64,000 nucleotides of DNA. It comes from Mayamaea pseudoterrestris. Taxonomy: Eukaryota. Within the stretch, counting starts at the first letter, position 1; every line of letters begins with the position of its first letter. The notes below the pieces were generated by a model that worked only from the letters and a program-made list of their open reading frames with translations, had not been told where the DNA came from and made no database searches. The position numbers were made by a program, and so were the translations under genes. The stretch lies in NCBI GenBank assembly GCA_027923505.1, contig BROI01000007.1, positions 372,001-436,000 of the forward strand, given 5' to 3'. This document shows, in pieces, positions 1-64,000 of this stretch.

Positions 1-152
1 CCTGTAGGTGCCCAAATTACACCAGAACGGCGCCAACATCATTTTTGAGGATGCGCTACAAGATGGTAAGCTTGGCTGGTGTCTCAGGGGATGACAATGT
101 ATTTGGTGACAACTTGTCACCAGTCTCAGCCTGCAGATGCCGTGACATTCAG
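1..152 (-). repeat. 169-bp satellite monomer, reverse orientation relative to the 43.8-55.1 kb array
   Basis: Near-identical to the reverse complement of the array monomer (cctgtaggtgccc...ggtgacaacttgtcaccagtctcagc...gtgacattca). Confidence 0.95.
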
Positions 153-159
153 ACCCAAT

Positions 160-470
160 TTTTCTTGTTGCGCGCCTGAAATAAGGATGTTTGCCCCATT
201 CTGGTTTGATCTGGGCATACACATGGCTCAAGGGATGGGCTTTTGAAAGGCATGGCAGCTGCTGTCTGAGACTGGTGACAAGTTATCACCAATTACATCC
301 CAGTCCCTGAGACACCAGCTAGTAATTTTATCTTGAAGCGCACCTGAAACAAGGATGTGAGCACCATTCTGGTTTGATTAAAGCATACACATGGCTCAAG
401 GTATGGCCACTTGAAAGGCATGGCAGCTGCTGGCTGCGGCTGGTGACAAGGTGTCACCAATCACGTCGCA
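160..470 (+). repeat. About two diverged satellite monomers (distinct subfamily), forward orientation
   Basis: ccattctggt, ctgagactggtgacaagttatcacc and ccctgagacaccag blocks recur with ~170-bp period; many substitutions relative to the main array. Confidence 0.85.
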
Positions 471-715
471 GTAAACTAAGGGACCCGCCAGTGAAAAAAA
501 ACCTTGCAGCGCCCCTATGAGAGTGGGTTGTTGATAATTTTACTGCATCTGCCATATGCATCTACATTCAATACTAGCTGTCATCCAAAGAGTAGTCAAT
601 TTAAACACAACAACATCCATAAATCGAGCCCTCGGTCAGAATCAAAATAGTACATAAACTTGATATCTATATTTTAAAGCTTCTTTACAGCATCACAAAG
701 GTATTTCCACACGCT

Positions 716-1204
716 TCACTGAAGAAGAACCCTTGAAATATCACGCTGATTCGGCCGGACCAAATCACGCACAAGGAGGAGCGGCACTAGGTATAGAATC
801 AAGAATGGTTGCGCAAAAAAGCGAAGCGACGGGGGAAGAGTTCCAAGAAAGGCCGTAATTGGATGTCGAATCCAAAGGAGGGCTGATGTGATGGAATGGA
901 TGACGTCGGCAAAATCTTCAACGACGGCCTTGGCAATGGTAACAATGAACTCGGTCAGGTCAATGCGTCGAACGGGATTGACTGCGGCTTGACGAACATT
1001 GACTTGCTGTCTCGTGCGTGCGACTGAAGATGGTGAGCGCGTATTGATCGTTGACTGCATTGCTGATGATGGGCGGAGCGATTGTGGTGCGGTGTGGTGA
1101 ACCTGCAGTTGCGCCTTCGTCGTAAATGAATTCCACCGTGTGACGGCAAAGCCATCGACGCTGGCAAGCAGAAGCAATATAATGGCGAGTAAGAATCTTG
1201 ACAT
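716..1204 (-). CDS. Hypothetical, probably plastid-targeted protein; paralog of 1558-2271
   Basis: Likely start MSRFLLAIILLLLASVDG-FAV (signal peptide with F at +1); C-terminal LRFFAQPFLILYLVPLLLVRDL shared with the neighbouring gene. Confidence 0.7.
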   Translation of the reverse strand: MSRFLLAIILLLLASVDGFAVTRWNSFTTKAQLQVHHTAPQSLRPSSAMQSTINTRSPSSVARTRQQVNVRQAAVNPVRRIDLTEFIVTIAKAVVEDFADVIHSITSALLWIRHPITAFLGTLPPSLRFFAQPFLILYLVPLLLVRDLVRPNQRDISRVLLQ

Positions 1205-1557
1205 CTTGGAGAGATGAGTGAAGAGCGCTGTTCGAAAGAAGAGCAAGAATTGTGAACCTCGCGAATAATGTTCAAAGAAAGGCAAACTACGAAACCACGA
1301 CTTAAAAATCATCGGCGAAGTCTGCACAAAAGGCGACGTCATTCCAGTTGCGGTGCGAGGTCTGAATGCATTGCGCCATTTTTTTGCTAAGTTAGTATGA
1401 TTACTCTCACTATATTAAGGCATTCCACCAACAAATAATAGGCCTACGGCTAGCAATCCAAATATACAAATTTAGCGACGGATATCAAGCTCAGCTTGTC
1501 CGGCAAAACCGACCACGAAGTTGGCAATGTTCCCGAGCTAACTGCCCTCCATCAAGT

Positions 1558-2271
1558 CTAGCCCTGAAGCCCCGCTTGCTCCTGCAGTTCCATGGACAGA
1601 AACGAAGATTCTGCAACTGCTTCCCTCATATCGAGCTCGGATATATCTGACTCCAACTCGTTGGCACTGTTTACATGGACCGGCCAATACTGTGTGCTTC
1701 CATCAGCAACTTGCACCGCCCTCTTCCATCCTTCCACAAAGTGATCATGTGAGCGTCGGGCATTGCTTCTATTCGGGCCTGCCAGGTTGCGGAGAATGAG
1801 CAAAGGTGCATAGTAAAGCACCAAGAAGGGTTGCACAAAGTACCGAAGCCATGTTGGCCAAATGTTAAGGACCAAGGCCATGATGGTTCTAATCCAGGCA
1901 CCCGAAAGTGCAACTGCCGACGTGTAAATTGCAGTCGCTGAAATGCCAGTCATGGTCCGTAGAAAACTGCGGGCGGCTGTCAAAGAAAACCCTGTCACAT
2001 TGCGAATTCTCGATCGATAGTGTGACGCAACTCCATTCGGCGAGTTTGGATCGGACAATGAGGCCAAGGAGTTTAAAGATTTGCGGGTAGACCATTGTTG
2101 TATCGGCAATGTAGCAGTGGCTGGTTTTGAAGTTGTCAATGCTGCCATCTGCTTGAGTCGCCGCCGATGGGCGCGCGAGATGTTGGAACGAGCGAAAGAG
2201 AATCCGTCTACTCCGAGCCCAAGGGAGCAGCAAACTCCCGCAAATAATAGTTGGCTCCGTCTCAACATCAT
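1558..2271 (-). CDS. Hypothetical, probably plastid-targeted membrane-associated protein
   Basis: 237-aa ORF; leader ending GLGVDG-FSF followed by an S/R-rich transit-like region; LRYFVQPFLVLYYAPLLILRNL motif. Confidence 0.75.
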   Translation of the reverse strand: MMLRRSQLLFAGVCCSLGLGVDGFSFARSNISRAHRRRLKQMAALTTSKPATATLPIQQWSTRKSLNSLASLSDPNSPNGVASHYRSRIRNVTGFSLTAARSFLRTMTGISATAIYTSAVALSGAWIRTIMALVLNIWPTWLRYFVQPFLVLYYAPLLILRNLAGPNRSNARRSHDHFVEGWKRAVQVADGSTQYWPVHVNSANELESDISELDMREAVAESSFLSMELQEQAGLQG

Positions 2272-3892
2272 AATCGACTAGCCGAAGGAGACAAATGTCT
2301 GTTGTATGTACTGTATATAGTATATAGTATCGCTGATGACTGCCGCCAATGGACGTGGTGATGGACGTTTGCTCGCTACCTTGACACGGCCATCAAGTTG
2401 ATTGCAGTCGCTCCGGTACTCACAGTTGCACCTCTGCCGACCACCGAAACCATAATTCCTTCCGTCAACCATGGTCTTGAACGCAAGCTTAATCGTCTCC
2501 TACATGCCGAGGAGGATAATATGATGATACCTTGCTGGGTGACAAGGGAATCTTACAAAATGTGCGATAATTGATTTATTGCCGATGGCCAATGGTAAGT
2601 CAAACCTTTCGTTCTACGACCAAGCACATTGCGCCTGCTCGTTGACGTACTCGAATCACAATGATCTACCACAAATTCTGATATAATGAGACTGAATCTT
2701 TCATGTCGACTAAGCCCTTGAGGCTCTTTGTGTGAGTGATTTCGAGATGCAACAAACAACGGCGCGAGCCAACGACTTGCACATGTTCAATTCCAGATGA
2801 AGACTCCATATCTTAGGACACCTTCAGAACGCTTACCAGCGTCATGAGAAGACAATTGTTGTTATTCGTACTGTCTGATGGATTTGAAAAAAGAGTGTGT
2901 GTGTGTATGCGAGCGATAAATGAGCAGCGCTCGGAACATATGATGAAACTACTTTTGCCTTCATGACTACTGGCAACTGAACGTTTACATGTTGATTTAC
3001 AAAACAACTTTAATATACACTGATGTTCCGAGCGAAGGCACTGCGTTTAAATTGCTTTGTATGTCCTGGATATTCTCATCCTGCCCTTCTTATTTTAGCA
3101 AACAGGCGATGGGGTGGCTCTGATCTCTGATCGCGTTTCTTCGAATCGGCGGCGGATCGAAGCTGCCAGAGAGTAACCAGCCAATTCTTATACGTTAGAT
3201 TATGATATATGCGATCTGAATTGCAGTTCGAATTACTTTGTGAGCTTGCCTGCAAGCGCTTACGAGTGCCTGTCGCAGTCATGGAACGACGCATGATACG
3301 GCTGCTGCGTAGACGAATCACCTTATAAACAATAATTAACGCCCAAATGTTGTATTTTTACATAAAGTATCTCTCGTTTCTACAGTTTTCACAAGCCAGT
3401 ACGCCTCCTTCGCCGTAAAGTGGTTGTTTCCAACTTCTTCATAGCTAAACTACATTGCCGCGCCCACCCGCCAGCAACGTCACCAACCGTCAAGTGCGTA
3501 AAACCCGACGACGGACGGACGAACGCCTCTCCGACCATTGAAGCGTCACCGTCATTCGTCTTGCTCCACTCGTTTTTCTTCCATCCATCGTGCCGACGAC
3601 ATTGCGCACTGTTCTTCCATTGTTCAACGCGACTTCTATTACTTGTCCAGTTCAAGAACAATTTACAGAGTAGCAGGTAAGGGAAACAATCAGAGCAGCA
3701 TATTGGACGTGAGAGGACAGTATAGAGATACGATCGTACGCCTTGGCAACGATTTTTTCCATTCCGTCGCTCGAGCTGCGCGACGGAAATTCGATGCGCA
3801 GTTTTTGCTGATTCCTTTGCTCGCCACCTGTACTCACCAGCAATTTGCATTTACTCATCCAGTTTTTACAGTAAGCAGAAAAAGCATAAAAC

Positions 3893-6800
3893 ATGTCTTC
3901 GCTCGATGCCAAGTTTGCCGCACTCAAGCTCGACGATGTTTCGAGCATTGTTGATGCCGTCAAGAAGGACGGTGTTGAAAAGTCGGGACTTGCCTCCAAC
4001 ATTGAAGTTCTTCGCGCCAAGTGTGCGTCCAAGGATGACGCGGAAGCCATTGCTGGTATGAAGACGGTCACTCAGTTGGCGACGGAATGTCCCGAAGCGC
4101 AGGCATTTACCAAGGAATGTCTTTTGGCATGTAAGTCGTCGAAATGGGGACATATTTTTAGTGAAGTGCTTGCCCGGGATGTATGGAAAAGTGATCATTG
4201 CGACGTGTAATCATGTTGGCTTGTCTTGGCACTCTTTCGACCTTTGGTGCAGTCTGTGCATGCTGTTTATGATCTGGACCTCTACGGCTGCGCGAATATG
4301 CTGCGCCGCGATCGAATCTGCATCATGGTATTGTTCTCACTCAATTCTTTCACGCCCCTTTTCGACAGGCTTTGAACAAGCGGCCGCCAAGAGCGCCGAC
4401 GTGCGTGATGCCGCCAAGGAGAGCGCCACGACGATTTGCGAAAAGATTAATCCATTCGCCATGAAGTCATTGCTACCCAGCATTTTCAAGGCACTTCCAG
4501 TCGAACAAAAGTGGCAGGTTCGTGAGCTCGCGCTCAACTGCCTAGCTGGATTCAAGGCGTCGGCCCCTCGTCAGTTGGCTGATGCTCTTCCGGAAGTAAT
4601 TCCTGAGGTAACAGCATGCATGTGGGACACAAAGAAGCAAGTAAAGGAGGCTTCCAGTGCCACGATGAAGGCCGCCATGGAAATTATTGGTAACAGGGAT
4701 GTGGAGCACATGACGGACAAGATTTTAAAGGCCATTACTACGCCCAAGGAAGTGCCGGAGATCATGCATCAAATGGCGGGAGTCACCTTTGTCCAAAGTG
4801 TCGAGTCGCCCGTCCTTGCCATGGTTGTTCCATTGCTCCTTCGTGGACTACGAGAAAAGTCCATTGCCACCAAGCGTCAGTCGGCTGTCGTCATTAACAA
4901 CATGAGCAAGCTTGTGGACAACCCACTTGATGCCGCTCCATTCTTGCCGCTCTTGCTTCCGGCGTTGGAGCAAAACGCATCGAGCATTGCCGACCCAGAG
5001 GCTCGTGAGGTCACGGAGAAGGCCGTCGCTCAAATGTCGCGACTGAAGGGACTTGCCGACAAGGCTCAGTCGGTTCGAGGAGATGTATCCAAGCTTGAGA
5101 GCGAGTTCGCCAAGGTCTTCACCGGCGAGTTCACATCGGGTGGTTTGGACCGTGTCATCAAGCACTGTGCAAGCATTGCAACCACCATGATGGATCTCAA
5201 CTTTATGGAGGATAGCCAGTGGACCAAGAATGTGTCAGCGTCAATCCAGGCTTACTTTGACAAGACCAAGGCTGACGAAGGTACCGAGCAGGTCCGCGTC
5301 GCTGCCGAGGCAATGATGGAAATCAAGGAGGAAGAAGACGACGAGGACGACGCCGAGGAGCTGTGCAACTGCACCTTTACGCTCGCGTACGGTACCAAGA
5401 TTCTACTTCACAACTCTAAGATGAAGCTCATGCGTGGTAAGCGTTACGGTCTCCTCGGGCCTAACGACTGTGGAAAGACGACGCTCATGAGAGCCATTGC
5501 CAATAACCAAGTCGAAGGTTTCCCCGACACGACGCAAGTTCGAACCGTCTTTGTCGAAGCTGATATTCAGGGTGAGCAGTCCCATCTTTCGTGCGTCGAC
5601 TACATTATGCATGATCCCAAGATCCAGGCCATGGGCATCGAAAACAGCGAGGTCCGAGCTGTGCTCTCGACTGTGGGTTTCACCGAGGACGGCAAGGCCA
5701 AGCCGGATCACGCCGTGTCGACCCTCAGTGGCGGCTGGAGAATGAAGCTTGCCTTGGCTCGTGCCATGCTTCAAAAGGCAGACATCCTACTACTTGATGA
5801 GCCCACGAACCATTTGGACGTTATCAATGTCGCCTGGGTGAAGAACTACTTGAACTCGCTCACAAATGTTACCTCGATCATTGTCAGTCACGACTCGGGT
5901 CTGCTCAACGACTGCTGTACGCACATTCTCTCGTTCGACAACCTCAAGTTGCACGTCTTCAAGGGCAACCTCGACGAGTATGTCAAGACGCACCCAGCTG
6001 CGCGCTCGTTCTTCTCGCTTGCGGCGTCCAAGATGAAGTTCAAGTTCCCCAACCCTGGCCCGATCGAGGGAGTGAAGTCCAAGGGTAAGGCGCTCATGAA
6101 GATGGTCAATTGCACCTTCACGTACCCGGTCAATCAGACCCCTACACTGTTCGACATTACCATTCAGGTCTCGCTCAGCTCGCGTGTCGCTTGCATTGGT
6201 GAGAATGGTGCCGGAAAGAGTACAATGATCAAGCTTTTGGTCGGTGAGATTGAGCCGCAGATTGGAGACGTTTGGAAGCACCCCAACGCCCGCGTCGCCT
6301 ACGTCGCGCAGCATGCATTCCACCACATTGAAAGCCATTTGGACAAGACTGCCAACGAATACATTCGCTGGCGATATGCCACGGGTGACGACAAGGAAAC
6401 TCTCGTTAAGGCGACCATGATGTACAGCGACGAGGAGCTTACTCTTCAAAAGACTCCTTACGAGTTACAAATTGTCGACGAGGCGAGTGGCAAGATTACC
6501 AAGATCAAGAAGGTTGTTTCCGAGCTCTTGGGCGGCCGCAAGCAAAACAAGAGCAAGGAGTACGAGTACGAAGTTCGTTACGCTGGCTCAAGTTCCGACC
6601 AGGGAGACTACTTGTCTTCCAAGGTCCTCAAGAAGATGGGATGGGAGAAGGCCATGAAGGCTGTCGATCTCAAGGCTGCCCAGAGAGCCGGTATGATGAT
6701 GAAGGCGCTGTCGGCGAAGAATGTTGAGGAGCATTTGGAACATTGTGGTTTGGCGCGCGAGTTTGGAACCCACTACCGCATGTCTGCTTTGTCGGGCGGA

Positions 6801-7250
6801 CAAAAGGTCAAGGTTGTGTTGGCTGCTGCCATGTGGATGCAACCGCACATTGTCATTTTGGACGAGCCGACCAATTATTTGGACCGCGAAAGTTTGGGAG
6901 CCCTTGCTGGTGCAATTGAGGAGTTTGATGGTGGTATCATTATCATTTCCCACAACAACGAGTTTGTTTCCAAGCTATGCCCAGAAACTTGGGTCATGGA
7001 CGCCGGTCACCTTGAAACCAAGGGTGATGCCGAATGGATGTTGAAGCAAGACGAGAAGATTAGTGACCAGCAGCAGATTACCGAGATGGTAGATGCTGCC
7101 GGAAACAAGGTTGAAATCAAGCAGGATAAGAAGAAACTATCTAAGAAGGAAGAGAAGGTTATGATCAAGAAGGTCAAGGCCAAGATTAAGGCTGGCGAGA
7201 AGCTTGACAGCGAGGAGGAAGAGTTTGCATTTGAGAAGGAGTTGATGTAA
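3893..7250 (+). CDS. eEF3: Translation elongation factor 3 (ABCF-type ATPase); exons 3893-4130 and 4369-7250
   Basis: HEAT-repeat N-terminus; two ABC cassettes (GPNDCGKTT/LSGGW/LLDEPTNHLD and GENGAGKST/LSGGQ/ILDEPTNYLD); chromodomain-like insert (EYEYEVRY); Lys-rich tail; GTAAGT...ACAG intron keeps the frame. Confidence 0.95.
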
Positions 7251-7697
7251 GCGGTTGCAGGTACTTTCGTTGCAGTACTTTCAAGCGCTGTAGAACTTCC
7301 ATAAAATATATGTAAGGGACAGTTACTAATCAATTCATGTTTAGCTTGGCACGATACTTTATTTTACTTGGATATCATCCAGACCACTCAGGAATGGCGG
7401 AAGGAAGTCCGTTCTGGCCCCTATATGTCGGGTTACTGGAGAGGGAGGGTTTCCAGACGAAGCATTTGACCAAACATAATGCACCTGCATGACCAAACCT
7501 TTGCTTACCTTGGTTAATTGCTTCACTTGCCCTTAAAGCTCATTGTCAGTGAGAAGCTTGCGTCTTCTGGCTAAGCCAGGGACAGTATCCTAGTGTGTGT
7601 CGTACTGGTTCTGTCACGTACTTCGCGTCGCGGTCGATCTCATTTCTCACGAAGTGTTTTGAACCATGAAATCACAGCCGATCACCTTACGTATAAA

Positions 7698-9692
7698 ATG
7701 AGTTCCAACCTCCGCATTACATGCTTAATTCCGTCAGCTACAGATATCTGCGTCTTGTCTCTGGGTCTGGCCGAATCTGTCGTTGGCGTCACACACGAAT
7801 GCGATCTTTCGCAGCTGCCAAGCACTACAAGAGTTGTCACGGCCGATCGGCTGGACGCGTCGTCGCTGACGCAAGCCGAGATTCATGAGCGAGTCTGCGC
7901 GCAAGCGGCAAATGCGACCTGTACAAGACCTGCGAGTGCAGATGCGCCTGCTCCGAGTACTGACGACGTTCCGTCCTTGTATCCGATTCTGCCCGACGAG
8001 TTTCTGTCAGCGGCGCCGACGATTGTCTTGACGCAGGATCTTTGCGCCGTTTGCGCGCCAACTACCAGAGAGGTGCACGAGACGCTGGCAAGTGGTGGAA
8101 CTGACAATGAGAAGGATGATAATAATCCGCTCATTGTTTCGCTTGGCCCAGAGACGCTAGAGGATATTCCCGAAAGTATTCGCATTGTTGCATCGGCCTG
8201 CAACATTACTGATCGTGGAGACATTGCAGCCAAGGAATTTCAGATGCAGCTGGAAACGATTCAAAGCATTGTTCAGCGTCATACTGCTGCGAACATTACC
8301 CGGCCTCGCATGCTACTGCTCGAGTGGCTCGATCCACCCATGGATGGCGGACACTGGATTCCGGAAATGATGGAATACGCTGGAGTCGACTGTGCCGATT
8401 TAGCCACAAGTACAAACAAGAGTTTGCCAAGAAAATCTCAAGCCATGCATTGGCAAACGATTCAGCAAGACATTCAACCAAACGTCATTCTCGTGGCGTG
8501 CTGCGGATTTGACTTGCAGCGCAATCACAAGGACATTTTGCTGGCGCGAGAGCAGCTCGCCAAGTGCAAAGACGTTCGCGTCGTGGCAACCAATGGCGAC
8601 TTGTACTTTGCACGCCCCGGGCCTCGACTTGTAATGGGGACGGCAATCATGGCAACGGCGGCGTATGGTAATGAGTATCCGGCCTTGGCAACCGAGATTT
8701 TGCAATTACCCTTTATGCGTAATTTGGATCCAGCGACGCTGCTTTGTACCGTTGATGTGACGCGTGCACCGACAGACAATATGTCCTTTTCGCCTGATAC
8801 GTCAACGTCGGAGCCAATTGGAGATTTGGAGGACGCACATGTGCTACACGCTCGCGCATGCGCAGCCAAGGAGTCATTCTACAAGGATCCAGAGTCGGGT
8901 TACATGGTATTTACGGAGCATGCGCACAAGCTTCGCGGCAAGTGTTGTGGATCTGGCTGTAGACATTGTCCGTACTCGCATGTGAATGTTCGAGACAAGG
9001 CTAGTAAGATTCAGCAGCCAGCCATGATTTACGCAGGCGACGACGACGGTGTACTCAGTCTTAAGCATGGAAACGTTAGAGTCTTGTTCTTCAGTGGAGG
9101 CAAGGACTCGTTCTTAGCGCTTCGCGCATTAGCCCGGCAAGCCATGGCTAATGACGGATCGCCCTTTGGCGTTTGTCTTTTGACAACTTTTGACGCATCG
9201 AGTCGGGTCGTGGCGCATCAAGACATTCACATGAGCGTTGTCGAACGCCAAGCACGACATTTGGGGGTGGCGTTGGTTGGTGTTCCCATGCATCGAGCGA
9301 GCTCGGAAGGGTATGTGGAGCGAGTGCGCAAAGGACTTGACGTACTGGAGGCGAACATTGGCAATGAAATTTCGGCCTTTGTTTTTGGTGATTTGCATTT
9401 GGAGCATATAGTGACTTGGCGCAAAGAAAATTTAGGATCGCTAGGCTATGAACTGCAATCGCCATTGTTGAACGTCAACTACGATACGCTGGCGGAAGAC
9501 CTTGAGCGATCGGGCGTTCCCTGCATAATCTCGTCGTCCACTATTGACGGCGTGTCAGTTGGTGACTCGTACAATCAAGAGCTGCGTGACAAGCTGACTC
9601 TGGCAAACGTCGACCTGTTTGGAGAGAACGGTGAGTTTCACACCGAGGCTCGCGTATGGGAGATGGAGAAAGATAAGGCGTTACATGGCTAA
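7698..9692 (+). CDS. Three-domain fusion: BtuF-like cobalamin/iron periplasmic-binding domain, DUF5522-like Cys-rich domain, and Dph6-like (diphthine-ammonia ligase family) ATP pyrophosphatase
   Basis: RITCLIPSATD...VVGVTHECD, LTQDLCAVCA, LEWLDPP..GGHWIPEM, CCGFD and YFARPGPRL; YKDPESGYMVFT...RGKCCGSGCRHCPY; FSGGKDS, FGDLHLE and GENGEFHT. Confidence 0.85.
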   Translation: MSSNLRITCLIPSATDICVLSLGLAESVVGVTHECDLSQLPSTTRVVTADRLDASSLTQAEIHERVCAQAANATCTRPASADAPAPSTDDVPSLYPILPDEFLSAAPTIVLTQDLCAVCAPTTREVHETLASGGTDNEKDDNNPLIVSLGPETLEDIPESIRIVASACNITDRGDIAAKEFQMQLETIQSIVQRHTAANITRPRMLLLEWLDPPMDGGHWIPEMMEYAGVDCADLATSTNKSLPRKSQAMHWQTIQQDIQPNVILVACCGFDLQRNHKDILLAREQLAKCKDVRVVATNGDLYFARPGPRLVMGTAIMATAAYGNEYPALATEILQLPFMRNLDPATLLCTVDVTRAPTDNMSFSPDTSTSEPIGDLEDAHVLHARACAAKESFYKDPESGYMVFTEHAHKLRGKCCGSGCRHCPYSHVNVRDKASKIQQPAMIYAGDDDGVLSLKHGNVRVLFFSGGKDSFLALRALARQAMANDGSPFGVCLLTTFDASSRVVAHQDIHMSVVERQARHLGVALVGVPMHRASSEGYVERVRKGLDVLEANIGNEISAFVFGDLHLEHIVTWRKENLGSLGYELQSPLLNVNYDTLAEDLERSGVPCIISSSTIDGVSVGDSYNQELRDKLTLANVDLFGENGEFHTEARVWEMEKDKALHG

Positions 9693-10093
9693 GCGGTGAT
9701 GATTTGTTGTATTGCTGGCTGGTCTGGATTACCTAGTGAACTTATTGCTCTTAGTTGTTGCGTTCGATGCAAGGGGTAGCATATTACTGTCGCACAGTTA
9801 CTGAGTACGACATGAACGGCGTCGTCGCTTATTCCATTCGCCACACTCCAACTTGGGCACACAATCTCGTCGCATTGATTGTTCAAAGTAATACTGCACA
9901 ATTTCACGTCTATCAGCATGCCGAGAAAGTAAGTATAAGCAAATATGGCCAGTGTATTATAACGGTATACAAAGGAAAAGCCGTGGATGGCGCTTGCGAA
10001 TGACTCGTTGACTCATCGGTCTGATCGCCACTACTTAACCTCACGCTATATTTTCCTTCAAAATGAAATTGAAGGTCCCCATTCAAGATCGAT

Positions 10094-10600
10094 TTGAACG
10101 TCCGAAAGGGCCAGCATGGCTATGATCTCATCCAGCGCTCCAAGCCAGCGGGCTTTCATGAACGAACGACGCAGCCGTCCTCGAACCTTCGAACGCTCTC
10201 GCAGACTCAAATCAATCAGCTGGCTGCGAAGCAACATCAACATGCCATGGCGATTGCCATGCGACCTGGACAACAAATTCTAATGAACGCATTCATGATG
10301 TACATGTCTGGAAGTCAGCTCAATATCTTTAGCATTTCGATTACGAGCTCGGCCATTCTCAGTCCTCTTGCGGCATTGTTGAACATTAACAATACCTTTG
10401 CTGCATTGCAATCGATTGATCTACAATACCCGAAACTAGCCTACATCGCCATGAATGTGGCGTGGCTCGCACTTGGACTGTACAAGATGGCGGGGATGAG
10501 GCTGCTTCCAACAACCTCGGCTGACTGGGCTTGGAAGCTGGACTGGAAGGACATGATGGAGACGACTAGCATCCCTGCTGTAGCTTACAGTAATTATTAG
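10094..10600 (+). CDS. EMC4: ER membrane protein complex subunit 4 (5' end uncertain, probably an upstream exon)
   Basis: AMRPGQQILMNAFMMYMSGSQLNIFSI and YKMAGMRLLPTTSADW motifs; an in-frame stop at 10070 implies splicing. Confidence 0.85.
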   Translation: MNVRKGQHGYDLIQRSKPAGFHERTTQPSSNLRTLSQTQINQLAAKQHQHAMAIAMRPGQQILMNAFMMYMSGSQLNIFSISITSSAILSPLAALLNINNTFAALQSIDLQYPKLAYIAMNVAWLALGLYKMAGMRLLPTTSADWAWKLDWKDMMETTSIPAVAYSNY

Positions 10601-10700
10601 AACTGTATCTGCCAGCGGTTCAAAATTTGACATAATTAAAAGTGCTTATAATAGTACATATACTGTACCTTCTGCGATCACCTGCATAAACATATCATCA

Positions 10701-12266
10701 TTAATCGATTGCGAGTCGACATGATCCTGGCGGCTCAATATTCGTCATGTGTGTTCTCCAGCCATTGGCTTCTAGCTCTACTCGAAACGCGTCATACGAG
10801 TCTTGACATTTTATGTAGCTTTGCCGAATGCTCGCCGTACCATCTTCCAAAGAACCAGTAGCACGCTGTTGCCGAAGAATATACGCATGATACATGCCCC
10901 GAATGAGGTCTTCTGCATCCGCGCTGTCGAGGAAAACTAAAATCACCGACGACCCATTGTTGTCGTGAGCTGTTGATGATATCACATACTTGTCATCGGG
11001 GCAGTCTTTGCGAATATCGTCAAGCTGGTTAGCACCATTGGGAGCTAGCCTTTGAAGACTGGTTCCAATGCTTAACCAATCGCTGGAGTCTCTGTCTTTA
11101 ACAATTGGAAGGTACTGCTCACGTCGGGCTACTTGTCTTGGCGTAAGGATTTGGTTTGACTCAAAATATTCCTCGAGCACCAGGTCGAGACGTTGCCGAT
11201 TGAAATGGTCTAAAGAAACATATCGCATCGCCATATAGTTGCATCCAAGATGAGTCGCCGATAGAAAACAAAATCCCAGAACAAAATTTGACGGATCATT
11301 GTTCAATACCATGGTGGACAAGCCCAAACCGACGCCCGTGCCGACAAGGCCTGCAGCCATACTCTGAGTTCCTGCCTTGACAGTAACGTCTGCCAAGTTA
11401 TTGTTCAGCGCTATCGACTGGTGAAGAGCTGCTCGACTCGCACTAGCCGTCAAGAAACCAATATTTTTGAGAACATTTGCTGCGCAGGCAACTGGAAGCA
11501 CCACCCACGATGCGGCGAATGGCGAGAGAATCTCCATGAGTGCCGCAGCATCCAAGGCGAGAGCTGCCGTCATGCGCCACTTTTTCGGATGAGTATCGAA
11601 TCGCTTCGTGTGACCCATGCGACTGGCAAACCAAACTCCGCCAAGTTGTCCAACACCTGCATGGATGCACGAGGGAAAAGACTGTGGGTATGCCGAGGCA
11701 GTGCGCATGGCTTTCATTGCCACGTATGGATTTACCACTTAAATAAATCCACCACACATTTGCTTACCATCCTTGAACACCCAATTGAGAGCTCCAGCCA
11801 TGATGCCAGCTGTTTGCATTTGATGCGATCCGACGACACCCACGGCCAGCAGTAAAGTCTGCGTCGACAATACCATGCCGGCACTTCCAGCGACGGATGC
11901 CGCAAAGCAAAATGAAGTGAATTTGGCATACTCGGGTTGTACACTGTGAGGATACTGAGCCGGAAGGAAGTGACTGATGACGTTTACATACAAGTAGTCT
12001 TGCAGCGAAAACGATGAGAGTGGATTCGTTGCAAGATGAGGCTCCTGCTTCTTCCAGGCGCTAGCACCGACCGGAATATAAACAGTAGCTCTCTTGTAGT
12101 GTTTCCTATCGTTCTTTTGCACACCAACTGCATGTTCCGAAGCTGGGTACTCCGTCACTGTGACAAACTGCGAAATTGTCGGCTTTGTTGACGACGTTAC
12201 ACTGGAGCATCGCACTCGGCGCAGTTGCTGCGCCATTGACGAACGGACAAGTTTATATGAAAACAT
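10701..12266 (-). CDS. RUS1/DUF647 (root UVB-sensitive) family protein; intron 11657-11767
   Basis: FLPAQYPHSV..EY, VLSTQTLLLAVG, ALNWVFKDG|VGQLG, FD.HPKKWR, ASRAALHQS.A..NNLADVTVK. Confidence 0.9.
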
Positions 12267-12978
12267 ATTGCTATCTTTTATATCATAGTATCATAACCAA
12301 AGCTTTTAATGGCATTAACAAGAGGGACTCGACAGGAGGTGCAGCAAGGCATGATGTGTGCTCCAATTCTCATGGTCGCGAGGATGAAATTTATGACAGG
12401 ACGTCTTATCGGTACTGCCAGGTCAGCATTCTTCGAAGAAGCTCTCGGCTGAGAAGTTACATTGCCCCGAACTAAATCATCCAATGGTTGGTTGGCCTTT
12501 CCTGTTCGACCGTTCGTCGGAAAAGAGGCAATAGTGCAATCGAACGATAAAGTATTCTAGGCTTAAATCATAAGTGGGTGACGCGCCCTTTATTCGTTGT
12601 TTTTCTGAGTCATTTTTGTTCCTACAATCCTCCGGGTTCCCGACTCTCTACGGTTTCGTCGCGCGTGAATCAATTCTTGCGACTCCGACCGTTCCTGTTT
12701 GAGTCGTCCTTTGCAGATTTGCCTTCCTCTTCGATCGGCTGTCATCTCTTGCTGTCGTCCATCAGAGAGTCTTGCTTGCATTCATTCACCGTGGCACCCT
12801 TCATTCCTGACTATTGACTCTTCTGCTTCGGGCCGTGGTGATAGTCAATTGCTACTTGCGCCTTTCCAGCTTTTTGTCAAGTCCAAATTTACTTGCTGCT
12901 CCTTTTGTCGAATCGAAGGCAGCTTTTACACCTTTATAAGCAGCCTCTTATTTACGTTGCACCTACCGCCTTACTAAG

Positions 12979-14271
12979 ATGAATGCATCTCACAACCACT
13001 TGGATATGTTTTCATCGGTTGTCGCCATGGACCATAGCAGCCACAGTAGCAGTAATGCCTCGACAACGCCCGAAGCTGCGGCACTATTAAACGCCCAACG
13101 AGCCGTCAAGCATAAGCGCCGATACTGCCGTTACTTGGGATGCACACGCATTGTCAAGTCGCAAGGATTGTGTCAGCGTCATGGAGCCACCCCACGCAAG
13201 TGTCGAGTAAGTATAGTCTATTGTTGTCATGGTGTTTGGTTGCAGCAATTGAGGCGACTGAATTAAGTCGTGGATGGCTAGGGCCTACTCGATAATGTGC
13301 CATGCGCCTCTTACTAACCTTTACTTGACACTTTAGGTTTCGGACTGCACGAAACAAGCGCAAGGAAACTTTGACGGCATGTGCAAGAGCCACTTTAGGT
13401 CCTACAAGCGCGAGACAACGCCTTTGCCCAAGCACGACGTTACTCAAGCGCAAGTCATTCCACTGGGAATTGAATCTGTCTATGACCGCATTCTTCCGCA
13501 ATCCGTTGCCTGGCACGCCAACTTGAACACGCCCATGCCACTCATTCAGCATTTGAAGCATGGGTTTGACGCCAACAAGCCTCCAGCCTGGCACCGCAAC
13601 GAGGAGCGACAAGCGCGAGGAATGATCCCGGTGCACAATGCTGCGACACAGCTGGAAACGTGGGAGCGGGAATTGTAAGTATATTATTTCATCGTTTCCT
13701 ATTATATTGCGGATGCCTTGTTTTAGTCACATGCTAACTTTGTGTTGAAATGTGTTGCAGAGTTTGGATGGAGATTTTGGCATTGTCCGGAAACCCAGAC
13801 GCCTCCTTTCGGCATTTGGCGCGCGCCTGGGGACGCGACAAGGGTTTTCACATGGTTTTAGCCCAGTTTATTTGCGAGCGACGTGGAGATGTGGAACGCA
13901 AGAAGCGCGAGCGGCAGGCTGATATGCCCAACGTTTGGGATCCGGATGCAACTGGGTATGGTGAAGTCTACGACGAGGCTTTGGCATCGGATCTGCTCCA
14001 GTTTTCGCAGCAGGTTGGTGTTGACCAGCCTTTTATTTCACAGCCAAAGCATGGTGTATATAATCAGCCTCAGCACCAACAAGAGCATCAAGTCCGGGAG
14101 CATCGCGAATCCTTTGATCACGAGGAGCCATGCTATTCGACATCTTCTATGGACAGCAGCGCTGATGATGAGCATTTGATTAAAAGTATGCATCAATCGT
14201 CGCAGCAGCATCCATATCAGCAGCCGCAGCATGGAAACGGTGGACAAAACAAAGATCTCTTTCCAGTATAA
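12979..14271 (+). CDS. Cys/His zinc-finger repeat protein (WRKY19-like zinc finger), putative transcription factor; introns 13207-13336 and 13675-13760
   Basis: CRYLGCTRIVKSQGLCQRHG and C..DCTKQAQGNFDGMCKSH repeats; both GT-AG introns preserve the frame; Q-rich C-terminus. Confidence 0.8.
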
Positions 14272-14580
14272 ATTTATATTTTGAAGTTTTGCAAGTCTTC
14301 GGAGTCACAGTAACTGAATCATAGGTTATAGTGTCTTAATAGCAGGATGAAACTGGCGCGCGAGCATATTATCGTGCACTTTCTTGTTCTCTTAATCTAC
14401 CGGTAGTTGTATTTAACGAGTGTTTAAAGACGTGCTACCTTTGTCTACAGACGTGGTCTCTTGTGATATTACAATACCAGTAGGCGCTCCGAAATACGAC
14501 GCCAAGTACAATAGCAGCAAGTACAGCAGAAGACAAACTCAATCGAATAAAACGTAGAAACTGACAGCGACGATACATGT

Positions 14581-15144
14581 TTAGAAACCATGCAAAACAA
14601 TCTGTTCGCCATGACAAATCTCCTGGTCGACCAAGAATTGCTTCACAACTGTTCGCTGGTCTCCACTCAACTGAATGACATCACCGACTTCTGCATCTTT
14701 CTGCACGGCTCCGTTGCAACTAAAATTCTTCTTGAAAGCCTTGCAGATTCGCTTCACGTCCAAGTCGTCTGCCAATCCAGCAACAGTGGTGATACATTTA
14801 CGTCCGTTTCGCTGCTGCACGCGAACGTGCACCTTTTCGTCAGCCGACGCTCCGCCCTTGGCGTCACCAGCGTCCTCGAATGCGTCTATTAATAGTAAGA
14901 GTAGTACGGTGTAAGTCGTGAGCAATATTAGATCCAGTTATAAAAAACGAAACGATTCATGCAGGAAGAAAGCCAGTCGTGCATGCGTCGCGAGACGCTG
15001 CCGGGCAATCGCGCCAACGCCACGATGGCACAGCTATAATGCATTTCTCTTTTTGCAATCGCAAGCAGCGCTCGTTCGGTAGTTCCAAGTTTGCACAAGA
15101 CATGTAATCGACCTACCGAAAGTATTGAATTTAACGTCCGTCAT
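14581..15144 (-). CDS. SUI1: Translation initiation factor eIF1; exons 15144-15117 and 14885-14581
   Basis: KVHVRVQQRNGRKCITTVAGL...FSCNGAV...IQLSGDQR...LHGF; spliced N-terminus MTDVKFNTFDAF. Confidence 0.97.
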
Positions 15145-15349
15145 TGTGGATTGTGGTAGTCGATCGGTGGTCGTCGTTCACTAGGAAACAAATAGCCTTA
15201 TCCTTATCTGTGAAGCTGTCAGCTACTCATGTTCTGCCATGCCATGGCTAGATGGCGTAATACAATAATCATGAACGAGACAAGACGGATACAAAAATGT
15301 CGCTAAATTGTAAATAAGCAATATATTAACCATAGCTAGTAGAATGAAG

Positions 15350-16804
15350 CTATGCGTTTAAGGCCGACGATAATGGCGTGCCATAAATCCGCACTCGACT
15401 CAGGCCACCATCTGGATAGATAGTAACTCTTACATGCGACACTGGCTGCTCCCTGTTTAGTATTTGATCCAAGTCAAACAAATGCTCCGAGTCTGGTGCC
15501 ATGCGGCAACGAGACACCAAGTTGAACCACTCTACACCGTCCGTCGCTGGACAAAGTAGATTGTCGTCGTCGGTCGCAAAGCATCCTTCTACTTGTACAC
15601 TCTCTGGATAGTTGCCACGGAAGTGCTTTGTATCTAGAATGATTCGACCGATGCTATTTGCGGCGTGGCCAAGCTTCAAAATGCACCAATCCTTCAGCGT
15701 CGATTTGAGCAGCCCAGTCTCGTCATCCTTGACCCATACCGACGGACGATTCGGATGACGAGCCGTCTCCCATCCATCGCCCATATCTTTTCCTAGTGTC
15801 GGCTGAATAAGGTTCCAGGGATCACCATAGTGCTTGTTTGAGCAGGCAAGTCCAACGCCTCCAAGCTCCATGCTTGACAATTCTGCATACGCATAGCCTT
15901 GCTGGTGCGACGAAAGGACTTGTCCCGACGCATGAGGAACGACAGTACAAGTCGGACCAGTTGTAATAGGATAATAAAGAGCAGCGGGCAGAAGACGAGG
16001 TGCTGCGGAGTCAAGTGAGCTTCCCCACAGTCGCAACCGGGCCACACCACCGTCGGGAAAGTAATTCAATCGCACCACAGTCCCTTTGACGGGTTGATCA
16101 AGCGTGAAGTAATGCATGCGCGTCTCTTGGTATCCTGGTTGCAGGCGCGTCATTGGAAGTGTAGTTTCCCATTCCAGACCTGGCCGCGCCAATGTAGCTT
16201 CTGCTTGAGCAACTTGCGTCGGCGTCGCGCCAGTGCCTTGCACGCAGCCAAACAAGAGACGATCAACAATGCATGGAATATCGCGAGCCATATCAGATAT
16301 CGTCGCTTCATTTGCATTAGCCATTTGTAGACTTACTGCAGGCGTATTGTTTCCCGTAAAGTGTGCCGTATCAATCTCCACCGCGTGGATCTCATAGCAA
16401 GAGTCAAGCTGCAAGAGGCACCAGTCATGTCCAGCTTCGCGGCGTCGTCGAGTCTCCCATCCATCCATGACTTTTCCTTGCTCACAAAAAGCCTCTGGAT
16501 CAAAGAATGGATCTGAATTGTTCAGCAAATTATCGGCGGAAGCAAACCATTCGTCCGTCGCAAACAAGACACGCGCATTGAGGCACGCATTATTCCAGGA
16601 CGACGATGCAAAGGGACTTGGCGGTGCAACATTTTCGCATGGCGAGCGACTCAATGTATTTTTCTCTGTCTTGGTAGCCTGTTTGGATGTAGGCAAAACC
16701 TCTTGACAAGTACGTTCGACTGTAGTTACATCCGCCTGCTCCGTGGCCTGTATCAATTGTGTCGGCACCGACTCTTCATTGTCATTGGGAAATGAAGGAG
16801 ACAT
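15350..16804 (-). CDS. ALLC: Allantoicase (purine catabolism)
   Basis: Two allantoicase repeats: MDGWETRRRR..GHDW, DTAHFTGN, PDGGVARLRLWG; MGDGWETAR, DTKHFRGNYP, YPDGGLSRVRIYG. Confidence 0.95.
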   Translation of the reverse strand: MSPSFPNDNEESVPTQLIQATEQADVTTVERTCQEVLPTSKQATKTEKNTLSRSPCENVAPPSPFASSSWNNACLNARVLFATDEWFASADNLLNNSDPFFDPEAFCEQGKVMDGWETRRRREAGHDWCLLQLDSCYEIHAVEIDTAHFTGNNTPAVSLQMANANEATISDMARDIPCIVDRLLFGCVQGTGATPTQVAQAEATLARPGLEWETTLPMTRLQPGYQETRMHYFTLDQPVKGTVVRLNYFPDGGVARLRLWGSSLDSAAPRLLPAALYYPITTGPTCTVVPHASGQVLSSHQQGYAYAELSSMELGGVGLACSNKHYGDPWNLIQPTLGKDMGDGWETARHPNRPSVWVKDDETGLLKSTLKDWCILKLGHAANSIGRIILDTKHFRGNYPESVQVEGCFATDDDNLLCPATDGVEWFNLVSRCRMAPDSEHLFDLDQILNREQPVSHVRVTIYPDGGLSRVRIYGTPLSSALNA

Positions 16805-17444
16805 GCTCGCTTGGCGACTGTTTCCAACACCAATGGTCAATATAATATACGTCACGAGCAAGAGCAGAAGGTATCACGACAAGTATGATAGTCGAAGGAG
16901 TCCCAGCTTCACAGTCAACGAGAAAGAGAGGAGGAAGCGTGAGCGAAACGAACTTGCTTTCACGACTGACGTCACAGTCCAACCAAAGGTTGATACAAGC
17001 GTCGATCATGAAAAGCGCGTCATTACGCGTCACCCTGTGCAAAGTGCGAGAACAATTTCGAACCGTGACCTTGTGGTCGACGTTTGTGACGCCATTGCTT
17101 ACGCCAGAACTTCAAGTTCCAAACGAAAGGCATATGAAAAGGGCATATACGTTCGGTCATTCGGAGATTTCCATCGAAAGAAAACAGCTGCGACGACCAG
17201 TCGAGTCATTCTTATGACCATATGACCATAACCGGGTTCCCCGGCCGCCGACGTTTCGTTCGCGCCAGCCCCCTCCCTCGCTGCCATGGAAAACCAAAAC
17301 ACACAGAGCGGCGCCACTTTCACCATGAACTTGTAAACTCTTTCTTTTTCCTTCCACGCTTGCCTTATCATTGTTAGTTGAAAATTCTCGCTGCATTTAA
17401 CAGTTTTGACCTGGTTGAAAAAGACGCAATAATTTACAAACGGT

Positions 17445-19775
17445 ATGAGCGGCAAGAGTCGAGGCTACGCCGCTGCGTTCCAGCAACTCGACTCCATAGC
17501 CGAGACTTATCAGATGGACAATCCCACGCAGCATTATCAGCAACCGCAGCAGCAGACAGGAGTGGGCAATCAGGCATTTTTGGAGCTTGGTTACCATGCG
17601 GCTGACGGATATCCAATTGGAAATGGCATGCAACACAATCATAACATGGTCGGCATGCCGCAACACCAGCAAACCCATCATGCATTGTTAATGCCCAATC
17701 ATCATTTTCAAGCAAACAATAACGATAATATGAACAATATGAATAGCGCCTATCAATTGATGTTTCAGAACCAGCAGGAGCAGCAAGGAGTTGCTCAAGT
17801 CATGCCATACTACGGGGACGTTGGCAGCAGCAATTATCGCGAAACAGCAATTAACAATAATAATGCTCAAGCCTTTGCCGGCTTTGATCCTCTTCCCATG
17901 CAGTTTGGAGCCCATCAACGGACGTCATCATGGGACGAATTCATGTCGCTCAACTCGGTGCTCTTTCAGCCCGAACCAATCTTGTCCGTGCCGCCCAATA
18001 TGGTTTCGGCGCAGCAATCGTATTCGAGTCATTCCACCAACAACTCGGCGAACCAGCACCAACTTATACACCAGGAGGATGAATCATGGCTGTCAGCACT
18101 GACGATTGAAGTATCTGGTCTCTCCATGGAGCCAATGCTTGGAACGGATGTTGTGCAGCGCTGCCAAGCGTCCATGGACGATGTCACTTGCCGGTATATT
18201 CCATGCGTTGACTTTTTGGTGCAATGTCAGCAAGAGTTACGCAAGGGACAGCGACTTTGCGCCAACAAGGCGCAAGAGTTTTTCCTAACTTTCATACAAC
18301 CGCTGCCTCGAGTCTTTTACGGAAAGAATCAGTTCAACATGTCGGCGGAAAGCTTGCAGTTGGCCATGGATGGTCTGCATCATCTCGTGAGAGACGCCAA
18401 GGGCGTACAGCGACTTGGTAGCGAAGCAGTCAAAAATCATTTTTTAGGAGGAATGAAGGATGGTGAATCGTGGGGACTGCGCAAGTGGCTGAGTAAACAC
18501 GGAAATGCACTTCCAATTTGTACAAACTTGGAATGCATATTGACCGCCTTGCGAAAGCTAGACAAGTCGGCGGAATCAACGCGAAAGCTCGCGACTATTC
18601 TACGACCCATGGCACATAAAACGCTTCAAAAGTTACAAACTGGAGTTCCCGAGTCGTATCAGGAGCAGTCGTCGGCGCATCCGTACCTTCCGTTTTTCCA
18701 TCGACTGGAGGCGGCGCTACGAAGCATGAGTCAGTTTGAGCCGGAGAAGGATGATGTCATTTGTCTTGACGATAGCGATGACGAAGACGAGGCAGCAGTG
18801 GTTTCATGTCAACCACAGCCTATCATAAAAAGACGGAGAGTGGATGTTGTTCTGGAGGAAGTTGGAGACGACGAAGTGAAAAAGCCTGCCGCCAAATCGC
18901 AGACACAAATGCAGGCTGTCGCGCAACATCAAATGACTGGGAAGCAAACATATGATGGCGATGGGAGCTCCTCGGGTGAATCAGAAGACGATAGCGTCGT
19001 TGAAATTGTCAATGCGTTTGCGACAGCGTCCGCGCAGACGGCTAGCGATCGGGACTCGGATCGGGAGTGGTCAGTTGCAACATCGTTAGCCGAGCGCGAC
19101 CACAATTCGTCTGGCCCCGTTCTTTGGCCTCTGCCTGTTGTTGGCAAGCAAATTTCATTGGCCGCGGCAGAAATGGCTGCCAACATTGATCGAGTTGCTG
19201 AATACTTTGATTCTGGTCAGCAAGCAGTGGTTCGTCCCATTACGGCACCGCATGGGACATTTTGGGAAGGACATCGGTACGCTCGCGTTCTCAGGTTGTT
19301 TAGTCGTATATTGCGTCAGCCCGAGGCGGTTGTCTTTATCGAACGCGTCGACGAAGATGCTTTGATTCAAGCAGGTCATCCGCCCTTTTCGCATGTCATT
19401 AAGCACCCGCTCTCGCTTCGTGATATTGCAGCGAGTTTGATCTGGAATGTTGATGCCAATGGGCACGTGCCTTGTGGTAAAGATGGAGAGCTTCCAGTTT
19501 GGGATTTGCGCAAGTGGAACATGTGGAAAGGCATGGATTTGCTGCAAGCTATAGATCTGGTGTTTTTAAATTCGCTTGCCTACGGGAGACGCATTGGCAC
19601 CGACAAGAAGTCAAACCACCGATCATCAACGAACAAGCTTCGAAAGTTATTGTGGGACGAAATCAATCGAGTGATACAAGCTGGCGTTGGCAACGATGTA
19701 GTCAGGAGGAAGTCCATTACCCCCACACGGCGCTCGGAGTCTAGTGGCTTCGTCGTCTACAAAATTCAAGAGTAA
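17445..19775 (+). CDS. Hypothetical nuclear protein: Q/N-rich N-terminus and a divergent bromodomain-like C-terminus (an upstream exon near 17286 is possible)
   Basis: 776-aa ORF; PEAVVFIERVD...PFSHVIKHPLSL...IDLVFLNSLAY resembles the bromodomain ZA loop and helix B; SIM-like DDVICLDD. Confidence 0.7.
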   Translation: MSGKSRGYAAAFQQLDSIAETYQMDNPTQHYQQPQQQTGVGNQAFLELGYHAADGYPIGNGMQHNHNMVGMPQHQQTHHALLMPNHHFQANNNDNMNNMNSAYQLMFQNQQEQQGVAQVMPYYGDVGSSNYRETAINNNNAQAFAGFDPLPMQFGAHQRTSSWDEFMSLNSVLFQPEPILSVPPNMVSAQQSYSSHSTNNSANQHQLIHQEDESWLSALTIEVSGLSMEPMLGTDVVQRCQASMDDVTCRYIPCVDFLVQCQQELRKGQRLCANKAQEFFLTFIQPLPRVFYGKNQFNMSAESLQLAMDGLHHLVRDAKGVQRLGSEAVKNHFLGGMKDGESWGLRKWLSKHGNALPICTNLECILTALRKLDKSAESTRKLATILRPMAHKTLQKLQTGVPESYQEQSSAHPYLPFFHRLEAALRSMSQFEPEKDDVICLDDSDDEDEAAVVSCQPQPIIKRRRVDVVLEEVGDDEVKKPAAKSQTQMQAVAQHQMTGKQTYDGDGSSSGESEDDSVVEIVNAFATASAQTASDRDSDREWSVATSLAERDHNSSGPVLWPLPVVGKQISLAAAEMAANIDRVAEYFDSGQQAVVRPITAPHGTFWEGHRYARVLRLFSRILRQPEAVVFIERVDEDALIQAGHPPFSHVIKHPLSLRDIAASLIWNVDANGHVPCGKDGELPVWDLRKWNMWKGMDLLQAIDLVFLNSLAYGRRIGTDKKSNHRSSTNKLRKLLWDEINRVIQAGVGNDVVRRKSITPTRRSESSGFVVYKIQE

Positions 19776-19954
19776 ACGAGGATTTAGCATTAGAACGAAT
19801 TAAAGATTGCTTTTTATAGATTTGTTCTTCTTTATCTTACGTAACGGAGCACTGCAGTTTCATTTGTGCGAAATTGTCTACAGAGTAATTGCACGCATGA
19901 TATTATGCCTCACTGCCGAGAGCCATTTGTTGCAACATGATGAAAGCATAACGG

Positions 19955-21615
19955 CTATATAAAAAGTCTATGGTGCTCTTCGTTTATCTCGTCGTTGCTG
20001 TCAGAAACACTGTTTGCAATGGGCGTTGGCTTTTCATTTTCTTCGGTGATGCAAAGCGCATCGGCATCGATAATCTCCACCTCGACCGATTCATCCGGTA
20101 TACGACTCTTGTACTTTCCCGGACTTCCATTCATTGGCGGTAGTAGCGGCGCCGGTGGAATCTTTCGAACCGACAGTCGCGAGAATAGTCGGAAATCGTT
20201 ATTCTTTACTTGAGCATGCGGCCAAAGGTCAGGTCGATTTGCCGACTGTCTTCGGATCAAAGGTGCTCGTCCATCCGGAGTCTCCTCGGAGGAACGATTG
20301 TAAAACAACACGTAGGCGGATGAACAATTCTTTTTCATTGTCGCAGTCGAAATGGAACGCACTCTTTGGTCATTGAACTCGTACCACTGGTCATCAAACC
20401 GATTCAAACCATAGGATGTATAATGTCCGCTTCCCATGGATCCCATCTGGTTGGCAACCGCGTACAGGTCGTATACCGGGCGCTCTCCTCCTTGGCGAAC
20501 CCTGAGACTGGTCAGGTCCCATTTTGTAATGGGATAGTCAATGGGTGCATTATTCTTTGATCCTACATGTCCGTATTCGTTGAACCTGAATCGCTTCAAA
20601 TGCACAATGAGAATTGGGGGCAGTATCCAAATGTCAGTTTGCTTCGTTGAATCTCGATGGGTATGGCATTTGGAGCAGTACCACTGATTGTCGCCCGAAA
20701 GTTTCTCCTTGAGCAAATAGAGCCTCAAGCAATCGTCCAAGGTCTGGCAAGAGTCGTTCATTGGCAACGACAAGTACATGAAAGGCTCAAAGCGAATATT
20801 CTTGTGTTTACAGTGCAAGCAAGTCAATGTATTTTTTAGTTGCCCCTGAAAAATGTCAACAATGAGCGATTTGTCGCGCCGCAGATAATTCTTCCATGCA
20901 TTAATGGCATCCTGCTCGTCATTTGTCCCGTCCAAGTCGGGATCTTCGATATAGGGCTTCTTTTTTATGCGATTGAGGTCTTCGTGCTTTGGATAAGGTA
21001 AGGGTGATTGAATGAGGCAACACGTTTATGTGATTACTTTCGCCAGCCCTCCCAAGCGTTGCCGACACTTACAATACCGTCCAGCAGAAAGCTGAGCACT
21101 TCATGAGCATCATGCTGCCGTCCGCCAGCAAACTGAGGAGCAAATTTTTCCAGGCTCTTTTTGAAAGCGACAGGCGCAAAGACAGTATTGTTCCCCAGCC
21201 AAATAGATTTCATCAGCTCGGCGTATGCAGTCACCAACTTGCCTCCGGTCCCAAGAAAGTTGTTCTTGTTAATTTCAGACCGATAGTCGTAGCCCAAAAA
21301 GTAATCCGTTAGCGGAATCGTATTGCTGAGACATTGCAATGAGCTATTTAGAAAGCAAGTGTTTCCAAGGTTCCGCAGTCCAACCGCACCAAGAGGCATG
21401 TCTTTTCCGTGATCCGACATGGCCATTTCAAAGTTCACCTTGACGGCGTCGTGCACATGATTGTAGTTGCTTGACCGCATCGGACTCGATGGATTACCTG
21501 CATTGGCATTATGACGTCGCGGCATGACGCGAAACATGCCGGAATCTGTCGTTGTAGCGTCTCCATCTTCAGGCGTTGTTTGCCGTCGTTCTGGATGGGA
21601 TGGCTTATTTCCCAT
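19955..21615 (-). CDS. Ubiquitin-specific protease (peptidase C19); intron 20987-21072
   Basis: Cys box GLRNLGNTCFLNSSLQCL, QHDAHE, LLDGI|HEDLN, VHLKRF, His box GSGHYT, WYEFND; N-terminal MGN. Confidence 0.95.
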
Positions 21616-21951
21616 GCTACCGTAATCTATGCAAAATCGTACGTTTGCCACACTAGTACAAAAGAATATACACTGCGCGCAGTCTTGCTGATGGAGCGTC
21701 GTTCGACCAGATTCGCAAATGGTGCGGGATCACCCTCTCATGGTTGTTGACGATTCATCTTTCATCGGATGGTGCGACGTGCGCATCAGACATTACTGTG
21801 CTGCTTGGTGTACACAGTTTCGTCATACCTTCTTTTCAGTGTCGCTTTGCTTCGGACAGACTCTGCGTTTTCGACGCAACAAAAATAATTGACCATGGCG
21901 CACGCTTTTTCCCATGTGTTAAAAGGCAACCAGTTTTATTCGCTTTAAACA

Positions 21952-23943
21952 ATGGTCCGCGTAAGGCGGAGCAATAATGGATCAAGAAGCTCGCTGCCTG
22001 TCCGCTGCTGTATCTCGTGGCATAGAATATGCTTTCTTCTGCTCATTTTCTACGGAATCATCGTCCTGTACATTTTCAAGCTGATTGCTTCGCCAAATGG
22101 CCTTTCACAAGGCCCAATTGCTGCAATATCAGATTTATCTGGTCAAAATACGAAAAGTATTGCTCGAAAGGACATTGGAATGGGGAAAGACCAAAATTTA
22201 GAGCGGCAGAACATGTCGGACGTTGGATTGGTCGACGACGATCACGCAGAGAGGCTCAAAAAGCTAGAACAAACGATACGAAGTCTGCAAGCTGGCGCAT
22301 ATTCCTCATATAGATCTTGTCGATGGCGAGCAGGAGATATTTATTCCAGTGACGATTCCTGCCCAGACAGAGCTTCCCGAATCCTTTACTACAATTTACA
22401 CTCTGAGTCTCGAATATTGTGCAATCACACGATTGCACCTAACTCCCACGTAATGCTGGAGCAGCCATGCTTGGAGCCTTCTCGATTATTTCCGGTTATT
22501 CCCGACGTGACGGCGCAAGGCTTGCCGCCTGTCAAAACTTGCTTTGATAAGTGTGAGAGGGATCGAACAGCGAAGCCCTTTGAGCAATGCGACATTCCTT
22601 GCATGCAGTCGGGGACAACAGGCGCGGTCATTTCTAGGCGATATATTGATGGCACAGACTGGGTCATCAACTTTAGCATGGAAGGTCCGCAGTATTATCC
22701 GGACATGCGAGTCAAAAAGGACGCTTACCGGAACAACAAGTTCTACTCGACTACATCGTACGATTCGGAAATTCCACTGCCATACTTTTCGTGGGCCGAG
22801 TACGACATTCAGAGTCCGCCACTCAAGTATGAAGACGCTATTAAAGGTGCAGTGTTTCTGGCACGCAACTGCAACTCCTTGAATAAGCGCGAAGCTATCA
22901 TCAAAAAGATGGAAGAGTCAACTTTTCGGGTGGACTCCTTGTCGAGCTGCCTTCGAAATGCAAAACCCCCAGATGGTGTCAATCTTAACAACAAGGTGCA
23001 AGTCATGCGTCGCTACTTGTTTTACCTTGCTTTTGAGAATCAAAATGAACCTGACTACATCACCGAGAAGTTATGGGGACCACTCGTTGCGGGCACGGTG
23101 CCAGTGTATTTTGGAGCGCCCAATGTGAAGGACCATGCGCCGAACCGAAGCATGATTGCCGTCAGTGACTTTTTCTCGGTTGCAGATTTGGCAGCATATT
23201 TGAGCAAGGTTGCCAATGACAAGGCACTCTACGAATCGTACCAGGCTTGGCGCTCGCAACCGCTGCCACCACATTTTCATGCACGATATGATTTTACTCG
23301 AGTTCATAGCACCTGTCGAACCTGCCGATGGGCGCATGCAAGATTGTACGGTCTTGGATGGAATCACAGCAATCAAAGTTTGACAGAGCTGCATGTTCCG
23401 CGGAAAGTGTGCTTTGATGAGCACGGCCTCGTGAGTAAACCTTTCCAAGAAGAGTGGTTTACTGCGGGTGCTCCGTTAATGACCAAAACGTCGGGTGCCG
23501 GTTCATGCGAGAAACTACCATGGTCAGGATCCAGCCTGTCGTTTCAGTCAAATCAGTTAACGCGGGTTGTTTACGAGCAAGACGGCGTGATCGATTACCT
23601 TGTTGAAAGTCGTGATGCAACATCGGACAATTACATGTTGCGACTCCAGATGCCGCTCAAACTAAACAGCACATTTGATTTAGTAAGAGACGGGCATGTT
23701 CGCCTTCAAGACCAGGAAACACGGCTAACTATCCTGGCGCGCCCACGGAAAGTTGACATAGTGTCGACTCAAGAGGGAACTGCCGAGCTTACGATTCAAC
23801 CTGCAAATCTGCCGCTTCGAATACGAATAATTGTTGAAGATGTCGATAAGCTTCACGACAATGCACATTTGGAAGAGAATTACTTTGGTCAACGCATGAT
23901 CGACGATTTTTACCAACCTGTGGAAGGCTTTATCATGGTGTAG
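21952..23943 (+). CDS. Alpha-1,3/4-fucosyltransferase (GT10), type II membrane protein
   Basis: N-terminal TM helix; FSMEGPQYY; YLFYLAFENQNEPDYITEKLW..L.AGTVPVYFG GT10 motif. Confidence 0.9.
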   Translation: MVRVRRSNNGSRSSLPVRCCISWHRICFLLLIFYGIIVLYIFKLIASPNGLSQGPIAAISDLSGQNTKSIARKDIGMGKDQNLERQNMSDVGLVDDDHAERLKKLEQTIRSLQAGAYSSYRSCRWRAGDIYSSDDSCPDRASRILYYNLHSESRILCNHTIAPNSHVMLEQPCLEPSRLFPVIPDVTAQGLPPVKTCFDKCERDRTAKPFEQCDIPCMQSGTTGAVISRRYIDGTDWVINFSMEGPQYYPDMRVKKDAYRNNKFYSTTSYDSEIPLPYFSWAEYDIQSPPLKYEDAIKGAVFLARNCNSLNKREAIIKKMEESTFRVDSLSSCLRNAKPPDGVNLNNKVQVMRRYLFYLAFENQNEPDYITEKLWGPLVAGTVPVYFGAPNVKDHAPNRSMIAVSDFFSVADLAAYLSKVANDKALYESYQAWRSQPLPPHFHARYDFTRVHSTCRTCRWAHARLYGLGWNHSNQSLTELHVPRKVCFDEHGLVSKPFQEEWFTAGAPLMTKTSGAGSCEKLPWSGSSLSFQSNQLTRVVYEQDGVIDYLVESRDATSDNYMLRLQMPLKLNSTFDLVRDGHVRLQDQETRLTILARPRKVDIVSTQEGTAELTIQPANLPLRIRIIVEDVDKLHDNAHLEENYFGQRMIDDFYQPVEGFIMV

Positions 23944-24071
23944 AGCTTTATTTTACTCTAAATGGATGCGCCGAGCAGAATCGACAGCGGCAAATTCTAT
24001 ATGGCGACCACAAGTCCCGGTAGTAGGTGCAACATGTAATTCTAGTGGTATGTATTAGATATCTTACTGGG

Positions 24072-25844
24072 TCATATAACGTTCTTAATGGTCGTTTTTA
24101 TCAAAGATCTGAGGGATGGGAAATACTCGGGCTTGCGTCCGTCTCTTCCTTTCAGCTCTTGGATAACAGGGCAGCTTGCCCAAGCGCTTGTAGCATGCGC
24201 TTGTAATCTTGTCGGCTGCGTTGTTACAAAGTCGACTTGATAGTCTTGAGGTGAAACATCCATGCATCCCACGACAAGCAACTTTCCAGATATCCTTGAA
24301 GCAGCCGATGCCACTGCTTCGCAGCACTCTTGTGTTGCCCAAACTGCGTTGGCGTTGGATGTAGAAAGCAGCGAACGTATGTCGGCAGCTGTTGACGACG
24401 TGTTACATATAAGATCATCTGTTGATACACTGCTCGGAGGTGATACTGTGAGACCAGCGTAATATTCCTGGCATCTCATTGCAGTCATATTGAGGCCATT
24501 GCTTAGGCAGAGCGCCGTGGGCGGGGCATTGTTCAATAGCCGCAGGGTAGCTGTTGCAGCAAGCTGTCCATAGGACTCGTCACTTGTTGGACCGACAAAT
24601 GGTAGTCTGTCTTCGCCTGACACGAGCGATTCGACGACGACGTTGCCGTAACCTGTGTTAAAAACTCCTATGGAAGGCAGCCCTGGGTTGACTGAGATGC
24701 CGCGCACTACCGTCATTAAATCGGGATTGTCGGTCGGGTCGGTCGTCATGATTGCAGGTACTGCCGAGATTCCACTAACGATTTGATTCACCGTAATCAT
24801 GATCTCTGATATAGATCTTCCACTAGCAACGGTCGGGTCAATACCAGTCATAAAGAAGCAGAGACCGAATTGATTGGCGTCTCTTACTATATCAAGGTAT
24901 ATGGAGTTCCAAAAGCTGTCAAAGCCACTTTCAGTATCGGAATTGAGCAAGGCATGTGTTATAATGGCAAAGACTGGACCATCAAAGTTGCAGCAGCGAT
25001 TAGGGTTTTGCGCAATTGCTTCGGGAACTCGACTGAGAACATATGTCGATTGAGAGCTTGAGCATTCACCGGATACTGGTTTCCGTGTCGGACGATTGGT
25101 GGTAACTACCGGCGGTGGTGTCGGATAAGATACGGGAGGCCGTGTGATGGCTTTGCTTTTCGAAACCTTTTTCGTCTTCGAACTGACTTCTTTCTTCTTC
25201 GTGCCCTTCTTGCTGTCCTTCTTCATCAATTGCTTTGCCGATAAAGAGTAGCTGCCACCGCCTTTGACATAACCCTTACTGCCACCTTTACTTGTCAGTC
25301 CCTTGCTTGCGACGCCTCTATCGTTCTTCTTTTCCTTCGTTTTCTTATCAATGCTCGTGCCAGTGACTCCGCCGGTGCTACCTGAGAAACTAGATGTCAC
25401 ATGTACAACGCCGTAATTCGCTGAACCCTCCTTCTCTGTGCCTATTTTTCCTTTTCCCTTGCTTCTTTGACTACCATTTGATTTATCGAAAGATTCTGGA
25501 TTAATTGGAGCGATATTATGTGCAGTTGCCGAGCCAGAGGACAATACAAATGGAGGAGACGGATCGAGTTGCGGATCTGTTTCAGAGGCAGTCAAGGACG
25601 TCGACGATGACTGAACGTATAAAGAGTCTGATGACGAGACAGATACTGGTATTCCTATGTGGCTGGAAGCCTGTGGTCCGAAAAAGCTTTCTTGTGCTCG
25701 TCTTGTCAGCTGATGACCTCGTCGCCGAGCTGGGGATTCATCGTCGCTCCATTGCCCATTCTCTTGTGGTGTTCCGCGCACCACAGCCTCCGCAGTTGCG
25801 CTATATGTCGTTAGAAGCAGAAATAGTCTAGTCAGCTTCGTCAT
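24072..25844 (-). CDS. Secreted protein: Ser/Lys/Pro-rich linker plus a type-I periplasmic sugar-binding-like domain
   Basis: Signal peptide MTKLTRLFLLLTTYSATAEA; IITHA...FDSFW, IGVFNTG, LPFVG..DESYGQLAA, ALC..N....RC pattern of bacterial ABC sugar-binding proteins. Confidence 0.75.
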   Translation of the reverse strand: MTKLTRLFLLLTTYSATAEAVVRGTPQENGQWSDDESPARRRGHQLTRRAQESFFGPQASSHIGIPVSVSSSDSLYVQSSSTSLTASETDPQLDPSPPFVLSSGSATAHNIAPINPESFDKSNGSQRSKGKGKIGTEKEGSANYGVVHVTSSFSGSTGGVTGTSIDKKTKEKKNDRGVASKGLTSKGGSKGYVKGGGSYSLSAKQLMKKDSKKGTKKKEVSSKTKKVSKSKAITRPPVSYPTPPPVVTTNRPTRKPVSGECSSSQSTYVLSRVPEAIAQNPNRCCNFDGPVFAIITHALLNSDTESGFDSFWNSIYLDIVRDANQFGLCFFMTGIDPTVASGRSISEIMITVNQIVSGISAVPAIMTTDPTDNPDLMTVVRGISVNPGLPSIGVFNTGYGNVVVESLVSGEDRLPFVGPTSDESYGQLAATATLRLLNNAPPTALCLSNGLNMTAMRCQEYYAGLTVSPPSSVSTDDLICNTSSTAADIRSLLSTSNANAVWATQECCEAVASAASRISGKLLVVGCMDVSPQDYQVDFVTTQPTRLQAHATSAWASCPVIQELKGRDGRKPEYFPSLRSLIKTTIKNVI

Positions 25845-26120
25845 GGTTAACTCTATTGCTCGTGATAATCGTCTACCGGTAGGCTGCGTTTCGTTACCAT
25901 CAACGACACGCAAGATAGTGGCGGTCGGAACGATTCAAAAATGTGACGGCCAAAATTGGCGGCGTCGGCTGGCTCGCTACAAGTGTCGCACAGGTACCGA
26001 AGAGTTGACGAACGTATTCCGCACGTCTTTTTGCTACACCGAAAGTTATTGTCCTACTTGTTTCAATAGCTATGCCTAGCATTTTAAACATCCATACACA
26101 GTGAACTAGCACAACAAGCT

Positions 26121-27332
26121 TTAGAACATCACAATATTGTAAATTGCTGTATTCAACAGCGACAGAAGCGATGGAAAGAACTCATCCGCTCGACCATTAT
26201 CTGAAGGTTTGCTCGCTTCTTCTACTGGTAGACTCACCCATGAAGTGACTTGGACTGCTTGTAACTCGACTGGCTGCGCAGTGACAAAGTCCGCCGAGCC
26301 TCGAGGCGCTGAATCATTGTTATCCTGACACCCAACAATGATTGTTTGGTTGTACTCATCCTTTGCTCTCTCGGCTGCTTCGGCGACTGATTTGCAACAG
26401 TCGACATGTGCAAAGACGGCATTTACTTCTTCATCAACCATAAGCGCAAGCAATGCATCGACACTGGAGTCAGCTCGGCAAGTCAAACCAAAGTATCGAC
26501 TGGGTGGGTTGCCATCTGTCAACACATCATAATAGGAAGCACATCGCCGTCCAACGTACGTGAGGTCCGGACGACCATTAAAACAAAGCGCCATGGGCGA
26601 TGCTCCATTCAACAGCTGAAGGGTTATATCGGCTGCCTCAATGCCGTAATCATTGTCATCTGTGGATCCGACGTACGGCAGTCTATCTTGACCTGTTACC
26701 ACAGACTCTTGACTAAGTTTGGCAAAGCCAGTGTTGAAGACGCCAATGGATGGGCCACCGACCGTCTCTGAGATGACACGGAACAGATTGACAAGCTGCA
26801 TATCATTCGTTGGATCTGTCGACATTATAGCAGGAACGCTTGGCAGTAAAGAAACCAAGGCGTTCGTTTGAATAAGGACTTCATCAAGCGTTTTTTTGAA
26901 CCGATTCGCTGCCGTTTGGTTAAATCCAGACATGACGAAGCAAATGTCAGCAGTCTTTGCATACTCGTCAATTAGTTTATAGTAATCATTCCAGAATGGT
27001 TCAAATCCAGTTGACGTGCTCTTATCCCAAAGTGCGTGGGTTATAAGTGCCGCTGTTGGTCCCTCGTGCTTGCAGCATCGAGGAGGATTAAGAACGAAAG
27101 ATCCTTGAACATTTGCAATAGCTTCCGCCACAGTGCTTCTACATCGTCCAGTGCTGATACTCTTCTCACCACCGCTCTGCTCCTCGTTGGTCGTCTCCTC
27201 ATTCGACACTTTCAAGTCTCTCGTGTCGAAAATTCGAGGGAACCCAGAGCCCATCGCCCGAATCCTTCTCTCCCTCCGAGGCTGCGCGAATGAAGTGCCT
27301 GCTAACAGCGGCAATAACAGGATGTTCCTCAT
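26121..27332 (-). CDS. Secreted type-I periplasmic sugar-binding-like protein; tandem paralog of 24072-25844
   Basis: Signal peptide MRNILLLPLLAGTSFA; NPPRCC..GP.AALITHA...GFEPFW, PAIMSTDPT, GVFNTG, DRLPYVG, ALCFN...RRC shared with the neighbouring gene. Confidence 0.8.
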   Translation of the reverse strand: MRNILLLPLLAGTSFAQPRRERRIRAMGSGFPRIFDTRDLKVSNEETTNEEQSGGEKSISTGRCRSTVAEAIANVQGSFVLNPPRCCKHEGPTAALITHALWDKSTSTGFEPFWNDYYKLIDEYAKTADICFVMSGFNQTAANRFKKTLDEVLIQTNALVSLLPSVPAIMSTDPTNDMQLVNLFRVISETVGGPSIGVFNTGFAKLSQESVVTGQDRLPYVGSTDDNDYGIEAADITLQLLNGASPMALCFNGRPDLTYVGRRCASYYDVLTDGNPPSRYFGLTCRADSSVDALLALMVDEEVNAVFAHVDCCKSVAEAAERAKDEYNQTIIVGCQDNNDSAPRGSADFVTAQPVELQAVQVTSWVSLPVEEASKPSDNGRADEFFPSLLSLLNTAIYNIVMF

Positions 27333-27756
27333 GGTAGTTTCGGTAATTTGTCTATGATGAACATCATGCATCAGGTCGTGTATTTTCGAGTCGCTAAATT
27401 TGGGTAAGCCATGATTTTGTGAGAAGTTTTTGGTCAGCGCGAGCCTGCCTAGCACTGTCGCTCCGGTAACAGGAGTGGAAGGTATCGCCAAATTCCTGGC
27501 CTTGGGTACTTGTCCCTTGTACCTGAAAAGCTTACTATTTGTGCGCAAGAACCAAGCAGCGTTACACGAGAAAGTAGCTTTAGGATAAAATGGGGGATAG
27601 ATGGCATTTCAACTGCCGGTATGAGCGACAGGCTAGTAAATTGAAATTCATTTATTTTCCCTAAAGCGGTTCGTTATCCCAGGACTATTTCCTGGAGCTC
27701 GTTACAGTAATTTCTCGTCTCGTCAAGCGTGGAGTACAATCGCCTTTATGTATCTT

Positions 27757-28227
27757 TCAAGATGGCTGACGTCCGCGGCTCTTACTTGTATGAATGGCAC
27801 CCATGAGCAATGCGCGACGAACACTAGTGACAAGACGGTTGAACTTCTTCGTCTTCTTGGTTTTCTGCTTGGTTTCACCAATTGGCTCTTCATAATTGGC
27901 CTGCTCATCCTTGTCCAGGTCGTCTTCCTCCTTCATCGCTTGCATACCCAACTCCACTGTCACAACCTTGTCCTGAATGTGCGATTCCGACCCATCCAAA
28001 CTATAGGAGCAGATCGTCGTTGCCGTGGATTCCGCATCCAGCTTGTGAGGTGAAGGACTACCGGTAGAGCGAGCCTCCCAAAGGCGCATGGCGGCATCGT
28101 GAAGGTTCTCTGTCCAAGGCTCGTACTTGCCAATCCCAAGCGTCTCGCGACTGTCCAAGACGAGCTGCCGACAGACACGGTACGGCTGCTTCGTCTTGCG
28201 CATGAGAATATTCTCCAGCTCAGGCAT
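27757..28227 (-). CDS. Hypothetical protein (start uncertain)
   Basis: 3' part of a 264-aa ORF with plausible composition (acidic then Lys-rich tail); no recognised motif. Confidence 0.4.
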   Translation of the reverse strand: MPELENILMRKTKQPYRVCRQLVLDSRETLGIGKYEPWTENLHDAAMRLWEARSTGSPSPHKLDAESTATTICSYSLDGSESHIQDKVVTVELGMQAMKEEDDLDKDEQANYEEPIGETKQKTKKTKKFNRLVTSVRRALLMGAIHTSKSRGRQPS

Positions 28228-28601
28228 GACTGTAATGGCGGGGAAGAAAGTGTGCATGGTCACGATTCTGCAATGAGAGGAGAAGCATCGCTTGTCTTTG
28301 ACAAGTACTTGAAAGCGGGAGCAGAGTGGCGAAGAATGAGGCGACGAAAGATGGACATGCGGCAACAATGACGAGCAAGAAACGTCATGTAAAGTTTCAT
28401 TGGCGCGTGCGCGCGCCAGCCGGTTCCATCCGTTAACTCGCTCCTTAAGCTTCTTGGAAGTTCTTTCGAGAACCATCATCATTGCTCGTGGCTCGCCTGG
28501 CGGCGGAGAAGCGGCTGGTCGTCCTTTGCTATTCACGCGATCCTCCTCCAAGTGTTTGCTTGCCTCCTCTAAATCTCTCTGACTTCACCCTATACTCTAC
28601 C

Positions 28602-29375
28602 ATGCATCCTAAAGCTCAGCAAATTATCAATCAGGTGGATGCCTTCCTTGCCAAGCATCCAAAGTACACTCTATATGGTACGTGAATGAATGGTGAGCGG
28701 AGATGACTGGTCATCGTTGCTGGCTGGTTCGCTACGAAGCTGAGCGAGCGAGCGTGCCGAAGGTCCCGTGTATGTTGGAGTCTCTGCGGCATGCATTTTT
28801 CTGCTTCTTTATAGTTGCTGGCAATGATTGTTAGCGCCAAGGGTTCTCGCGACGCATGCCTCGCTCGCTGCTTGATAGGTCGGACGTGCTGTCCGTTCGG
28901 TTTGCATTTAGAATATTCGCATAATGCTGCCTATTAACTAATTCCGTTATCATTACCAGACCAATTGGTGCAGTTGGAAATCAAGACAGGCCAGCCAAAG
29001 GCGCTCTTTTTCATTGCTGGAGTGTTAGCTCTGTTCGGATCTTTGGTTCTGGTTGCTGGAGGCAAATTGATAGTCGACCTTGCTGGCTTTGTCTACCCGG
29101 CCTACATGTCATTCAAATCGCTGGAAGCTCAGCATGATGAGACGGAGTGGTTGACGTATTGGGTTGTCTTTTCTTCCTTTTCGATTCTTGAATCCTTCTT
29201 GTCGCCGCTCGTCAATTTGGTTCCGTTCTACTTGTGGATCAAGGTTGCCTTTATCATCTTCATGTACCATCCGTCGACGAAGGGAGCGCTTATGATCTAC
29301 CAGCAGGCGCTTCGACCCCTCCTTTTGCCCTATCTGGAGGTTGACAAGTCGGCGGCGACCAAGAAGATTTCGTAA
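28602..29375 (+). CDS. REEP/Yop1 (TB2/DP1/HVA22) ER-shaping protein; exons 28602-28677 and 28960-29375
   Basis: GFVYPAYMSFKSLE...WLTYWVVFS...PFYLWIKVAF..GALMIY; GTACGT...CCAG intron in frame. Confidence 0.93.
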
Positions 29376-29820
29376 CTGATTGGCGCAGATTCTATTACTT
29401 ATGCGGGTATATGCACTGACCGACGACCTGCTTGGATTAACATGGTTAGCAAATAAATGAAGTAGATGAAATTACCATTATGTTAGCAGGTAGCTGGACC
29501 TATAGGATGGTGCTAAGTGTTTGCGATGTACTTGTACAACTCTATTGCATATAGCTTGCGATGATCAATATCGGAAACGACACGCTGAGACTGTTGATCA
29601 AGATCAGACGATAGAATAAAGACGGATATGCTTGTGACAAAACCTGCAGGCTAGATTACCGGTAAACCAAGCAGTCAACCTCGTTCTTTCTTGACGGCAG
29701 ATGCATAGCTAGGGATGACTGTGGCGTATCGTGGCGGCACGTCGCAGCGGTGCGACACTTCACCAAGGTCGCCTCTCGTCGTCCACCATGATTGACGCCT
29801 GCAATCACTCCAAGGCAGCG

Positions 29821-30291
29821 ATGAATGGCGAATCCGGTAATGCAGACGACGACACCCCAAGAGAGACGTCGATTTACGGAGTAGAGTCCGACGCAATCAA
29901 ATCTGTTGAAAGGAAACGAAGAAGCCGGTCTGCCGATGGTTCAGACGAATCGGACGACGACTCTTCCCACCAAAGAAAACGCAGACGTAAACATAAGAGA
30001 CACAGGAAGCGAAAACGTGACTATTCATCAAGTAGCAGTGACGAATCATCTTCGTCCGACAATGACTCGAGACGACGCAAGAAGCATCGAAAGAAACGCA
30101 AGTCGAAGAAGGACAAACGAAAAAGCCGCAGTCGGGACGATCATTCATCCGAGGAAGGTAAAGATAGGGTTCGACGTAGCGTCATTACTGGAAAGAAGAT
30201 CAAAATGTCAATCAGCAAGACTGATGAAGATCTTGCTCAGGATGCGGCTCGACAGCAGCTGCTAGAGTACATGAACTCTTCCTACAAGTAA
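29821..30291 (+). CDS. Small K/R/S-rich nuclear protein (SR-25/ARL6IP4-like; start could be 29788)
   Basis: RKHKRHRKRK and SSSSSDESSS tracts; RRSVITGKKIKM...RQQLLEYMN C-terminus. Confidence 0.7.
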   Translation: MNGESGNADDDTPRETSIYGVESDAIKSVERKRRSRSADGSDESDDDSSHQRKRRRKHKRHRKRKRDYSSSSSDESSSSDNDSRRRKKHRKKRKSKKDKRKSRSRDDHSSEEGKDRVRRSVITGKKIKMSISKTDEDLAQDAARQQLLEYMNSSYK

Positions 30292-30301
30292 ATATCATAA
30301 A

Positions 30302-31417
30302 TTATACACTAGCATCATTTAATGCAACGCACGTAACTGTTCCTTGATGACCATGATACCTGCGGACCACATCCGCCGTTTTTAAATTCCAAAGTCTCGC
30401 AATATGGTCGCTACTGGACGTCACAAGATAGCTCGAGTCGGCGCAAAAGGCAGCGTCGTAGACCCAAGTTTTGGAGTTTTCCAACGTTTCCGTCAACTCC
30501 CACGTCGTCGTGTCCCATAGTTTCGCTAATCCATCACTTCCACACGTCACCAAATGTCGACAATCGGGTGCTATTCTGCCGTGCAGACAATAATACCCAG
30601 GCGCGTGCGCCCGAAACTTTGTAATGGGACAAATGTCGCTAGTGCGATCGCTGTCTGCATTGTCGTTGGATAGATTTACGCCAGTGCTGGGATCCCAAAC
30701 GTAAACGACGCCGTGATTAGTGATAGCAACAAGTGTTCTCGAATCTTCCGAAATATCCACGGCTTGCATTGTGACGGTGCTTTCAAAGTAGTTGCCGCGA
30801 GTGCTGCGGTGTTTCGGCGCTGCAGCGGGTGTTGTTCCTGCACCGCTGGCAGCTGCTCCTCCATCAGTCGATATCCAATCAACACTAGGTCGTAGTGTTG
30901 TCAAACAACCATTTCCTCCAAGGTCCCAAACTTTGACGCAGCCGTTGGAATCTGCACTAATGAGTTCGTCGCGATCGGTCCGCAGAGTGACAGAATTGAC
31001 GGCTGCACCACAATCAAAGCTTCGACTGTAGTTTTGATTCCTTAAATCCCATATTTTGACGGTTCCATCCTCGCTTGCGCTATACAAGAATCGACCGTCC
31101 TTTTGAAACCCAATGGATGTCACGTTGGACGTGTGTCCTTCCAATGTGAGTACGGCTTGCTGCTGCATGGTGGAATTGTCGGCCGCCTGCTGCGCATGGC
31201 TGACGCTGGGATTCGAGGAACCACTAGAGGACGACATGATTTCATATAATCGTATCACTGGATTTCCCGCTGCGGCAATAAACTGCTTGTCGGGCGTAAT
31301 TTCGAGCTTGTTGACCTGAGAGTCGGGGAATTTGATGATGCGCGTACATGTGCCGGACGGTGCGTCCCAGAAACGAATCTTATGGTCGAATCCACCTGTT
31401 GCTAAGACGACTGACAT
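30302..31417 (-). CDS. LST8: TOR complex subunit LST8 (WD40)
   Basis: [64 protein letters not shown]. Confidence 0.96.
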
Positions 31418-31699
31418 GGCTGGCTTTAATTCAAGTAGTCTGCTGTTGCATAAGTCTTTTGAAAGACTCCGATGAAGAGTGCGAGGTATGATCTTGGTTG
31501 TGTTGTCGAAGAAACCGACGACCAAATTGAGTACCGGATCGAATGCATGTGGTACTGCTTTTACGCGCGCCGTCGCGCAATTCCAACGCCCGCGACGATG
31601 ACCCGTCACAAAAAGTCGCGGCGGATCCCAAGCCTTCCATCGTAGCAGCAACAAACGAAAGAGAAGGAATAGCATCATTCATACATTTAAATCACTAGT

Positions 31700-33982
31700 A
31701 TGGTGAAACTCAAGCTACAGGTAGGATCTCTGCCAGAAACTCGCCTCGGGTATACAAACAAGGTGTACGTTTCCACCGAAACTATGGCAGACATCACCAA
31801 CTTTTACCAGGGTCATCGGGTCAAGCCGTTGGCAAACACAACAGAATGCTTTCTAATGTCCGTCCATGGGCATCCATTTGCTGTGGAAGGACATCCGAAG
31901 ATTCCAAGTCATGAGGTTGGTCTGGGCGTCATGCACCGCCGCTTCTTGCAGCTCGGCTTGGCGACAACCGTGACGGTGCAGCCACTACAACCTTATCCGC
32001 CGCCTCCATTGGCCATTGTGGATATTTCAGTTGCTACTCTTACAAAGTCAAAGACGGTGGACCGCAAGAGCAAGCCTAAGGAGATTGATTCGGACCGGCT
32101 CGCGCAGACTGTACTTATGATACTTGAGGAACAAGTCTTGGAGGTTGGCATGCTTGTTGCCATTGACTTTGAGGCTACCAAGCTGGAGCTTTGTATTCAC
32201 GAGTTTGAATCACTCAAGGATCTCAAGGCCAAGAAAAAGGGCGAAATTCCAGCGCAGCCGCAAACCATGGGGCAGCTGCTGGCACAAACGAATATTGTCT
32301 TTCGTCGCGCCGACGGTTGCGTCGGACTCGTTCTCACTGGAGAAAAGGTTGCTGAAGGAGCTGGTGGAGCTGGCGCCCAAACGATTTTTGTGGGTGACTT
32401 TGACTTTGAAAAACTTGGCATTGGTGGTTTAGATTCCGAGTTTAACAAAATATTTCGTCGAGCCTTTTCGAGTCGTATCTGGCCGCCGCACATTATCAAG
32501 CAAATGGGAATCAACCATGTTCGTGGCATGCTCTTGCATGGGCCACCGGGTTGCGGCAAGACGCTCATTGCCCGACAGATTGGCAAGGCACTTAACTCGC
32601 GTGAACCAAAGATTGTAAATGGGCCAGAGATTTTAAACAAGTTTGTTGGCGGGAGCGAGGAAAAGATTCGAGAGCTTTTTGCCGACGCAGAGAGGGAACA
32701 AGCAGAGGTTGGTGATCAGTCCATGTTACATATTGTTATTATGGACGAGATGGACGCTATCTGCAAGCAGCGTGGTTCTGTCAAGGATGGCACTGGTGTG
32801 AGCGACTCGGTTGTCAACCAGTTGTTGAGTAAGATTGATGGGGTTGACTCACTTAACAACATTTTGCTCATTGGAATGACAAATCGAAAGGACATGATCG
32901 ATGATGCCTTGCTGCGACCGGGCCGCTTGGAGGTTCATGTCGAGATTGGTTTGCCTGACGAGAATGGCCGCTTGCAGATTTTGAACATTCATACTAAGAA
33001 TATGAAGGATGCCAATCGCATCACCCCAGAATGCACGGAACGCTTGCCTGAGATTGCTGAACAGACCAAGAACTTTTCTGGAGCCGAAATTGAAGGTCTC
33101 GTCAAGGCTGCCAGCTCGTACGCGCTGACCCGCTGCGTCGACGTGAAGGATCTGAAGAAGGCGCCCGACGCCAAGAACTTGATTCTCCAGTACGGTGATT
33201 TGGAGCGTGCTTTAGGAGATATTGAACCAAAGTTTGGCGCCAAGACACCAGAGCTCAAGGCACACTATCGTAATGGCTTTGTTCCATATGGTGATTCGTT
33301 TGACTACCTCATGCAGATGCTTGAGCGCCTTGTCGAGCAAGTGCGCGCATCGGATCGTACTCCACTCATGTCAGTATTGCTACAGGGATCTCCTTCTAGT
33401 GGCAAGACGGCAATTGCTGCTAAAATCGCTGTCGATTCTGGTTACCCATTTGTCCGAATGATTTCTGCCGACGAAATGATTGGATACTCCGAAACGAGCA
33501 AGAGTCAAATGATTCACAAGGCTTTCATGGATTCGTACAAATCACCCCTCTCGCTCATCTTCTTGGATGATATTGAACGGCTAATCGATTACGTAGCAAT
33601 TGGGCCTCGCTTTAGCAACACGGTTTTACAAACGTTGCTTATCTTATTGAAGAAGGCGCCGCCGGATGATGGACGTCGCTTGCTGATCATTGGTACAACG
33701 TCGTGCCCGCACTTGTTAGACGATCTTGGCCTGGTATCGGCCTTTGGCGTGACTACGGCGGTTCCGTTGTTGGACGAGCCGGCTCAGATTGTCGAAGTCT
33801 TGCGTGTAGCCGCGCACATGAACGAAAAGGATGCAAGAAGTATTGCTAAGGCCATTACGAAACCGATTGGGATTAAGCAGCTGCTCATGGTTGCAGAAAT
33901 GGCCAAGCAGGGAACTGGGTCGTCTAAGGGCAGGGTTGATGCGAATATATTCATGGAATGCCTTCATACTGTTGGATATTAG
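31700..33982 (+). CDS. NSF: Vesicle-fusing ATPase NSF/Sec18
   Basis: GIGGLDSEF..IFRRAF.SR, GPPGCGKT, DEMDAICKQRG, LRPGRLEV; second AAA domain GSPSSGKT and IGPRFSN. Confidence 0.97.
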   Translation: MVKLKLQVGSLPETRLGYTNKVYVSTETMADITNFYQGHRVKPLANTTECFLMSVHGHPFAVEGHPKIPSHEVGLGVMHRRFLQLGLATTVTVQPLQPYPPPPLAIVDISVATLTKSKTVDRKSKPKEIDSDRLAQTVLMILEEQVLEVGMLVAIDFEATKLELCIHEFESLKDLKAKKKGEIPAQPQTMGQLLAQTNIVFRRADGCVGLVLTGEKVAEGAGGAGAQTIFVGDFDFEKLGIGGLDSEFNKIFRRAFSSRIWPPHIIKQMGINHVRGMLLHGPPGCGKTLIARQIGKALNSREPKIVNGPEILNKFVGGSEEKIRELFADAEREQAEVGDQSMLHIVIMDEMDAICKQRGSVKDGTGVSDSVVNQLLSKIDGVDSLNNILLIGMTNRKDMIDDALLRPGRLEVHVEIGLPDENGRLQILNIHTKNMKDANRITPECTERLPEIAEQTKNFSGAEIEGLVKAASSYALTRCVDVKDLKKAPDAKNLILQYGDLERALGDIEPKFGAKTPELKAHYRNGFVPYGDSFDYLMQMLERLVEQVRASDRTPLMSVLLQGSPSSGKTAIAAKIAVDSGYPFVRMISADEMIGYSETSKSQMIHKAFMDSYKSPLSLIFLDDIERLIDYVAIGPRFSNTVLQTLLILLKKAPPDDGRRLLIIGTTSCPHLLDDLGLVSAFGVTTAVPLLDEPAQIVEVLRVAAHMNEKDARSIAKAITKPIGIKQLLMVAEMAKQGTGSSKGRVDANIFMECLHTVGY

Positions 33983-34108
33983 AGAATAAGACGGAAGACT
34001 GCGTTAATATATTATACAGTATGACCTGAACACGAAACACCGGGCTAGAGACTGCCTGTATCATACACAGAAACTGAATTAACAATGCGTTACAATAAGT
34101 ACACCACT

Positions 34109-35925
34109 TTAGTGCGAAAATTGACGCTTATCAGATGTTTCTCGTCGTCCATACGGATTGTCGGCCGAGAAGGAGCCTTGGCCCTTCTTCCTGTTGACAT
34201 CCTTTTTTCGCTTCTCCTTTCCAAACGCCATGTCCACACGCGGTGGCGTTGTGAACCCAAATGCCTTGCCAACAGCTTGTAGATCGAGCTGATGAACGTT
34301 AAAAATATCACGCTGCGAGTGGCTCGCATACGCCAAAAGGTAGCTTCGATACGCATCCCGAGCAGACCGATTCAGGTAGTAATTCGTTTCAATGAGCCGC
34401 TCGAGCTGCGACTGCACATTGGCCACCTTGTTGGTGGGAAATTCGTATTCATTCAGCGTCACCTTGGCCGCCTTGAGATATCTCAAAAAGCCAGTTTCTT
34501 CTGGTGTCAGGAGAAGCAAAGCCCGGCCCGAGCCCGTGGCGCCGCGAGCTGTTCGACCGACACGGTGACTAGAGATGAGGTGTAGATTGGAAAAAGGAAC
34601 GTGAGCCAAAGGTATGCATGCATATATGTATTGAAAATCCTCTCTTTTACATACATGTACTCCTTTGGATCATCAGGCGGATCAAACTGTATAATCCAAT
34701 CCACCTTTGGAATATCCAAACCTCGTGCCGCCACATCGGTACAAAGCAAGGTGCCACTATCGCTCTTGCAGAATTGGAAGAAGGTCGTCGTCCGCTTGAC
34801 TTGCTTTTGTCGGCCGTGAATATCAAGGACCGGTACGTCAATATAGTTAAGTAGCTCAGCGTGAAATTTGACACTGTTGCAGCTACTAAAAAAGACCATG
34901 ATCTTCTTCTTGCGATTCTTCTTCAGAAACGTGAAAAGCAAGAGGAAGCGCTTGTCAGATGCCACCGTCACGAACCCTTGTTCCAGTCCAGCTGCTGTTG
35001 CCAGATTCGATTCATTCTCCACCTCGACAAAGATTGAATTCTTGGGATTGACAGACAGTCTAACTAGATCCTGCACCTTTTTTGTTTGTGTTGCACTAAA
35101 CAACATGGTTTGTCGTTCCTTGGGCAGCAGCTTTAGGATTGACCTCAAATCGTCCTCGAAACCTTGCTCCAGAATGCGATCAGCTTCATCCATGCATAGT
35201 GTCAGCAAGTTGCGAACGTTAAAGCCCTTCGAGTTTTGCAAGTGATCCAACAGTCGACCCGGCGTGGCAACGATGCAATTGACTCCCTTGCTCAGCTTGT
35301 CAGCCTCCGTCTTGCGATTAGCGCCTCCCATAATGAGACCAAAAGTTTGAGTATGATGACCAACATCAGTTTTGTTATTGGTACTGAGCATGCATTCCTG
35401 CAAGACGCCGTAAATTTGCATGGCCAATTCCCTCGTTGGACTTAGAATGATTGCACCCGTTCCATTCTTTGGCGTAAATTTGGCCTTGTAAAGCAATTCA
35501 ATAATGGGAATGACGAACGCAAGAGTCTTGCCGCTTCCCGTCTTGGCAGCGCCAATCAAGTCCTTGCCGGAAAGGAGGGGAGGAATTGCCTTGGCTTGAA
35601 TCTGCGTCATGCGGACCATTTTCATGCCGTCGAGGGCAGCAAGCGTCTTTTCTGACAGCGGAAGACTACTGAAAACGTCGTTGGGGTCTTGGGAGTAAAA
35701 GTTGGGTTTGTCAATGACGAGTTCGTCTTCGACTTTGTCGTCTTGCGTTGTTTTGGTGCGTTTACTTGACGCGTCGTCGGCGGTCATGATTTCTTCATTA
35801 GCATCGTCCTTCGAACGTTTCTTCTTCGAGAATATTTCCACAGGCTCCTCCTCATGCTGAACATCAGCAATTTCTTCTTCTTCCGGCTTTGCCTTTGGTG
35901 ACTTGGTCTTGTCCTTCTTACCCAT
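34109..35925 (-). CDS. HAS1: DEAD-box RNA helicase Has1/DDX18; intron 34569-34654
   Basis: [60 protein letters not shown]. Confidence 0.96.
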
Positions 35926-36143
35926 GCTAGTATACTTGTCAATGTCAATAGAACGGCAAATGTTGAACGAGAAATGCAAAATTGCGAACAACGAAGGGCG
36001 CTCGCAAAAGGTCATGAGCTGTAACGCTGCGACATGGACAGCTCACCACGAGAGCGAACCGCGCCGCCTCCACACGCGCAGATCATTCTCCTTCCGCAAT
36101 GTTCCAAACCTTAATAGTTTTTATAAATATATAGGAGAGTAAC

Positions 36144-37112
36144 ATGTCGAATCAGTTTCGCGAAGCCTTCCAGCGCATGGCCAAACAGGCGCAAAAGGCC
36201 GGTGGAAGCGCCGGTGGCGGGGGTGCCGGAGGTCCCAACAAGGCGGCCGCCGCCGCGGCGCGGTCCGTCTTTGCACTGGGCGGCGCGGCCGCCTTGGGCT
36301 ATGGCGCCTACAATAGCGTCTACACGGTGCAGGGAGGTCATCGTGCCGTTGTGTTCAATCGCTTCGTTGGTATGAAGGAGAGTGTCTACGGTGAAGGTTT
36401 GAACTTTAACATTCCATGGGTGGAGCGCCCGATTGTGTACGACATTCGCACCCGACCGGTGAATCTGCAAACTCTGACGGGAAGCAAGGATTTGCAAATG
36501 GTAACGCTCGCGATTCGTGTCTTGCACAAACCCAATGTGAATAACTTGGTCTGGATTTATCAGTTTTTGGGATTGAACTATGACGAACGTGTCTTGCCAA
36601 GCATTATGAACGAGTGTGCCAAAGCAGTCGTTGCTCGATACAATGCGAGCGAGCTCTTGACCAAGCGTGAGCAAGTCAGCAAGGAGATTAGCATGGAACT
36701 TACCAAGCGGGCGCACAATTTCAATATCATTTTGGAGGATGTCGCCATTACGCACTTGGCATTTTCGCCGGAGTATGCTCGCGCTGTGGAGGCTAAGCAA
36801 GTGGCACAGCAAGATGCGAGCCGAGCCAAGTACATTGTATTGGGAGCGCAGCAGGAGAAACTTACGATTATTACCAAGGCGCGCGGAGAAGCCGAGTCTG
36901 CGTCGCTGATTGGTAACGCCGTCCGCAAGAATCCTGGATTCTTGAAGCTGCGTCGGATTGATGCGGCGCGCGACATTGCGGATATTGTCGCTGGATCTGG
37001 CAACAAGGTGTACTTGAACGCCGATACTTTGTTGCTGAACTTGCTCGGAGAAGCGGATGATAAGTTTGAAAAGGGTATTGGATCCAGAGGTAGTGGAAGC
37101 CGATACTTTTAA
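36144..37112 (+). CDS. PHB2: Prohibitin 2
   Basis: V.GGHRAVVFNR, PIVYDIRTRP, TGSKDLQMV, YDERVLPSI, AVEAKQVAQQ. Confidence 0.96.
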   Translation: MSNQFREAFQRMAKQAQKAGGSAGGGGAGGPNKAAAAAARSVFALGGAAALGYGAYNSVYTVQGGHRAVVFNRFVGMKESVYGEGLNFNIPWVERPIVYDIRTRPVNLQTLTGSKDLQMVTLAIRVLHKPNVNNLVWIYQFLGLNYDERVLPSIMNECAKAVVARYNASELLTKREQVSKEISMELTKRAHNFNIILEDVAITHLAFSPEYARAVEAKQVAQQDASRAKYIVLGAQQEKLTIITKARGEAESASLIGNAVRKNPGFLKLRRIDAARDIADIVAGSGNKVYLNADTLLLNLLGEADDKFEKGIGSRGSGSRYF

Positions 37113-37868
37113 ATGCTTGTATATGCGATGGTTGATGCAGACTGTACGAGACGAGTTGTACGATGGTTTGGCCTGAAAGAAACAAGGCAAAAGCATTCTA
37201 TAGGTATTAGAATTGAGTAACTTCACGAGCAAAAGCTAGTACACTCCGATTAGGTTGTAAACCGTTGCAGGTCTGGACCTTTCGAGCTCAGATGGCTGCA
37301 GACCCCTTTGCTTCAAAGCCATCGACACGTCGACATGTTGCTTGACAAATCATATCTCTGCTGGCTGAATCTTATTCTTAACACTCCAGCTGCTACTACT
37401 ACGATAGGTTGGGTTTCTTCATGGGTACCTGTATGAGCCAGTTTGCCAAGTGATTCGAAATGCAGGCCCAATCCCCTGCGTGACAATTGGTGCCCAGTCA
37501 GAGGGCTTCTGACACAGAATGGAACACTAAACTTATAGATTTTGTTGAAATTGTAGCGTGTAATTGCGTACAGTAATTGCATGAGCATAGAGCATAACCT
37601 TCTTGTAGTTTGCAAGCCGCCGCATAGCTAAACCTCTCTCTGTCGAAAGCGGCAAGCAAACGATCACACGACTCTTGTACAACTACGTGGACGCGACGCT
37701 CGCTTTGGCCCATAACTTACCAAACGGTTCGCAGATATGAAAGGATTGCGCGTACAGTACTTTTATATCAGATCACTTTGTCGTGCAAAAGGCTGAATCG
37801 AACAGCTAGGCCGTCAAGCCTCAACGGAACTGAAGTCCGTCCCCACCACCAGGCAGGTTCATTTGCAC

Positions 37869-37875
37869 AAAAAAA
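37869..37875 (-). terminator. Pol III-type oligo(T) terminator for the RNase P-type RNA
   Basis: A7 on the + strand (T7 on the - strand) about 14 nt past the predicted P1 3' strand. Confidence 0.55.
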
Positions 37876-37888
37876 GGTGACAAACCCC

Positions 37889-38130
37889 AGAGAGAGGAAG
37901 CAGGAGTAATCCGCGTTGTGTTAAAAGGCATAACTTTGCTACAATGGCAGCGCCCTAGCTCAATGGCTCGTGTCATCACCGTAATCGGCTCTGGACGCTG
38001 GAACGCCTTGCGGCGCCGGTTTCTCAACCCTTGCATTCGCGGAATTTCCCCAAGAAGCTAAATGTCCTCGGCCTCGAGAGGCGGGACGCTCCTCGTACGC
38101 CATGGTGAAAGTGTTCTCTGTCCTCCCTCC
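37889..38130 (-). ncRNA. Nuclear RNase P-type RNA (RNase P/MRP family), ~240 nt
   Basis: Minus strand: CR-I GGGAAATTCCGCG pairs with CR-V ACACAACGCGGATTAC (P4); P1 ggagggaggacag/ctgcttcctctct; P2 actttcaccatggc/gccattgtagcaaagt; P3 gaggagc..gtcc..gcctc-tc-gaggc..ggac..gcttctt; P8 ggtt-GAGA-aacc; P9 cgcc-GCAA-ggcg; T7 run just downstream. Confidence 0.75.
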
Positions 38131-38300
38131 AAGATTTGTGGGAGCGAGTTGCGGTTTCATCAGAAACGGATGGTTCTCCGACCGAGTCTCACCAGTTCTC
38201 ACTGCGACACGAGCTGACTTTTCCGATGAGTCATCATCGGTTCGTCGAGCCGCTATGAATATGTTGCCCATCTATCAATGCTGTCCCTGTTGATAGCATC

Positions 38301-40208
38301 ATGATACGTAAAGGAGAGTGCGTAAAGACATTCGAGTACTTAAGAATCTTTCCATTGTTCATTGAGAATGACGATGCATCATGGCGCAACTTGCCTCAAT
38401 GGGAAACCGTGTCGGAACAAATGCCAGCAACTTCTTGCCGGCCATTGACAAAATTTCAAGCCATGCTTGGCCAAGAGCTTGCCAAATCAAGTCCAGACTT
38501 TGTGCTGGTTGCTTATTTGCAGATCTGCATGGAAAATGATACAAATCTTCTGCCAGAGTTGTTAAAGTCTGTCGACAATGATAAGCAATCGACACCTAAT
38601 CGACTTGATCTCGAAAGGGACGAATCGCTGCACAGTCTCAATCGAACAAGTCGCCACTGGAAGCAATGTCGTATCCGCGATCAAATGACGATATACCAAT
38701 GGACCCGCCTGTATCTATGGATCTCTGGACGAATCCATGTCATTTCCGTCGACCATCCAATGCATCTTTACGCCTCACAATGCCTACCTCGGCTTGATGC
38801 GAATGAACGCCAGCAAGTTATCAAGCAACTAGATTTGACTCCTACGACATCAATGCTCGGAATCATGAAGCAAATTCAAGACCGACATCCGCCCGTTCGT
38901 TTGTTTGCTGTCCTACTGGATAAACCATGTTTCCTTCGACACTCGTGCATTGCAAATGCGACGTTGGAATGGCAAATAAATCAGATTGACGCAAACAAGG
39001 CAGGCACGATTTCCTTGACAGCCTTGTATGACATTGAGTTTCTCAACGATTTAACAATCAACTACATTGCCAATAAAATGGATCATGACGAGGTCAATGA
39101 TTACGAAGATCGCCTGCGAGCATTGGAGGCGCGAACAGGATCGTCCTGCGACTGCCCCAAGTGTCGGTACCAAATGATGAATGAATTTGCCACCTTGGAC
39201 TTGGCGGATCGACTCGCACTGGCGCGCTACTACTTGACGAATGGCTCGCTTCAAGTCGCCAAGGAGCTGTATCAAAATGTGCTTGAAATTGAACCAGATT
39301 ATATGGATGCGTGGCATGCGCTGGGTGCCATTGAGTTGAGTCAAAAGAATTTCCTAGAGGCACAGCGAACGTGGGCGCAGGCTATAGAAAGATATCCGAA
39401 GCAGTGCTCACAGCATTCTGGTATGGCTCTGCAGGCCGACAAGCTGCGAGCCTATTGCTATCTGGACGATTGCAACTCGTCGTCGCGGTTTGCGGTAACG
39501 AATGCCGGTGCAAACAAATCACCAACAATATCAACATCTTTTCAAATGTTGCTGCCCGGCGTATATGTCAGTCGCATGCTCGACAAGAGCATATGCCAGC
39601 AAATTTTGGCATGGTCTCAATGTAACGGCACCATGTGGACGCAGAACCGACATTATGCAGTTCCAACATACGATATACCCGTCCACACTGTTCCTCTCTT
39701 GTTGAAGTGGTTTCAAACTTGGTTTATTCACGATATGCGTTCGTTGCTGGCTCGTCAGTTTGGTACTTCCGTGAATTACTTTGTCCACGATGCCTTTGTG
39801 GTCAAGTATGAAGCTTCGTCAACATCCAACTATCTGCCACTCCATATGGACGAGTCAACTCACTCCTTGGTGGTGGCACTCAATGATCCCAACGAGTATA
39901 TTGGGGGAGGCACCTACTTTGCGGAGACTGATACGACGCAGCGAGCGGCCTTGGGCGAGGTGCTAAGCTTTCGCGGCGACCAAGTGCTGCACGGCGGTGA
40001 AGCTGTAATAAAAGGAACAAGGTACATACTGGCCGTCTTTTTGTATCATGACGATGATGGAAACGAGCTACTAGTCAACGCTAATAGCTCCGCTAAACCT
40101 ACGGGTGGCTCAATGAAAAGAGAGCGGAACGAGACGAGAATTGGAAATGTCATTCGAGAGTCCAAGGCGCAGAAGGTTGACTTTAGTTTTGGCTTTACGC
40201 CAGAATAA
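38301..40208 (+). CDS. Fusion of SET-like, TPR and 2OG-Fe(II) oxygenase (prolyl/lysyl hydroxylase-like) domains
   Basis: FLRHSCIANA..ALYDI..LTINYI..CDCPKC (SET/post-SET); YQNVLEIEPDYMDAWHALG (TPR); AFVVKY..LPLHMD..GGGTYF..HGG..V..GTRYILAVF. Confidence 0.8.
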   Translation: MIRKGECVKTFEYLRIFPLFIENDDASWRNLPQWETVSEQMPATSCRPLTKFQAMLGQELAKSSPDFVLVAYLQICMENDTNLLPELLKSVDNDKQSTPNRLDLERDESLHSLNRTSRHWKQCRIRDQMTIYQWTRLYLWISGRIHVISVDHPMHLYASQCLPRLDANERQQVIKQLDLTPTTSMLGIMKQIQDRHPPVRLFAVLLDKPCFLRHSCIANATLEWQINQIDANKAGTISLTALYDIEFLNDLTINYIANKMDHDEVNDYEDRLRALEARTGSSCDCPKCRYQMMNEFATLDLADRLALARYYLTNGSLQVAKELYQNVLEIEPDYMDAWHALGAIELSQKNFLEAQRTWAQAIERYPKQCSQHSGMALQADKLRAYCYLDDCNSSSRFAVTNAGANKSPTISTSFQMLLPGVYVSRMLDKSICQQILAWSQCNGTMWTQNRHYAVPTYDIPVHTVPLLLKWFQTWFIHDMRSLLARQFGTSVNYFVHDAFVVKYEASSTSNYLPLHMDESTHSLVVALNDPNEYIGGGTYFAETDTTQRAALGEVLSFRGDQVLHGGEAVIKGTRYILAVFLYHDDDGNELLVNANSSAKPTGGSMKRERNETRIGNVIRESKAQKVDFSFGFTPE

Positions 40209-40301
40209 AGGATAATGCGCTACTTGTATAGTATATTTTCCAATGCACTCCAAGTAAAGATAAAATAGATCAAATACATACTACTAGATGATGACTACGA
40301 C

Positions 40302-40688
40302 TTACTCTGGAATGGAACGATGAAAGTGAACATTCTTCCACTGTCCGTCAATGCACTGCCAAACTCTCGTCTCCTCGGCGTAGCTAGTCGTCGCAGCCTT
40401 GGACGAAGGATCAATCTTTTGCGTCAAGCGCACGTAGGAAACAACTCCAGCGTCGCTGCCAAGCATGCGAACGTGTGGTCGAACCATGGTAGTGTTGCGT
40501 GAGCTGCGATCAGCCGCAAACTGAAAGTAGTACTCATGAAAAGCAATCCCCTCGACAAGGTAACCTTCCGCTTCCGGTTCAAAGCAAGTGATGGAGTCAT
40601 CGACGAGCGTCTTGTACTTGTGAAGATCCTTGGCTTCAATGGCTAGCAGGAGCTCGTGAGTGAGGGCAATGAGGTCGGGAGTGGGCAT
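40302..40688 (-). CDS. Stand-alone CaMKII association-domain (NTF2/SnoaL-like) protein
   Basis: LL.AI...D...Y..L.D.SITCFEPEA.G.LVEG..FH.YYF, PHVRMLG, YVRLTQ, EETRVW....G.WKNVHFHRS. Confidence 0.9.
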   Translation of the reverse strand: MPTPDLIALTHELLLAIEAKDLHKYKTLVDDSITCFEPEAEGYLVEGIAFHEYYFQFAADRSSRNTTMVRPHVRMLGSDAGVVSYVRLTQKIDPSSKAATTSYAEETRVWQCIDGQWKNVHFHRSIPE

Positions 40689-40950
40689 GGTGCTTGTCCG
40701 TTCAGGAAGATCTACAGATATACGCTTTTCTTGCTTTCAATTGCGAGCTGCCCTGCAGGGGTGGTTGAATTTTAATGGATATATTGCTCTTCAAATTATT
40801 TGCAAAAGATCGTCAAGCCATCGCCTAACAGAAACAGTGCGACATTATGACTTTTTGTGTGACAACGTGACGACGACGCGCGCCTCGTCGCTCACTGCGT
40901 CGTATACTACGCTGTAATACTTTTGGTCCCTCCAGCCTTATGCAACCACA

Positions 40951-42495
40951 ATGGTGAGCACCCGACAATCATTGACATCCCAAAGACAGCAACGGCATGA
41001 CCGATGCAAGTGCCGATACCTCGTGGTGTTTGTGACAGCTGTAGTGCTCATCGTCTACTCGGCGACAATGTGGGCGTTCGTCTCGGTCCGTGGCGAATCC
41101 AGGGAGATGGATAACATCATACTGCAGGTGCCACAAAACGAGTTGCCTCGAAAGCCATTGAATCGTCAGCAGCAGGTAGAAAAGCCATCGGTTGCTACTA
41201 AAAGGACGAGCAGTAAATTGGAGAAGCGACAGGGAGCAAGAGGAAGCACATCGAAGCAAGCGCCAGCTGAATCGAAAGACGACGAGCCTTTATCACAACA
41301 ATCTAAGCCAGATCCTAATACATCGAAAGAGGAGCAGCGTCTGACGTCAAGAGTAAAGCCTGAGCGATTACCTGTACGCTTCATGAATCGGACGAATATC
41401 ATTCAAAGGGTAGCAAATGACGTAACTCTACCAATCGAGATAAATGAACCAGAAGCAAACGTCCTTCCTGTTACAGACACAGGAGTTCAGCTAAATGACG
41501 CACAAAATACGTCGCTGCCATTCAAAGTCACAATCGCACACAAGATGCGTAACGATTTGATGGGTTCCTTCGTCGCCCCCACCGTGTATCTTCTGGCTGT
41601 TGCTCGACACTACAACTACAACCTTGTCATTCTTCCCTTTCTAGGAAGCATTCACGAAAAGTACTTGAAGATGCTTATCGGACTTGGAGATAAGATAGAC
41701 ACATCATGGGGAACAGGCTTTCAGGATGCTAGTCATCGCAAGGACTACGATCCTGTCGAGTTGAACGCCCGCATTCACGAGACCATGGGATTCTTTCCGC
41801 CCATTTCCAATTCATCGGTTCGCCAATACCCATGGATCAAGTTGACCAACATTCCAACACCGCAAAACATGACTCGGGCGTGTGGGCCGAACGCAACGAA
41901 ATCCGGTCATTGCTACATCAAGCTGCCCGACAATCCACATTATATTCAAGAATATATGATGCACAATGAAGGGTGCGACGCCTATTTCCCACCCGAGTTT
42001 CGAAAATATATGCGAGACTCGTTTCTCAGAGACAAGCCTGGTCCAAGTTTCTTTGCCAAGGACGCCTACAATATTGCCATGCATGTACGACGAGGCGACA
42101 TACTTGATCCTGCTCGCTGGATACACCAGCCAGTTTATGCAGCCCTTGCTCGACGAATATGTAAGGAGCACGCGAATGCAATGGTGCACGTCTTTTCGTC
42201 TGGTCCCAACCGGGACGGAAACTGGAGCGTTTTGGAAGAAGTCTCGGACGTTTGCACCAATGTGTCCTTCCACCTGAATGACCACGAAATTGATGCGTGG
42301 GTGCACATGGTGTCAGCCGATGCACTCATCATGTCCAAGAGCAGCTTTAGCGCCATTCCTGCCTTGATTTGTCAGGGCGACGTATACTTTCCTCGCGATT
42401 ATTGGCACATACGATTATCATCATTTCGCGTCTTTGACACAAATACTGGAGACCTGGTGGCGTCGCAGCTGAAACAGCATCATGGTGGACAGTGA
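40951..42495 (+). CDS. Type II membrane glycosyltransferase, fucosyltransferase-like (GT11/GT23-type motifs)
   Basis: N-terminal TM and stem; IAMHVRRGD; HMVSADALIMSKSSFS. Confidence 0.75.
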   Translation: MVSTRQSLTSQRQQRHDRCKCRYLVVFVTAVVLIVYSATMWAFVSVRGESREMDNIILQVPQNELPRKPLNRQQQVEKPSVATKRTSSKLEKRQGARGSTSKQAPAESKDDEPLSQQSKPDPNTSKEEQRLTSRVKPERLPVRFMNRTNIIQRVANDVTLPIEINEPEANVLPVTDTGVQLNDAQNTSLPFKVTIAHKMRNDLMGSFVAPTVYLLAVARHYNYNLVILPFLGSIHEKYLKMLIGLGDKIDTSWGTGFQDASHRKDYDPVELNARIHETMGFFPPISNSSVRQYPWIKLTNIPTPQNMTRACGPNATKSGHCYIKLPDNPHYIQEYMMHNEGCDAYFPPEFRKYMRDSFLRDKPGPSFFAKDAYNIAMHVRRGDILDPARWIHQPVYAALARRICKEHANAMVHVFSSGPNRDGNWSVLEEVSDVCTNVSFHLNDHEIDAWVHMVSADALIMSKSSFSAIPALICQGDVYFPRDYWHIRLSSFRVFDTNTGDLVASQLKQHHGGQ

Positions 42496-42529
42496 GCAAG
42501 TCAATCCAACCCAATGTTTGCGCTATGTC

Positions 42530-42631
42530 TGTGGAAGCTATATAAATATGTATAATATGTTCAAAAGCCAAAGTATAGTGTGGAAGCTATATAAATATGT
42601 ATATAATATGTTCAAAAGCCAAAATATAGTG
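42530..42631. repeat. AT-rich tandem duplication, ~50 bp x2
   Basis: tgtggaagctatataaatatgt...ttcaaaagccaaa at 42530 and 42579. Confidence 0.9.
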
Positions 42632-42651
42632 GCGCTGCAACTCAAATTCTG

Positions 42652-42932
42652 CCCCAAACTATGGAATCATACCACTACAATGCCCTGTGCCCTGGCCACC
42701 CAACAACCCAATGAGTCAGGCAAAACATGTCCAGGGTGTGCCATTGACATGAGGATGGTCTGAAATGGTGCAAAACGGACTGCCTGGAGGCCTACACCAT
42801 GGAATGGTCTGCAGGCTGGGTGTGGCCAACACCCCAAATTATGGAATCATACCACTACAATGCCCCGTGCCCTGGCCACCCAACAACCCAATGAGTCAGG
42901 CAAAACATGTCCAGGGTGTGCCATTGACATGA
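42652..42932. repeat. Direct repeat with 180-bp period (~1.5 copies)
   Basis: ccccaaa.tatggaatcataccactacaatgccc...ccattgacatga at 42652 and 42832. Confidence 0.9.
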
Positions 42933-43752
42933 TCAGTCAAACAAGCCACTGCTGTCCTGCCATGGTTGTGGAAGGGTGCCATGACACAGTATAGTCTCCA
43001 TTTCATTGTTTTATGAACCATAAAATGATGGGCCTAGCCATTGTTCCTGCTATATGCCACTTGCTCTGGCACCCACAAGCACTTGGAATGATCCATTCTT
43101 GCGCAAAACCCAAACATATATGTAAGTGACTGTTCTACATGCCAATAATGGATTTCAGGCACCAAGCTCTGGCCAAGCTCTGGCCAATGCTCCAGAGACT
43201 GTGTGAAAACAAACACACCGGTTGACTGCCAAACACCAACCAGGCTCCCACCACTTGCTGAAGGAGGCTTCAGTGCATCATTGATCAGTCAAACAAGCCG
43301 ATGCTGTCCTGCCATGGTTGTGGAAGGGCGCCATGGATTGGTATAGTCTCCATTTCATTGTTTTATGAAACATAAAATGATGGGCCTAGCCATTGTTCCT
43401 GCTATATGCCACTTGCTCTGGCTCCCACAAGCACATGGAATGATCCATTCTTGCGCAGAAATCCAAAATATAAATGTTAGTGACTGTTCTACACGCCAAT
43501 AATGGATTTCAGGCACCTAGCTCTGGCCAAGCTCTAGCAAATGCTCCAGAGATTGTGTGAAAATAAACACACCAGTTGACTGCCAAACACCAACCAGGCT
43601 TCCACCACTTGCTGAAGGAGGCTTCAGTGCAACATTGATCAGTCAAACAAGCCACTGCTGGTGGAAGGGCGCCATGGATTGGTATAGTCTCCATATCATT
43701 TGTTTTATGAACCATAAAATGATGTTCCTGCTATATGCCACTTGCTCTGGCA
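42930..43752. repeat. Tandem repeat with ~353-bp period (~2.3 copies), CpG-poor
   Basis: tgatcagtcaaacaagcc at 42930, 43282 and 43636, with collinear downstream sequence. Confidence 0.9.
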
Positions 43753-43755
43753 CAC

Positions 43756-46700
43756 GTTGGCACCATTCTGGTGTATTTTAGGCACCTACCGGGCTTGCTG
43801 TAGGGGCGTTTGAATGTCACGGCATCTGCGGGCTGAGACTGGTGACAAGTTGTCACCAAATACATTGCCATCCCCTGAGACACCAGTCAAGCCTACCATC
43901 TTGTAGCGCAGCCTGAATAGGGATGTTGGCAATCTTCCGGTGTATTTTGGGCACCTACAGGGCTTGCTGTAGGGGTGTTTGAATGTCACGGCATCTGTGG
44001 GCTGAGACTGGTGACAAGTTGTCACCAAAGACATTGCCATCCCCTGAGATACCAGCCAAGCCTACCATCTTGTTGCGCAGCCTGAATAAGGATGTTGGCA
44101 CCATTCTGGTGTAAGTTAGGCACCTACAGGGCTTGCTGTAGGGGCATTTGAATGTCATGGCATCTGTGGGCTGAGACTGGTGACAAGTTGTCACCAAATA
44201 CATTGCCATCCCCTGAGACACCAGCCAAGCCTACCATCTTGTAGCGCAGCCTGATTAATGATGTTGGCACCATTCTGGTGTATTTTGGGCACCTACAGGG
44301 CTTGCTGTAGGGGCGTTTGAATGTCGCGGCATCTGCGGGCTGAGACCGGTGACAAGTTGTCACCAAATACATTGCCATCCCCTGAGACACCAGTCAAGCC
44401 AACCATCTTGTAGCGCAGCCTAAATAATGATGTTGGCACCATTCTGGTGTATTTTGGGCACCTACAGGGCTTGCTGTAGGGGCATTTGAATGTCAGGGCA
44501 TCTGCGGGCTGAGACTGGTGACAAGTTGTCACCAAATACATTGCCATCCCCTGAGACACCAGTCAAGCCTACCATCTTGTAGCGCAGCCTGAATAATGAT
44601 GTTGGCACCATTCTGGTGTATTTTGGTCACCTACAGGGCTTGCTGTAGGGGCATTTGAATGTCAGGGCATCTGCGGGCTGAGACTGGTGACAGGTTGTCA
44701 CCAAATACATTGCCATCCCCTGAGACACCAGCCAAGCCTACCATCTTCTAGCGCAGCCCGATTAATGATGTTGGCACCATTCTGGTGTATTTTGGGCACC
44801 AACAGGGCTTGCTGTAGGGGCATTTGAATGTTGCGGCATCTGCGGGCTGAGACTGGTGACAAGTTGTCACCAAATACATTGCCATCCCCTGAGACACCAG
44901 CCAAGCCTACCATCTTGTTGCGCAGCCTGAATAATGATGTTGGCACCATTCTGGTGTATTTTGGGCACCTACAGGGCTTGCTGTAGGGGCGTTTGAATGT
45001 CACGGCATCTGCGGGCTGAGACTGGTGACAAGTTGTCACCAAATACATTGCCATCCCCTGAGACACCAGGCAAGCCTATCATCTTGTAGCGCAGCCTGAA
45101 TAATGATGTTGGCACCATTCTGGTGTATTTTGGGCACCTACAGGGCTTGCTGTAGGGGCGTTTGAATGTCACGGCATCTGCGGGCTGAGACTGGTGACAA
45201 GTTGTCACCAAATACATTGCCATCCCCTGAGATACCAGCCAAGCCTACCATCGTGTAGCGCAGCCTGAATAATGATGTTGGCACCATTCTGGTGTATTTT
45301 GGGCACCCACAGGGCTTGCTGAAGGGGCGTTTGAATGTCACAGCATCTGCGGGCTGAGACTGGTGACAAGTTGTCACCAAATACATTGCCATCCCCTGAG
45401 ACACCAGTCAAGCCTACCATCTTGTAGCGCAGCCTGAATAATGATGTTGTCACCATTCTGGTGTATTTTGGGCACCTACAGGGCTTGCTGTAGGGGCGTT
45501 TGAATGTCACGGCATCTGCGACTGAGTCTGGTGACAAGTTGTCACCAAATACATTGCCATCCCCTGAGACATAAGCCAAGCCTACCTTCGTGTAGCGTAG
45601 CCTGCATAATGATGTTGGCACCATTCTGGTGTAATTTGGGCACCTGCAGGGCCTGCTGTAGGGGCGTTTGAATGTCGCGGCATCTGCGGGCTGTGACTGG
45701 TGACAAGTTGTCACCAAATACATTGCCATCCCCTGAGACACCAGGCAAGCCTACCAATCTGTCGCGCAGCCTGCAAAATGATGTTGGCACCATTCTGGTG
45801 TATTTGGGCACCTACAGGGCTTGCTGTAGGGGTGTTTGAATGTCACGGCATCTGCGGGCTGAGACTGGTGACAAGTTGTCACCAAATACATTGCCATCCC
45901 CTGAGACACCAGCCAAGCCTACCATCTTGTAGCGCAGCCTGAATAATGATGTTGGCACCATTGTGGTGTATTTTGGGCACCTACAGGGCTTGCTGTAGGG
46001 GTGTTTAAATGTCAGGGCATCTGCGGGCTGAGACTGGTGACAAGTTGTCACCAAAGACATTGCCATCCCCTGAGACACAAGCCAAGCCTACCATCGTGTA
46101 GCGCTGCCTGAATAATGATGTTGGCACCATTCTGGTGTATTTTGGGCACCTACAGGGCTTGCTGTAGGGGCGTTTGAATGTCACAGCATCTGCGGGCTGA
46201 GACTGGTGACAAGTTGTCACCAAATACATTGCCATCCCCTGAGACACCAGTCAAGCCATCCATCTTGTAGCGCAGCCTGAATAATGATGTTGGCACCATT
46301 CTGGTGTATTTTGGGCACCTACAGGGCTTGCTGTAGGGGCGTTTGAATGTCGCGGCATCTGTGGGCTGAGACTGGTGACAAGTTGTCACCAAATACATTG
46401 CCATCCCCTGAGATACCAGCCAAGCCTACCATCTTGTAGCGCAGCCTGATTAATGATGTTGACAACATTCGGGTGTATTTTGGGCACCTACAGGGCTTGC
46501 TGTAGGGGCGTTTGAATGTCGCGGCATCTGCTGGCTGAGACTGGTGACAAGTTGTCACCAAATACATTGCCATCCCCTGAGACACCAGTCAAGCCTACCA
46601 TCTTGTAGCACAGCCTGATTAATGATGTTGGCACCATTCTGGTGTATTTTGGGCACCTACAGGGCTTGCTGTAGGGGCGTTTGAATGTCGCGGCATCTGC

Positions 46701-49154
46701 GGGCTGAGACCGGTGACAAGTTGTCACCAAATACATTGCCATCCCCTGAGACACCAGTCAAGCCAACCATCTTGTAGCGCAGCCTAAATAATGATGTTGG
46801 CACCATTCTGGTGTATTTTGGGCACCTACAGGGCTTGCTGTAGGGGCATTTGAATGTCAGGGCATCTGCGGGCTGAGACTGGTGACAAGTTGTCACCAAA
46901 TACATTGCCATCCCCTGAGACACCAGTCAAGCCTACCATCTTGTAGCGCAGCCTGAATAATGATGTTGGCACCATTCTGGTGTATTTTGGTCACCTACAG
47001 GGCTTGCTGTAGGGGCATTTGAATGTCAGGGCATCTGCGGGCTGAGACTGGTGACAGGTTGTCACCAAATACATTGCCATCCCCTGAGACACCAGCCAAG
47101 CCTACCATCTTCTAGCGCAGCCCGATTAATGATGTTGGCACCATTCTGGTGTATTTTGGGCACCAACAGGGCTTGCTGTAGGGGCATTTGAATGTTGCGG
47201 CATCTGCGGGCTGAGACTGGTGACAAGTTGTCACCAAATACATTGCCATCCCCTGAGACACCAGCCAAGCCTACCATCTTGTTGCGCAGCCTGAATAATG
47301 ATGTTGGCACCATTCTGGTGTATTTTGGGCACCTACAGGGCTTGCTGTAGGGGCGTTTGAATGTCACGGCATCTGCGGGCTGAGACTGGTGACAAGTTGT
47401 CACCAAATACATTGCCATCCCCTGAGACACCAGGCAAGCCTATCATCTTGTAGCGCAGCCTGAATAATGATGTTGGCACCATTCTGGTGTATTTTGGGCA
47501 CCTACAGGGCTTGCTGTAGGGGCGTTTGAATGTCACGGCATCTGCGGGCTGAGACTGGTGACAAGTTGTCACCAAATACATTGCCATCCCCTGAGATACC
47601 AGCCAAGCCTACCATCGTGTAGCGCAGCCTGAATAATGATGTTGGCACCATTCTGGTGTATTTTGGGCACCCACAGGGCTTGCTGAAGGGGCGTTTGAAT
47701 GTCACAGCATCTGCGGGCTGAGACTGGTGACAAGTTGTCACCAAATACATTGCCATCCCCTGAGACACCAGTCAAGCCTACCATCTTGTAGCGCAGCCTG
47801 AATAATGATGTTGTCACCATTCTGGTGTATTTTGGGCACCTACAGGGCTTGCTGTAGGGGCGTTTGAATGTCACGGCATCTGCGACTGAGTCTGGTGACA
47901 AGTTGTCACCAAATACATTGCCATCCCCTGAGACATAAGCCAAGCCTACCTTCGTGTAGCGTAGCCTGCATAATGATGTTGGCACCATTCTGGTGTAATT
48001 TGGGCACCTGCAGGGCCTGCTGTAGGGGCGTTTGAATGTCGCGGCATCTGCGGGCTGTGACTGGTGACAAGTTGTCACCAAATACATTGCCATCCCCTGA
48101 GACACCAGGCAAGCCTACCAATCTGTCGCGCAGCCTGCAAAATGATGTTGGCACCATTCTGGTGTATTTGGGCACCTACAGGGCTTGCTGTAGGGGTGTT
48201 TGAATGTCACGGCATCTGCGGGCTGAGACTGGTGACAAGTTGTCACCAAATACATTGCCATCCCCTGAGACACCAGCCAAGCCTACCATCTTGTAGCGCA
48301 GCCTGAATAATGATGTTGGCACCATTGTGGTGTATTTTGGGCACCTACAGGGCTTGCTGTAGGGGTGTTTAAATGTCAGGGCATCTGCGGGCTGAGACTG
48401 GTGACAAGTTGTCACCAAAGACATTGCCATCCCCTGAGACACAAGCCAAGCCTACCATCGTGTAGCGCTGCCTGAATAATGATGTTGGCACCATTCTGGT
48501 GTATTTTGGGCACCTACAGGGCTTGCTGTAGGGGCGTTTGAATGTCACAGCATCTGCGGGCTGAGACTGGTGACAAGTTGTCACCAAATACATTGCCATC
48601 CCCTGAGACACCAGTCAAGCCATCCATCTTGTAGCGCAGCCTGAATAATGATGTTGGCACCATTCTGGTGTATTTTGGGCACCTACAGGGCTTGCTGTAG
48701 GGGCGTTTGAATGTCGCGGCATCTGTGGGCTGAGACTGGTGACAAGTTGTCACCAAATACATTGCCATCCCCTGAGATACCAGCCAAGCCTACCATCTTG
48801 TAGCGCAGCCTGATTAATGATGTTGACAACATTCGGGTGTATTTTGGGCACCTACAGGGCTTGCTGTAGGGGCGTTTGAATGTCGCGGCATCTGCTGGCT
48901 GAGACTGGTGACAAGTTGTCACCAAATACATTGCCATCCCCTGAGACACCAGTCAAGCCTACCATCTTGTAGCTCAGCCTGAATGAGACCATTCTGGTGT
49001 ATTGCACCTACAGGGCTTGCAGCATGTCACGGCATAAGACTGGACAGAAAATTGCCATCCCGAGACACCAGCCAAGCTACCATCTTGTAGCGCATTGATC
49101 ATTCGGTGTATTTTGGGCACCTACAGGGCCTGCTGTAGGGGCGTTTGAATGTCA
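43756..49154 (+). repeat. 169-bp satellite array, left block (~32 monomers)
   Basis: Head-to-tail monomer gttggcaccattctggtgtattttgggcacctacagggcttgctgtagggg...tggtgacaagttgtcacca...; repeated ORFs offset by 169. Confidence 0.99.
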
Positions 49155-49544
49155 TATCTTCACCGGGCCCATACCTGTTGGTAGGCGTCCTATCGAGAGA
49201 TCTGACTGAGGCTGCTGGTTCGAGATCCGAAGGAATCAGGCGAAGGAAAAAAAAAAATTCACTGGTTGCACGGGTTTGTCACGAACGAACGATGGGGAGT
49301 CGCGGACCCTGGGGAGTGCACAAAGATGCGCCGAGCCCGAAACGCCGCAGGAAAAACTGAAAAGTGACATTCCCCCGCGAGACGAAAATGCCAGCTGAAA
49401 CGGAAGACGAGTTAGCACTATGACGCGCAAAGCTAGGGGAGTAGCAGGTTGCACACGAAAAACAGCAACCAGAGCGATACCTTTACTTGTCATAGTGCAT
49501 GGTGCCTTGTATGCAGCATATAGTACACTAGCAGACGGAAAAGT

Positions 49545-49603
49545 AGCAGCGTGTTTAGAGGTGATATAGCCGGTTATCCTTGGTTCGATTCCGAGGTGCG
49601 CTA
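49545..49603 (+). ncRNA. tRNA-like module (59 nt, non-canonical), copy 1
   Basis: Acceptor AGC(A)GCG/TGCGCT plus discriminator A; T-arm CCTTGG-TTCGATT-CCGAGG with perfect B box GGTTCGATTCC; short GATA/TATC arm; no proper D arm; followed by cTTTT. Confidence 0.65.
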
Positions 49604-50014
49604 CTTTTAACGGCATAGTGATACTACTTTCTGTTGCATACCTGCTATGGTAGCGTCCCTATCGAGAGATCTGGACTGAGGCTGCTGGTTCGAGTTGCGA
49701 TCGAATCAAGCGAAGAAAAAGCAAAAATTCACTGGTTGCACGGGTTTGTCACGAACGAACGATGGGGAGTCGCGGACCCTGGGGAGTGCACAAAGATGCG
49801 CCGAGCCCGAAACGCCGCAGGAAAAACTGAAAAGTGACATTCCCCCGCGAGACGAAAATGCCAGCTGAAACGGAAGACGAGTTAGCACTATGACGCGCAA
49901 AGCTAGGGGAGTAGCAGGTTGCACACGAAAAACAGCAACCAGAGCGATACCTTTACTTGTCATAGTGCATGGTGCCTTGTATGCAGCATATAGTACACTA
50001 GCAGACGGAAAAGT

Positions 50015-50073
50015 AGCAGCGTGTTTAGAGGTGATATAGCCGGTTATCCTTGGTTCGATTCCGAGGTGCGCTA
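50015..50073 (+). ncRNA. tRNA-like module (59 nt), copy 2
   Basis: Identical to 49545-49603. Confidence 0.65.
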
Positions 50074-50117
50074 CTTTTAACGGCATAGTGATACTACTTT
50101 CTGTTGCATACCTGCTA

Positions 50118-53100
50118 GGGCTGAGACTGGTGACAAGTTGTCACCAAATACATTGCCATCCCCTGAGACACCAGTCAAGCCAACTATCTTGTAGCGCAGC
50201 CTGAATAATGATGTTGGCACCATTCTGATGTATTTTGGGCACCTACAGGGCTTGCTGTAGGGGCGTTTGAATGTCAGGGCATCTGCGGGCTGAGACTGGT
50301 GACAAGTAGTCACCAAATACATTGCCATCCCCTGAGACACCAGCCAAGCCTACCATCTTGTAGCGCAGCCTGATTAATGATGTTGGCACCATTCTGGTGT
50401 ATTTTGGGCACCTACAGGGCTTGCTGTAGGGGCGTTTGAATGTCACGGCATCTGCGGGCTGAGACTGGTGACAAGTTGTCACCAAATACATTGCCATCCC
50501 CTGAGACACCAGCCAAGCCTACCATCTTGTAGCGCAGCCTGATTAATGATGTTGGCACCATTCTGGTGTATTTTGGGCACCTACAGGGCTTGCTGTAGGG
50601 GCGTTTGAATGTCACGGCATCTGCGGGCTGAGACTGGTGACAAGTTGTCACCAAATACATTGCCATCCCCTGAGACACCAGCCAAGCCTACCATCTTGTA
50701 GCGCAGCCTGATTAATGATGTTGGCACCATTCTGGTGTATTTTGGGCACCTACAGGGCTTGCTGTAGGGGCGTTTGAATGTCACGGCATCTGTGGGCTGA
50801 GACTGGTGACAAGTTGTCACCAAATACATTGCCATCCCCTGAGACACCAGCCAAGCCTATCATCTTGTAGCGCAGCCTGAATAATGATGTTGGCACCATT
50901 CTGGTGTAATTTGGGCACCTACAGGGCTTGCTGTAGGGGCTTTGGAATGTCACGGCATCTGCAGGCTGAGACTGGTGACAAGTTGTCACCAAATACATTG
51001 CCATCCCTTGCGATACCAGCCAAGCCTACCATCTTGTAGACCAGCATGAATAATGATGTTGGCACCATTGTGGTGTATTTTGGGCACCTACAGGGCTTGC
51101 TGTAGGGGTGTTTGAATGTCACGGCATCTGTGGGCTGAGACTGGTGACAAGTTGTCACCAAATAAATACATTGCCATCCCCTGAGACACCAGCCAAGCCT
51201 ACCATCTTGTAGCGCAGCCTGAATAATGATGTTGGCACCATTCTGGTGTAATTTGGGCACCTACAGGGCTTGCTGTAGGGGCGTTTGAATGTCACGGCAT
51301 CTGCGGGCTGAGACTGGTGACAAGTTGTCACCAAATACATTGCCATCCCCTGAGATACCAGCCAAGCCTACCATCTTGTAGCGCAGCCTGCATAATGATG
51401 TTGGCACCATTCTGGTGTATTTTGGGCACCTACAGGGCTTGCTGTAGGGGCGTTTGAATGTCATGGCATCTGCGGGCTGAGACTGGTGACAAGTTGTCAC
51501 CAAATACATTGCCATCCCCTGAGACACCAGCCAAGCCTACCATCTTGTAGCGCAGCCTGATTAATGATGTTGGCACCATTCTGGTGTATTTTGGGCACCC
51601 ACAGGGCTTGCTGTAGGGGCGTTTGAATGTCACGGCATCTGCGGGCTGAGACTGGTGACAAGTTGTCACCAAATACATTGCCATCCCCTGAGATACCAGC
51701 CAAGCCTACCATCTTGTAGCGCAGCCTGATTAATGATGTTGACAACATTTGGGTGTATTTTGGGCACCTACAGGGCTTGCTGTAGGGGCGTTTGAATGTC
51801 ACGGCATCTGCGGGCTGAGACTGGTGACAAGTTGTCACCCAATACATTCCCATCCCCTGAGACACCAGCCAAGCCTATCATCTTGTCGCGCAGCCTGAAT
51901 AATGATGTTGGCACCATTCTGGTGTAATTTGGGCACCTACAGGGCTTGCTGTAGGGGCGTTTGAATGTCACGGCATCTGTGGGCTGAGACTGGTGACAAG
52001 TTGTCACCAAATACATTGCCATCCCCTGAGATACAAGCCAAGCCTACCATCCTGTAACGCAGCCTGCATAATGATGTTGGCACCATTCTGGTGTATTTTG
52101 GGCACCTACAGGGCTTGCTGTAGGGGTGTTTGAATGTCACAGCATCTGCGAGCTTAGATTGGTGACAAGTTGTCACCAAATACATTGCCATCCCCTGAGA
52201 TACCAGCCAAGCCTACCATCTTGTAGCGCAGCCTGCATAATGATGTTGGCACCATTCTGGTGTATTTTGGGCACCTACAGGGCTTGCTGTAGGGGCATTT
52301 GAATGTCACGGCATCTGCGGGCTGAGACTGGTGACAAGTTGTCACCAAATACATTGCCATCCCCTGAGACACCAGCCAAGCCTACCATCTTGTAGCGCAG
52401 CCTGCATAAGGATGTTGGCACCATTCTGGTGTATGTTAGGCACCTACAGGTCTTGCTGTAGGGGCATTTGAATGTCGCGGCATCTGCGGGCTGAGACTGG
52501 TGACAAGTTGTCACCAAATACATTGCCATCCCCTGAGACACCAGGCAAGCCTACCATCGTGTAGCGTAGCCTGCATAATGATGTTGGCACCATTGTGGTG
52601 TATTTTGGGCACCTACAGGGCTTGCTGTAGGGGCGTTTGAATGTCACGGCATCTGCGGGCTGAGATTGGTGACAAGTTGTCACCAAATACATTGCCATCC
52701 CCTGAGATACCAGCCAAGCCTACCATCTTGTCGCGCAGCCTGATCAATGATGTTGGCACCATTCTGGTGTATTTTGGGCACCTACAGGGCTTGCTGTAGG
52801 GGCGTTGGAATGTCACGGCATCTGCGGGCTGAGATAGGTGACAAGTTGTCACCAAATACATTGCCATTTCTTGAGATACCAGCCAAGCCTACCATCGTGT
52901 AGCGCAGCCTGAATAATGATGTTGGCACCATTCTGGTGTATTTTGGGCACCTACAGGGCTTGCTGTAGGGGCGTTTGAATGTCGCGGCATCTGCGGGCTG
53001 AGACTGGTGACAAGTTGTCACCAAATACATTGCCATCCCCTGAGACACCAGTCAAGCCTACCATCTTGTAGCGCAGCCTGAATAGGGATGTTGGCACCAT

Positions 53101-55148
53101 TCTGGTGTATTTTGAGCACCTACAGGGCTTGTTGTAGGGGCGTTTGAATGTCACGGCATCTGCGGGCTGAGATTGGTGACAAGTTTGTCACCAAATACAT
53201 TGCCATCCCCTGAGATACCAGCCAAGCCTACCATCGTGTAGCGCAGCCTGAATAATGATGTTGGCACCATTCTGGTGTATTTTGGGCACCCACAGGGCTT
53301 GCTGTAGGGGCGTTTGAATGTCACGGCATCTGCGGGCTGAGACTGGTGACAAGTTGTCACCAAATACATTGCCATCCCCTGAGACACCAGCCAAGCCTAT
53401 CATCTTGTAGCGCAGCCCTGAATAATGATGCCGGCACCATTCTGGTGTATCTTGGGCACCTACAGGGCTTGCTGTAGGGGTGTTTGAATGTCACGGCATC
53501 TGCGGGCTTAGATTGGTGACAAGTTGTCACCAAATACATTGCCATCCCCTGCCATCCCCTGAAACACCAGCCAAGACTACCATCTTGTAGACCAGCATGA
53601 ATAATGATGTTGGCACCATTCTGGTGTAATTTGGGCACCTACAGGGCTTGCTGTAGGGGTGTTTCAATGTCACGGCATCTGCGGGCTGAGATTGGTGACA
53701 AGTTGTCACCAAATACATTGCCATCCCCTGAGATACCAGCCAAGCCTACCATCGTGTAGCGCTGCCTGAATAATGATGTTGGCACCATTCTGGTGTATTT
53801 TGGGCACCCACAGGGCTTGCTGTAGGGGCGTTTGAATGTCACGGCATCTGCGGGCTGAGACTGGTGACAAGTTGTCACCAAATACATTGCCATCCCCTGC
53901 GATACAAGCCAACCCTACCATCTTGTAGCGCAGCCTGATTTATGATGTTGGCAACATTTGGGTGTATTTTGGGCACCTACAGGGCTTGCTGTAGGGGTGT
54001 TTGAATGTCACGGCATCTGCGGGCTGAGACTGGTGACAAGTTGTCACTAAATACATTGCCATCCCCTGAGACACCAGCCAAGCCTATCATCTTGTAGCAC
54101 AGCCCTGAATAATGATGCCGGCACCATTCTGGTGTATCTTGGGCACCTACAGGGCTTGCTGTAGGGGTGTTTGAATGTCACGGCATCTGCGGGCTTAGAT
54201 TGGTGACAAGTTGTCACCAAATACATTGCCATCCCCTGAGATACAAGCCAAGCCTACCATTTTGTAACGCAGCCTGCATAATGATGTTGGCACCATTCTG
54301 GTGTATTTTGGGCACCTACAGGGCTTGCTGTAGGGGTGTTTGAATGTCACAGCATCTGCGAGCTTAGATTGGTGACAAGTTGTCACCAAATACATTGCCA
54401 TCCCCTGAGATACCAGCCAAGCCTACCATCTTGTAGCGCAGCCTGCATAATGATGTTGGCACCATTCTGGTGTATTTTGGGCACCTACAGGGCTTGCTGT
54501 AGGGGCATTTGAATGTCATGGCATCTGCGGGCTAAGACTGGTGACAAGTTGTCACCAAATACATTGCCATCCCCTGAGACACCAGCCAAGCCTACCATCT
54601 TGTAGCGCAGCCTGCATAAGGATGTTGGCACCATTATGGTGTATGTTAGGCACCTACAGGTCTTGCTGTAGGGGCATATGAATGTTGCGGCATCTGCGGG
54701 CTGAGACTGGTGACAAGTTGTCACCAAATACATTGCCATCCCCTGAGACACCAGGCAAGCCTACCATCGTGTAGCGTAGCCTGAATAATGATGTTGGCTA
54801 AATTCTGGTGTATTTTGGGCACCTACAGGGCTTGCTGTAGGGGCGTTTGAATGTCACGGCATCTGCGGGCTGAGATTGGTGACAAGTTGTCACCAAATAC
54901 ATTGCCATCCCCTGAGATACCAGCCAAGCCTACCATCTTGTCGCGCAGCCTGATCAATGATGTTGGCACCATTCTGGTGTATTTTGGGCACCTACAGGGC
55001 TTGCTGTAGGGGCGTTGGAATGTCACGGCATCTGCGGGCTGAGATAGGTGACAAGTTGTCACCAAATACATTGCCATTTCTTGAGATACCAGCCAAGCCT
55101 ACCATCGTGTAGCGCAGCCTGAATAATGATGTTGGCACCATTCTGGTG
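50118..55148 (+). repeat. 169-bp satellite array, right block (~30 monomers)
   Basis: Same monomer and orientation as the left block; ends at ...gttggcaccattctggtg. Confidence 0.99.
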
Positions 55149-55269
55149 GGGGTTGCCGGAAGGTGAATCACTTGTCACAAAAGAAACTTAGGTAACTGCT
55201 GGCATATTGTAAAGTAAAGAAGATAGCTAACATATACAAACTATCAGTGTTTAGATCCATGCACATCTT

Positions 55270-56426
55270 TTACAGTAAGCGCAGCCAACCAGAGCTGCCC
55301 AAGAACGCAAAATAAAGTGACAGAGCAAGTATAAAAGCTGCAAAAGCCACATTCAACACTTGTTCAAATGCAAAACCTACTCCTCTTGCAGCTGCTCGCG
55401 CTACTTTATCTCCTTGCACTGGAGGTGGCATTGGCTGGTTGTACGGTTGAACAACCCGCACTGTTGGAGCTCTTGGCGTCTTGTACCCAGTTCGTGGCAG
55501 CTGGAGGCGTACTTTGATGCAGCGGAAAGTGCTTCCGTTATTGGTTGGCAAAACTACAATCTCAACGGCTCCTTCTGCCAATGGCTCCACCTTGCGTCCA
55601 AGGTCAATGTAGTCGCTGCTGCCGACATAGACCAATTCCTTGTCGGTGGCCCGAACTTGTTGCACAGCACGCTGGAAAGCAGCCGTCTCTGCGGAACTCA
55701 ATGCACAAGGCCCAAAGGATTCATCTGCAACGCGTTGGGCGTCAAAAAACTCATTAGGCACACGCTGCAAAACAAGCAATGAGCGCTGATCCTTGGAAAG
55801 CTGAACTTGTACGTGCTTGGGTTCAATGCCAGAGTTGGCAAGCAGCCGAACGGTCATTTCTTCGTCTCCTTTCTCATTAGTGAAAGGGCCACAAATGAGC
55901 TTGTAGAAGGTTCCATTGGTGCATGATGCTTGCTTGTGGGAAGGCTTGTAATGAGACATGATGGTACTACCAAGAATGCTGTTGATTTCTTGGCTGTCGA
56001 TTTCTTCAAACTGCGTCAATTCTTCCGTCGGGTCGCTAGCCAAGGTGTACGACTCGTCTTCTGACTCGTCTGCAGAAATGGAGAAAGTGATATGAGTGAG
56101 TGCTTGAAAATGACACTTTGCTGTTTCGCAAGTCGCGACTTACCTGGCGCACTTGGTTGAAGGTGGCCTGGAGGCAGAACTGGAGGCGGCAAAGGTTGAC
56201 GACGACCTCCTTGAGCTTGCTTGTTCGCAAGGTATTCTTGAGCAGTGCGTCGATAGTTGTTGAGCCAGTTCCGTTTCTTCACTTGGCCAAAAAGACGTTG
56301 GTGGAGACGGTAGATATTGTGAATGTAGAGCACGTCGTCAATTTTGTGTGGGTCAGCTTCGTTACGATCAAACAAGGCACAAAGATTGGCTCCCTCAACT
56401 TTGGACTGCCAGCGTCCATCAGCCAT
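55270..56426 (-). CDS. Transposon accessory protein; exons 56426-56144 and 56069-55270
   Basis: GTAAGT...TGCAG intron joins two ORFs in frame (..PSAP-D-ESEDESYTLASDP..); C-terminal hydrophobic helix. Confidence 0.7.
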
Positions 56427-56585
56427 GTCAAGCTCCAATGCGAGATGAGGCGAGCGAAATCGATCAATTTTCTTCGTCACGTTGTCCTCGTCGTCGTGCT
56501 GACCATCATGCCACCAACAAAACCTCCATGCATACAAGCATAATAGTCAAGCTTATTAAATCCAAAGCTGCTAATGCACAGCTAG

Positions 56586-57492
56586 ATGAGAGTCCCTTCA
56601 GAACATTTTGTTGACATTGGCAATGGAATAATGTCGCGTCATGGTGTCACTGGCCAGACTGACCGACGCTTCCGCTCAACATTTGGCACCACACCAGCAA
56701 TTTGCAGCATTCTTTGGGACAAACTAGATCCTGAAAGGTTTATTCACAAGAGAGCTGAACCAAAACATTTGTTATGGGGCTTGATGCTCATGAAACTCTA
56801 TCTCCCTGAGCGTGCAATAGTTTCCTTGGCTGGTGGAGTTGACGAGAAGACCTTTTCAAAGTGGAGCTGGCTTTTCATTGATCAAATCTCATTCTTGGAG
56901 ACACAAGTGGTGAGTTTGGCTGGTGAAGCTCCAAGTTGCTACTTGTTTCTTTCATTTCTCATGCTGTTATTGCCATGCTGATCCACAGATTCGTTGGGAA
57001 AACCGCCTTCAAAATGACATTGGAAATGATTGTCTGGTTTCAGTGGATGGCACTGATTTCCGCATTCAACAGTTTCAACCATTTTGGAAAGGGTGGTACT
57101 CCCATAAATTCAATGGGCCAGGTCTGCGCTGGGAAGTTGCACTCTGCATTCGTACAGGTCATATTGTGTGGCTTTCTGGTCCTTTTCCTTGTGGTGAATG
57201 GCCCGACATCAAGATTTTTCGTCAAGCTTTGAAGGGAATGCTGGGCCAAGGTGAACGTGTGGAGGCAGATGATGGATATGCTGGAGAATGTCCTCGGTTT
57301 GTGGTGGCACCAATTCGGTTTGCTGAAAGTGCTGCGCGTGTTGCCCTGACCAAGCGGGTGCGGGCAAGGCATGAAACCGTGAACAAGCGTTTTAAGCAAT
57401 GGGGCTGCTTGAAGCAAGTCTTTCGGCATGCGCCATCAAAGCAATCTTCAATGTTCCGCTCTGTTGCCGTAGTCACTCAGAGTCGAGATTGA
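56586..57492 (+). CDS. DDE_Tnp_4 (Harbinger/ISL2EU-like) transposase, 3'-disrupted; intron 56910-56988
   Basis: RRFRSTFG, PKHLLWGLMLMKLY, VSVDGTDFRI, YSHKFNGPGLRWEV, W.D..IF, EADDGY.G, RARHETVNKRFKQWG.L. Confidence 0.9.
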
Positions 57493-57493
57493 C

Positions 57494-57848
57494 TGTGTCC
57501 GGGTTCTGTCTGTCCGGTACTTACGTACTTGTCTGTCCGGTACTCCCGTCGATTTGCATTGGATCGTTGCCATTCCACCATGGCGCTCTGCACGCTCCGT
57601 TCTTCATGCTTTCATGCTAACAAGCTCCAACAGCTATAACAACGGCATTATTGTCTGTTCACCAGACGTGGGTTCTTCTTTGAGATTTATCATTACAATG
57701 ATCCTGGATGTTCCTGTCTTTCGAGTCGAATGTCGAGCCTTGTGCTCACAATCTGAAACTAGTGATTGCATAAAACACTATAAGCTTGCTGTTGCAAAAA
57801 CAAACATCTTCTTCATCGTTTAACCTACTACTTGCGAAGTAGTCTTCA
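57494..57848 (+). repeat. Putative 5' LTR (~355 bp; start could be 57490)
   Basis: Starts TG where the transposase frame is lost and ends CA immediately before the PBS; partner LTR not visible. Confidence 0.65.
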
Positions 57849-57850
57849 CT

Positions 57851-57862
57851 GGTTACGAGCCC
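57851..57862 (+). promoter_or_regulatory. Primer binding site, half-tRNAiMet (hemivirus) type
   Basis: GGTTACGAGCCC resembles the Drosophila copia PBS GGTTATGGGCCC, which is complementary to the iMet anticodon arm. Confidence 0.7.
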
Positions 57863-57969
57863 AAGTTACAACCTCAAACGTTAAACGCTTCTTTTGCTCA
57901 ATCCAACAACGGGACGCCGTCGTGAGCAATTCAAACTACCAACGAACGAAGACTTCTACAACTACTACA

Positions 57970-60900
57970 ATGGGACGATCGCCCAACAAGAAAAGCAAAG
58001 AGGCCAAGTCCTCTGCCGCCGCCGCAGCTGCCGAAGCTGAGGCCGCCGCCAACGTCGACGCTGCAGCAAACCAAGACGACAACTACGACGACAAGGAGCC
58101 CGAGCCAGATGCTCCTCCTTTATCCGCTCGCAACTCGAGCAAGGCCTTTACTCCAATCAAACCAGTCCATGGTGGACTCTTCACTACGCCCAAGGAAATT
58201 ATTCCCTACACTGGCGGCAAACCCGAGCGCAGTTTCGCCGAGTTTCCCCAAACGACCGACATACCAATGGAAGGCTGCCGCCGTCCAAGCGACCCCAAGG
58301 ATTGGAAGAGTCGCACCAAAGGGCTTGATACTAAACTCTCCACAACAACAAACCTGTTTACGTGGGAGAAGGAATTTTGGCGACACCTCGTTCGCCACGG
58401 ATTGGACACCACCCCCTACATCGCGAAAAACGAGACCACCCTCGCTCCTATTGTCACTCAGTGTGGCAGATTCCCTACAGTCGAAGCAGTCCAAGCTGCT
58501 GTAGATGAAGTTTCCCCCAAATGGGATCCTTATGATCGTCGCAATGATGGCGACGCGGTCGAATTCCTGTTGAACTCTCTCAGTCAAGAGATTCGACAGC
58601 GCTTGGAGGTGTACACTCCAACAGACAAGCCCGAGTGCTTCGCCGTTACTTACTGGCGTGTGATTGCTATGGTACAGCAACACAATCATGCTCTTCATCA
58701 GCGCCTCGAGAGGGAGGCGTTGGCCATCATGCCGCATCAGTTTCCTGGTCAAAACATCCACCAGTATTGCGCCAGCGTCCACAAGCTCATCTCGCAGCTT
58801 CAGAACGCCCAGGTTTACAACCATCAAACAACAGAGCAGCTCCTCCGCAACATTCGAACAGCAGGAGGAACCTACAGTACAGACAATCCAGCCGCCACGG
58901 AATTCATGTTGAGTCTCTACGCATTCGAGCAAGCGTACGGGACGGCGGTGACGGAAAGCGCTGAAATGGGAGCAGCAGAACGAGACATCTACATGCTCAA
59001 GGCCAAAGCAGCTCCTCAAGACTTGTTCAAAGCAGCGGAGACCAAGTATGATGCTCTTATAGCTGCAAATGCTTGGTGGCCAGCCCGCCGCCCTCAGGAC
59101 CGTCGCGCCCCGGCCGCACACGTCCTCCAAGTCAACACGAACCACTCGAACGCCTCTCGCTCTGACGGAGCTCAAGACAGGATCTGTTTCAACTGTGGAA
59201 AGAAAGGCCACATCTCGCCTCAGTGCACTGAACCGAAAAGGGACGGTAGCAATCGCTCAGCTCCAAACTCGCCTAGAAACATGCCCAGTCACAGTCGCAC
59301 CTCGAGCGGTCGGAATTCCTCTCGTCGTGGACCAAGTACTGGATCCTACGGGCCGCGAAGCACAGGCGCCAATCAAAACGGCCGCCCTCGCAACAACAAC
59401 AACAACAATCGTCGATCCACAAGCAATGGATCCTCTTCTGTCCCCAAGCTCTGGTGTGGCCATTGCAACCGCTGGGGGACTCATGACACGGCTGCTCATA
59501 ACAACGAGCGAACCAAAGTCCCAAATCCATCGCAGCCGCCGACTTTGAACCCGCGGGCGAATCTCGCCAATGTGTTTGACTCGCATGACTGGGTGATGCC
59601 TAGCGCCTATTACGCAAAGCTTCCATCATTCAATGAGCGCTGGATTCCACCCGCAACAGTTGAGGCTCTTCAATCGGTTTGTTTGAACACCAGCGAGGAA
59701 GAGCAAAACCTCGCCGCCTGCGTTCTGCCTCCGGATCTTTCAATGTCGCCATGGCATCTCGACTTGGAGGATGGAGGCGACTCCTTCAGTTCTTTCCTCA
59801 AGGAAGACGCTTATCCATCGCCAGTATACGTCAAGGAAGCTCATTTGTCTCCTCGGTATGAGCTTTCGCCTCGCCGTTTGTTTGACGAGGCAAGTGCTGC
59901 GGTTGATACGCGCCCAGTTAGCGACAGTCTCCATGACTACTGGTTTGAAGGGATGTCTTGCCCTGGCGCTCCTTCTCCAGTGCCTTCCACTCCGCCTTTA
60001 TCACCTAATCAACCAGATTTAAGGCTTCCGCGCATGCTTGATTTGATCGAGGACATTGATGGCAAAATCAAGTTCCATTTCGAGTGCTTTGGCTCTGGCC
60101 CCTGGCCGCTCAATCCTCCTCGCTCGATTCTGGTCAAACGCCTTCGCGCCATCAAGGGCGCAGGCTCTAAAGGCAGTCGCAGCAATCAAAGCAACCACAG
60201 CTCTGCTGGTAACAATAGCGGAGGCAGTGACGACGACAGCAGCCGCAGCAGCAGCAACAGCAGCAGCAGTGTCGACTCAAGTGACACAAGCAGTCTGTCG
60301 AATGATATCAGTCTGGATAATGTCAGTACAGCATCTCCGCCTCGCAAGAAGCCATTTGCTAGCGGTAAACAAGCTGCTCTGGCCGCTGCTCTGTTCATGG
60401 CAAAGGGAGCAGACGCTTTCGGCGCTCCTGCGACAAGCTCTAGTCCTACCATGACTCAAGTCTTTCGCATGTTGCCGTCATTCTTGCAGCCAACGCCTGC
60501 TCAAAGCGCTGCTGCAGTCTTTCCTTTCAATCTCCTCCCATCTTTCCTTTGGTTTGAAGTGGGGGAGTCGGTGGTATTCGCCTTTCTCCTTTGGTCGCTG
60601 ACGCTGGTATTGGCGTGTGCCGCCACTTGGTATTACATGAAGGCTCGCCGCCTTTCGCGCCGCCTTCAACACCACTTGCGCCATTGCCATTGCTACTTGG
60701 TTTTGCATGCCAATGGGCGCTTTGGTCGTCCTGTAGACTCACCTGCTGTTGATTGCGCGTGGCGCTCTGCTCGACGCGCCATTGTTTGGCGAGTCTTTCA
60801 CCTCATTGCTTGGTTTAATACGCTCTGGCTTCGCTGGTTGCGTCGCCAAGTTGCCTACTGGACTGCCATTGGGGGAGAGACTACTCATTATCGCCGTGTT

Positions 60901-63900
60901 GGTGGTTCAAGATTTTGTGTTGCTCGCCCTGATGGTCCTCAACCCGTGCCCGTTCGCCAACCTGCTCGCCGACGCCGTCGCCGTCGCCGCAACAAGAAGG
61001 CAAAAGCCAAGGCTGAACAAGCAGCTCCTTCTTCTCCTTCTTCTCCTTTGGATCGCATTCATGGCATCCTCAAGATCAAAGCTCCGCTGTCAACCCTGAC
61101 GCCTCGCTCGCACGTGCACTTGCGCGAGATGGACAATTTCCGTGGCCATCTGCTCGCAAACGATGCCTTTACCGTCTCGCAAGTTGATGAAGACATCAAC
61201 AAGGTACATCAGTATCTAATGGGCTTTCTGGATATGGCTCCTTGCCTTCAAACAGGCGCTCGCATTCCTCATCGCTTGAGTCGCCTTCGCCATTCCAAGT
61301 ACGAGGTGAATCACGAACTGAGTCCCGATTCGCCCATTTCGCCCATTCAAGGCTACCTTTCCTCCAACACGACAACGCCTAGTCCTCAACGCTCTCGCAC
61401 ATCTTCTCCACCAAGGATGCGCTCTGCTAAAGTTAAAGTGGAAGCGTTGGGTCGGCAACAGTTCCAGTCGCCGCGGCGTTGCAAGAATGGCCAGCCCAGC
61501 ATGCAACCTAGCGAGTTGCCAATGCCCGTCATGCCGACTTCAACCACTCCAGTTGCTAGTCAAGTGGAACCAGTCGTTCCTAGTCCTGTTATCTCTGGAA
61601 TCATGGATCCTTATGTCTTTCTGTTGACTCTAACGCCACAAGAGACTGCAGCTCTGCCTGCTTGGATTCGATCAACAATGCGCGCTATCCGCCGCAACGG
61701 CCACGCATCCTCTTTTGGAGACGACAAATCCTCCAAGGAACGAGTCTTTCCAGTCATTTGGGATACTGGCGCAAGTATATCTATCTCATACGAGCGCTCT
61801 GACTTTGTCGGTCCCATTGAACCGTCTCCAAACAACGATCGCGTCAGTGGTCTTACAGATGGAGCCAAGATTGAGGGGAGAGGCTGTGTCGCCTGGACTT
61901 TCCTTGATAATGGAGGCATGCTCAGAACATTAAAGCTGCCTGCCTACTACATTCCGGCTGCTACAGTCCGCTTGCTAAGTATAAGCAGCGTTCTGCAACA
62001 ACACTATGAGGAATTCATCTATGGCGACGAACGAGCCATCTTCCTGAGTGGATCCGTTTCAACCACTCACTCCGACGGATCCATAACCAACAATGGAATA
62101 GAAGTTCTGGTGGATCCTGCATCTAACTTGCCGACCGGGTATGCCTACGATACCTCGTCTCCTTCTGCATCTGCCTATCGGGCAAGCGAGTTGTCGGCGC
62201 CGCCTGGATCGCCACCAGGCCCCGAGCCAGCTCCAAATGCGTCAAATGCACCTCCAGGCAATACTGGAAGGCATCAAAATGGCAATCTCGGTGGATCTTG
62301 TCAAACAAGGGCGCATGGTTTCTTGCCTGGGTCCGCACAAGGCCGAGGTCCCAGCTCGAATTCACGTCAATTGCCAAGTGGCCCGCAAGTCTACTCGGTT
62401 GCTATGCCTTCTCCATTGCCGCCTCCGGTGGTAGCTTCCAATAATGCTAATATAACGGAAGCAGAGAAGGAACTTTTGCGGTGGCATTACCGTCTTGGCC
62501 ATCTCGCCAAGGCGAGGATCCAGTTCCTGATGAAGGGAGGCATCCTAGCTCAATCAGAGGGACAACGGCGCCTACACGCCGCAAGCTCGAGGCTGGTTAA
62601 TCCTCCTCTTTGCGCTGCCTGCCAGTATGCTAAACAAAGGCTGCGTTCTGCTCCCGGGAACAAGTCAACTGCGGTCAAGGATCGAGTTGGAGCGTTGCGC
62701 CGCAACGACGTGTTTCCAGGGCAACAAGTTAGCGTTGACCATTTCATCTGCTCAACCAAAGGCAGACTCTTCTCCTCTCGAGGCAAGACTCAAGAGGCTG
62801 ATCTTTACTGCGGTGGTTGCATCTTTGTGGATCACGCCTCTGGCTACGTCTTCATCTACTTCCAGCGGCATTTAACCACCGACGAGACCCTTGCCGCAAA
62901 GGAGGCATTCGAGCTATCCTGCCGCGACTATGGAGTCATTCCTCAAGAGTATCTTTCTGACAATGGACGTGCCTTTGCGTCTAAAGCATTTGCTCAGCAT
63001 CTTGCAGTGTTCTCCCAGATCAACAAGTTTGCCGGCGTCGGCGCCCACCATCACAATGGGATCGCCGAGCGCTCCATCCAAACGATCATGGCAATCACTC
63101 GCGCTATGATGCTACACGCCTCTATACACTGGCCTGAGCTATCTGATCTATCGCTCTGGCCAATGGCGTGCCAATATGCCGCGTTCCTGTGGAACAAGAT
63201 GCCCGACCTGCACTCAGGGATCAGTCCACACGACTTGTTTACGCGCACTCGATGGCCTCACTCGCGCTTCCATGACCTTCATGTATGGGGATGCCCAGTC
63301 TATATACTGGAGAAGCGTCTCTCTGATGGTCAGAAGCTGCCGCGCTGGTCGCCTCGCTCCAAGCGTTGCGTCTTTGTCGGTATGAGTGACGCGCACGCAA
63401 GCTCCGTTCCTCTGGTCCTCAATCCAGAAACAGGAGCCATTACACCTCAGTTTCATGTGGTCTTTGACGACTACTTTAGCACGGTATCATCTGATCCTGG
63501 CAGCTTGCCAGATTTCGAGACGGACGAGTGGCGCAAACTCTTTGGCGACAGCTCCTATCAGTATATCCCCATTGACGAGGATGGAGCCGACCAAGAGCCT
63601 TCAACCAGCGCGCCTCCTATTCCTGAAGCTGCTATTCAGCAAAAGGATCGAGTGGAAGCCGCTTTTGAAACCAATCGTCCATCCCATCCATTGCCTGGCG
63701 AGCCGGCCCCAAGCGAGCCAACCGGCGACCCATTGCATGATCCCGCCGACCCGACCGACGATGGTTCTGGTCTCGCAAGGGCGCAGGATGACAGTTCTCC
63801 GCCTGCAAGGGCGCCAAGTCCAACTTTTGATACCACCGCTTCGGCCAATTCTGCAGACTCGTCTTCAGCTAGCGCACCTACACACCATAACGCTGTGACA

Positions 63901-64000
63901 CCAAGTCCATCAAGCTCGCAAATGGACACACCAAGACGATCCCTTCGTTCTAATATGGGCCAACTGCCTCAGCGGCTTACCTACATTAGTCCTGGGCATC
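57970..64000 (+). CDS. Gag-Pol polyprotein, open to the window end (>2000 codons)
   Basis: One frame contains CFNCGKKGHISPQC, WCGHCNRWGTHDTAAH, protease IWDTGASIS, integrase LLRWHYRLGH..CAACQYAK, VSVDHF, SDNG and NGIAER; its absence from the ORF track is consistent with no stop before 64000. Confidence 0.92.
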   Translation, partial: MGRSPNKKSKEAKSSAAAAAAEAEAAANVDAAANQDDNYDDKEPEPDAPPLSARNSSKAFTPIKPVHGGLFTTPKEIIPYTGGKPERSFAEFPQTTDIPMEGCRRPSDPKDWKSRTKGLDTKLSTTTNLFTWEKEFWRHLVRHGLDTTPYIAKNETTLAPIVTQCGRFPTVEAVQAAVDEVSPKWDPYDRRNDGDAVEFLLNSLSQEIRQRLEVYTPTDKPECFAVTYWRVIAMVQQHNHALHQRLEREALAIMPHQFPGQNIHQYCASVHKLISQLQNAQVYNHQTTEQLLRNIRTAGGTYSTDNPAATEFMLSLYAFEQAYGTAVTESAEMGAAERDIYMLKAKAAPQDLFKAAETKYDALIAANAWWPARRPQDRRAPAAHVLQVNTNHSNASRSDGAQDRICFNCGKKGHISPQCTEPKRDGSNRSAPNSPRNMPSHSRTSSGRNSSRRGPSTGSYGPRSTGANQNGRPRNNNNNNRRSTSNGSSSVPKLWCGHCNRWGTHDTAAHNNERTKVPNPSQPPTLNPRANLANVFDSHDWVMPSAYYAKLPSFNERWIPPATVEALQSVCLNTSEEEQNLAACVLPPDLSMSPWHLDLEDGGDSFSSFLKEDAYPSPVYVKEAHLSPRYELSPRRLFDEASAAVDTRPVSDSLHDYWFEGMSCPGAPSPVPSTPPLSPNQPDLRLPRMLDLIEDIDGKIKFHFECFGSGPWPLNPPRSILVKRLRAIKGAGSKGSRSNQSNHSSAGNNSGGSDDDSSRSSSNSSSSVDSSDTSSLSNDISLDNVSTASPPRKKPFASGKQAALAAALFMAKGADAFGAPATSSSPTMTQVFRMLPSFLQPTPAQSAAAVFPFNLLPSFLWFEVGESVVFAFLLWSLTLVLACAATWYYMKARRLSRRLQHHLRHCHCYLVLHANGRFGRPVDSPAVDCAWRSARRAIVWRVFHLIAWFNTLWLRWLRRQVAYWTAIGGETTHYRRVGGSRFCVARPDGPQPVPVRQPARRRRRRRRNKKAKAKAEQAAPSSPSSPLDRIHGILKIKAPLSTLTPRSHVHLREMDNFRGHLLANDAFTVSQVDEDINKVHQYLMGFLDMAPCLQTGARIPHRLSRLRHSKYEVNHELSPDSPISPIQGYLSSNTTTPSPQRSRTSSPPRMRSAKVKVEALGRQQFQSPRRCKNGQPSMQPSELPMPVMPTSTTPVASQVEPVVPSPVISGIMDPYVFLLTLTPQETAALPAWIRSTMRAIRRNGHASSFGDDKSSKERVFPVIWDTGASISISYERSDFVGPIEPSPNNDRVSGLTDGAKIEGRGCVAWTFLDNGGMLRTLKLPAYYIPAATVRLLSISSVLQQHYEEFIYGDERAIFLSGSVSTTHSDGSITNNGIEVLVDPASNLPTGYAYDTSSPSASAYRASELSAPPGSPPGPEPAPNASNAPPGNTGRHQNGNLGGSCQTRAHGFLPGSAQGRGPSSNSRQLPSGPQVYSVAMPSPLPPPVVASNNANITEAEKELLRWHYRLGHLAKARIQFLMKGGILAQSEGQRRLHAASSRLVNPPLCAACQYAKQRLRSAPGNKSTAVKDRVGALRRNDVFPGQQVSVDHFICSTKGRLFSSRGKTQEADLYCGGCIFVDHASGYVFIYFQRHLTTDETLAAKEAFELSCRDYGVIPQEYLSDNGRAFASKAFAQHLAVFSQINKFAGVGAHHHNGIAERSIQTIMAITRAMMLHASIHWPELSDLSLWPMACQYAAFLWNKMPDLHSGISPHDLFTRTRWPHSRFHDLHVWGCPVYILEKRLSDGQKLPRWSPRSKRCVFVGMSDAHASSVPLVLNPETGAITPQFHVVFDDYFSTVSSDPGSLPDFETDEWRKLFGDSSYQYIPIDEDGADQEPSTSAPPIPEAAIQQKDRVEAAFETNRPSHPLPGEPAPSEPTGDPLHDPADPTDDGSGLARAQDDSSPPARAPSPTFDTTASANSADSSSASAPTHHNAVTPSPSSSQMDTPRRSLRSNMGQLPQRLTYISPGH

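Follow-up and report, generated by a model that had tools for sequence, protein, structure and literature searches.

Introduction

RNase MRP RNA (RF00030; human RMRP, yeast NME1, Phytophthora) and nuclear RNase P RNA (RF00009) belong to one clan and share the core of P1-P4, CR-I, CR-IV and CR-V. They differ at a few diagnostic places. CR-IV has six nucleotides of the form A-G-N-N-A-N in MRP RNA and eight in RNase P RNA (PMC13184271). A P5 immediately adjacent to CR-I is specific to MRP RNA, whereas P RNA has P7 several nucleotides after CR-I and uses the T-loops of CR-II/III to hold the tRNA elbow (PMC13184271). The motif AnAGUnA has been described 0-3 nt before the 3' strand of P2 (PMC1796607). 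A GARAR or GARA loop is the hallmark of MRP P8 (PMC13184271, PMC1796607), and the GARA tetraloop variant appears in PMC1796607.

P or MRP RNAs have been found in all major groups, but P RNA was not found in plants and heterokonts (PMC1636426). According to the same survey, heterokonts have no detectable Rpp21, while Pop1, Pop4, Pop5, Rpp1 and Rpp25 are present, and a Phytophthora MRP RNA is mentioned (PMC1636426). Land plants, stramenopiles and trypanosomes seem to have exchanged their RNP-type RNase P for PRORP (PMC10941002), and plants still use a Pop1/Pop4-dependent MRP for rRNA (PMC3858429). An earlier, sequence-only reading of the DNA studied here had remarked that nuclear P RNA was hard to find in stramenopiles and that these were held to rely on protein-only PRORP, in agreement with PMC1636426 and PMC10941002. 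Because of this, an MRP RNA rather than a P RNA is expected in a diatom. For the genome of Thalassiosira rotula, the Infernal/Rfam survey in PMC11842555 has a single RNase_MRP entry and none for nuclear RNase P; the annotation table of that survey was the only description of a diatom MRP RNA found in the literature searched.

In this study, we describe a locus that is very probably the nuclear gene for the RNase MRP RNA subunit of a diatom. It would resemble the plant nuclear arrangement, in which the RNase MRP RNP is kept and RNase P is replaced by PRORP; here the organism is a diatom.

Detection of a P/MRP-Class RNA Gene

The window, that is, the whole 64-kb stretch of DNA that was analysed, was scanned with Rfam covariance models. 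Sequence inspection, Rfam cmscan and a check of base pairs together defined a 242-nt RNA gene of the P/MRP class on the minus strand, 38130-37889, counted from P1 to P1. All features of the RNA are given below on this strand. RNase_MRP (RF00030) was the best Rfam model, with 28.2 bits for a match at 38128-37892 that covered all 266 model positions (1-266). Its E was 3.8e-6 on 901 bases and 2.7e-4 over the whole window. The match was obtained in the E-value mode of Rfam. Since 28.2 bits does not reach the gathering score of 50, the locus is missing from the gathering-mode scan of the window, which gave only a tRNA-Sec gene. An automatic annotation that applies the gathering cut-offs would overlook this gene in the same way.

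At least two overlapping matches of other P/MRP clan models (E<=10, scores below 28.2 bits) were suppressed at the locus by clan competition, and P/MRP-clan matches occurred nowhere else in the window. The minimum free energy (MFE) of the locus was unremarkable (z -0.86). The MFE fold nevertheless contained P1, P3, P4, P8, P9 and a P10-like helix, and all pairs of the model that we built by hand were found canonical by script. These results indicate that the feature is non-random and belongs to the P/MRP clan, with MRP as the best-fitting model.

Core Helices and 3' Tail

P1 is formed by 38130-38118 with 37903-37889 and has 13 canonical base pairs, also seen in the MFE fold and the cmscan alignment. 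Its 5' strand forms 10 bp with 37889-37898 and 3 bp with 37901-37903, leaving C37900 and U37899 bulged. P3 (38095-38051) is a helix-loop-helix in the MFE fold and passed the pair check. The proximal helix joins 38095-38088 with 38058-38051 and is followed by the internal loop AUUUA at 38063-38059; the distal helix joins 38087-38079 with 38074-38064 and is capped by the terminal loop CUCG at 38078-38075.

CR-I, the 5' strand of P4, is GGGAAAUUCCGCG at 38050-38038, and CR-V, the 3' strand, is ACACAACGCGGAUUAC at 37921-37906; both were placed by sequence, cmscan and the pair check. The P4 pseudoknot comprises 8 bp, in which 38046-45 and 38043-38 pair with 37915-37908 and U38044 is bulged. P8 (38029-38018) has 4 bp and a GAGA loop at 38025-38022, and A38021 follows the loop. 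P9 (38017-38002) has 6 bp and a GCAA loop at 38011-38008, supported by cmscan, the MFE fold and the pair check. Downstream of P1, the 3' tail GGGGUUUGUCACC with its T7 run occupies 37888-37869 (T7 at 37875-37869). The run is a presumed RNA polymerase III terminator, judged from its letters. The elements that the sequence-only reading had reported on the minus strand, namely P1-P3, the P4 strands, P8 with GAGA, P9 with GCAA, the CCG-AUUA-CGG hairpin and T7, were all present where it had placed them.

CR-IV, P5 and P2

It had been held that CR-IV was not clearly identifiable. We found that it can be placed by hand on AAAGUUAU at 37937-37930, with the six-nucleotide core AGUUAU at 37935-37930. 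This placement was chosen because the stretch fits AnAGUnA, the model consensus AuAGUUAuGC and the six-nucleotide A-G-N-N-A-N form. The core is of the MRP type and lies one base ahead of the 3' strand of P2; GCCUUUU comes next. The eight-nucleotide P-type CR-IV (A G N N N N A N) does not fit, as position 7 counted from A37935 and G37934 is G37929.

The 5' strand of P5, AAUG at 38037-38034, pairs with CAUU at 37946-37943 according to the pair check. This 4-bp helix follows P4 with no base in between. Together with P8, P9 and the 38000/37948 helix it forms a four-way junction, of which it is the closing stem. A P7 placed downstream of CR-I was not seen; the stem that closes the junction begins directly after P4.

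P2 is the weakest part of the model, and its 5' strand (38117-38098) is a tentative hand inference from canonical pairs, with no covariation. AGAA at 38117-38114 and GGCG at 38101-38098 would pair with UGCCUUUU at 37930-37923, giving 7-8 bp interrupted by 12 bulged nucleotides at 38113-38102. The hand model has no hairpin between P2 and CR-V, so that P19 is absent.

The cmscan alignment differs from the hand model in this region. It puts CR-IV on CGAGCCAUU (37970-62) and contains a P19 hairpin that the hand model lacks. We rejected its placement of P2, CR-IV and P19, in which three of the six P2 pairs are non-canonical. Its CR-IV was also set aside because the consensus of the Rfam model itself is matched better by the AAAGUUAUGCC stretch, which is moreover located in the part kept by divergent relatives. 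Another candidate helix, 38107-38104 with 37980-37977, was rejected because the relative from library X12 changes 37977 and 37978 without compensation.

Specificity Domain

The specificity domain spans 38000-37948 and has only 53 nt, made up of a P10-like helix, a P12-like hairpin and a second hairpin. The P10-like helix joins 38000-37993 with 37955-37948 and is part of the MFE fold. The P12-like hairpin, CCG-AUUA-CGG at 37988-37979, is flanked by CAGA (37993-90) and GUGAUGA (37979-73), and the second mini-hairpin lies at 37968-37957. The sequence-only reading had set the P12-like hairpin between CAGAG and TGACAC. When the 66-nt stretch 37940-38005 was searched alone with Rfam, it gave no P/MRP-clan match at E<=10, which is a weak test, with no explicit CR-II/III consensus. 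No evidence of a CR-II/III tRNA anchor was seen, and the 53 nt leave little room for one.

CAGA and GUGAUGA (37973-37993, minus strand) are able to form tandem G.A pairs, and the latter is a C-box-like motif. The GUGAUGA stretch gave weak matches of the C/D-box snoRNA type, one to sR28 (E 0.046) and another at E 2.7. We considered whether the P12-like hairpin forms a canonical K-turn and found this unsupported: the three-nucleotide bulge is missing, and only the tandem G.A pairs and the C-box-like motif are there. The compact domain is a small curiosity worth comparing across diatom genomes.

Relatives in Environmental RNA Libraries

A run search returned 14 runs, among them five environmental RNA libraries that contained a small fraction of the words. 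Four of these (X7, X9, X10 and X12), from four studies, were used at 80% likeness. All four libraries contained contigs of 193-228 nt that were 90-95% alike to the locus and fell on 37901-38123 only; those of X9 and X10 lay wholly inside the RNA gene. The tRNA-Sec gene behind it and both flanks had no cover, which carries no information on their expression, since the libraries are of other species. The contigs come from relatives and not from this organism, and they show that such an RNA is present, not its ends or its strand.

In near-full-length contigs of all four runs, 37995-38059, which holds CR-I, the 5' strand of P5, P8 and P9, was identical. Both P5 strands and CR-IV were invariant in these contigs, so that covariation is not seen there. 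Variable positions numbered 4 of the 106 paired and 16 of the 71 unpaired positions (n=20; Fisher p 1.6e-4). Substitutions and indels clustered in the hairpin loops at 37982-84 and 37960-64, in the P3 internal loop at 38060-62 and in the P3 terminal loop at 38075-78. Both hairpin loops of the specificity domain were thus hypervariable with indels, and within P3 the variation was confined to its two loops. The UUU of the P2 bulge was missing in one relative (X12).

All four changes at paired positions keep pairing. C37994:G37954 is replaced by U:A in X9, X10 and X12, a compensatory change, while X7 keeps C:G; G37998:C37950 becomes G:U in three runs, and C37993:G37955 becomes U:G in X7. Only one change is double-sided. 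Covariation was read by hand from a difference table of four closely related contigs, not from an alignment. The model was partly refined after the data from the relatives had been seen, but the covarying helix had been predicted beforehand by the MFE fold. A deeper, more divergent contig (record 3 of X12) matched only 37910-37941, which includes CR-IV, the 3' strand of P2 and part of CR-V, and 38041-38059 in CR-I. The first of these segments was conserved apart from 2 differences at unlisted positions.

A CR-I/P8/P9 pattern was also searched for in metagenomes and yielded 27 loci. None had a blastn match to the locus, and 0/27 had a P/MRP Rfam match at E<=0.01; these are chance matches. The close relatives (90-95%) occur in soil, saline-spring and freshwater metatranscriptomes, which suggests that the lineage is common outside the sea.

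RNase MRP RNA Versus RNase P RNA

The RNA shares with known RNase MRP RNAs P1-P3, the P4 formed by CR-I and CR-V, and a six-nucleotide CR-IV within AnAGUnA before the 3' P2 strand. It also shares the P5 abutting CR-I, a GARA(R) loop in P8, a GNRA-type loop in P9, the apparent lack of CR-II/III and a variable specificity domain. Its size is comparable, with about 240 nt at the locus and a model length of 266. It differs from them in its score of 28.2 bits (gathering 50), in the lack of P19 between P2 and CR-V, in a P2 with a 12-nt bulge and in a P8 tetraloop instead of the canonical pentaloop. A further difference is the reduced specificity domain, which in 53 nt holds two mini-hairpins and the tandem G.A / C-box-like GUGAUGA. 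Nuclear RNase P RNA has, beyond the shared clan and core, a similar layout of P8, P9 and P10-12, but its eight-nucleotide CR-IV, P7 and CR-II/III T-loops, as described in PMC13184271, were not seen at the locus.

The sequence-only reading had proposed an RNase P-type RNA gene in a diatom. It had correctly recognized a genuine RNA gene of the P/MRP class, but the choice of P over MRP does not hold in view of the best model, the six-nucleotide CR-IV, P5 and the GARA loop. The comparison of Rfam models, one half of the condition under which that reading would have given up its own proposal, favored RNase_MRP at 28.2 bits, and RNaseP_nuc was not the best model. Its argument that CR-I and CR-V look like those of fungal P carries no weight because the letters of P4 covary freely. 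A minimal nuclear RNase P RNA that processes the 5' ends of pre-tRNAs would account for the clan and for the at least two other clan models matching at E<=10. It would also account for the P-like order in the specificity domain, which runs helix, CAGAG, small hairpin, UGAUGACAC, helix. Against this stand the better score of RNase_MRP, the six rather than eight nucleotides of CR-IV, and the failure of the specificity domain alone to match the P family. P5 abutting CR-I without a downstream P7 and the GARA loop of P8 speak in the same direction (PMC13184271, PMC1796607). So does the phylogenetic background: PMC1636426 reports neither P RNA nor Rpp21 found in heterokonts, and stramenopiles have PRORP (PMC10941002, PMC3858429). 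If a diatom had a nuclear RNase P RNA, this would conflict with the reliance of stramenopiles on PRORP; we consider such an RNA very unlikely here.

A further alternative is that the locus encodes the sole P/MRP RNA of the cell, a ribozyme with both P and MRP roles that works beside PRORP. It is the only clan match in the window, and a plant study, as described in PMC3858429, reported that a Pop1 immunoprecipitate contained MRP RNA together with RNase P activity. The authors of PMC3858429 ascribe that result to co-precipitated PRORP. The locus itself shows no CR-II/III tRNA anchor and has an MRP-type CR-IV, and for the human RNAs both activities suffered when CR-IV was exchanged between them (PMC13184271). 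We regard this dual role as the least likely of the alternatives. A non-functional or redundant copy of MRP RNA, with the working gene elsewhere in the genome, might be suspected from the sub-threshold Rfam score, the weak P2 and the lack of P19. All core motifs are intact, however, and the gene has its T7 run. The expressed RNAs of relatives are identical to it from CR-I through P9, and changes elsewhere preserve pairing, so that a pseudogene also seems very improbable, slightly more so than a P RNA and slightly less so than the dual ribozyme.

The RNase MRP RNA proposed here is ordinary, previously unannotated and not surprising. It fits the complement expected of a diatom and supports the PRORP picture, in which the remaining RNP is MRP. 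The re-annotated structure could serve as the seed of a covariance model specific to diatoms; its features of note are the CR-IV at 37937-37930, the P5 beside P4, the absence of P19 and the 53-nt specificity domain.

Proposed Role

The transcript would be an RNA of about 242 nt with a short U-ended tail, its exact ends being predicted. It folds into the P/MRP catalytic core, composed of P1-P2-P3, the P4 pseudoknot of CR-I and CR-V, and a U-shaped six-nucleotide CR-IV. P5, P8, P9 and the P10-like helix meet in a four-way junction, which carries a very small specificity domain, apparently without tRNA-binding CR-II/III loops. By analogy with the family, the RNA probably assembles with the shared Pop/Rpp proteins, and the RNP would cleave the single-stranded pre-rRNA spacer (ITS1) and not pre-tRNA. 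The 5' ends of tRNAs in this lineage would be made by protein-only PRORP. Transcription by RNA polymerase III is suggested by the T7 run.

A tRNA-Sec Gene Directly Downstream

A tRNA-Sec gene with the anticodon UCA lies at 37868-37783 on the minus strand (RF01852, 67.8 bits against a gathering score of 47), and ARAGORN also calls it tRNA-SeC. The sequence-only reading had missed it. It shares its strand with the MRP RNA gene and begins one base past the T7 run, so that any promoter elements upstream of it would fall within the MRP RNA gene. Runs of four or more T were absent for about 540 nt downstream of tRNA-Sec (37240-37782, minus strand), where only T3 runs occur. Such a lack is not usually seen at a polymerase III tRNA gene that stands alone, and it fits the view that tRNA-Sec is not an ordinary gene of that kind.

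The MRP RNA and tRNA-Sec genes might form one expression unit, with either a promoter inside the MRP gene or one shared precursor; we consider this rather unlikely. In the shared-precursor version, protein-only RNase P would cut the 5' end of the tRNA and thereby create the U-rich 3' end of the RNA of its sister enzyme. The head-to-tail tRNA-Sec neighbor is a small curiosity worth a look in other diatom genomes.

At the other end of the gene, TCCCACAAATC is found at 38133-38143 (minus strand), directly upstream of the first base of the RNA. It presumably resembles the upstream sequence element of plant snRNA genes, but lies much closer to the start. It was not enriched in the window, with 15 matches at two or fewer mismatches against 20.4 expected.

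Flanking Genes and Other Features of the Window

Two plus-strand genes flank the RNA gene, which lies in the 1.2-kb spacer that separates them. One of them, at 36144-37112, encodes a prohibitin (PHB2), with a Band_7 domain and homologues named prohibitin 2; its nearest named homologues are from raphid pennate diatoms, with 76-80% identity. The other, at 38301-40208, contains a 635-aa ORF with TPR repeats. The sequence-only reading had named the flanks PHB2 and a SET-TPR-oxygenase gene. PHB2 and the TPR part are borne out by the domains found. For SET the match was only sub-threshold, with E 0.0013 and 19.6 bits where the cut-off is 22.4, and no oxygenase domain was found in the 635-aa ORF. Among the 22 ORFs of at least 200 aa in the window, Pfam detected no PRORP or Pop/Rpp domain.

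Two other features of the window were observed. A weak snoU13-like match (RF01210, 24.7 bits against a gathering score of 46, E 0.52) lies at 17615-17726 on the minus strand. On the plus strand, a 2010-aa open frame at 57970-63999 continues past the end of the window; it contains GAG-pre-integrase and retroviral SH3-like domains and is probably a retrotransposon polyprotein.

Follow-up and report, generated by a model that had tools for sequence, protein, structure and literature searches.

A 470-bp tandem repeat interrupts a satellite array in the diatom Mayamaea pseudoterrestris and carries a tRNA-like stretch shortly upstream of a candidate primer-binding site (PBS). This raises the question of what kind of element the repeat is and whether it supplies the primer for its own reverse transcription. 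A preliminary description proposed an undescribed family of non-autonomous retroelements, the RNA of which would provide its own primer and borrow a reverse transcriptase. Here, we analysed the locus within a window of 64,000 nt (contig BROI01000007.1, positions 372,001 to 436,000), and all coordinates below are positions in this window. The features of the insertion all lie on the + strand, and the surrounding satellite arrays were assigned no strand. We consider it likely that the locus holds a tiny protein-less LTR retrotransposon (TRIM) with a tRNA-derived segment in its LTR, present as a tandem array in a diatom satellite and primed by the host initiator tRNA.

Architecture of the tandem insertion

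Tandem Repeats Finder (TRF) called an array at 49170–50117 with a period of 470, 2.0 copies and 97% matches, flanked on both sides by a 169-bp satellite (TRF arrays 43756–48984 and 50118–55148). An antisense open frame of 144 aa matched no Pfam family, and proteins of 79–252 residues included none related to it. The 470-bp tandem non-coding unit of the preliminary description was borne out. When the unit was compared with the window by blastn, only the two array copies were recovered, the 5 other matches being 12–22 nt long.

By alignment, the array consists, in order, of a 9-nt remnant of a first LTR (49170–49178, catacctgt, where the full LTRs end in catacctgcta), internal domain 1 (49179–49257), LTR copy A (49258–49647), internal domain 2 (49648–49727) and LTR copy B (49728–50117). 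The two LTR copies, each of 390 nt (ttcactgg...catacctgcta), are letter-for-letter identical (0 of 390 columns differ), whereas 13 of the 80 columns differ between internal domains 1 and 2 (Fisher p = 4e-11 against the 0 of 390 LTR columns). All 13 differences between the units are confined to this domain of PBS, linker and purine tract, and the limits of the identical block coincide exactly with the end of the purine tract and with the base before the TGG of the PBS. In internal domain 2, the PBS TGGTAGCGTCCC(T) (49648–49660) directly adjoins the LTR end and is followed by a linker and the purine tract GAAGAAAAAGCAAAAA (49712–49727). In internal domain 1, an altered PBS, TGGTAGGCGTCCT (49179–49191), precedes a linker with a small hairpin and the purine tract GAAGGAAAAAAAAAAA (49242–49257); of the PBS ascribed earlier to each unit, that of unit 2 stands and that of unit 1 is altered. 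Both polypurine tracts end on the base before an LTR (15 of 16 purines in GAAGAAAAAGCAAAAA and 16 of 16 in GAAGGAAAAAAAAAAA), and LTR copy A lies between a purine tract and the PBS.

This is the layout of a TRIM, with two identical 390-nt direct repeats around an 80-nt non-coding domain and a full element length of about 860 bp. The LTR termini are TT...TA instead of the usual TG...CA, which counts against an LTR element, and the combination of a 4–5 bp target-site duplication with TG...CA ends by which TRIMs are defined was not seen in this one insertion, too few to judge. The identity of the LTRs beside a 16% difference (13/80) between the internal domains is likewise unexplained by an LTR element. 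Taken together, the anatomy supports the unit being a non-coding, non-autonomous retroelement with a PBS.

On the left, the satellite array (43756–49154) ends with ...gaatgtca at 49154, and its units are identical to the consensus at 162–165 of 169 positions. Small deletions are abundant at 48975–49105 within this left array. On the right, the array (50118–55148) resumes at gggctgagactgg, with 164–168 of 169 positions identical to the consensus. The insertion has a length of two units plus 9 nt. Its left end is irregular: a 15-nt junction filler, tatcttcaccgggcc (49155–49169), is not a satellite variant and cannot be clearly assigned to the LTR, and no other match to it in the window (at most 3 mismatches) falls in satellite. 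GGGC within the filler (49165–49168) recurs directly after the insertion and possibly represents a 4-bp target duplication; since the first LTR is almost absent, a clean target-site duplication is unreadable. The right junction (50117/50118) reads ...catacctgcta/gggctgag, so the last base of the insertion is the last base of LTR copy B, just before the position at which the next TGG would start. This agrees with the junction reported earlier.

The tRNA-derived segment and its likeness to the PBS

The tRNA-derived segment occupies 49548–49603 in LTR copy A (the earlier module was drawn at 49545–49603) and 50018–50073 in LTR copy B. It contains a T arm (cttgg-ttcgatt-ccgag, 49579–49595), the B box GGTTCGATTCC (49582–49592) and a 3' acceptor strand, GTGCGCT, with discriminator A (49596–49603). 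Directly after it lies TTTT (49605–49608, second copy 50075–50078), a possible RNA polymerase III terminator and the sole run of at least 4 T on the + strand of the unit. B box and T arm are perfect, and the B-box pattern occurs in the window at 49582 and 50052 only. The box A region is a partial match, as judged by eye, and the 5' half of the segment is degenerate. ARAGORN with default settings found no tRNA at the segment, and the Rfam tRNA model gave no match there at E ≤ 10, even on 121 nt. An 83-nt cloverleaf obtained with ARAGORN at a relaxed threshold was rejected as chance level, with 45 hits in the window against 32–43 per shuffle in 5 shuffles. Folding energies showed no gain over shuffles (z –1.6, –0.3 and –0.1). 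The description as tRNA-like thus holds for the T arm, B box, 3' acceptor strand, discriminator A and TTTT, and fails for the rest. Because tRNA models do not recognise the segment, its promoter function is putative, and in annotation it should not be taken for a tRNA gene.

The segment ends with ...CCGAGGTGCGCTA at 49603, and 44 nt separate it from the PBS TGGTAGCGTCCCT (49648–49660), as had been noted. The earlier pairing scheme also proved correct: across the 13 PBS bases, AGGUGCGCUA-CCA forms 12 pairs, of which 11 are Watson–Crick and 1 is G-U, and leaves 1 mismatch. At the 3' end of the module, 8 of 10 genomic bases equal the PBS complement AGGGACGCTA, and the pairing runs for 8 contiguous bp, followed by the wobble and then the mismatch. 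Among all 10-mers of the window, 36 of 127,982 (both strands, the two module ends included) lie within 2 mismatches of the PBS complement. The likeness is therefore real and exceeds chance, at about 3 in 10,000. In Helenus TRIMs, according to the text of Kojima 2024 (PMC10886601) drawn on here, complementarity between the tRNA-like 3' end and the element's own PBS was sought and not found; it is thus not a general by-product of placing a tRNA in an LTR. Host priming alone leaves the 8/10 likeness unexplained, and it is the unexpected point of this locus, for which descent from the primer tRNA, mimicry and real self-priming are candidates.

The candidate primer tRNA and related copies

The PBS pairs at 12 of 12 positions with the 3' end GGGACGCTA plus CCA of an initiator tRNA-Met of eukaryote type, encoded on the public viral contig L074. 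This tRNA-Met(cat), at 250–321 of the contig, scores 52.1 bits with the Rfam tRNA model and has the initiator features A1:U72, a GGG/CCC anticodon stem and the T loop GATCGAAAC; the search pattern by which it was found required the acceptor match, not initiator identity. With an initiator-type pattern, 7 matches in genome contigs included no tRNA, and 2 matches in viral contigs included 1 tRNA. When metagenomes were scanned for tRNAs of any kind with this acceptor, 65 matches were returned, 2 of which were tRNAs by ARAGORN and neither a eukaryote-type initiator: L025 is a tRNA-Met in a cluster of 7 tRNAs, and L026 was called tRNA-Pro. The only tRNA in the window (SeC) does not match the PBS. 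Literature text searches with the PBS string and its complement returned only papers that were unrelated, as judged by title and abstract; PMC2806351 held no PBS information, and the supplement of PMC4247016 held nothing on point.

We compared contigs of sequencing runs X1, X2, X3 and X5 over 49060–49720. A contig in X2 and X3 fits 49623–49658, that is, the LTR end and the PBS, and is unlike the unit before and behind. The block shared with this other element extends over 49623–49677, from 25 nt before the LTR end through the PBS to some 17 nt beyond it; upstream of 49623 the sequences are unrelated, and downstream they agree at 14 of the first 17 nt and then diverge. The consensus behind the fitted part, TGTCGCGAGATCTGGAG, resembles TATCGAGAGATCTGGAC. 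A diverged copy in X1 and X5, with 14–15 differences, fits from 49522 or 49501 to 49648 and stops there although the contigs are longer. In this copy, the match between module and PBS is down to 7/10, the TTTT is lost and no compensating change is visible. In X1–X3 a 500-letter contig joins the end of the unit back to its start (a cycle of 470). These runs also lack cover over 49175–49243, and such contig holes prove nothing.

In further searches, a 20-mer spanning LTR end and PBS had 0 matches in the metagenome scan, a module 22-mer was absent from both the genome contigs and the viral contigs (0 matches in each), and 8 matches of a PBS-plus-linker pattern in viral contigs all had unrelated flanks. 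The window also contains a Copia-like polyprotein, at a distance of 7.8 kb, with a 5' region to which the U5 end of the unit showed no likeness (local score 23, shuffle mean 21). The repeats of the host diatom are described as mainly Ty1-Copia LTR retrotransposons in the part of PMC9724779 used here.

Given the 12/12 match with the L074 initiator and the existence of an element that shares the PBS but has unlike sequence upstream, host priming is the simplest reading. To judge from these matches, the primer is probably an ordinary initiator tRNA borrowed from the host, a matching tRNA being known from viral contig L074. A better-matching initiator had been named in advance as evidence against self-priming; the L074 tRNA does pair better than the module, but it comes from a viral contig and is not a tRNA of the host. 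The case against any need for a self-made primer is therefore strong but not final. The right end just before TGG is the ordinary U5 end of an LTR.

Competing explanations and the favoured model

In retrotransposition, the plus strand copies the 3' end of the primer, so that the PBS is re-inherited from the primer in each cycle. This bears on the proposal that the LTR segment is itself the primer, as a polymerase III transcript trimmed by RNase P and RNase Z, tailed with CCA and annealed to the PBS of its own element for a borrowed reverse transcriptase. The pairing in the exact CCA-completed register, the low chance rate of comparable 10-mers, the perfect B box and the TTTT just after the discriminator base all favour the proposal, as does the lack of such complementarity in Helenus as far as Kojima's cited text goes. 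However, the module offers 8 contiguous bp, a wobble and a mismatch where the initiator tRNA offers 12/12, and none of the three PBS copies seen, in units 1 and 2 and in the X2/X3 element, has module-type bases. The X2/X3 element has the same PBS with unlike sequence upstream of 49623, the diverged copy lost the TTTT and part of the match without visible compensation, and tRNA models do not recognise the segment. We thus regard self-priming as unlikely, and would say the same of a diatom Helenus-like TRIM with an LTR tRNA mimic that acts either as its own primer or as a stand-in for the primer tRNA in packaging. If self-priming were true, the element would bring its own primer and borrow only enzymes, the step that Kojima sought and did not find. 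The likeness could instead reflect pairing in cis, in which the U5-proximal tRNA-derived 3' strand pairs with the PBS within one RNA molecule and gates primer annealing or serves as a Tf1-like self-primer cut by RNase H. The minimum-energy fold of 49522–49700 does pair GGUGCGCUA with the PBS, and in Tf1-type elements a PBS-complementary part of the element's own RNA acts as the primer, as the cited part of PMC7175516 describes. This is nonetheless very improbable: the fold is no stabler than shuffles (z –0.08, 94 of 200 at least as good), Tf1-type priming uses the first bases of the transcript and the stretch here sits 44 nt ahead of the PBS, and the TGG at the PBS start suits a CCA end and not the genomic CTT that follows the module. 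Mimicry, whereby the segment imitates the acceptor and T arm of the primer tRNA and the non-coding RNA enters a partner's particles through primer-selecting protein contacts, would fit the two ends of the 56-nt segment (AGCGT... and ...CGCTA), which resemble a tRNA-Met-type acceptor. Alignment z values were 3.9 with the L074 initiator and 4.6 with the L025 tRNA-Met (0 of 300 shuffles as good) against 1.7 with tRNA-Asn, and three changed acceptor pairs still pair as G-U. Both tRNAs had been picked by their acceptor end, however, so the likeness is partly built in, and the T arm matches the initiator and tRNA-Asn about equally (16/26 and 15/26); we consider mimicry highly improbable.

Other alternatives concern the nature of the unit itself. 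A local 470-bp tandem duplication that holds a decayed tRNA gene and a PBS-like string by chance would be immobile; two copies only in the window and an irregular left end agree with it, and the closed 500-letter contig of X1–X3 is expected of any tandem repeat. We consider it quite improbable, since the satellite is interrupted with a sharp right edge, the identity pattern tracks the borders of PBS and purine tract, and parts of the element recur in other contexts in other runs. In a retrozyme-like cycle, circular or multimeric RNA would be reverse transcribed by rolling circle from the PBS, and the multimeric cDNA would have its right end beside the PBS and its left end where synthesis stopped. 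An insertion of two units plus 9 nt that ends exactly beside the PBS position, and the closed 470 cycle in X1–X3, would fit, but that cycle is equally expected from a tandem array. Furthermore, no hammerhead or other ribozyme family was found at E ≤ 10 in 48900–50400 or 49505–49625, and a single circular template would not yield 13 of 80 internal differences beside an identical remainder, and we consider this origin highly improbable. A tRNA-derived SINE was rejected, as the insertion ends at the PBS boundary and not at the tRNA-like head or an A-rich tract.

Under the favoured reading, that of a host-primed TRIM, the element would be transcribed, perhaps by polymerase III from a tRNA-type promoter, with some transcripts passing the TTTT, and with such read-through the tRNA-derived segment would serve as the terminal repeat R. 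The RNA would be packaged by a Ty1/Copia-type partner with the same U5 end and PBS block, the minus strand would be primed by host initiator tRNA-Met annealed to TGGTAGCGTCCC, and the plus strand by the purine tract. This priming scheme would account for the last base of the element lying just before TGG, at the U5 end of the LTR. The tandem form may have arisen by LTR–LTR recombination or template switching, the origins proposed for Cassandra arrays in the cited part of PMC7215508. What the preliminary description held of a non-autonomous retroelement with a PBS, a tRNA-derived segment, a tandem arrangement and a right end defined by the PBS is thus supported.

The LTR design would be of the Helenus/TRIMp3 type, the tRNA counterpart of Cassandra. 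TRIMs with tRNA-derived LTR sequence were already described (Helenus/TRIMp3; Kojima 2024, PMC10886601), and tandem arrays are known for one Helenus family, LTR-11_DR (PMC10886601), and for Cassandra (PMC7215508), so the claim of an undescribed family was not supported, as far as the cited parts of these papers show. By the same portions of Kojima 2024, Helenus TRIMs have a tRNA-like LTR segment, a PBS, a polypurine tract and a PBS region similar to that of autonomous elements. Like them, the diatom unit is a small LTR element that encodes no protein, and each of its LTRs holds a tRNA-derived segment in which the B box is conserved. The PBS immediately follows an LTR, and a purine tract immediately precedes the next one; the tandem arrangement has its parallel in LTR-11_DR, and the PBS region is similar to that of another element, which in Helenus is autonomous. 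It differs in its diatom host, since Table 1 of that paper lists only fungi, animals and Selaginella (supplementary family lists may differ), and in its LTR of 390 bp against 323 bp for the longest one named there, although its full length is within the published range. Helenus is also defined by box A (TRGCY...YGG) and box B (GGTTC) in the cited text, whereas the A-box half is degenerate here, and the tRNA-like 3' end here resembles the complement of its own PBS. Further marks of Helenus are transcription by polymerase III, at which the TTTT after the segment and the lack of other T runs in the unit are the only hints in the present sequence, and numerous dispersed copies with solo LTRs, where runs X1, X2, X3 and X5 yielded the unit, one diverged partial copy and one related element. 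Cassandra likewise has a small-RNA gene piece in the LTR shortly upstream of the PBS, with a polymerase III promoter, a terminator and an initiator-tRNA PBS, and forms LTR-internal-LTR-internal-LTR arrays, commonly with three LTRs; its piece is 5S rRNA, it is confined to vascular plants in the part of PMC7215508 cited, and it has no sequence likeness to the present element. Tf1/sushi elements share the stretch of own RNA upstream of the PBS and complementary to it, but are autonomous and lack tRNA shape and CCA in the cited account (PMC7175516). Retrozymes are likewise non-autonomous and LTR-type, and they combine an LTR-borne structured RNA module with a PBS and a polypurine tract, as the cited part of PMC5680766 describes, but their defining hammerhead ribozyme is absent here.

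A search of the full-text literature found no report of a diatom or stramenopile TRIM with a small-RNA gene piece. If the favoured reading holds, the locus is a compact example of such an element within a satellite array, and TRIMs with a small-RNA gene piece (Helenus/TRIMp3) would extend to diatoms and thus to the stramenopiles.

Organization and setting of the 470-bp element

Tandem Repeats Finder reported a 470-bp period at 49170-50117 (2.0 copies, 97% matches), and a blastn comparison of the unit with the window returned the two copies and 5 additional matches of just 12-22 nt. When the two units were aligned, 49258-49647 and 49728-50117 were identical letter for letter (0 of 390 columns differed), whereas 49179-49257 and 49648-49727 differed at 13 of 80 columns (16%, Fisher p 4e-11). 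Each identical block starts directly behind a purine tract (GAAGGAAAAAAAAAAA or GAAGAAAAAGCAAAAA) and ends directly before TGG. Because the identity is bounded by the purine tract on one side and by TGG on the other, the 390-nt block is an LTR as defined by the mechanism of reverse transcription, and the variable stretch of ~80 nt is a minimal internal domain comprising primer-binding site (PBS), linker and polypurine tract. In order, the insertion consists of a 15-nt filler (49155-49169), a first LTR of which the last 9 nt alone remain (49170-49178), internal domain 1 (49179-49257) with the altered PBS TGGTAGGCGTCCT, an LTR copy (49258-49647), internal domain 2 (49648-49727) with the PBS TGGTAGCGTCCCT at 49648-49660, and a further LTR copy (49728-50117) forming the right end. 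The LTRs, with TT...TA termini, are identical though the internal domains diverge, and the first LTR is almost entirely lost.

At the right junction (50117/50118), ...catacctgcta is followed by gggctgag. Here, at the base before the next TGG would start, the U5 of the last LTR ends; the same is expected of any tRNA-primed LTR element, so no special primer is needed to explain it. The 470-bp period, module end (49603), PBS position and junction given in the preliminary description were all reproduced, and its view of a tandem, non-autonomous retroelement agrees with this anatomy: no ORF accounts for the unit, and a 144-aa antisense open frame had no Pfam family and no relative. By eye, each linker could fold into a small hairpin, with letters that differ between the units (TTCG/CGAA at 49217-49236 in unit 1, TTCGA/TCGAA at 49687-49706 in unit 2), where 4 of the 13 internal-domain differences fall.

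The window is eukaryotic and gene-dense, and its minus-strand allantoicase ORF (15350-16873) is 99% identical to a protein named by NCBI from Mayamaea pseudoterrestris. According to the available text of the genome report, the strain is diploid, with a genome of 27.2 Mb by k-mer estimate and repeats, chiefly Ty1-Copia LTR retrotransposons, accounting for 19% or more of the assembly (PMC9724779). At 49155-50117 the insertion breaks a 169-bp satellite array that extends over 11.4 kb (43756-55148, 93-94% matches). A 354-bp repeat (2.3 copies, 42930-43724) lies immediately left of this array, and, by eye, motifs such as GGCTGAGACTGGT are common to the satellite and a repeat of 168 bp at the start of the window (157-472). 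Numerous small deletions occur left of the insertion at 48975-49105 (70 gap positions versus 4 mismatches over 48899-49155), which could be real damage or assembly error; the final 50 nt before the left junction are clean. Farther right, a plus-strand open frame (57784-64000) continues past the window's edge after 2072 codons or more; it encodes a Copia-like polyprotein starting near 57967, with gag-pre-integrase and retroviral SH3-like domains and, by eye, a CCHC knuckle and a DTGA protease motif. The TGG-led string TGGTTACGAGCCC at 57852, ~115 nt upstream of the polyprotein, may be the PBS of this Copia-like element and is unlike that of the 470-bp element; the Copia-like element is immediately preceded by a plus-strand DDE transposase fragment (56914-57492; Pfam DDE_Tnp_1, E 5.9e-05).

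A tRNA-like segment resembling the PBS complement

The tRNA-like segment of the LTR (49545-49603) ends at 49603 in ...CCTTGGTTCGATTCCGAGGTGCGCTA; the CTTTT behind it holds the unit's sole run of at least four T. Its T arm is perfect and carries the B-box pattern GGTTCGANNCC, whose sole occurrences in the 64 kb are at 49582 and 50052, and discriminator A is present together with the 3' strand of an acceptor. ARAGORN called no tRNA at the segment under default settings, the Rfam tRNA model had no match at E<=10 over 1.5 kb or over 121 nt, and folding energies of the region were ordinary (z -1.6, -0.3 and -0.1). An 83-nt cloverleaf at 49522-49604, obtained with ARAGORN at an 80% threshold, was given no weight because shuffled sequences yielded similar numbers (45 matches in the window, 32-43 in each of 5 shuffles). 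Judged by its sequence, the segment is a putative tRNA-derived 3' half joined to a degenerate 5' half, so that the tRNA-like character previously described holds for the former and not for the latter.

As had been noticed earlier, the 3' end of this segment, once CCA is added, pairs with 12 of the 13 PBS bases (11 Watson-Crick, one G-U, one mismatch). Eight of its 10 genomic end bases equal the PBS complement AGGGACGCTA. Since just 36 of the 127,982 10-mers in the window match as closely, both module ends included, the likeness is real, in the register completed by CCA.

Probable primer and course of replication

The window's sole ARAGORN tRNA, a minus-strand selenocysteine gene (37782-37868), does not match the PBS. 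Screening metagenomes for tRNAs carrying this acceptor yielded 65 matches; 2 were tRNAs, and neither was a eukaryote-type initiator. Seven tRNA genes share 663 nt (106-768) of one 2.7-kb metagenome contig (L025); among them is a tRNA-Met(cat) that has A1:U72 and agrees with the PBS complement at all of its last 10 bases. With the initiator T-loop motif, 7 matches and no tRNAs were found in prokaryote genomes and 2 matches in viral contigs. One of the latter, at 250-321 of L074, is a tRNA-Met(cat) (Rfam tRNA model score 52.1 bits). Its 5' end is AGCGTCC, and its A1:U72 pair, GGG/CCC anticodon stem and GATCGAAAC T loop are eukaryotic initiator hallmarks. Its 3' end plus CCA pairs 12/12 with TGGTAGCGTCCC, where the scan pattern required the acceptor match and not a complete initiator tRNA. 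L074 is a 70.6-kb IMG/VR contig on which this gene and a tRNA-Asn lie 15 nt apart (250-409) between AT-rich flanks. An initiator tRNA of the kind that the preliminary description had named as evidence against its own reading thus exists, though the one found belongs to a viral contig rather than to the host genome.

Parts of the element's stretch were present in thirteen sequencing runs, none recorded as RNA, and contigs from four of them (X1, X2, X3 and X5) were compared with 49060-49720. In X1-X3, a 500-letter contig joins the unit to itself (joint 49716 to 49247), as either a tandem array or a circle would. X2 and X3 also have a contig that shares with the unit 49623-49658 alone, comprising the PBS and the final 25 nt of the LTR. 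The upstream part of this contig (...TTCGTCGTCGTTTCCTTCGTAGTTGTCGTG) is unrelated, and in X3 its downstream part (TGTCGCGAGATCTGGAG...) is identical to the unit's TATCGAGAGATCTGGAC at 14 of 17 positions. A second element thus has the U5 end and PBS in common with the unit but differs from it upstream of 49623. In X1 and X5, a diverged copy (14-15 differences) fits 49522/49501-49648, its alignment stopping at 49648, which is the LTR boundary again; it has lost the TTTT, and its match to the PBS complement is down to 7/10.

The likeliest course, and one we consider fairly probable, is that RNA, which may arise at the tRNA-type promoter and run on through the TTTT so that the segment acts as R, would be packaged and copied by a Copia-type partner with the same U5-PBS block. 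The minus strand would be primed by the host initiator tRNA and the plus strand by the purine tract. True self-priming, in which the module primes on its own PBS as first proposed, would draw on the 12/13 pairing, and we regard it as improbable. During plus-strand synthesis the primer's 3' end is copied, so the PBS is re-inherited from the primer, yet none of the three PBS copies seen is of the module type, which counts against habitual self-priming. Together with the ordinary U5 end and the 12/12 initiator pairing, this leaves the claim of an own primer unsupported.

Besides self-priming, candidate causes of the likeness itself are that the segment descends from the primer tRNA or that it mimics that tRNA. 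For mimicry, alignment z values were 3.9 and 4.6 against two tRNA-Met molecules and 1.7 against tRNA-Asn, the former being partly built in, as both tRNA-Met molecules were chosen by acceptor match. By analogy with Tf1, a model for cis pairing with the own PBS in the available text of PMC7175516, the tRNA-derived 3' end may also be a candidate for pairing in cis with the PBS, but the fold lends this no support (z -0.08).

Relation to known TRIM families

In the available text of Kojima (2024, PMC10886601), Helenus elements are terminal-repeat retrotransposons in miniature, or TRIMs, of 311-1263 bp from fungi, animals and Selaginella, with a PBS, a PPT and LTRs containing tRNA-derived sequence bearing boxes A and B, and are placed with Cassandra and Ajax as TRIMp3. 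Fungal families there resemble Copia elements at the PBS region, some use the initiator tRNA 3' end, and tandem arrays are reported for one family (PMC10886601). Cassandra arrays of the form LTR-internal-LTR-internal-LTR, often with three LTRs, are ascribed to LTR recombination or template switching in the portion of PMC7215508 available. By its sequence, the present element would fit this Helenus/Cassandra kind, and the suggestion of an undescribed family is not upheld. No stramenopile appears in Table 1 of the Helenus paper (PMC10886601), and among the literature matches listed, no diatom report of a Helenus/TRIMp3-like element was found from 2023 on, nor one of such an element under diatom LTR retrotransposons with a tRNA primer-binding site.

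Compared with Helenus, the present element occurs in another host lineage, a diatom, has a longer LTR and a weak A-box half, and shows the 3'-end/PBS likeness; complementarity between the LTR tRNA-like sequence and the own PBS was sought in Helenus and not found, according to the available text (PMC10886601). The original observation was thus largely right and its interpretation half right, and the likeness between segment 3' end and PBS is the one feature of the element that deserves a test at the bench.

Follow-up and report, generated by a model that had tools for sequence, protein, structure and literature searches.

Organization of the 470-bp unit

The window, that is, the whole 64-kb stretch of DNA analysed, contains a 470-bp non-coding unit that forms a head-to-tail dimer at 49170-50117, lodged inside a 169-bp satellite array of a raphid diatom (Table 1). 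Decayed monomers of the left array run on to 49154, and satellite starts again directly after the right end of the insertion at 50117. The satellite monomers carry dyads of their own, TGGTGACAA/TTGTCACCA and GCACCTACAG/CTGTAGGGGC. The two LTR-like copies of the unit are identical in 390 of 390 columns, and copy 1 ends at the same point at which the insertion stops in copy 2. A long hairpin (hairpin 1) and an imperfect rod with a tRNA-like head both lie inside the last 235 nt of the LTR-like segment; the rod makes up its last third and finishes 6 nt before the segment end. The termini of the segment read TTCAC... and ...TGCTA.

Table 1. Features of the unit and of its surroundings (window coordinates).
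Feature	Position	Strand	Remarks
169-bp satellite, left array	43756..48984	.	31.0 copies, 94% matches
Filler at left junction	49155..49169	.	15 nt, TATCTTCACCGGGCC
Left remnant	49170..49257	+	About 9 nt of LTR-like end, then an older, diverged internal domain
LTR-like segment, copy 1	49258..49647	+	390 bp
Hairpin 1 (long)	49413..49500	+	8 nt upstream of the rod; inverted repeat I1
Rod with tRNA-like head, copy 1	49509..49641	+	From folds and pair list; 45 pairs in total, 33 outside the head
Best cloverleaf-like model	49522..49604	+	ARAGORN; 83 nt, long variable arm
Canonical T arm	49579..49595	+	CTTGG-TTCGATT-CCGAG; 5-bp stem, loop TTCGATT
TTTT	49605..49608	+	Directly 3' of the acceptor-like strand; pairs with AAAA 49539-49542
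Internal domain	49648..49727	+	80 bp; PBS-like start, purine-tract end
LTR-like segment, copy 2	49728..50117	+	390 bp; ends on the final base of the insertion
Rod with tRNA-like head, copy 2	49979..50111	+	Identical to copy 1
169-bp satellite, right array	50118..55148	.	29.7 copies, 93% matches

The internal domain opens with a primer-binding-site (PBS)-like sequence, TGGTAGCGTCC (49648-49658), located 43 nt downstream of the tRNA-like end. Its first bases, TGGTAGCG (49648-49655), are an exact 8-nt complement of the unit's own tRNA-like 3' strand followed by the discriminator and CCA. This match was found post hoc, after other TGG motifs, by comparison with the element's own tRNA-like sequence and a known primer-site motif, and the 8-mer is present by chance in 156 of 20000 shuffled units. 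The domain closes with a purine tract, AAGCGAAGAAAAAGCAAAAA (49708-49727), which with 18 of 20 purines is the richest 20-mer of the unit (the + strand as a whole is 57% purine). The next LTR-like copy begins at the following base, this 5' limit being set by the tract itself and inferred from it alone. The A tract is homopolymer-like, with A11 in the left remnant, A5GCA5 in the complete unit, and at least 25-26 A on both sides in one contig of a public sequencing run (X5, record 26).

At its left end the unit is represented by a remnant without its start, preceded by filler. The remnant comprises an LTR-like end, CATACCTGT, followed by TGGTAGGCGTCC ... GGCGAAGG and A11; aligned with 49637-49727, it shows 75 identities, 13 mismatches and 3 gaps over 91 columns (82%). 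The filler is unique in the window, matches neither satellite nor unit, and is absent from all 41 satellite monomers read. No target duplications were seen at the two insertion junctions, the left of which consists of remnant and filler, and the 64 kb hold no unit copy beyond the dimer. The left junction and remnant start (49160-49199) have no cover in four public runs, an observation that carries no weight here. Pfam (E≤1) returned no family in five short ORFs of the unit, two of them the minus-strand reading frames of 140/144 aa. Of the 45 ORFs listed for the window, 33 long ones were scanned, and neither a reverse transcriptase nor an integrase turned up among them or in the five short ORFs.

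Folding of the rod

The minimum-energy fold of 49509-49641 (+ strand) is a 33-pair imperfect rod with a 52-nt head on top, in agreement with the initial annotation, which had described a cloverleaf-like head capping a long imperfect stem but had overlooked that this hairpin is a module of the tandem 470-bp unit in the satellite. The fold contains 41 Watson-Crick and 4 G-U pairs; in the pair list, 32 of the 33 pairs of the outer rod are Watson-Crick and a single one is G-U. The three arm pairings read earlier from the letters are all recovered: AAAAGTAGC/GCTACTTTT at 9 of 9 pairs (49539-49547 with 49600-49608), TAGTACACTA/TAGTGATACTA with one bulged base (49521-49530 with 49616-49626), and GTATGCAGCA/TGTTGCATAC with one G-T pair (49509-49518 with 49632-49641). 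The TTTT behind the head does lie inside the stem. Differences between the two arms are mostly insertions and deletions.

The rod folds better than its shuffles, a comparison that the initial annotation had proposed. As + strand RNA it reaches -45.2 kcal/mol vs -32.4 ± 3.7 for the shuffles (n=200), that is z -3.49, with 1 of 200 shuffles equalling it. The - strand gives z -2.94 and DNA parameters give z -3.14, each with 1 of 200 shuffles as good. Equal or better energies are found in 2 of 1664 native 133-nt windows outside repeats when G+C is matched to ±0.02, and in 476 of 8516 without such matching. The 62-nt head by itself is as stable as its shuffles (z -0.74, 50 of 200 as good); the 70-nt core, in which the leader AAAA pairs with the trailer TTTT, reaches z -2.24 (2 of 200). 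Hairpin 1 folds at -31.6 kcal/mol (z -5.49), an energy that none of its 200 shuffles reaches. Its alignment with the rod was equalled by 242 of 2000 shuffles, and a paralogous origin of the two was rejected. The unit as a whole is not unusually structured, with z -1.49 (10/100) on the + strand and -0.91 (23/100) on the - strand, and the idea of a viroid-like unit, structured throughout, was rejected.

The rod forms equally on both strands and as DNA. Since it does so, and since all but one of the outer pairs are Watson-Crick, there is no sign of maintenance at the RNA level. Folding with DNA parameters and on either strand would suit a palindrome that acts on chromatin as DNA, through a cruciform or other non-B form or as a boundary bound by TFIIIC, whose site is the B box found in the head (see below); the surrounding satellite monomers also have dyads. 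The rod is nevertheless part of the inserted unit and not of the satellite, an array that is at most a possible centromere. We consider a chromatin role of this kind highly improbable.

The tRNA-like head and candidate RNA polymerase III signals

The best cloverleaf-like model has an A:T first acceptor pair. It shares with canonical tRNA genes a T arm that contains a B box, and a T-run follows downstream; the anticodon loop is of 8 nt, and the earlier remark that a canonical 7-nt loop is missing holds. ARAGORN reports the head at 95% of its threshold and misses it at the default, at which a tRNA-Sec is the only hit over the 64-kb window, and the Rfam tRNA model has no match in the head region at E≤10. 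By ARAGORN defaults and by Rfam the head is not a tRNA, in line with the first proposal that it does not serve in translation. Sixty shuffled windows produced 8 hits at the 95% level and 1 at the default, which places the chance rate of the head's score level at about 0.13 per 64 kb.

Several other candidates were rejected. As regards known RNA families, Rfam at gathering scores yields tRNA-Sec only in the window. At E≤10, searches of 48800-50400 and 49255-49735 returned noise only (sno_ncR3, 16.4 bits; RMST_1, 14.3 bits) and no tRNA, 5S, hammerhead or RNase P/MRP; a suspected resemblance of 49295-49385 to RNase MRP RNA motifs was dropped, Rfam giving no match. A permuted or intron-split tRNA was sought in the dimer with ARAGORN (introns of 0-450 nt, 80% threshold), and the same 83-nt model alone came back. 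The stretch 49645-49730 ('module B') was discarded as a second tRNA-like module paralogous to the head: shuffles equalled its local alignment in 81 and its global alignment in 559 of 2000 cases, and ARAGORN reports it only at a 60% threshold.

A perfect B-box match, GGTTCGATTCC, lies within the T arm (49582-49592); in 64 kb it is found in the two unit copies only, vs 0.37 expected. The TTTT is the sole one on the + strand of the 470-bp unit. The A-box consensus is TRGCNNAGTGG, and an A-box-like TAGCAGACGG at the expected place agrees with it at 6 of 9 specified positions. A B box with TTTT straight after an acceptor-like helix is, judged by the letters, how Pol III genes of the tRNA type are laid out. 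The initial annotation had suggested a processing signal or an internal Pol III promoter, and the perfect B box and T4 layout fit the promoter. The two proposed functions conflict, because a Pol III stop at 49605-49608 loses the outer 3' arm (49609-49641); the rod therefore needs a longer transcript or DNA.

The same conflict weighs on a functional RNA, in the form either of a Pol III tRNA-like small RNA gene or of a tRNA mimic presented by the rod and cut by RNase P/RNase Z. The fold energy of the rod, its rarity among G+C-matched native windows, a B box confined to the unit copies, the A-box-like motif in its expected place, the TTTT right behind the acceptor-like helix and the paired leader and trailer of the 70-nt core would all be in keeping with such an RNA. 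However, the outer 3' arm lies past the TTTT, so that the Pol III product would be without the rod, and the 87-nt putative product is unstructured (z -0.26, 73 of 200 shuffles). Moreover, no Rfam family matches, the nearly all Watson-Crick rod folds on either strand, and the readable copies, being all identical, offer no compensatory changes. We consider a functional RNA unlikely.

Copies in public sequencing runs

The rod is identical in both window copies and in contigs of four public runs, which gives no sign of the selection on the structure that the initial annotation had proposed; the only diverged copy (X1, record 8; 14 differing letters) has unreadable arms and so stands outside this comparison. 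All four runs, which come from two studies, hold a contig that goes back 470, head to tail, and the tandem junction is therefore not an assembly artefact of the window. The match of the diverged contig ends at 49648. In another contig, of 5414 nt (X5, record 27), the interval 49623-49658 recurs with 4 other letters, a 36-nt block made of 25 nt of LTR-like end and the 11-nt PBS-like motif. In 4 of 4 runs its flanks are present as loose ends that agree in consensus, and 14 of the next 17 nt of the loose-end letters, read by eye, match too after a 1-nt shift. These contigs demonstrate a second genomic locus that shares the putative LTR-end/PBS block.

The depth of the unit contig was 38.8, 15.6, 17.2 and 685, about that of the contig from the other locus; these figures are not copy numbers and were not taken as evidence. 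Satellite bins were 100-700x deeper in X1, X3 and X4 and 50-100x shallower in X5, again not copy numbers. X5 may be either RNA or DNA of a satellite-poor strain, and the depth contrast was not used as evidence. Scans for the unit pattern gave 0 hits in metagenome, viral and prokaryote genome contigs, and a protein-based scan of metagenome contigs with the flanking gene found 0 relatives. No description of the 169-bp satellite or the 470-bp unit was found in the literature by keyword or sequence string. In the passages covered of the species genome paper, 'tRNA', 'centromere' and 'telomere' do not occur (PMC9724779).

A candidate miniature LTR retroelement

We tentatively interpret the 470-bp unit as a TRIM/Cassandra-like non-autonomous LTR retroelement in tandem form. 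The tRNA-like rod may then be a module of a small non-coding mobile element and not a free-standing gene. Several observations argue for a retroelement. The LTR-like copies agree throughout, as expected of a young LTR element, while the adjoining internal remnant agrees in 75 of 91 columns; the insertion ends on the last base of the second 390-bp copy; TGGTAGCG opens right after the LTR-like end in the complete unit; the richest purine 20-mer immediately precedes the next LTR-like copy; and the match end of X1 record 8 and the block of X5 record 27 meet at 49647/49648.

As a retroelement, the unit would consist of one LTR (390 bp) and a short internal domain (80 bp), and a tandem 'internal-LTR-internal-LTR' array would have landed in the satellite. 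TGGTAGCG would serve as the primer-binding site, complementary to a tRNA 3' end ...CGCUA-CCA, and a polypurine tract at the end of the internal domain would abut the next LTR. Were the element transcribed by Pol II at full length, the rod would form a stem beside the primer site, a possible counterpart of the U5/leader stems of retroviruses and LTR retrotransposons. The rod tip may represent a captured, decayed tRNA-type gene that keeps its T arm/B box, an A:U-topped acceptor helix and the T4 stop, much as plant Cassandra LTRs hold a 5S gene copy. We infer that such an element would have moved by retrotransposition, with priming by the host initiator tRNA, and that Pol III activity and a role for the rod could accompany it, any function of the hairpin itself being hypothetical. 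In yeast Ty1, TGGTAGCGCC is the initiator-tRNA primer site. It is placed at nt 335, straight past the LTR, in the passages that describe the primer 'Ty335F' (PMC7055915, PMC5408680). The allantoicase of the window shows 99% identity to an NCBI protein assigned to Mayamaea pseudoterrestris. The repeats of this species are, in the relevant passage of its genome paper, 'mainly' Ty1-Copia LTR retrotransposons (PMC9724779), and helper enzymes would therefore be available.

Against a retroelement, the variable A tract resembles a poly(A) tail more than it does a typical polypurine tract, the LTR-like ends are TTCAC.../...TGCTA where TG...CA is usual, and the tRNA-like part is borderline by itself; the absence of a reverse transcriptase or integrase from the ORFs scanned and of a further unit copy from the 64 kb also counts against it. 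A rival explanation is patchwork DNA with no mobile element at all: a tRNA gene in decay, still with its native T4 stop, inside a chance or fold-back inverted repeat, would have been duplicated in tandem and linked to the satellite through illegitimate recombination, the rod having no function. The T arm, the A:U-topped acceptor helix and the TTTT suit a former tRNA gene, the head is no more stable than its shuffles, and the arm indels and the single G-U are what a DNA palindrome decaying neutrally would show. Decayed monomers and filler DNA at the left junction, the lack of another unit copy in the window and the lack of any Rfam or Pfam match also accord with a patchwork. It leaves unexplained, however, why the insertion and the homology to the diverged copy both stop at 49647/49648, where the 36-nt block also meets them, why TGG... 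follows right there, why a purine tract abuts the repeated 390 bp, and why 390 identical bp stand beside 91 columns at 82%. We regard a patchwork origin as somewhat unlikely; if true, the locus would be an ordinary case of a decayed tRNA gene within duplicated DNA.

In a more specific form of the retroelement interpretation, the tRNA mimic in the LTR, and not a host tRNA, would prime the element's own reverse transcription. The mimic would be made by Pol III from its B box to its own T4 stop, and trimming at the discriminator A (49603) with CCA addition would give a 3' end ...GCGCUACCA, exactly complementary to TGGTAGCG 43 nt downstream. In the genomic RNA, mimic and primer site would be kept close to each other by the rod. 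Self-priming of this kind seems very unlikely to us. A weaker version is that the unit may be a diatom counterpart of Cassandra with a tRNA-type gene in place of the 5S.

Comparison with known systems

According to the passages on Cassandra TRIMs in PMC7215508, these elements carry a Pol III-type 5S gene copy in each LTR, a PBS 8-173 nt downstream and a short internal domain with a purine-tract end, and they form tandem arrays of alternating single LTRs and internal domains. The 470-bp unit is likewise a short non-coding element with a Pol III-type copy (promoter box plus T-run terminator) inside its LTR-like segment, a candidate primer-site motif downstream (43 nt vs 8-173 nt), a short internal domain that a purine tract closes, and single LTR-like segments alternating with internal domains in tandem. 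As in TRIMs, two direct 390-bp repeats surround 80 bp of non-coding DNA, and a purine tract directly precedes the second LTR-like copy, though the tract defines the limit of that copy. The resemblance to Cassandra concerns architecture only: the captured gene would be tRNA-like in the unit and is 5S, with boxes A and C, in Cassandra (at E≤10, Rfam finds no 5S RNA in the unit region), the PBS-like motif is TGGTAGCG... vs TGGTATCAGAGC, the host is a diatom whereas Cassandra belongs to vascular plants, the TG...CA termini of TRIMs, which go with a 4-6-bp target-site duplication, are absent, and one locus was seen.

Like tRNA-derived SINEs, the unit has a tRNA-related module with a B box, followed on the same strand by an A-rich stretch. 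It could be asked whether it is a SINE-like poly(A) retroposon, with a tRNA-related head at 49522-49604, a body of about 100 nt and an A tail at 49716-49727, copied in tandem through template jumping of a LINE-type reverse transcriptase. The B box in the head, an A tract some 110 nt further on that differs in length by copy and run (A11, A5GCA5, at least 25 A) and the purine-rich + strand would fit. SINEs, however, occur as many dispersed copies with target-site duplications, and Pol III transcribes them from head to tail without an internal terminator, whereas here the T4 directly behind the head would stop it before the body. The insertion ends coincide with neither head nor tail and fall 80 nt upstream of the A tract; 250 nt per unit would be left outside the SINE, no flanking duplications were seen, and the 64 kb hold no dispersed copies. 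This origin is quite improbable.

The mascRNA of MALAT1 and the t-elements of plant mitochondria are tRNA mimics that serve as processing signals and are cut at their 5' and 3' ends in vivo. The head resembles them in that an acceptor helix and a T arm stand within a longer sequence and a working anticodon arm is missing; in contrast to them, it sits at the tip of a 33-bp rod in a repeat unit, and its cleavage is hypothetical. Retrozymes have hammerhead ribozymes in their LTRs and give rise to circular RNAs. In the abstract of PMC5680766, they are small non-coding LTR-type retroelements with a structured RNA module in the LTR. The unit shares this general plan and a tandem or circular-looking form, and its module is tRNA-like, with no hammerhead or other ribozyme family found by Rfam in the two intervals searched at E≤10. 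In circularly permuted tRNA genes of unicellular algae, the intervening sequence is given as 1-74 bp in the relevant part of PMC3978253; in the unit, 43-44 nt separate the 3' acceptor strand CGCTAC from a complementary GGTAGCG downstream of it. However, no cloverleaf assembles, 3 extra nt separate the T stem from the acceptor register, and no bulge-helix-bulge motif was identified in the unit. Helitrons are recognized by a 5' TC, a 3' CTRR, a subterminal 3' hairpin and insertion between A and T. A Helitron-type element was rejected despite the hairpin 6 nt from the right end, the ends being CATACC... and ...TGCTA|GGG and the target not A|T.

Significance

If the retroelement interpretation is correct, the unit would be a TRIM-like element beyond land plants whose LTR includes a copy of a Pol III-type gene. 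Miniature LTR elements would then have taken up small-RNA genes repeatedly, 5S in plants and a tRNA-like gene here, and the role of captured genes would become testable in a compact, culturable diatom. The locus would also represent the insertion of a retroelement into a long satellite array of a diatom, a group in which satellites and centromeres are poorly described.

Structure and stability of the rod

The imperfect long hairpin at 49509-49641 (the rod) folds as a single structure of 45 pairs (41 Watson-Crick and 4 G-U), 33 of which lie outside its tRNA-like tip (the head). Three flank helices lead to the 52-nt head, and AAAA at 49539-49542 pairs with TTTT at 49605-49608. The initial annotation had described such a stem, capped by a cloverleaf-like head and enclosing the TTTT that follows it, and both the sequence and the fold confirm this description. 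As plus-strand RNA the rod reaches -45.2 kcal/mol, better than shuffled controls (-32.4 +/- 3.7 over 200 shuffles; z -3.49, 1/200 as good); z is -2.94 for the minus strand and -3.14 with DNA parameters. The raw energy is not exceptional, being equalled by 476 of 8516 133-nt windows of the 64 kb. The G+C content of the rod is only 44%, and 2 of the 1664 native windows outside repeats with G+C within 0.02 are as stable. The 62-nt head folded alone gives z -0.74 (50/200 shuffles as good) and the 87-nt stretch from the cloverleaf start to the T run z -0.26 (73/200). The stability signal resides in the arms of the rod, not in its head.

Features of the window discussed in the text (window positions)
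Feature	Position (strand)	Description
Rod outer helix	49509-49518/49632-49641	Built from flanks
Rod middle helix	49521-49532/49613-49626	Built from flanks
Rod inner helix	49536-49547/49600-49612	Built from flanks
Hairpin 1	49413-49500	Long, imperfect; 8 nt upstream of rod
Head-to-tail dimer	49170-50117	470-bp unit, 2.0 copies, 97% matches
LTR-like copies	49258-49647 and 49728-50117	390/390 alignment columns identical
169-bp satellite arrays	43756-48984 and 50118-55148	About 61 copies, in gene-dense region
Monomers beside left junction	48985-49154	Decayed by deletions, unlike remaining array
Diverged 168-bp satellite relative	157-472	Window start; 1.9 copies, 83% matches
51-bp tandem repeat	42530-42631	Left satellite border; 2.0 copies
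354-bp tandem repeat	42930-43724	Left satellite border; 2.3 copies
GC-matched window as stable as rod	20591-20723 (+)	-46.0 kcal/mol
GC-matched window as stable as rod	55281-55413 (-)	-45.3 kcal/mol; inside ORF just right of satellite
Selenocysteine tRNA gene	37782-37868 (-)	ARAGORN and Rfam tRNA-Sec (67.8 bits); only standard tRNA gene of window
ORF with borderline DDE transposase domain	56914-57492 (+)	192 aa; PF01609, E 5.9e-5, 23.4 bits vs cut-off 23; 1.8 kb right of satellite

The head as a tRNA-type sequence

The T arm of the head is canonical (CTTGG-TTCGATT-CCGAG) and fits the B-box consensus GGTTCGANNCC, which occurs in the 64 kb only in the two unit copies (0.37 expected). ARAGORN reports nothing here at default settings; at 95% of threshold it gives an 83-nt cloverleaf at 49522-49604 whose first pair is A:T; the D arm is weak, the anticodon loop has 8 nt and the variable arm is long. 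An A1:U72 pair is a mark of eukaryotic initiator tRNAs. In 60 block-shuffled window copies the 95% level yields 8 matches (0.13 per 64 kb), compared with 1 at the default and 70 at 90%, and the Rfam tRNA model has no match at E<=10 in the head region. The most fitting description of the head is therefore a tRNA-type sequence, decayed or partial, which agrees with the earlier remarks that its D arm is reduced, that it has no canonical 7-nt anticodon loop and that it is not a translating tRNA. The 5' acceptor strand of the cloverleaf belongs to the 5' arm of the rod, so the two folds are mutually exclusive.

The initial annotation further inferred selection on the structure at the RNA or ssDNA level, as a processing signal or an internal Pol III promoter. 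This interpretation is partly supported, as a functional RNA would fit the B box, the T4 stop and the pairing of leader with trailer; however, a Pol III transcript would stop before the outer 3' arm of the rod, and the outer part of the rod, with 32 Watson-Crick pairs out of 33, bears no mark of the RNA strand. On balance we consider a functional RNA improbable. A DNA-level palindrome with a role in chromatin is a speculative reading to which we give very little weight.

Anatomy of the 470-bp unit

The rod is contained in a 470-bp unit arranged as a head-to-tail dimer. The alignment of the two copies breaks sharply: the 390-bp segments are identical, whereas 49170-49257 and 49637-49727 agree in just 75 of 91 columns. 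The insertion ends exactly where the second 390-bp copy does, at 50117. In the complete unit the 390-bp copy is followed directly by TGGTAGCGTCC (from 49648), which begins an 80-bp stretch ending in AAGCGAAGAAAAAGCAAAAA. This 20-mer, richer in purines than any other in the unit, adjoins the next 390-bp copy and by itself sets the 5' limit of the LTR-like segment. This order (a 9-nt LTR-end remnant, an older internal domain, LTR, internal domain, LTR) is, judged by sequence, that of a tandem small LTR retroelement, whose internal domain would have a putative primer-binding site at its start and a polypurine tract at its end.

The primer-site-like motif TGGTAGCG is perfectly complementary to the 3' strand of the tRNA-like sequence, extended by its discriminator A and an added CCA; its 8-mer is present in 156 of 20000 shuffled units, and the match was noticed only after other TGG motifs had been tried. 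We take the motif at nt 335 of yeast Ty1 to be an initiator-tRNA primer site. In the available parts of two reports, Ty1 at this position, directly after its LTR, starts with the same letters as TGGTAGCG (PMC7055915, PMC5408680). Patchwork DNA, in which a dead tRNA gene was duplicated in tandem, would account for the weak head and the indel-rich rod arms, but leaves the coincidences at 49647/49648 unexplained, and appears unlikely to us, if less so than a functional RNA.

Hairpin 1 is more exceptional than the rod (-31.6 kcal/mol, z -5.49, 0/200 shuffles as good), and no relatedness between the two is detectable. Folding of the unit as a whole reveals no unusual degree of structure, its ORFs show no recognisable coding capacity, and the 64-kb window holds no further unit copies.

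Genomic setting

The dimer interrupts a 169-bp satellite, with 31.0 copies to its left and 29.7 to its right. Each monomer has two dyads, TGGTGACAA/TTGTCACCA and GCACCTACAG/CTGTAGGGGC; that the satellite might be centromeric is a conjecture. The window ORFs are long, closely packed and on both strands, and among the domains identified in the scanned ORFs are elongation factor 3, allantoicase, fucosyltransferase and DEAD-box helicase. The allantoicase shares 99% identity with a protein that NCBI assigns to Mayamaea pseudoterrestris. Three genes (10701-12290, 19955-21729 and 34109-36042, all on the minus strand; a UVB-sensitivity domain, a ubiquitin hydrolase and a DEAD-box helicase with C-terminal extension) each span two adjacent or overlapping ORFs, which could reflect short introns or assembly frame errors.

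Comparison with public assemblies

We compared contigs of four runs from two studies (X1, X3, X4 and X5) with 49100-49690. In each of the four, one contig "goes back 470", so that the head-to-tail junction, in tandem or circular form, is not confined to this assembly. A 151-nt X1 contig (record 8) differs at 14 letters over 49522-49648, and its match stops at 49648. A 5414-nt X5 contig (record 27) has only 49623-49658 in common with the unit, and its flanks recur in all four runs as loose ends that have the same consensus. Judged by eye, the loose-end letters stay similar for another 17 nt, 14 of them identical, once a 1-nt shift is allowed; the 30 nt on the upstream side are unrelated. This second locus thus shares with the unit no more than the final 25 nt of the LTR-like segment, followed by the primer-site motif and a short leader. 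Related LTR elements, or an autonomous partner, would be expected to have these parts in common, and the implication is that this element alone has the tRNA-like part and the inner rod. A search of metagenome, viral and prokaryote contig collections yielded no diverged, readable copies of the unit.

Contig depth in X5 is 685 for the unit, 531 for the 5414-nt contig and 7-14 for the summed satellite contigs. In X1, X3 and X4 the unit has a depth of 16-39, against a satellite total in the thousands. Depth is not copy number, but as the satellite total exceeds the unit by a factor of hundreds, further satellite arrays probably exist.

A TRIM-like reading

We tentatively read the rod-bearing unit as a TRIM-like element, a miniature non-autonomous LTR retroelement, with a tRNA-like module. 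Its anatomy is observed; its transcription and priming, like any function of the rod, are inferred. The element could be mobilised by host Copia-type elements, the rod would form a structured stem beside the primer site in genomic RNA, and its tip may be a captured tRNA-type gene that retains a B box and T4 stop. The available part of the genome report describes Mayamaea pseudoterrestris, a raphid diatom, as having a diploid, Nanopore-based assembly of 30.6 Mb with 19% repeats, "mainly" Ty1-Copia LTR retrotransposons (PMC9724779). No reverse transcriptase was found among the 33 long window ORFs and 5 unit ORFs scanned.

Against the TRIM-like reading, the LTR-like segments lack TG...CA termini, and the insertion is truncated at its left end, where a unique 15-nt filler connects it to the satellite. 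The purine tract shows homopolymer-like variation: it reads A11 in one case and A5GCA5 in another, and in the X5 contig that carries the unit at least 25-26 A flank it on either side. Such a variable A-rich tract also fits the poly(A) tail of a SINE-like retroposon, but the T4 stop after the head and the end of the insertion 80 nt from the A tract speak against this origin, which we hold to be slightly less probable even than a functional RNA.

The nearest described architecture to this TRIM-like unit is that of plant Cassandra, which, in the portion of the report available, holds in each LTR a copy of the 5S gene together with its Pol III promoter and terminator, has a primer site 8-173 nt downstream, and forms tandem arrays of LTR plus internal domain and transcripts of several units (PMC7215508). 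Our literature search turned up no account of either the unit or the satellite, both of which might be listed in the supplementary repeat tables of PMC9724779. Of the readings above, the one we tentatively prefer for the unit is a miniature element of the LTR type that bears a tRNA-like module.
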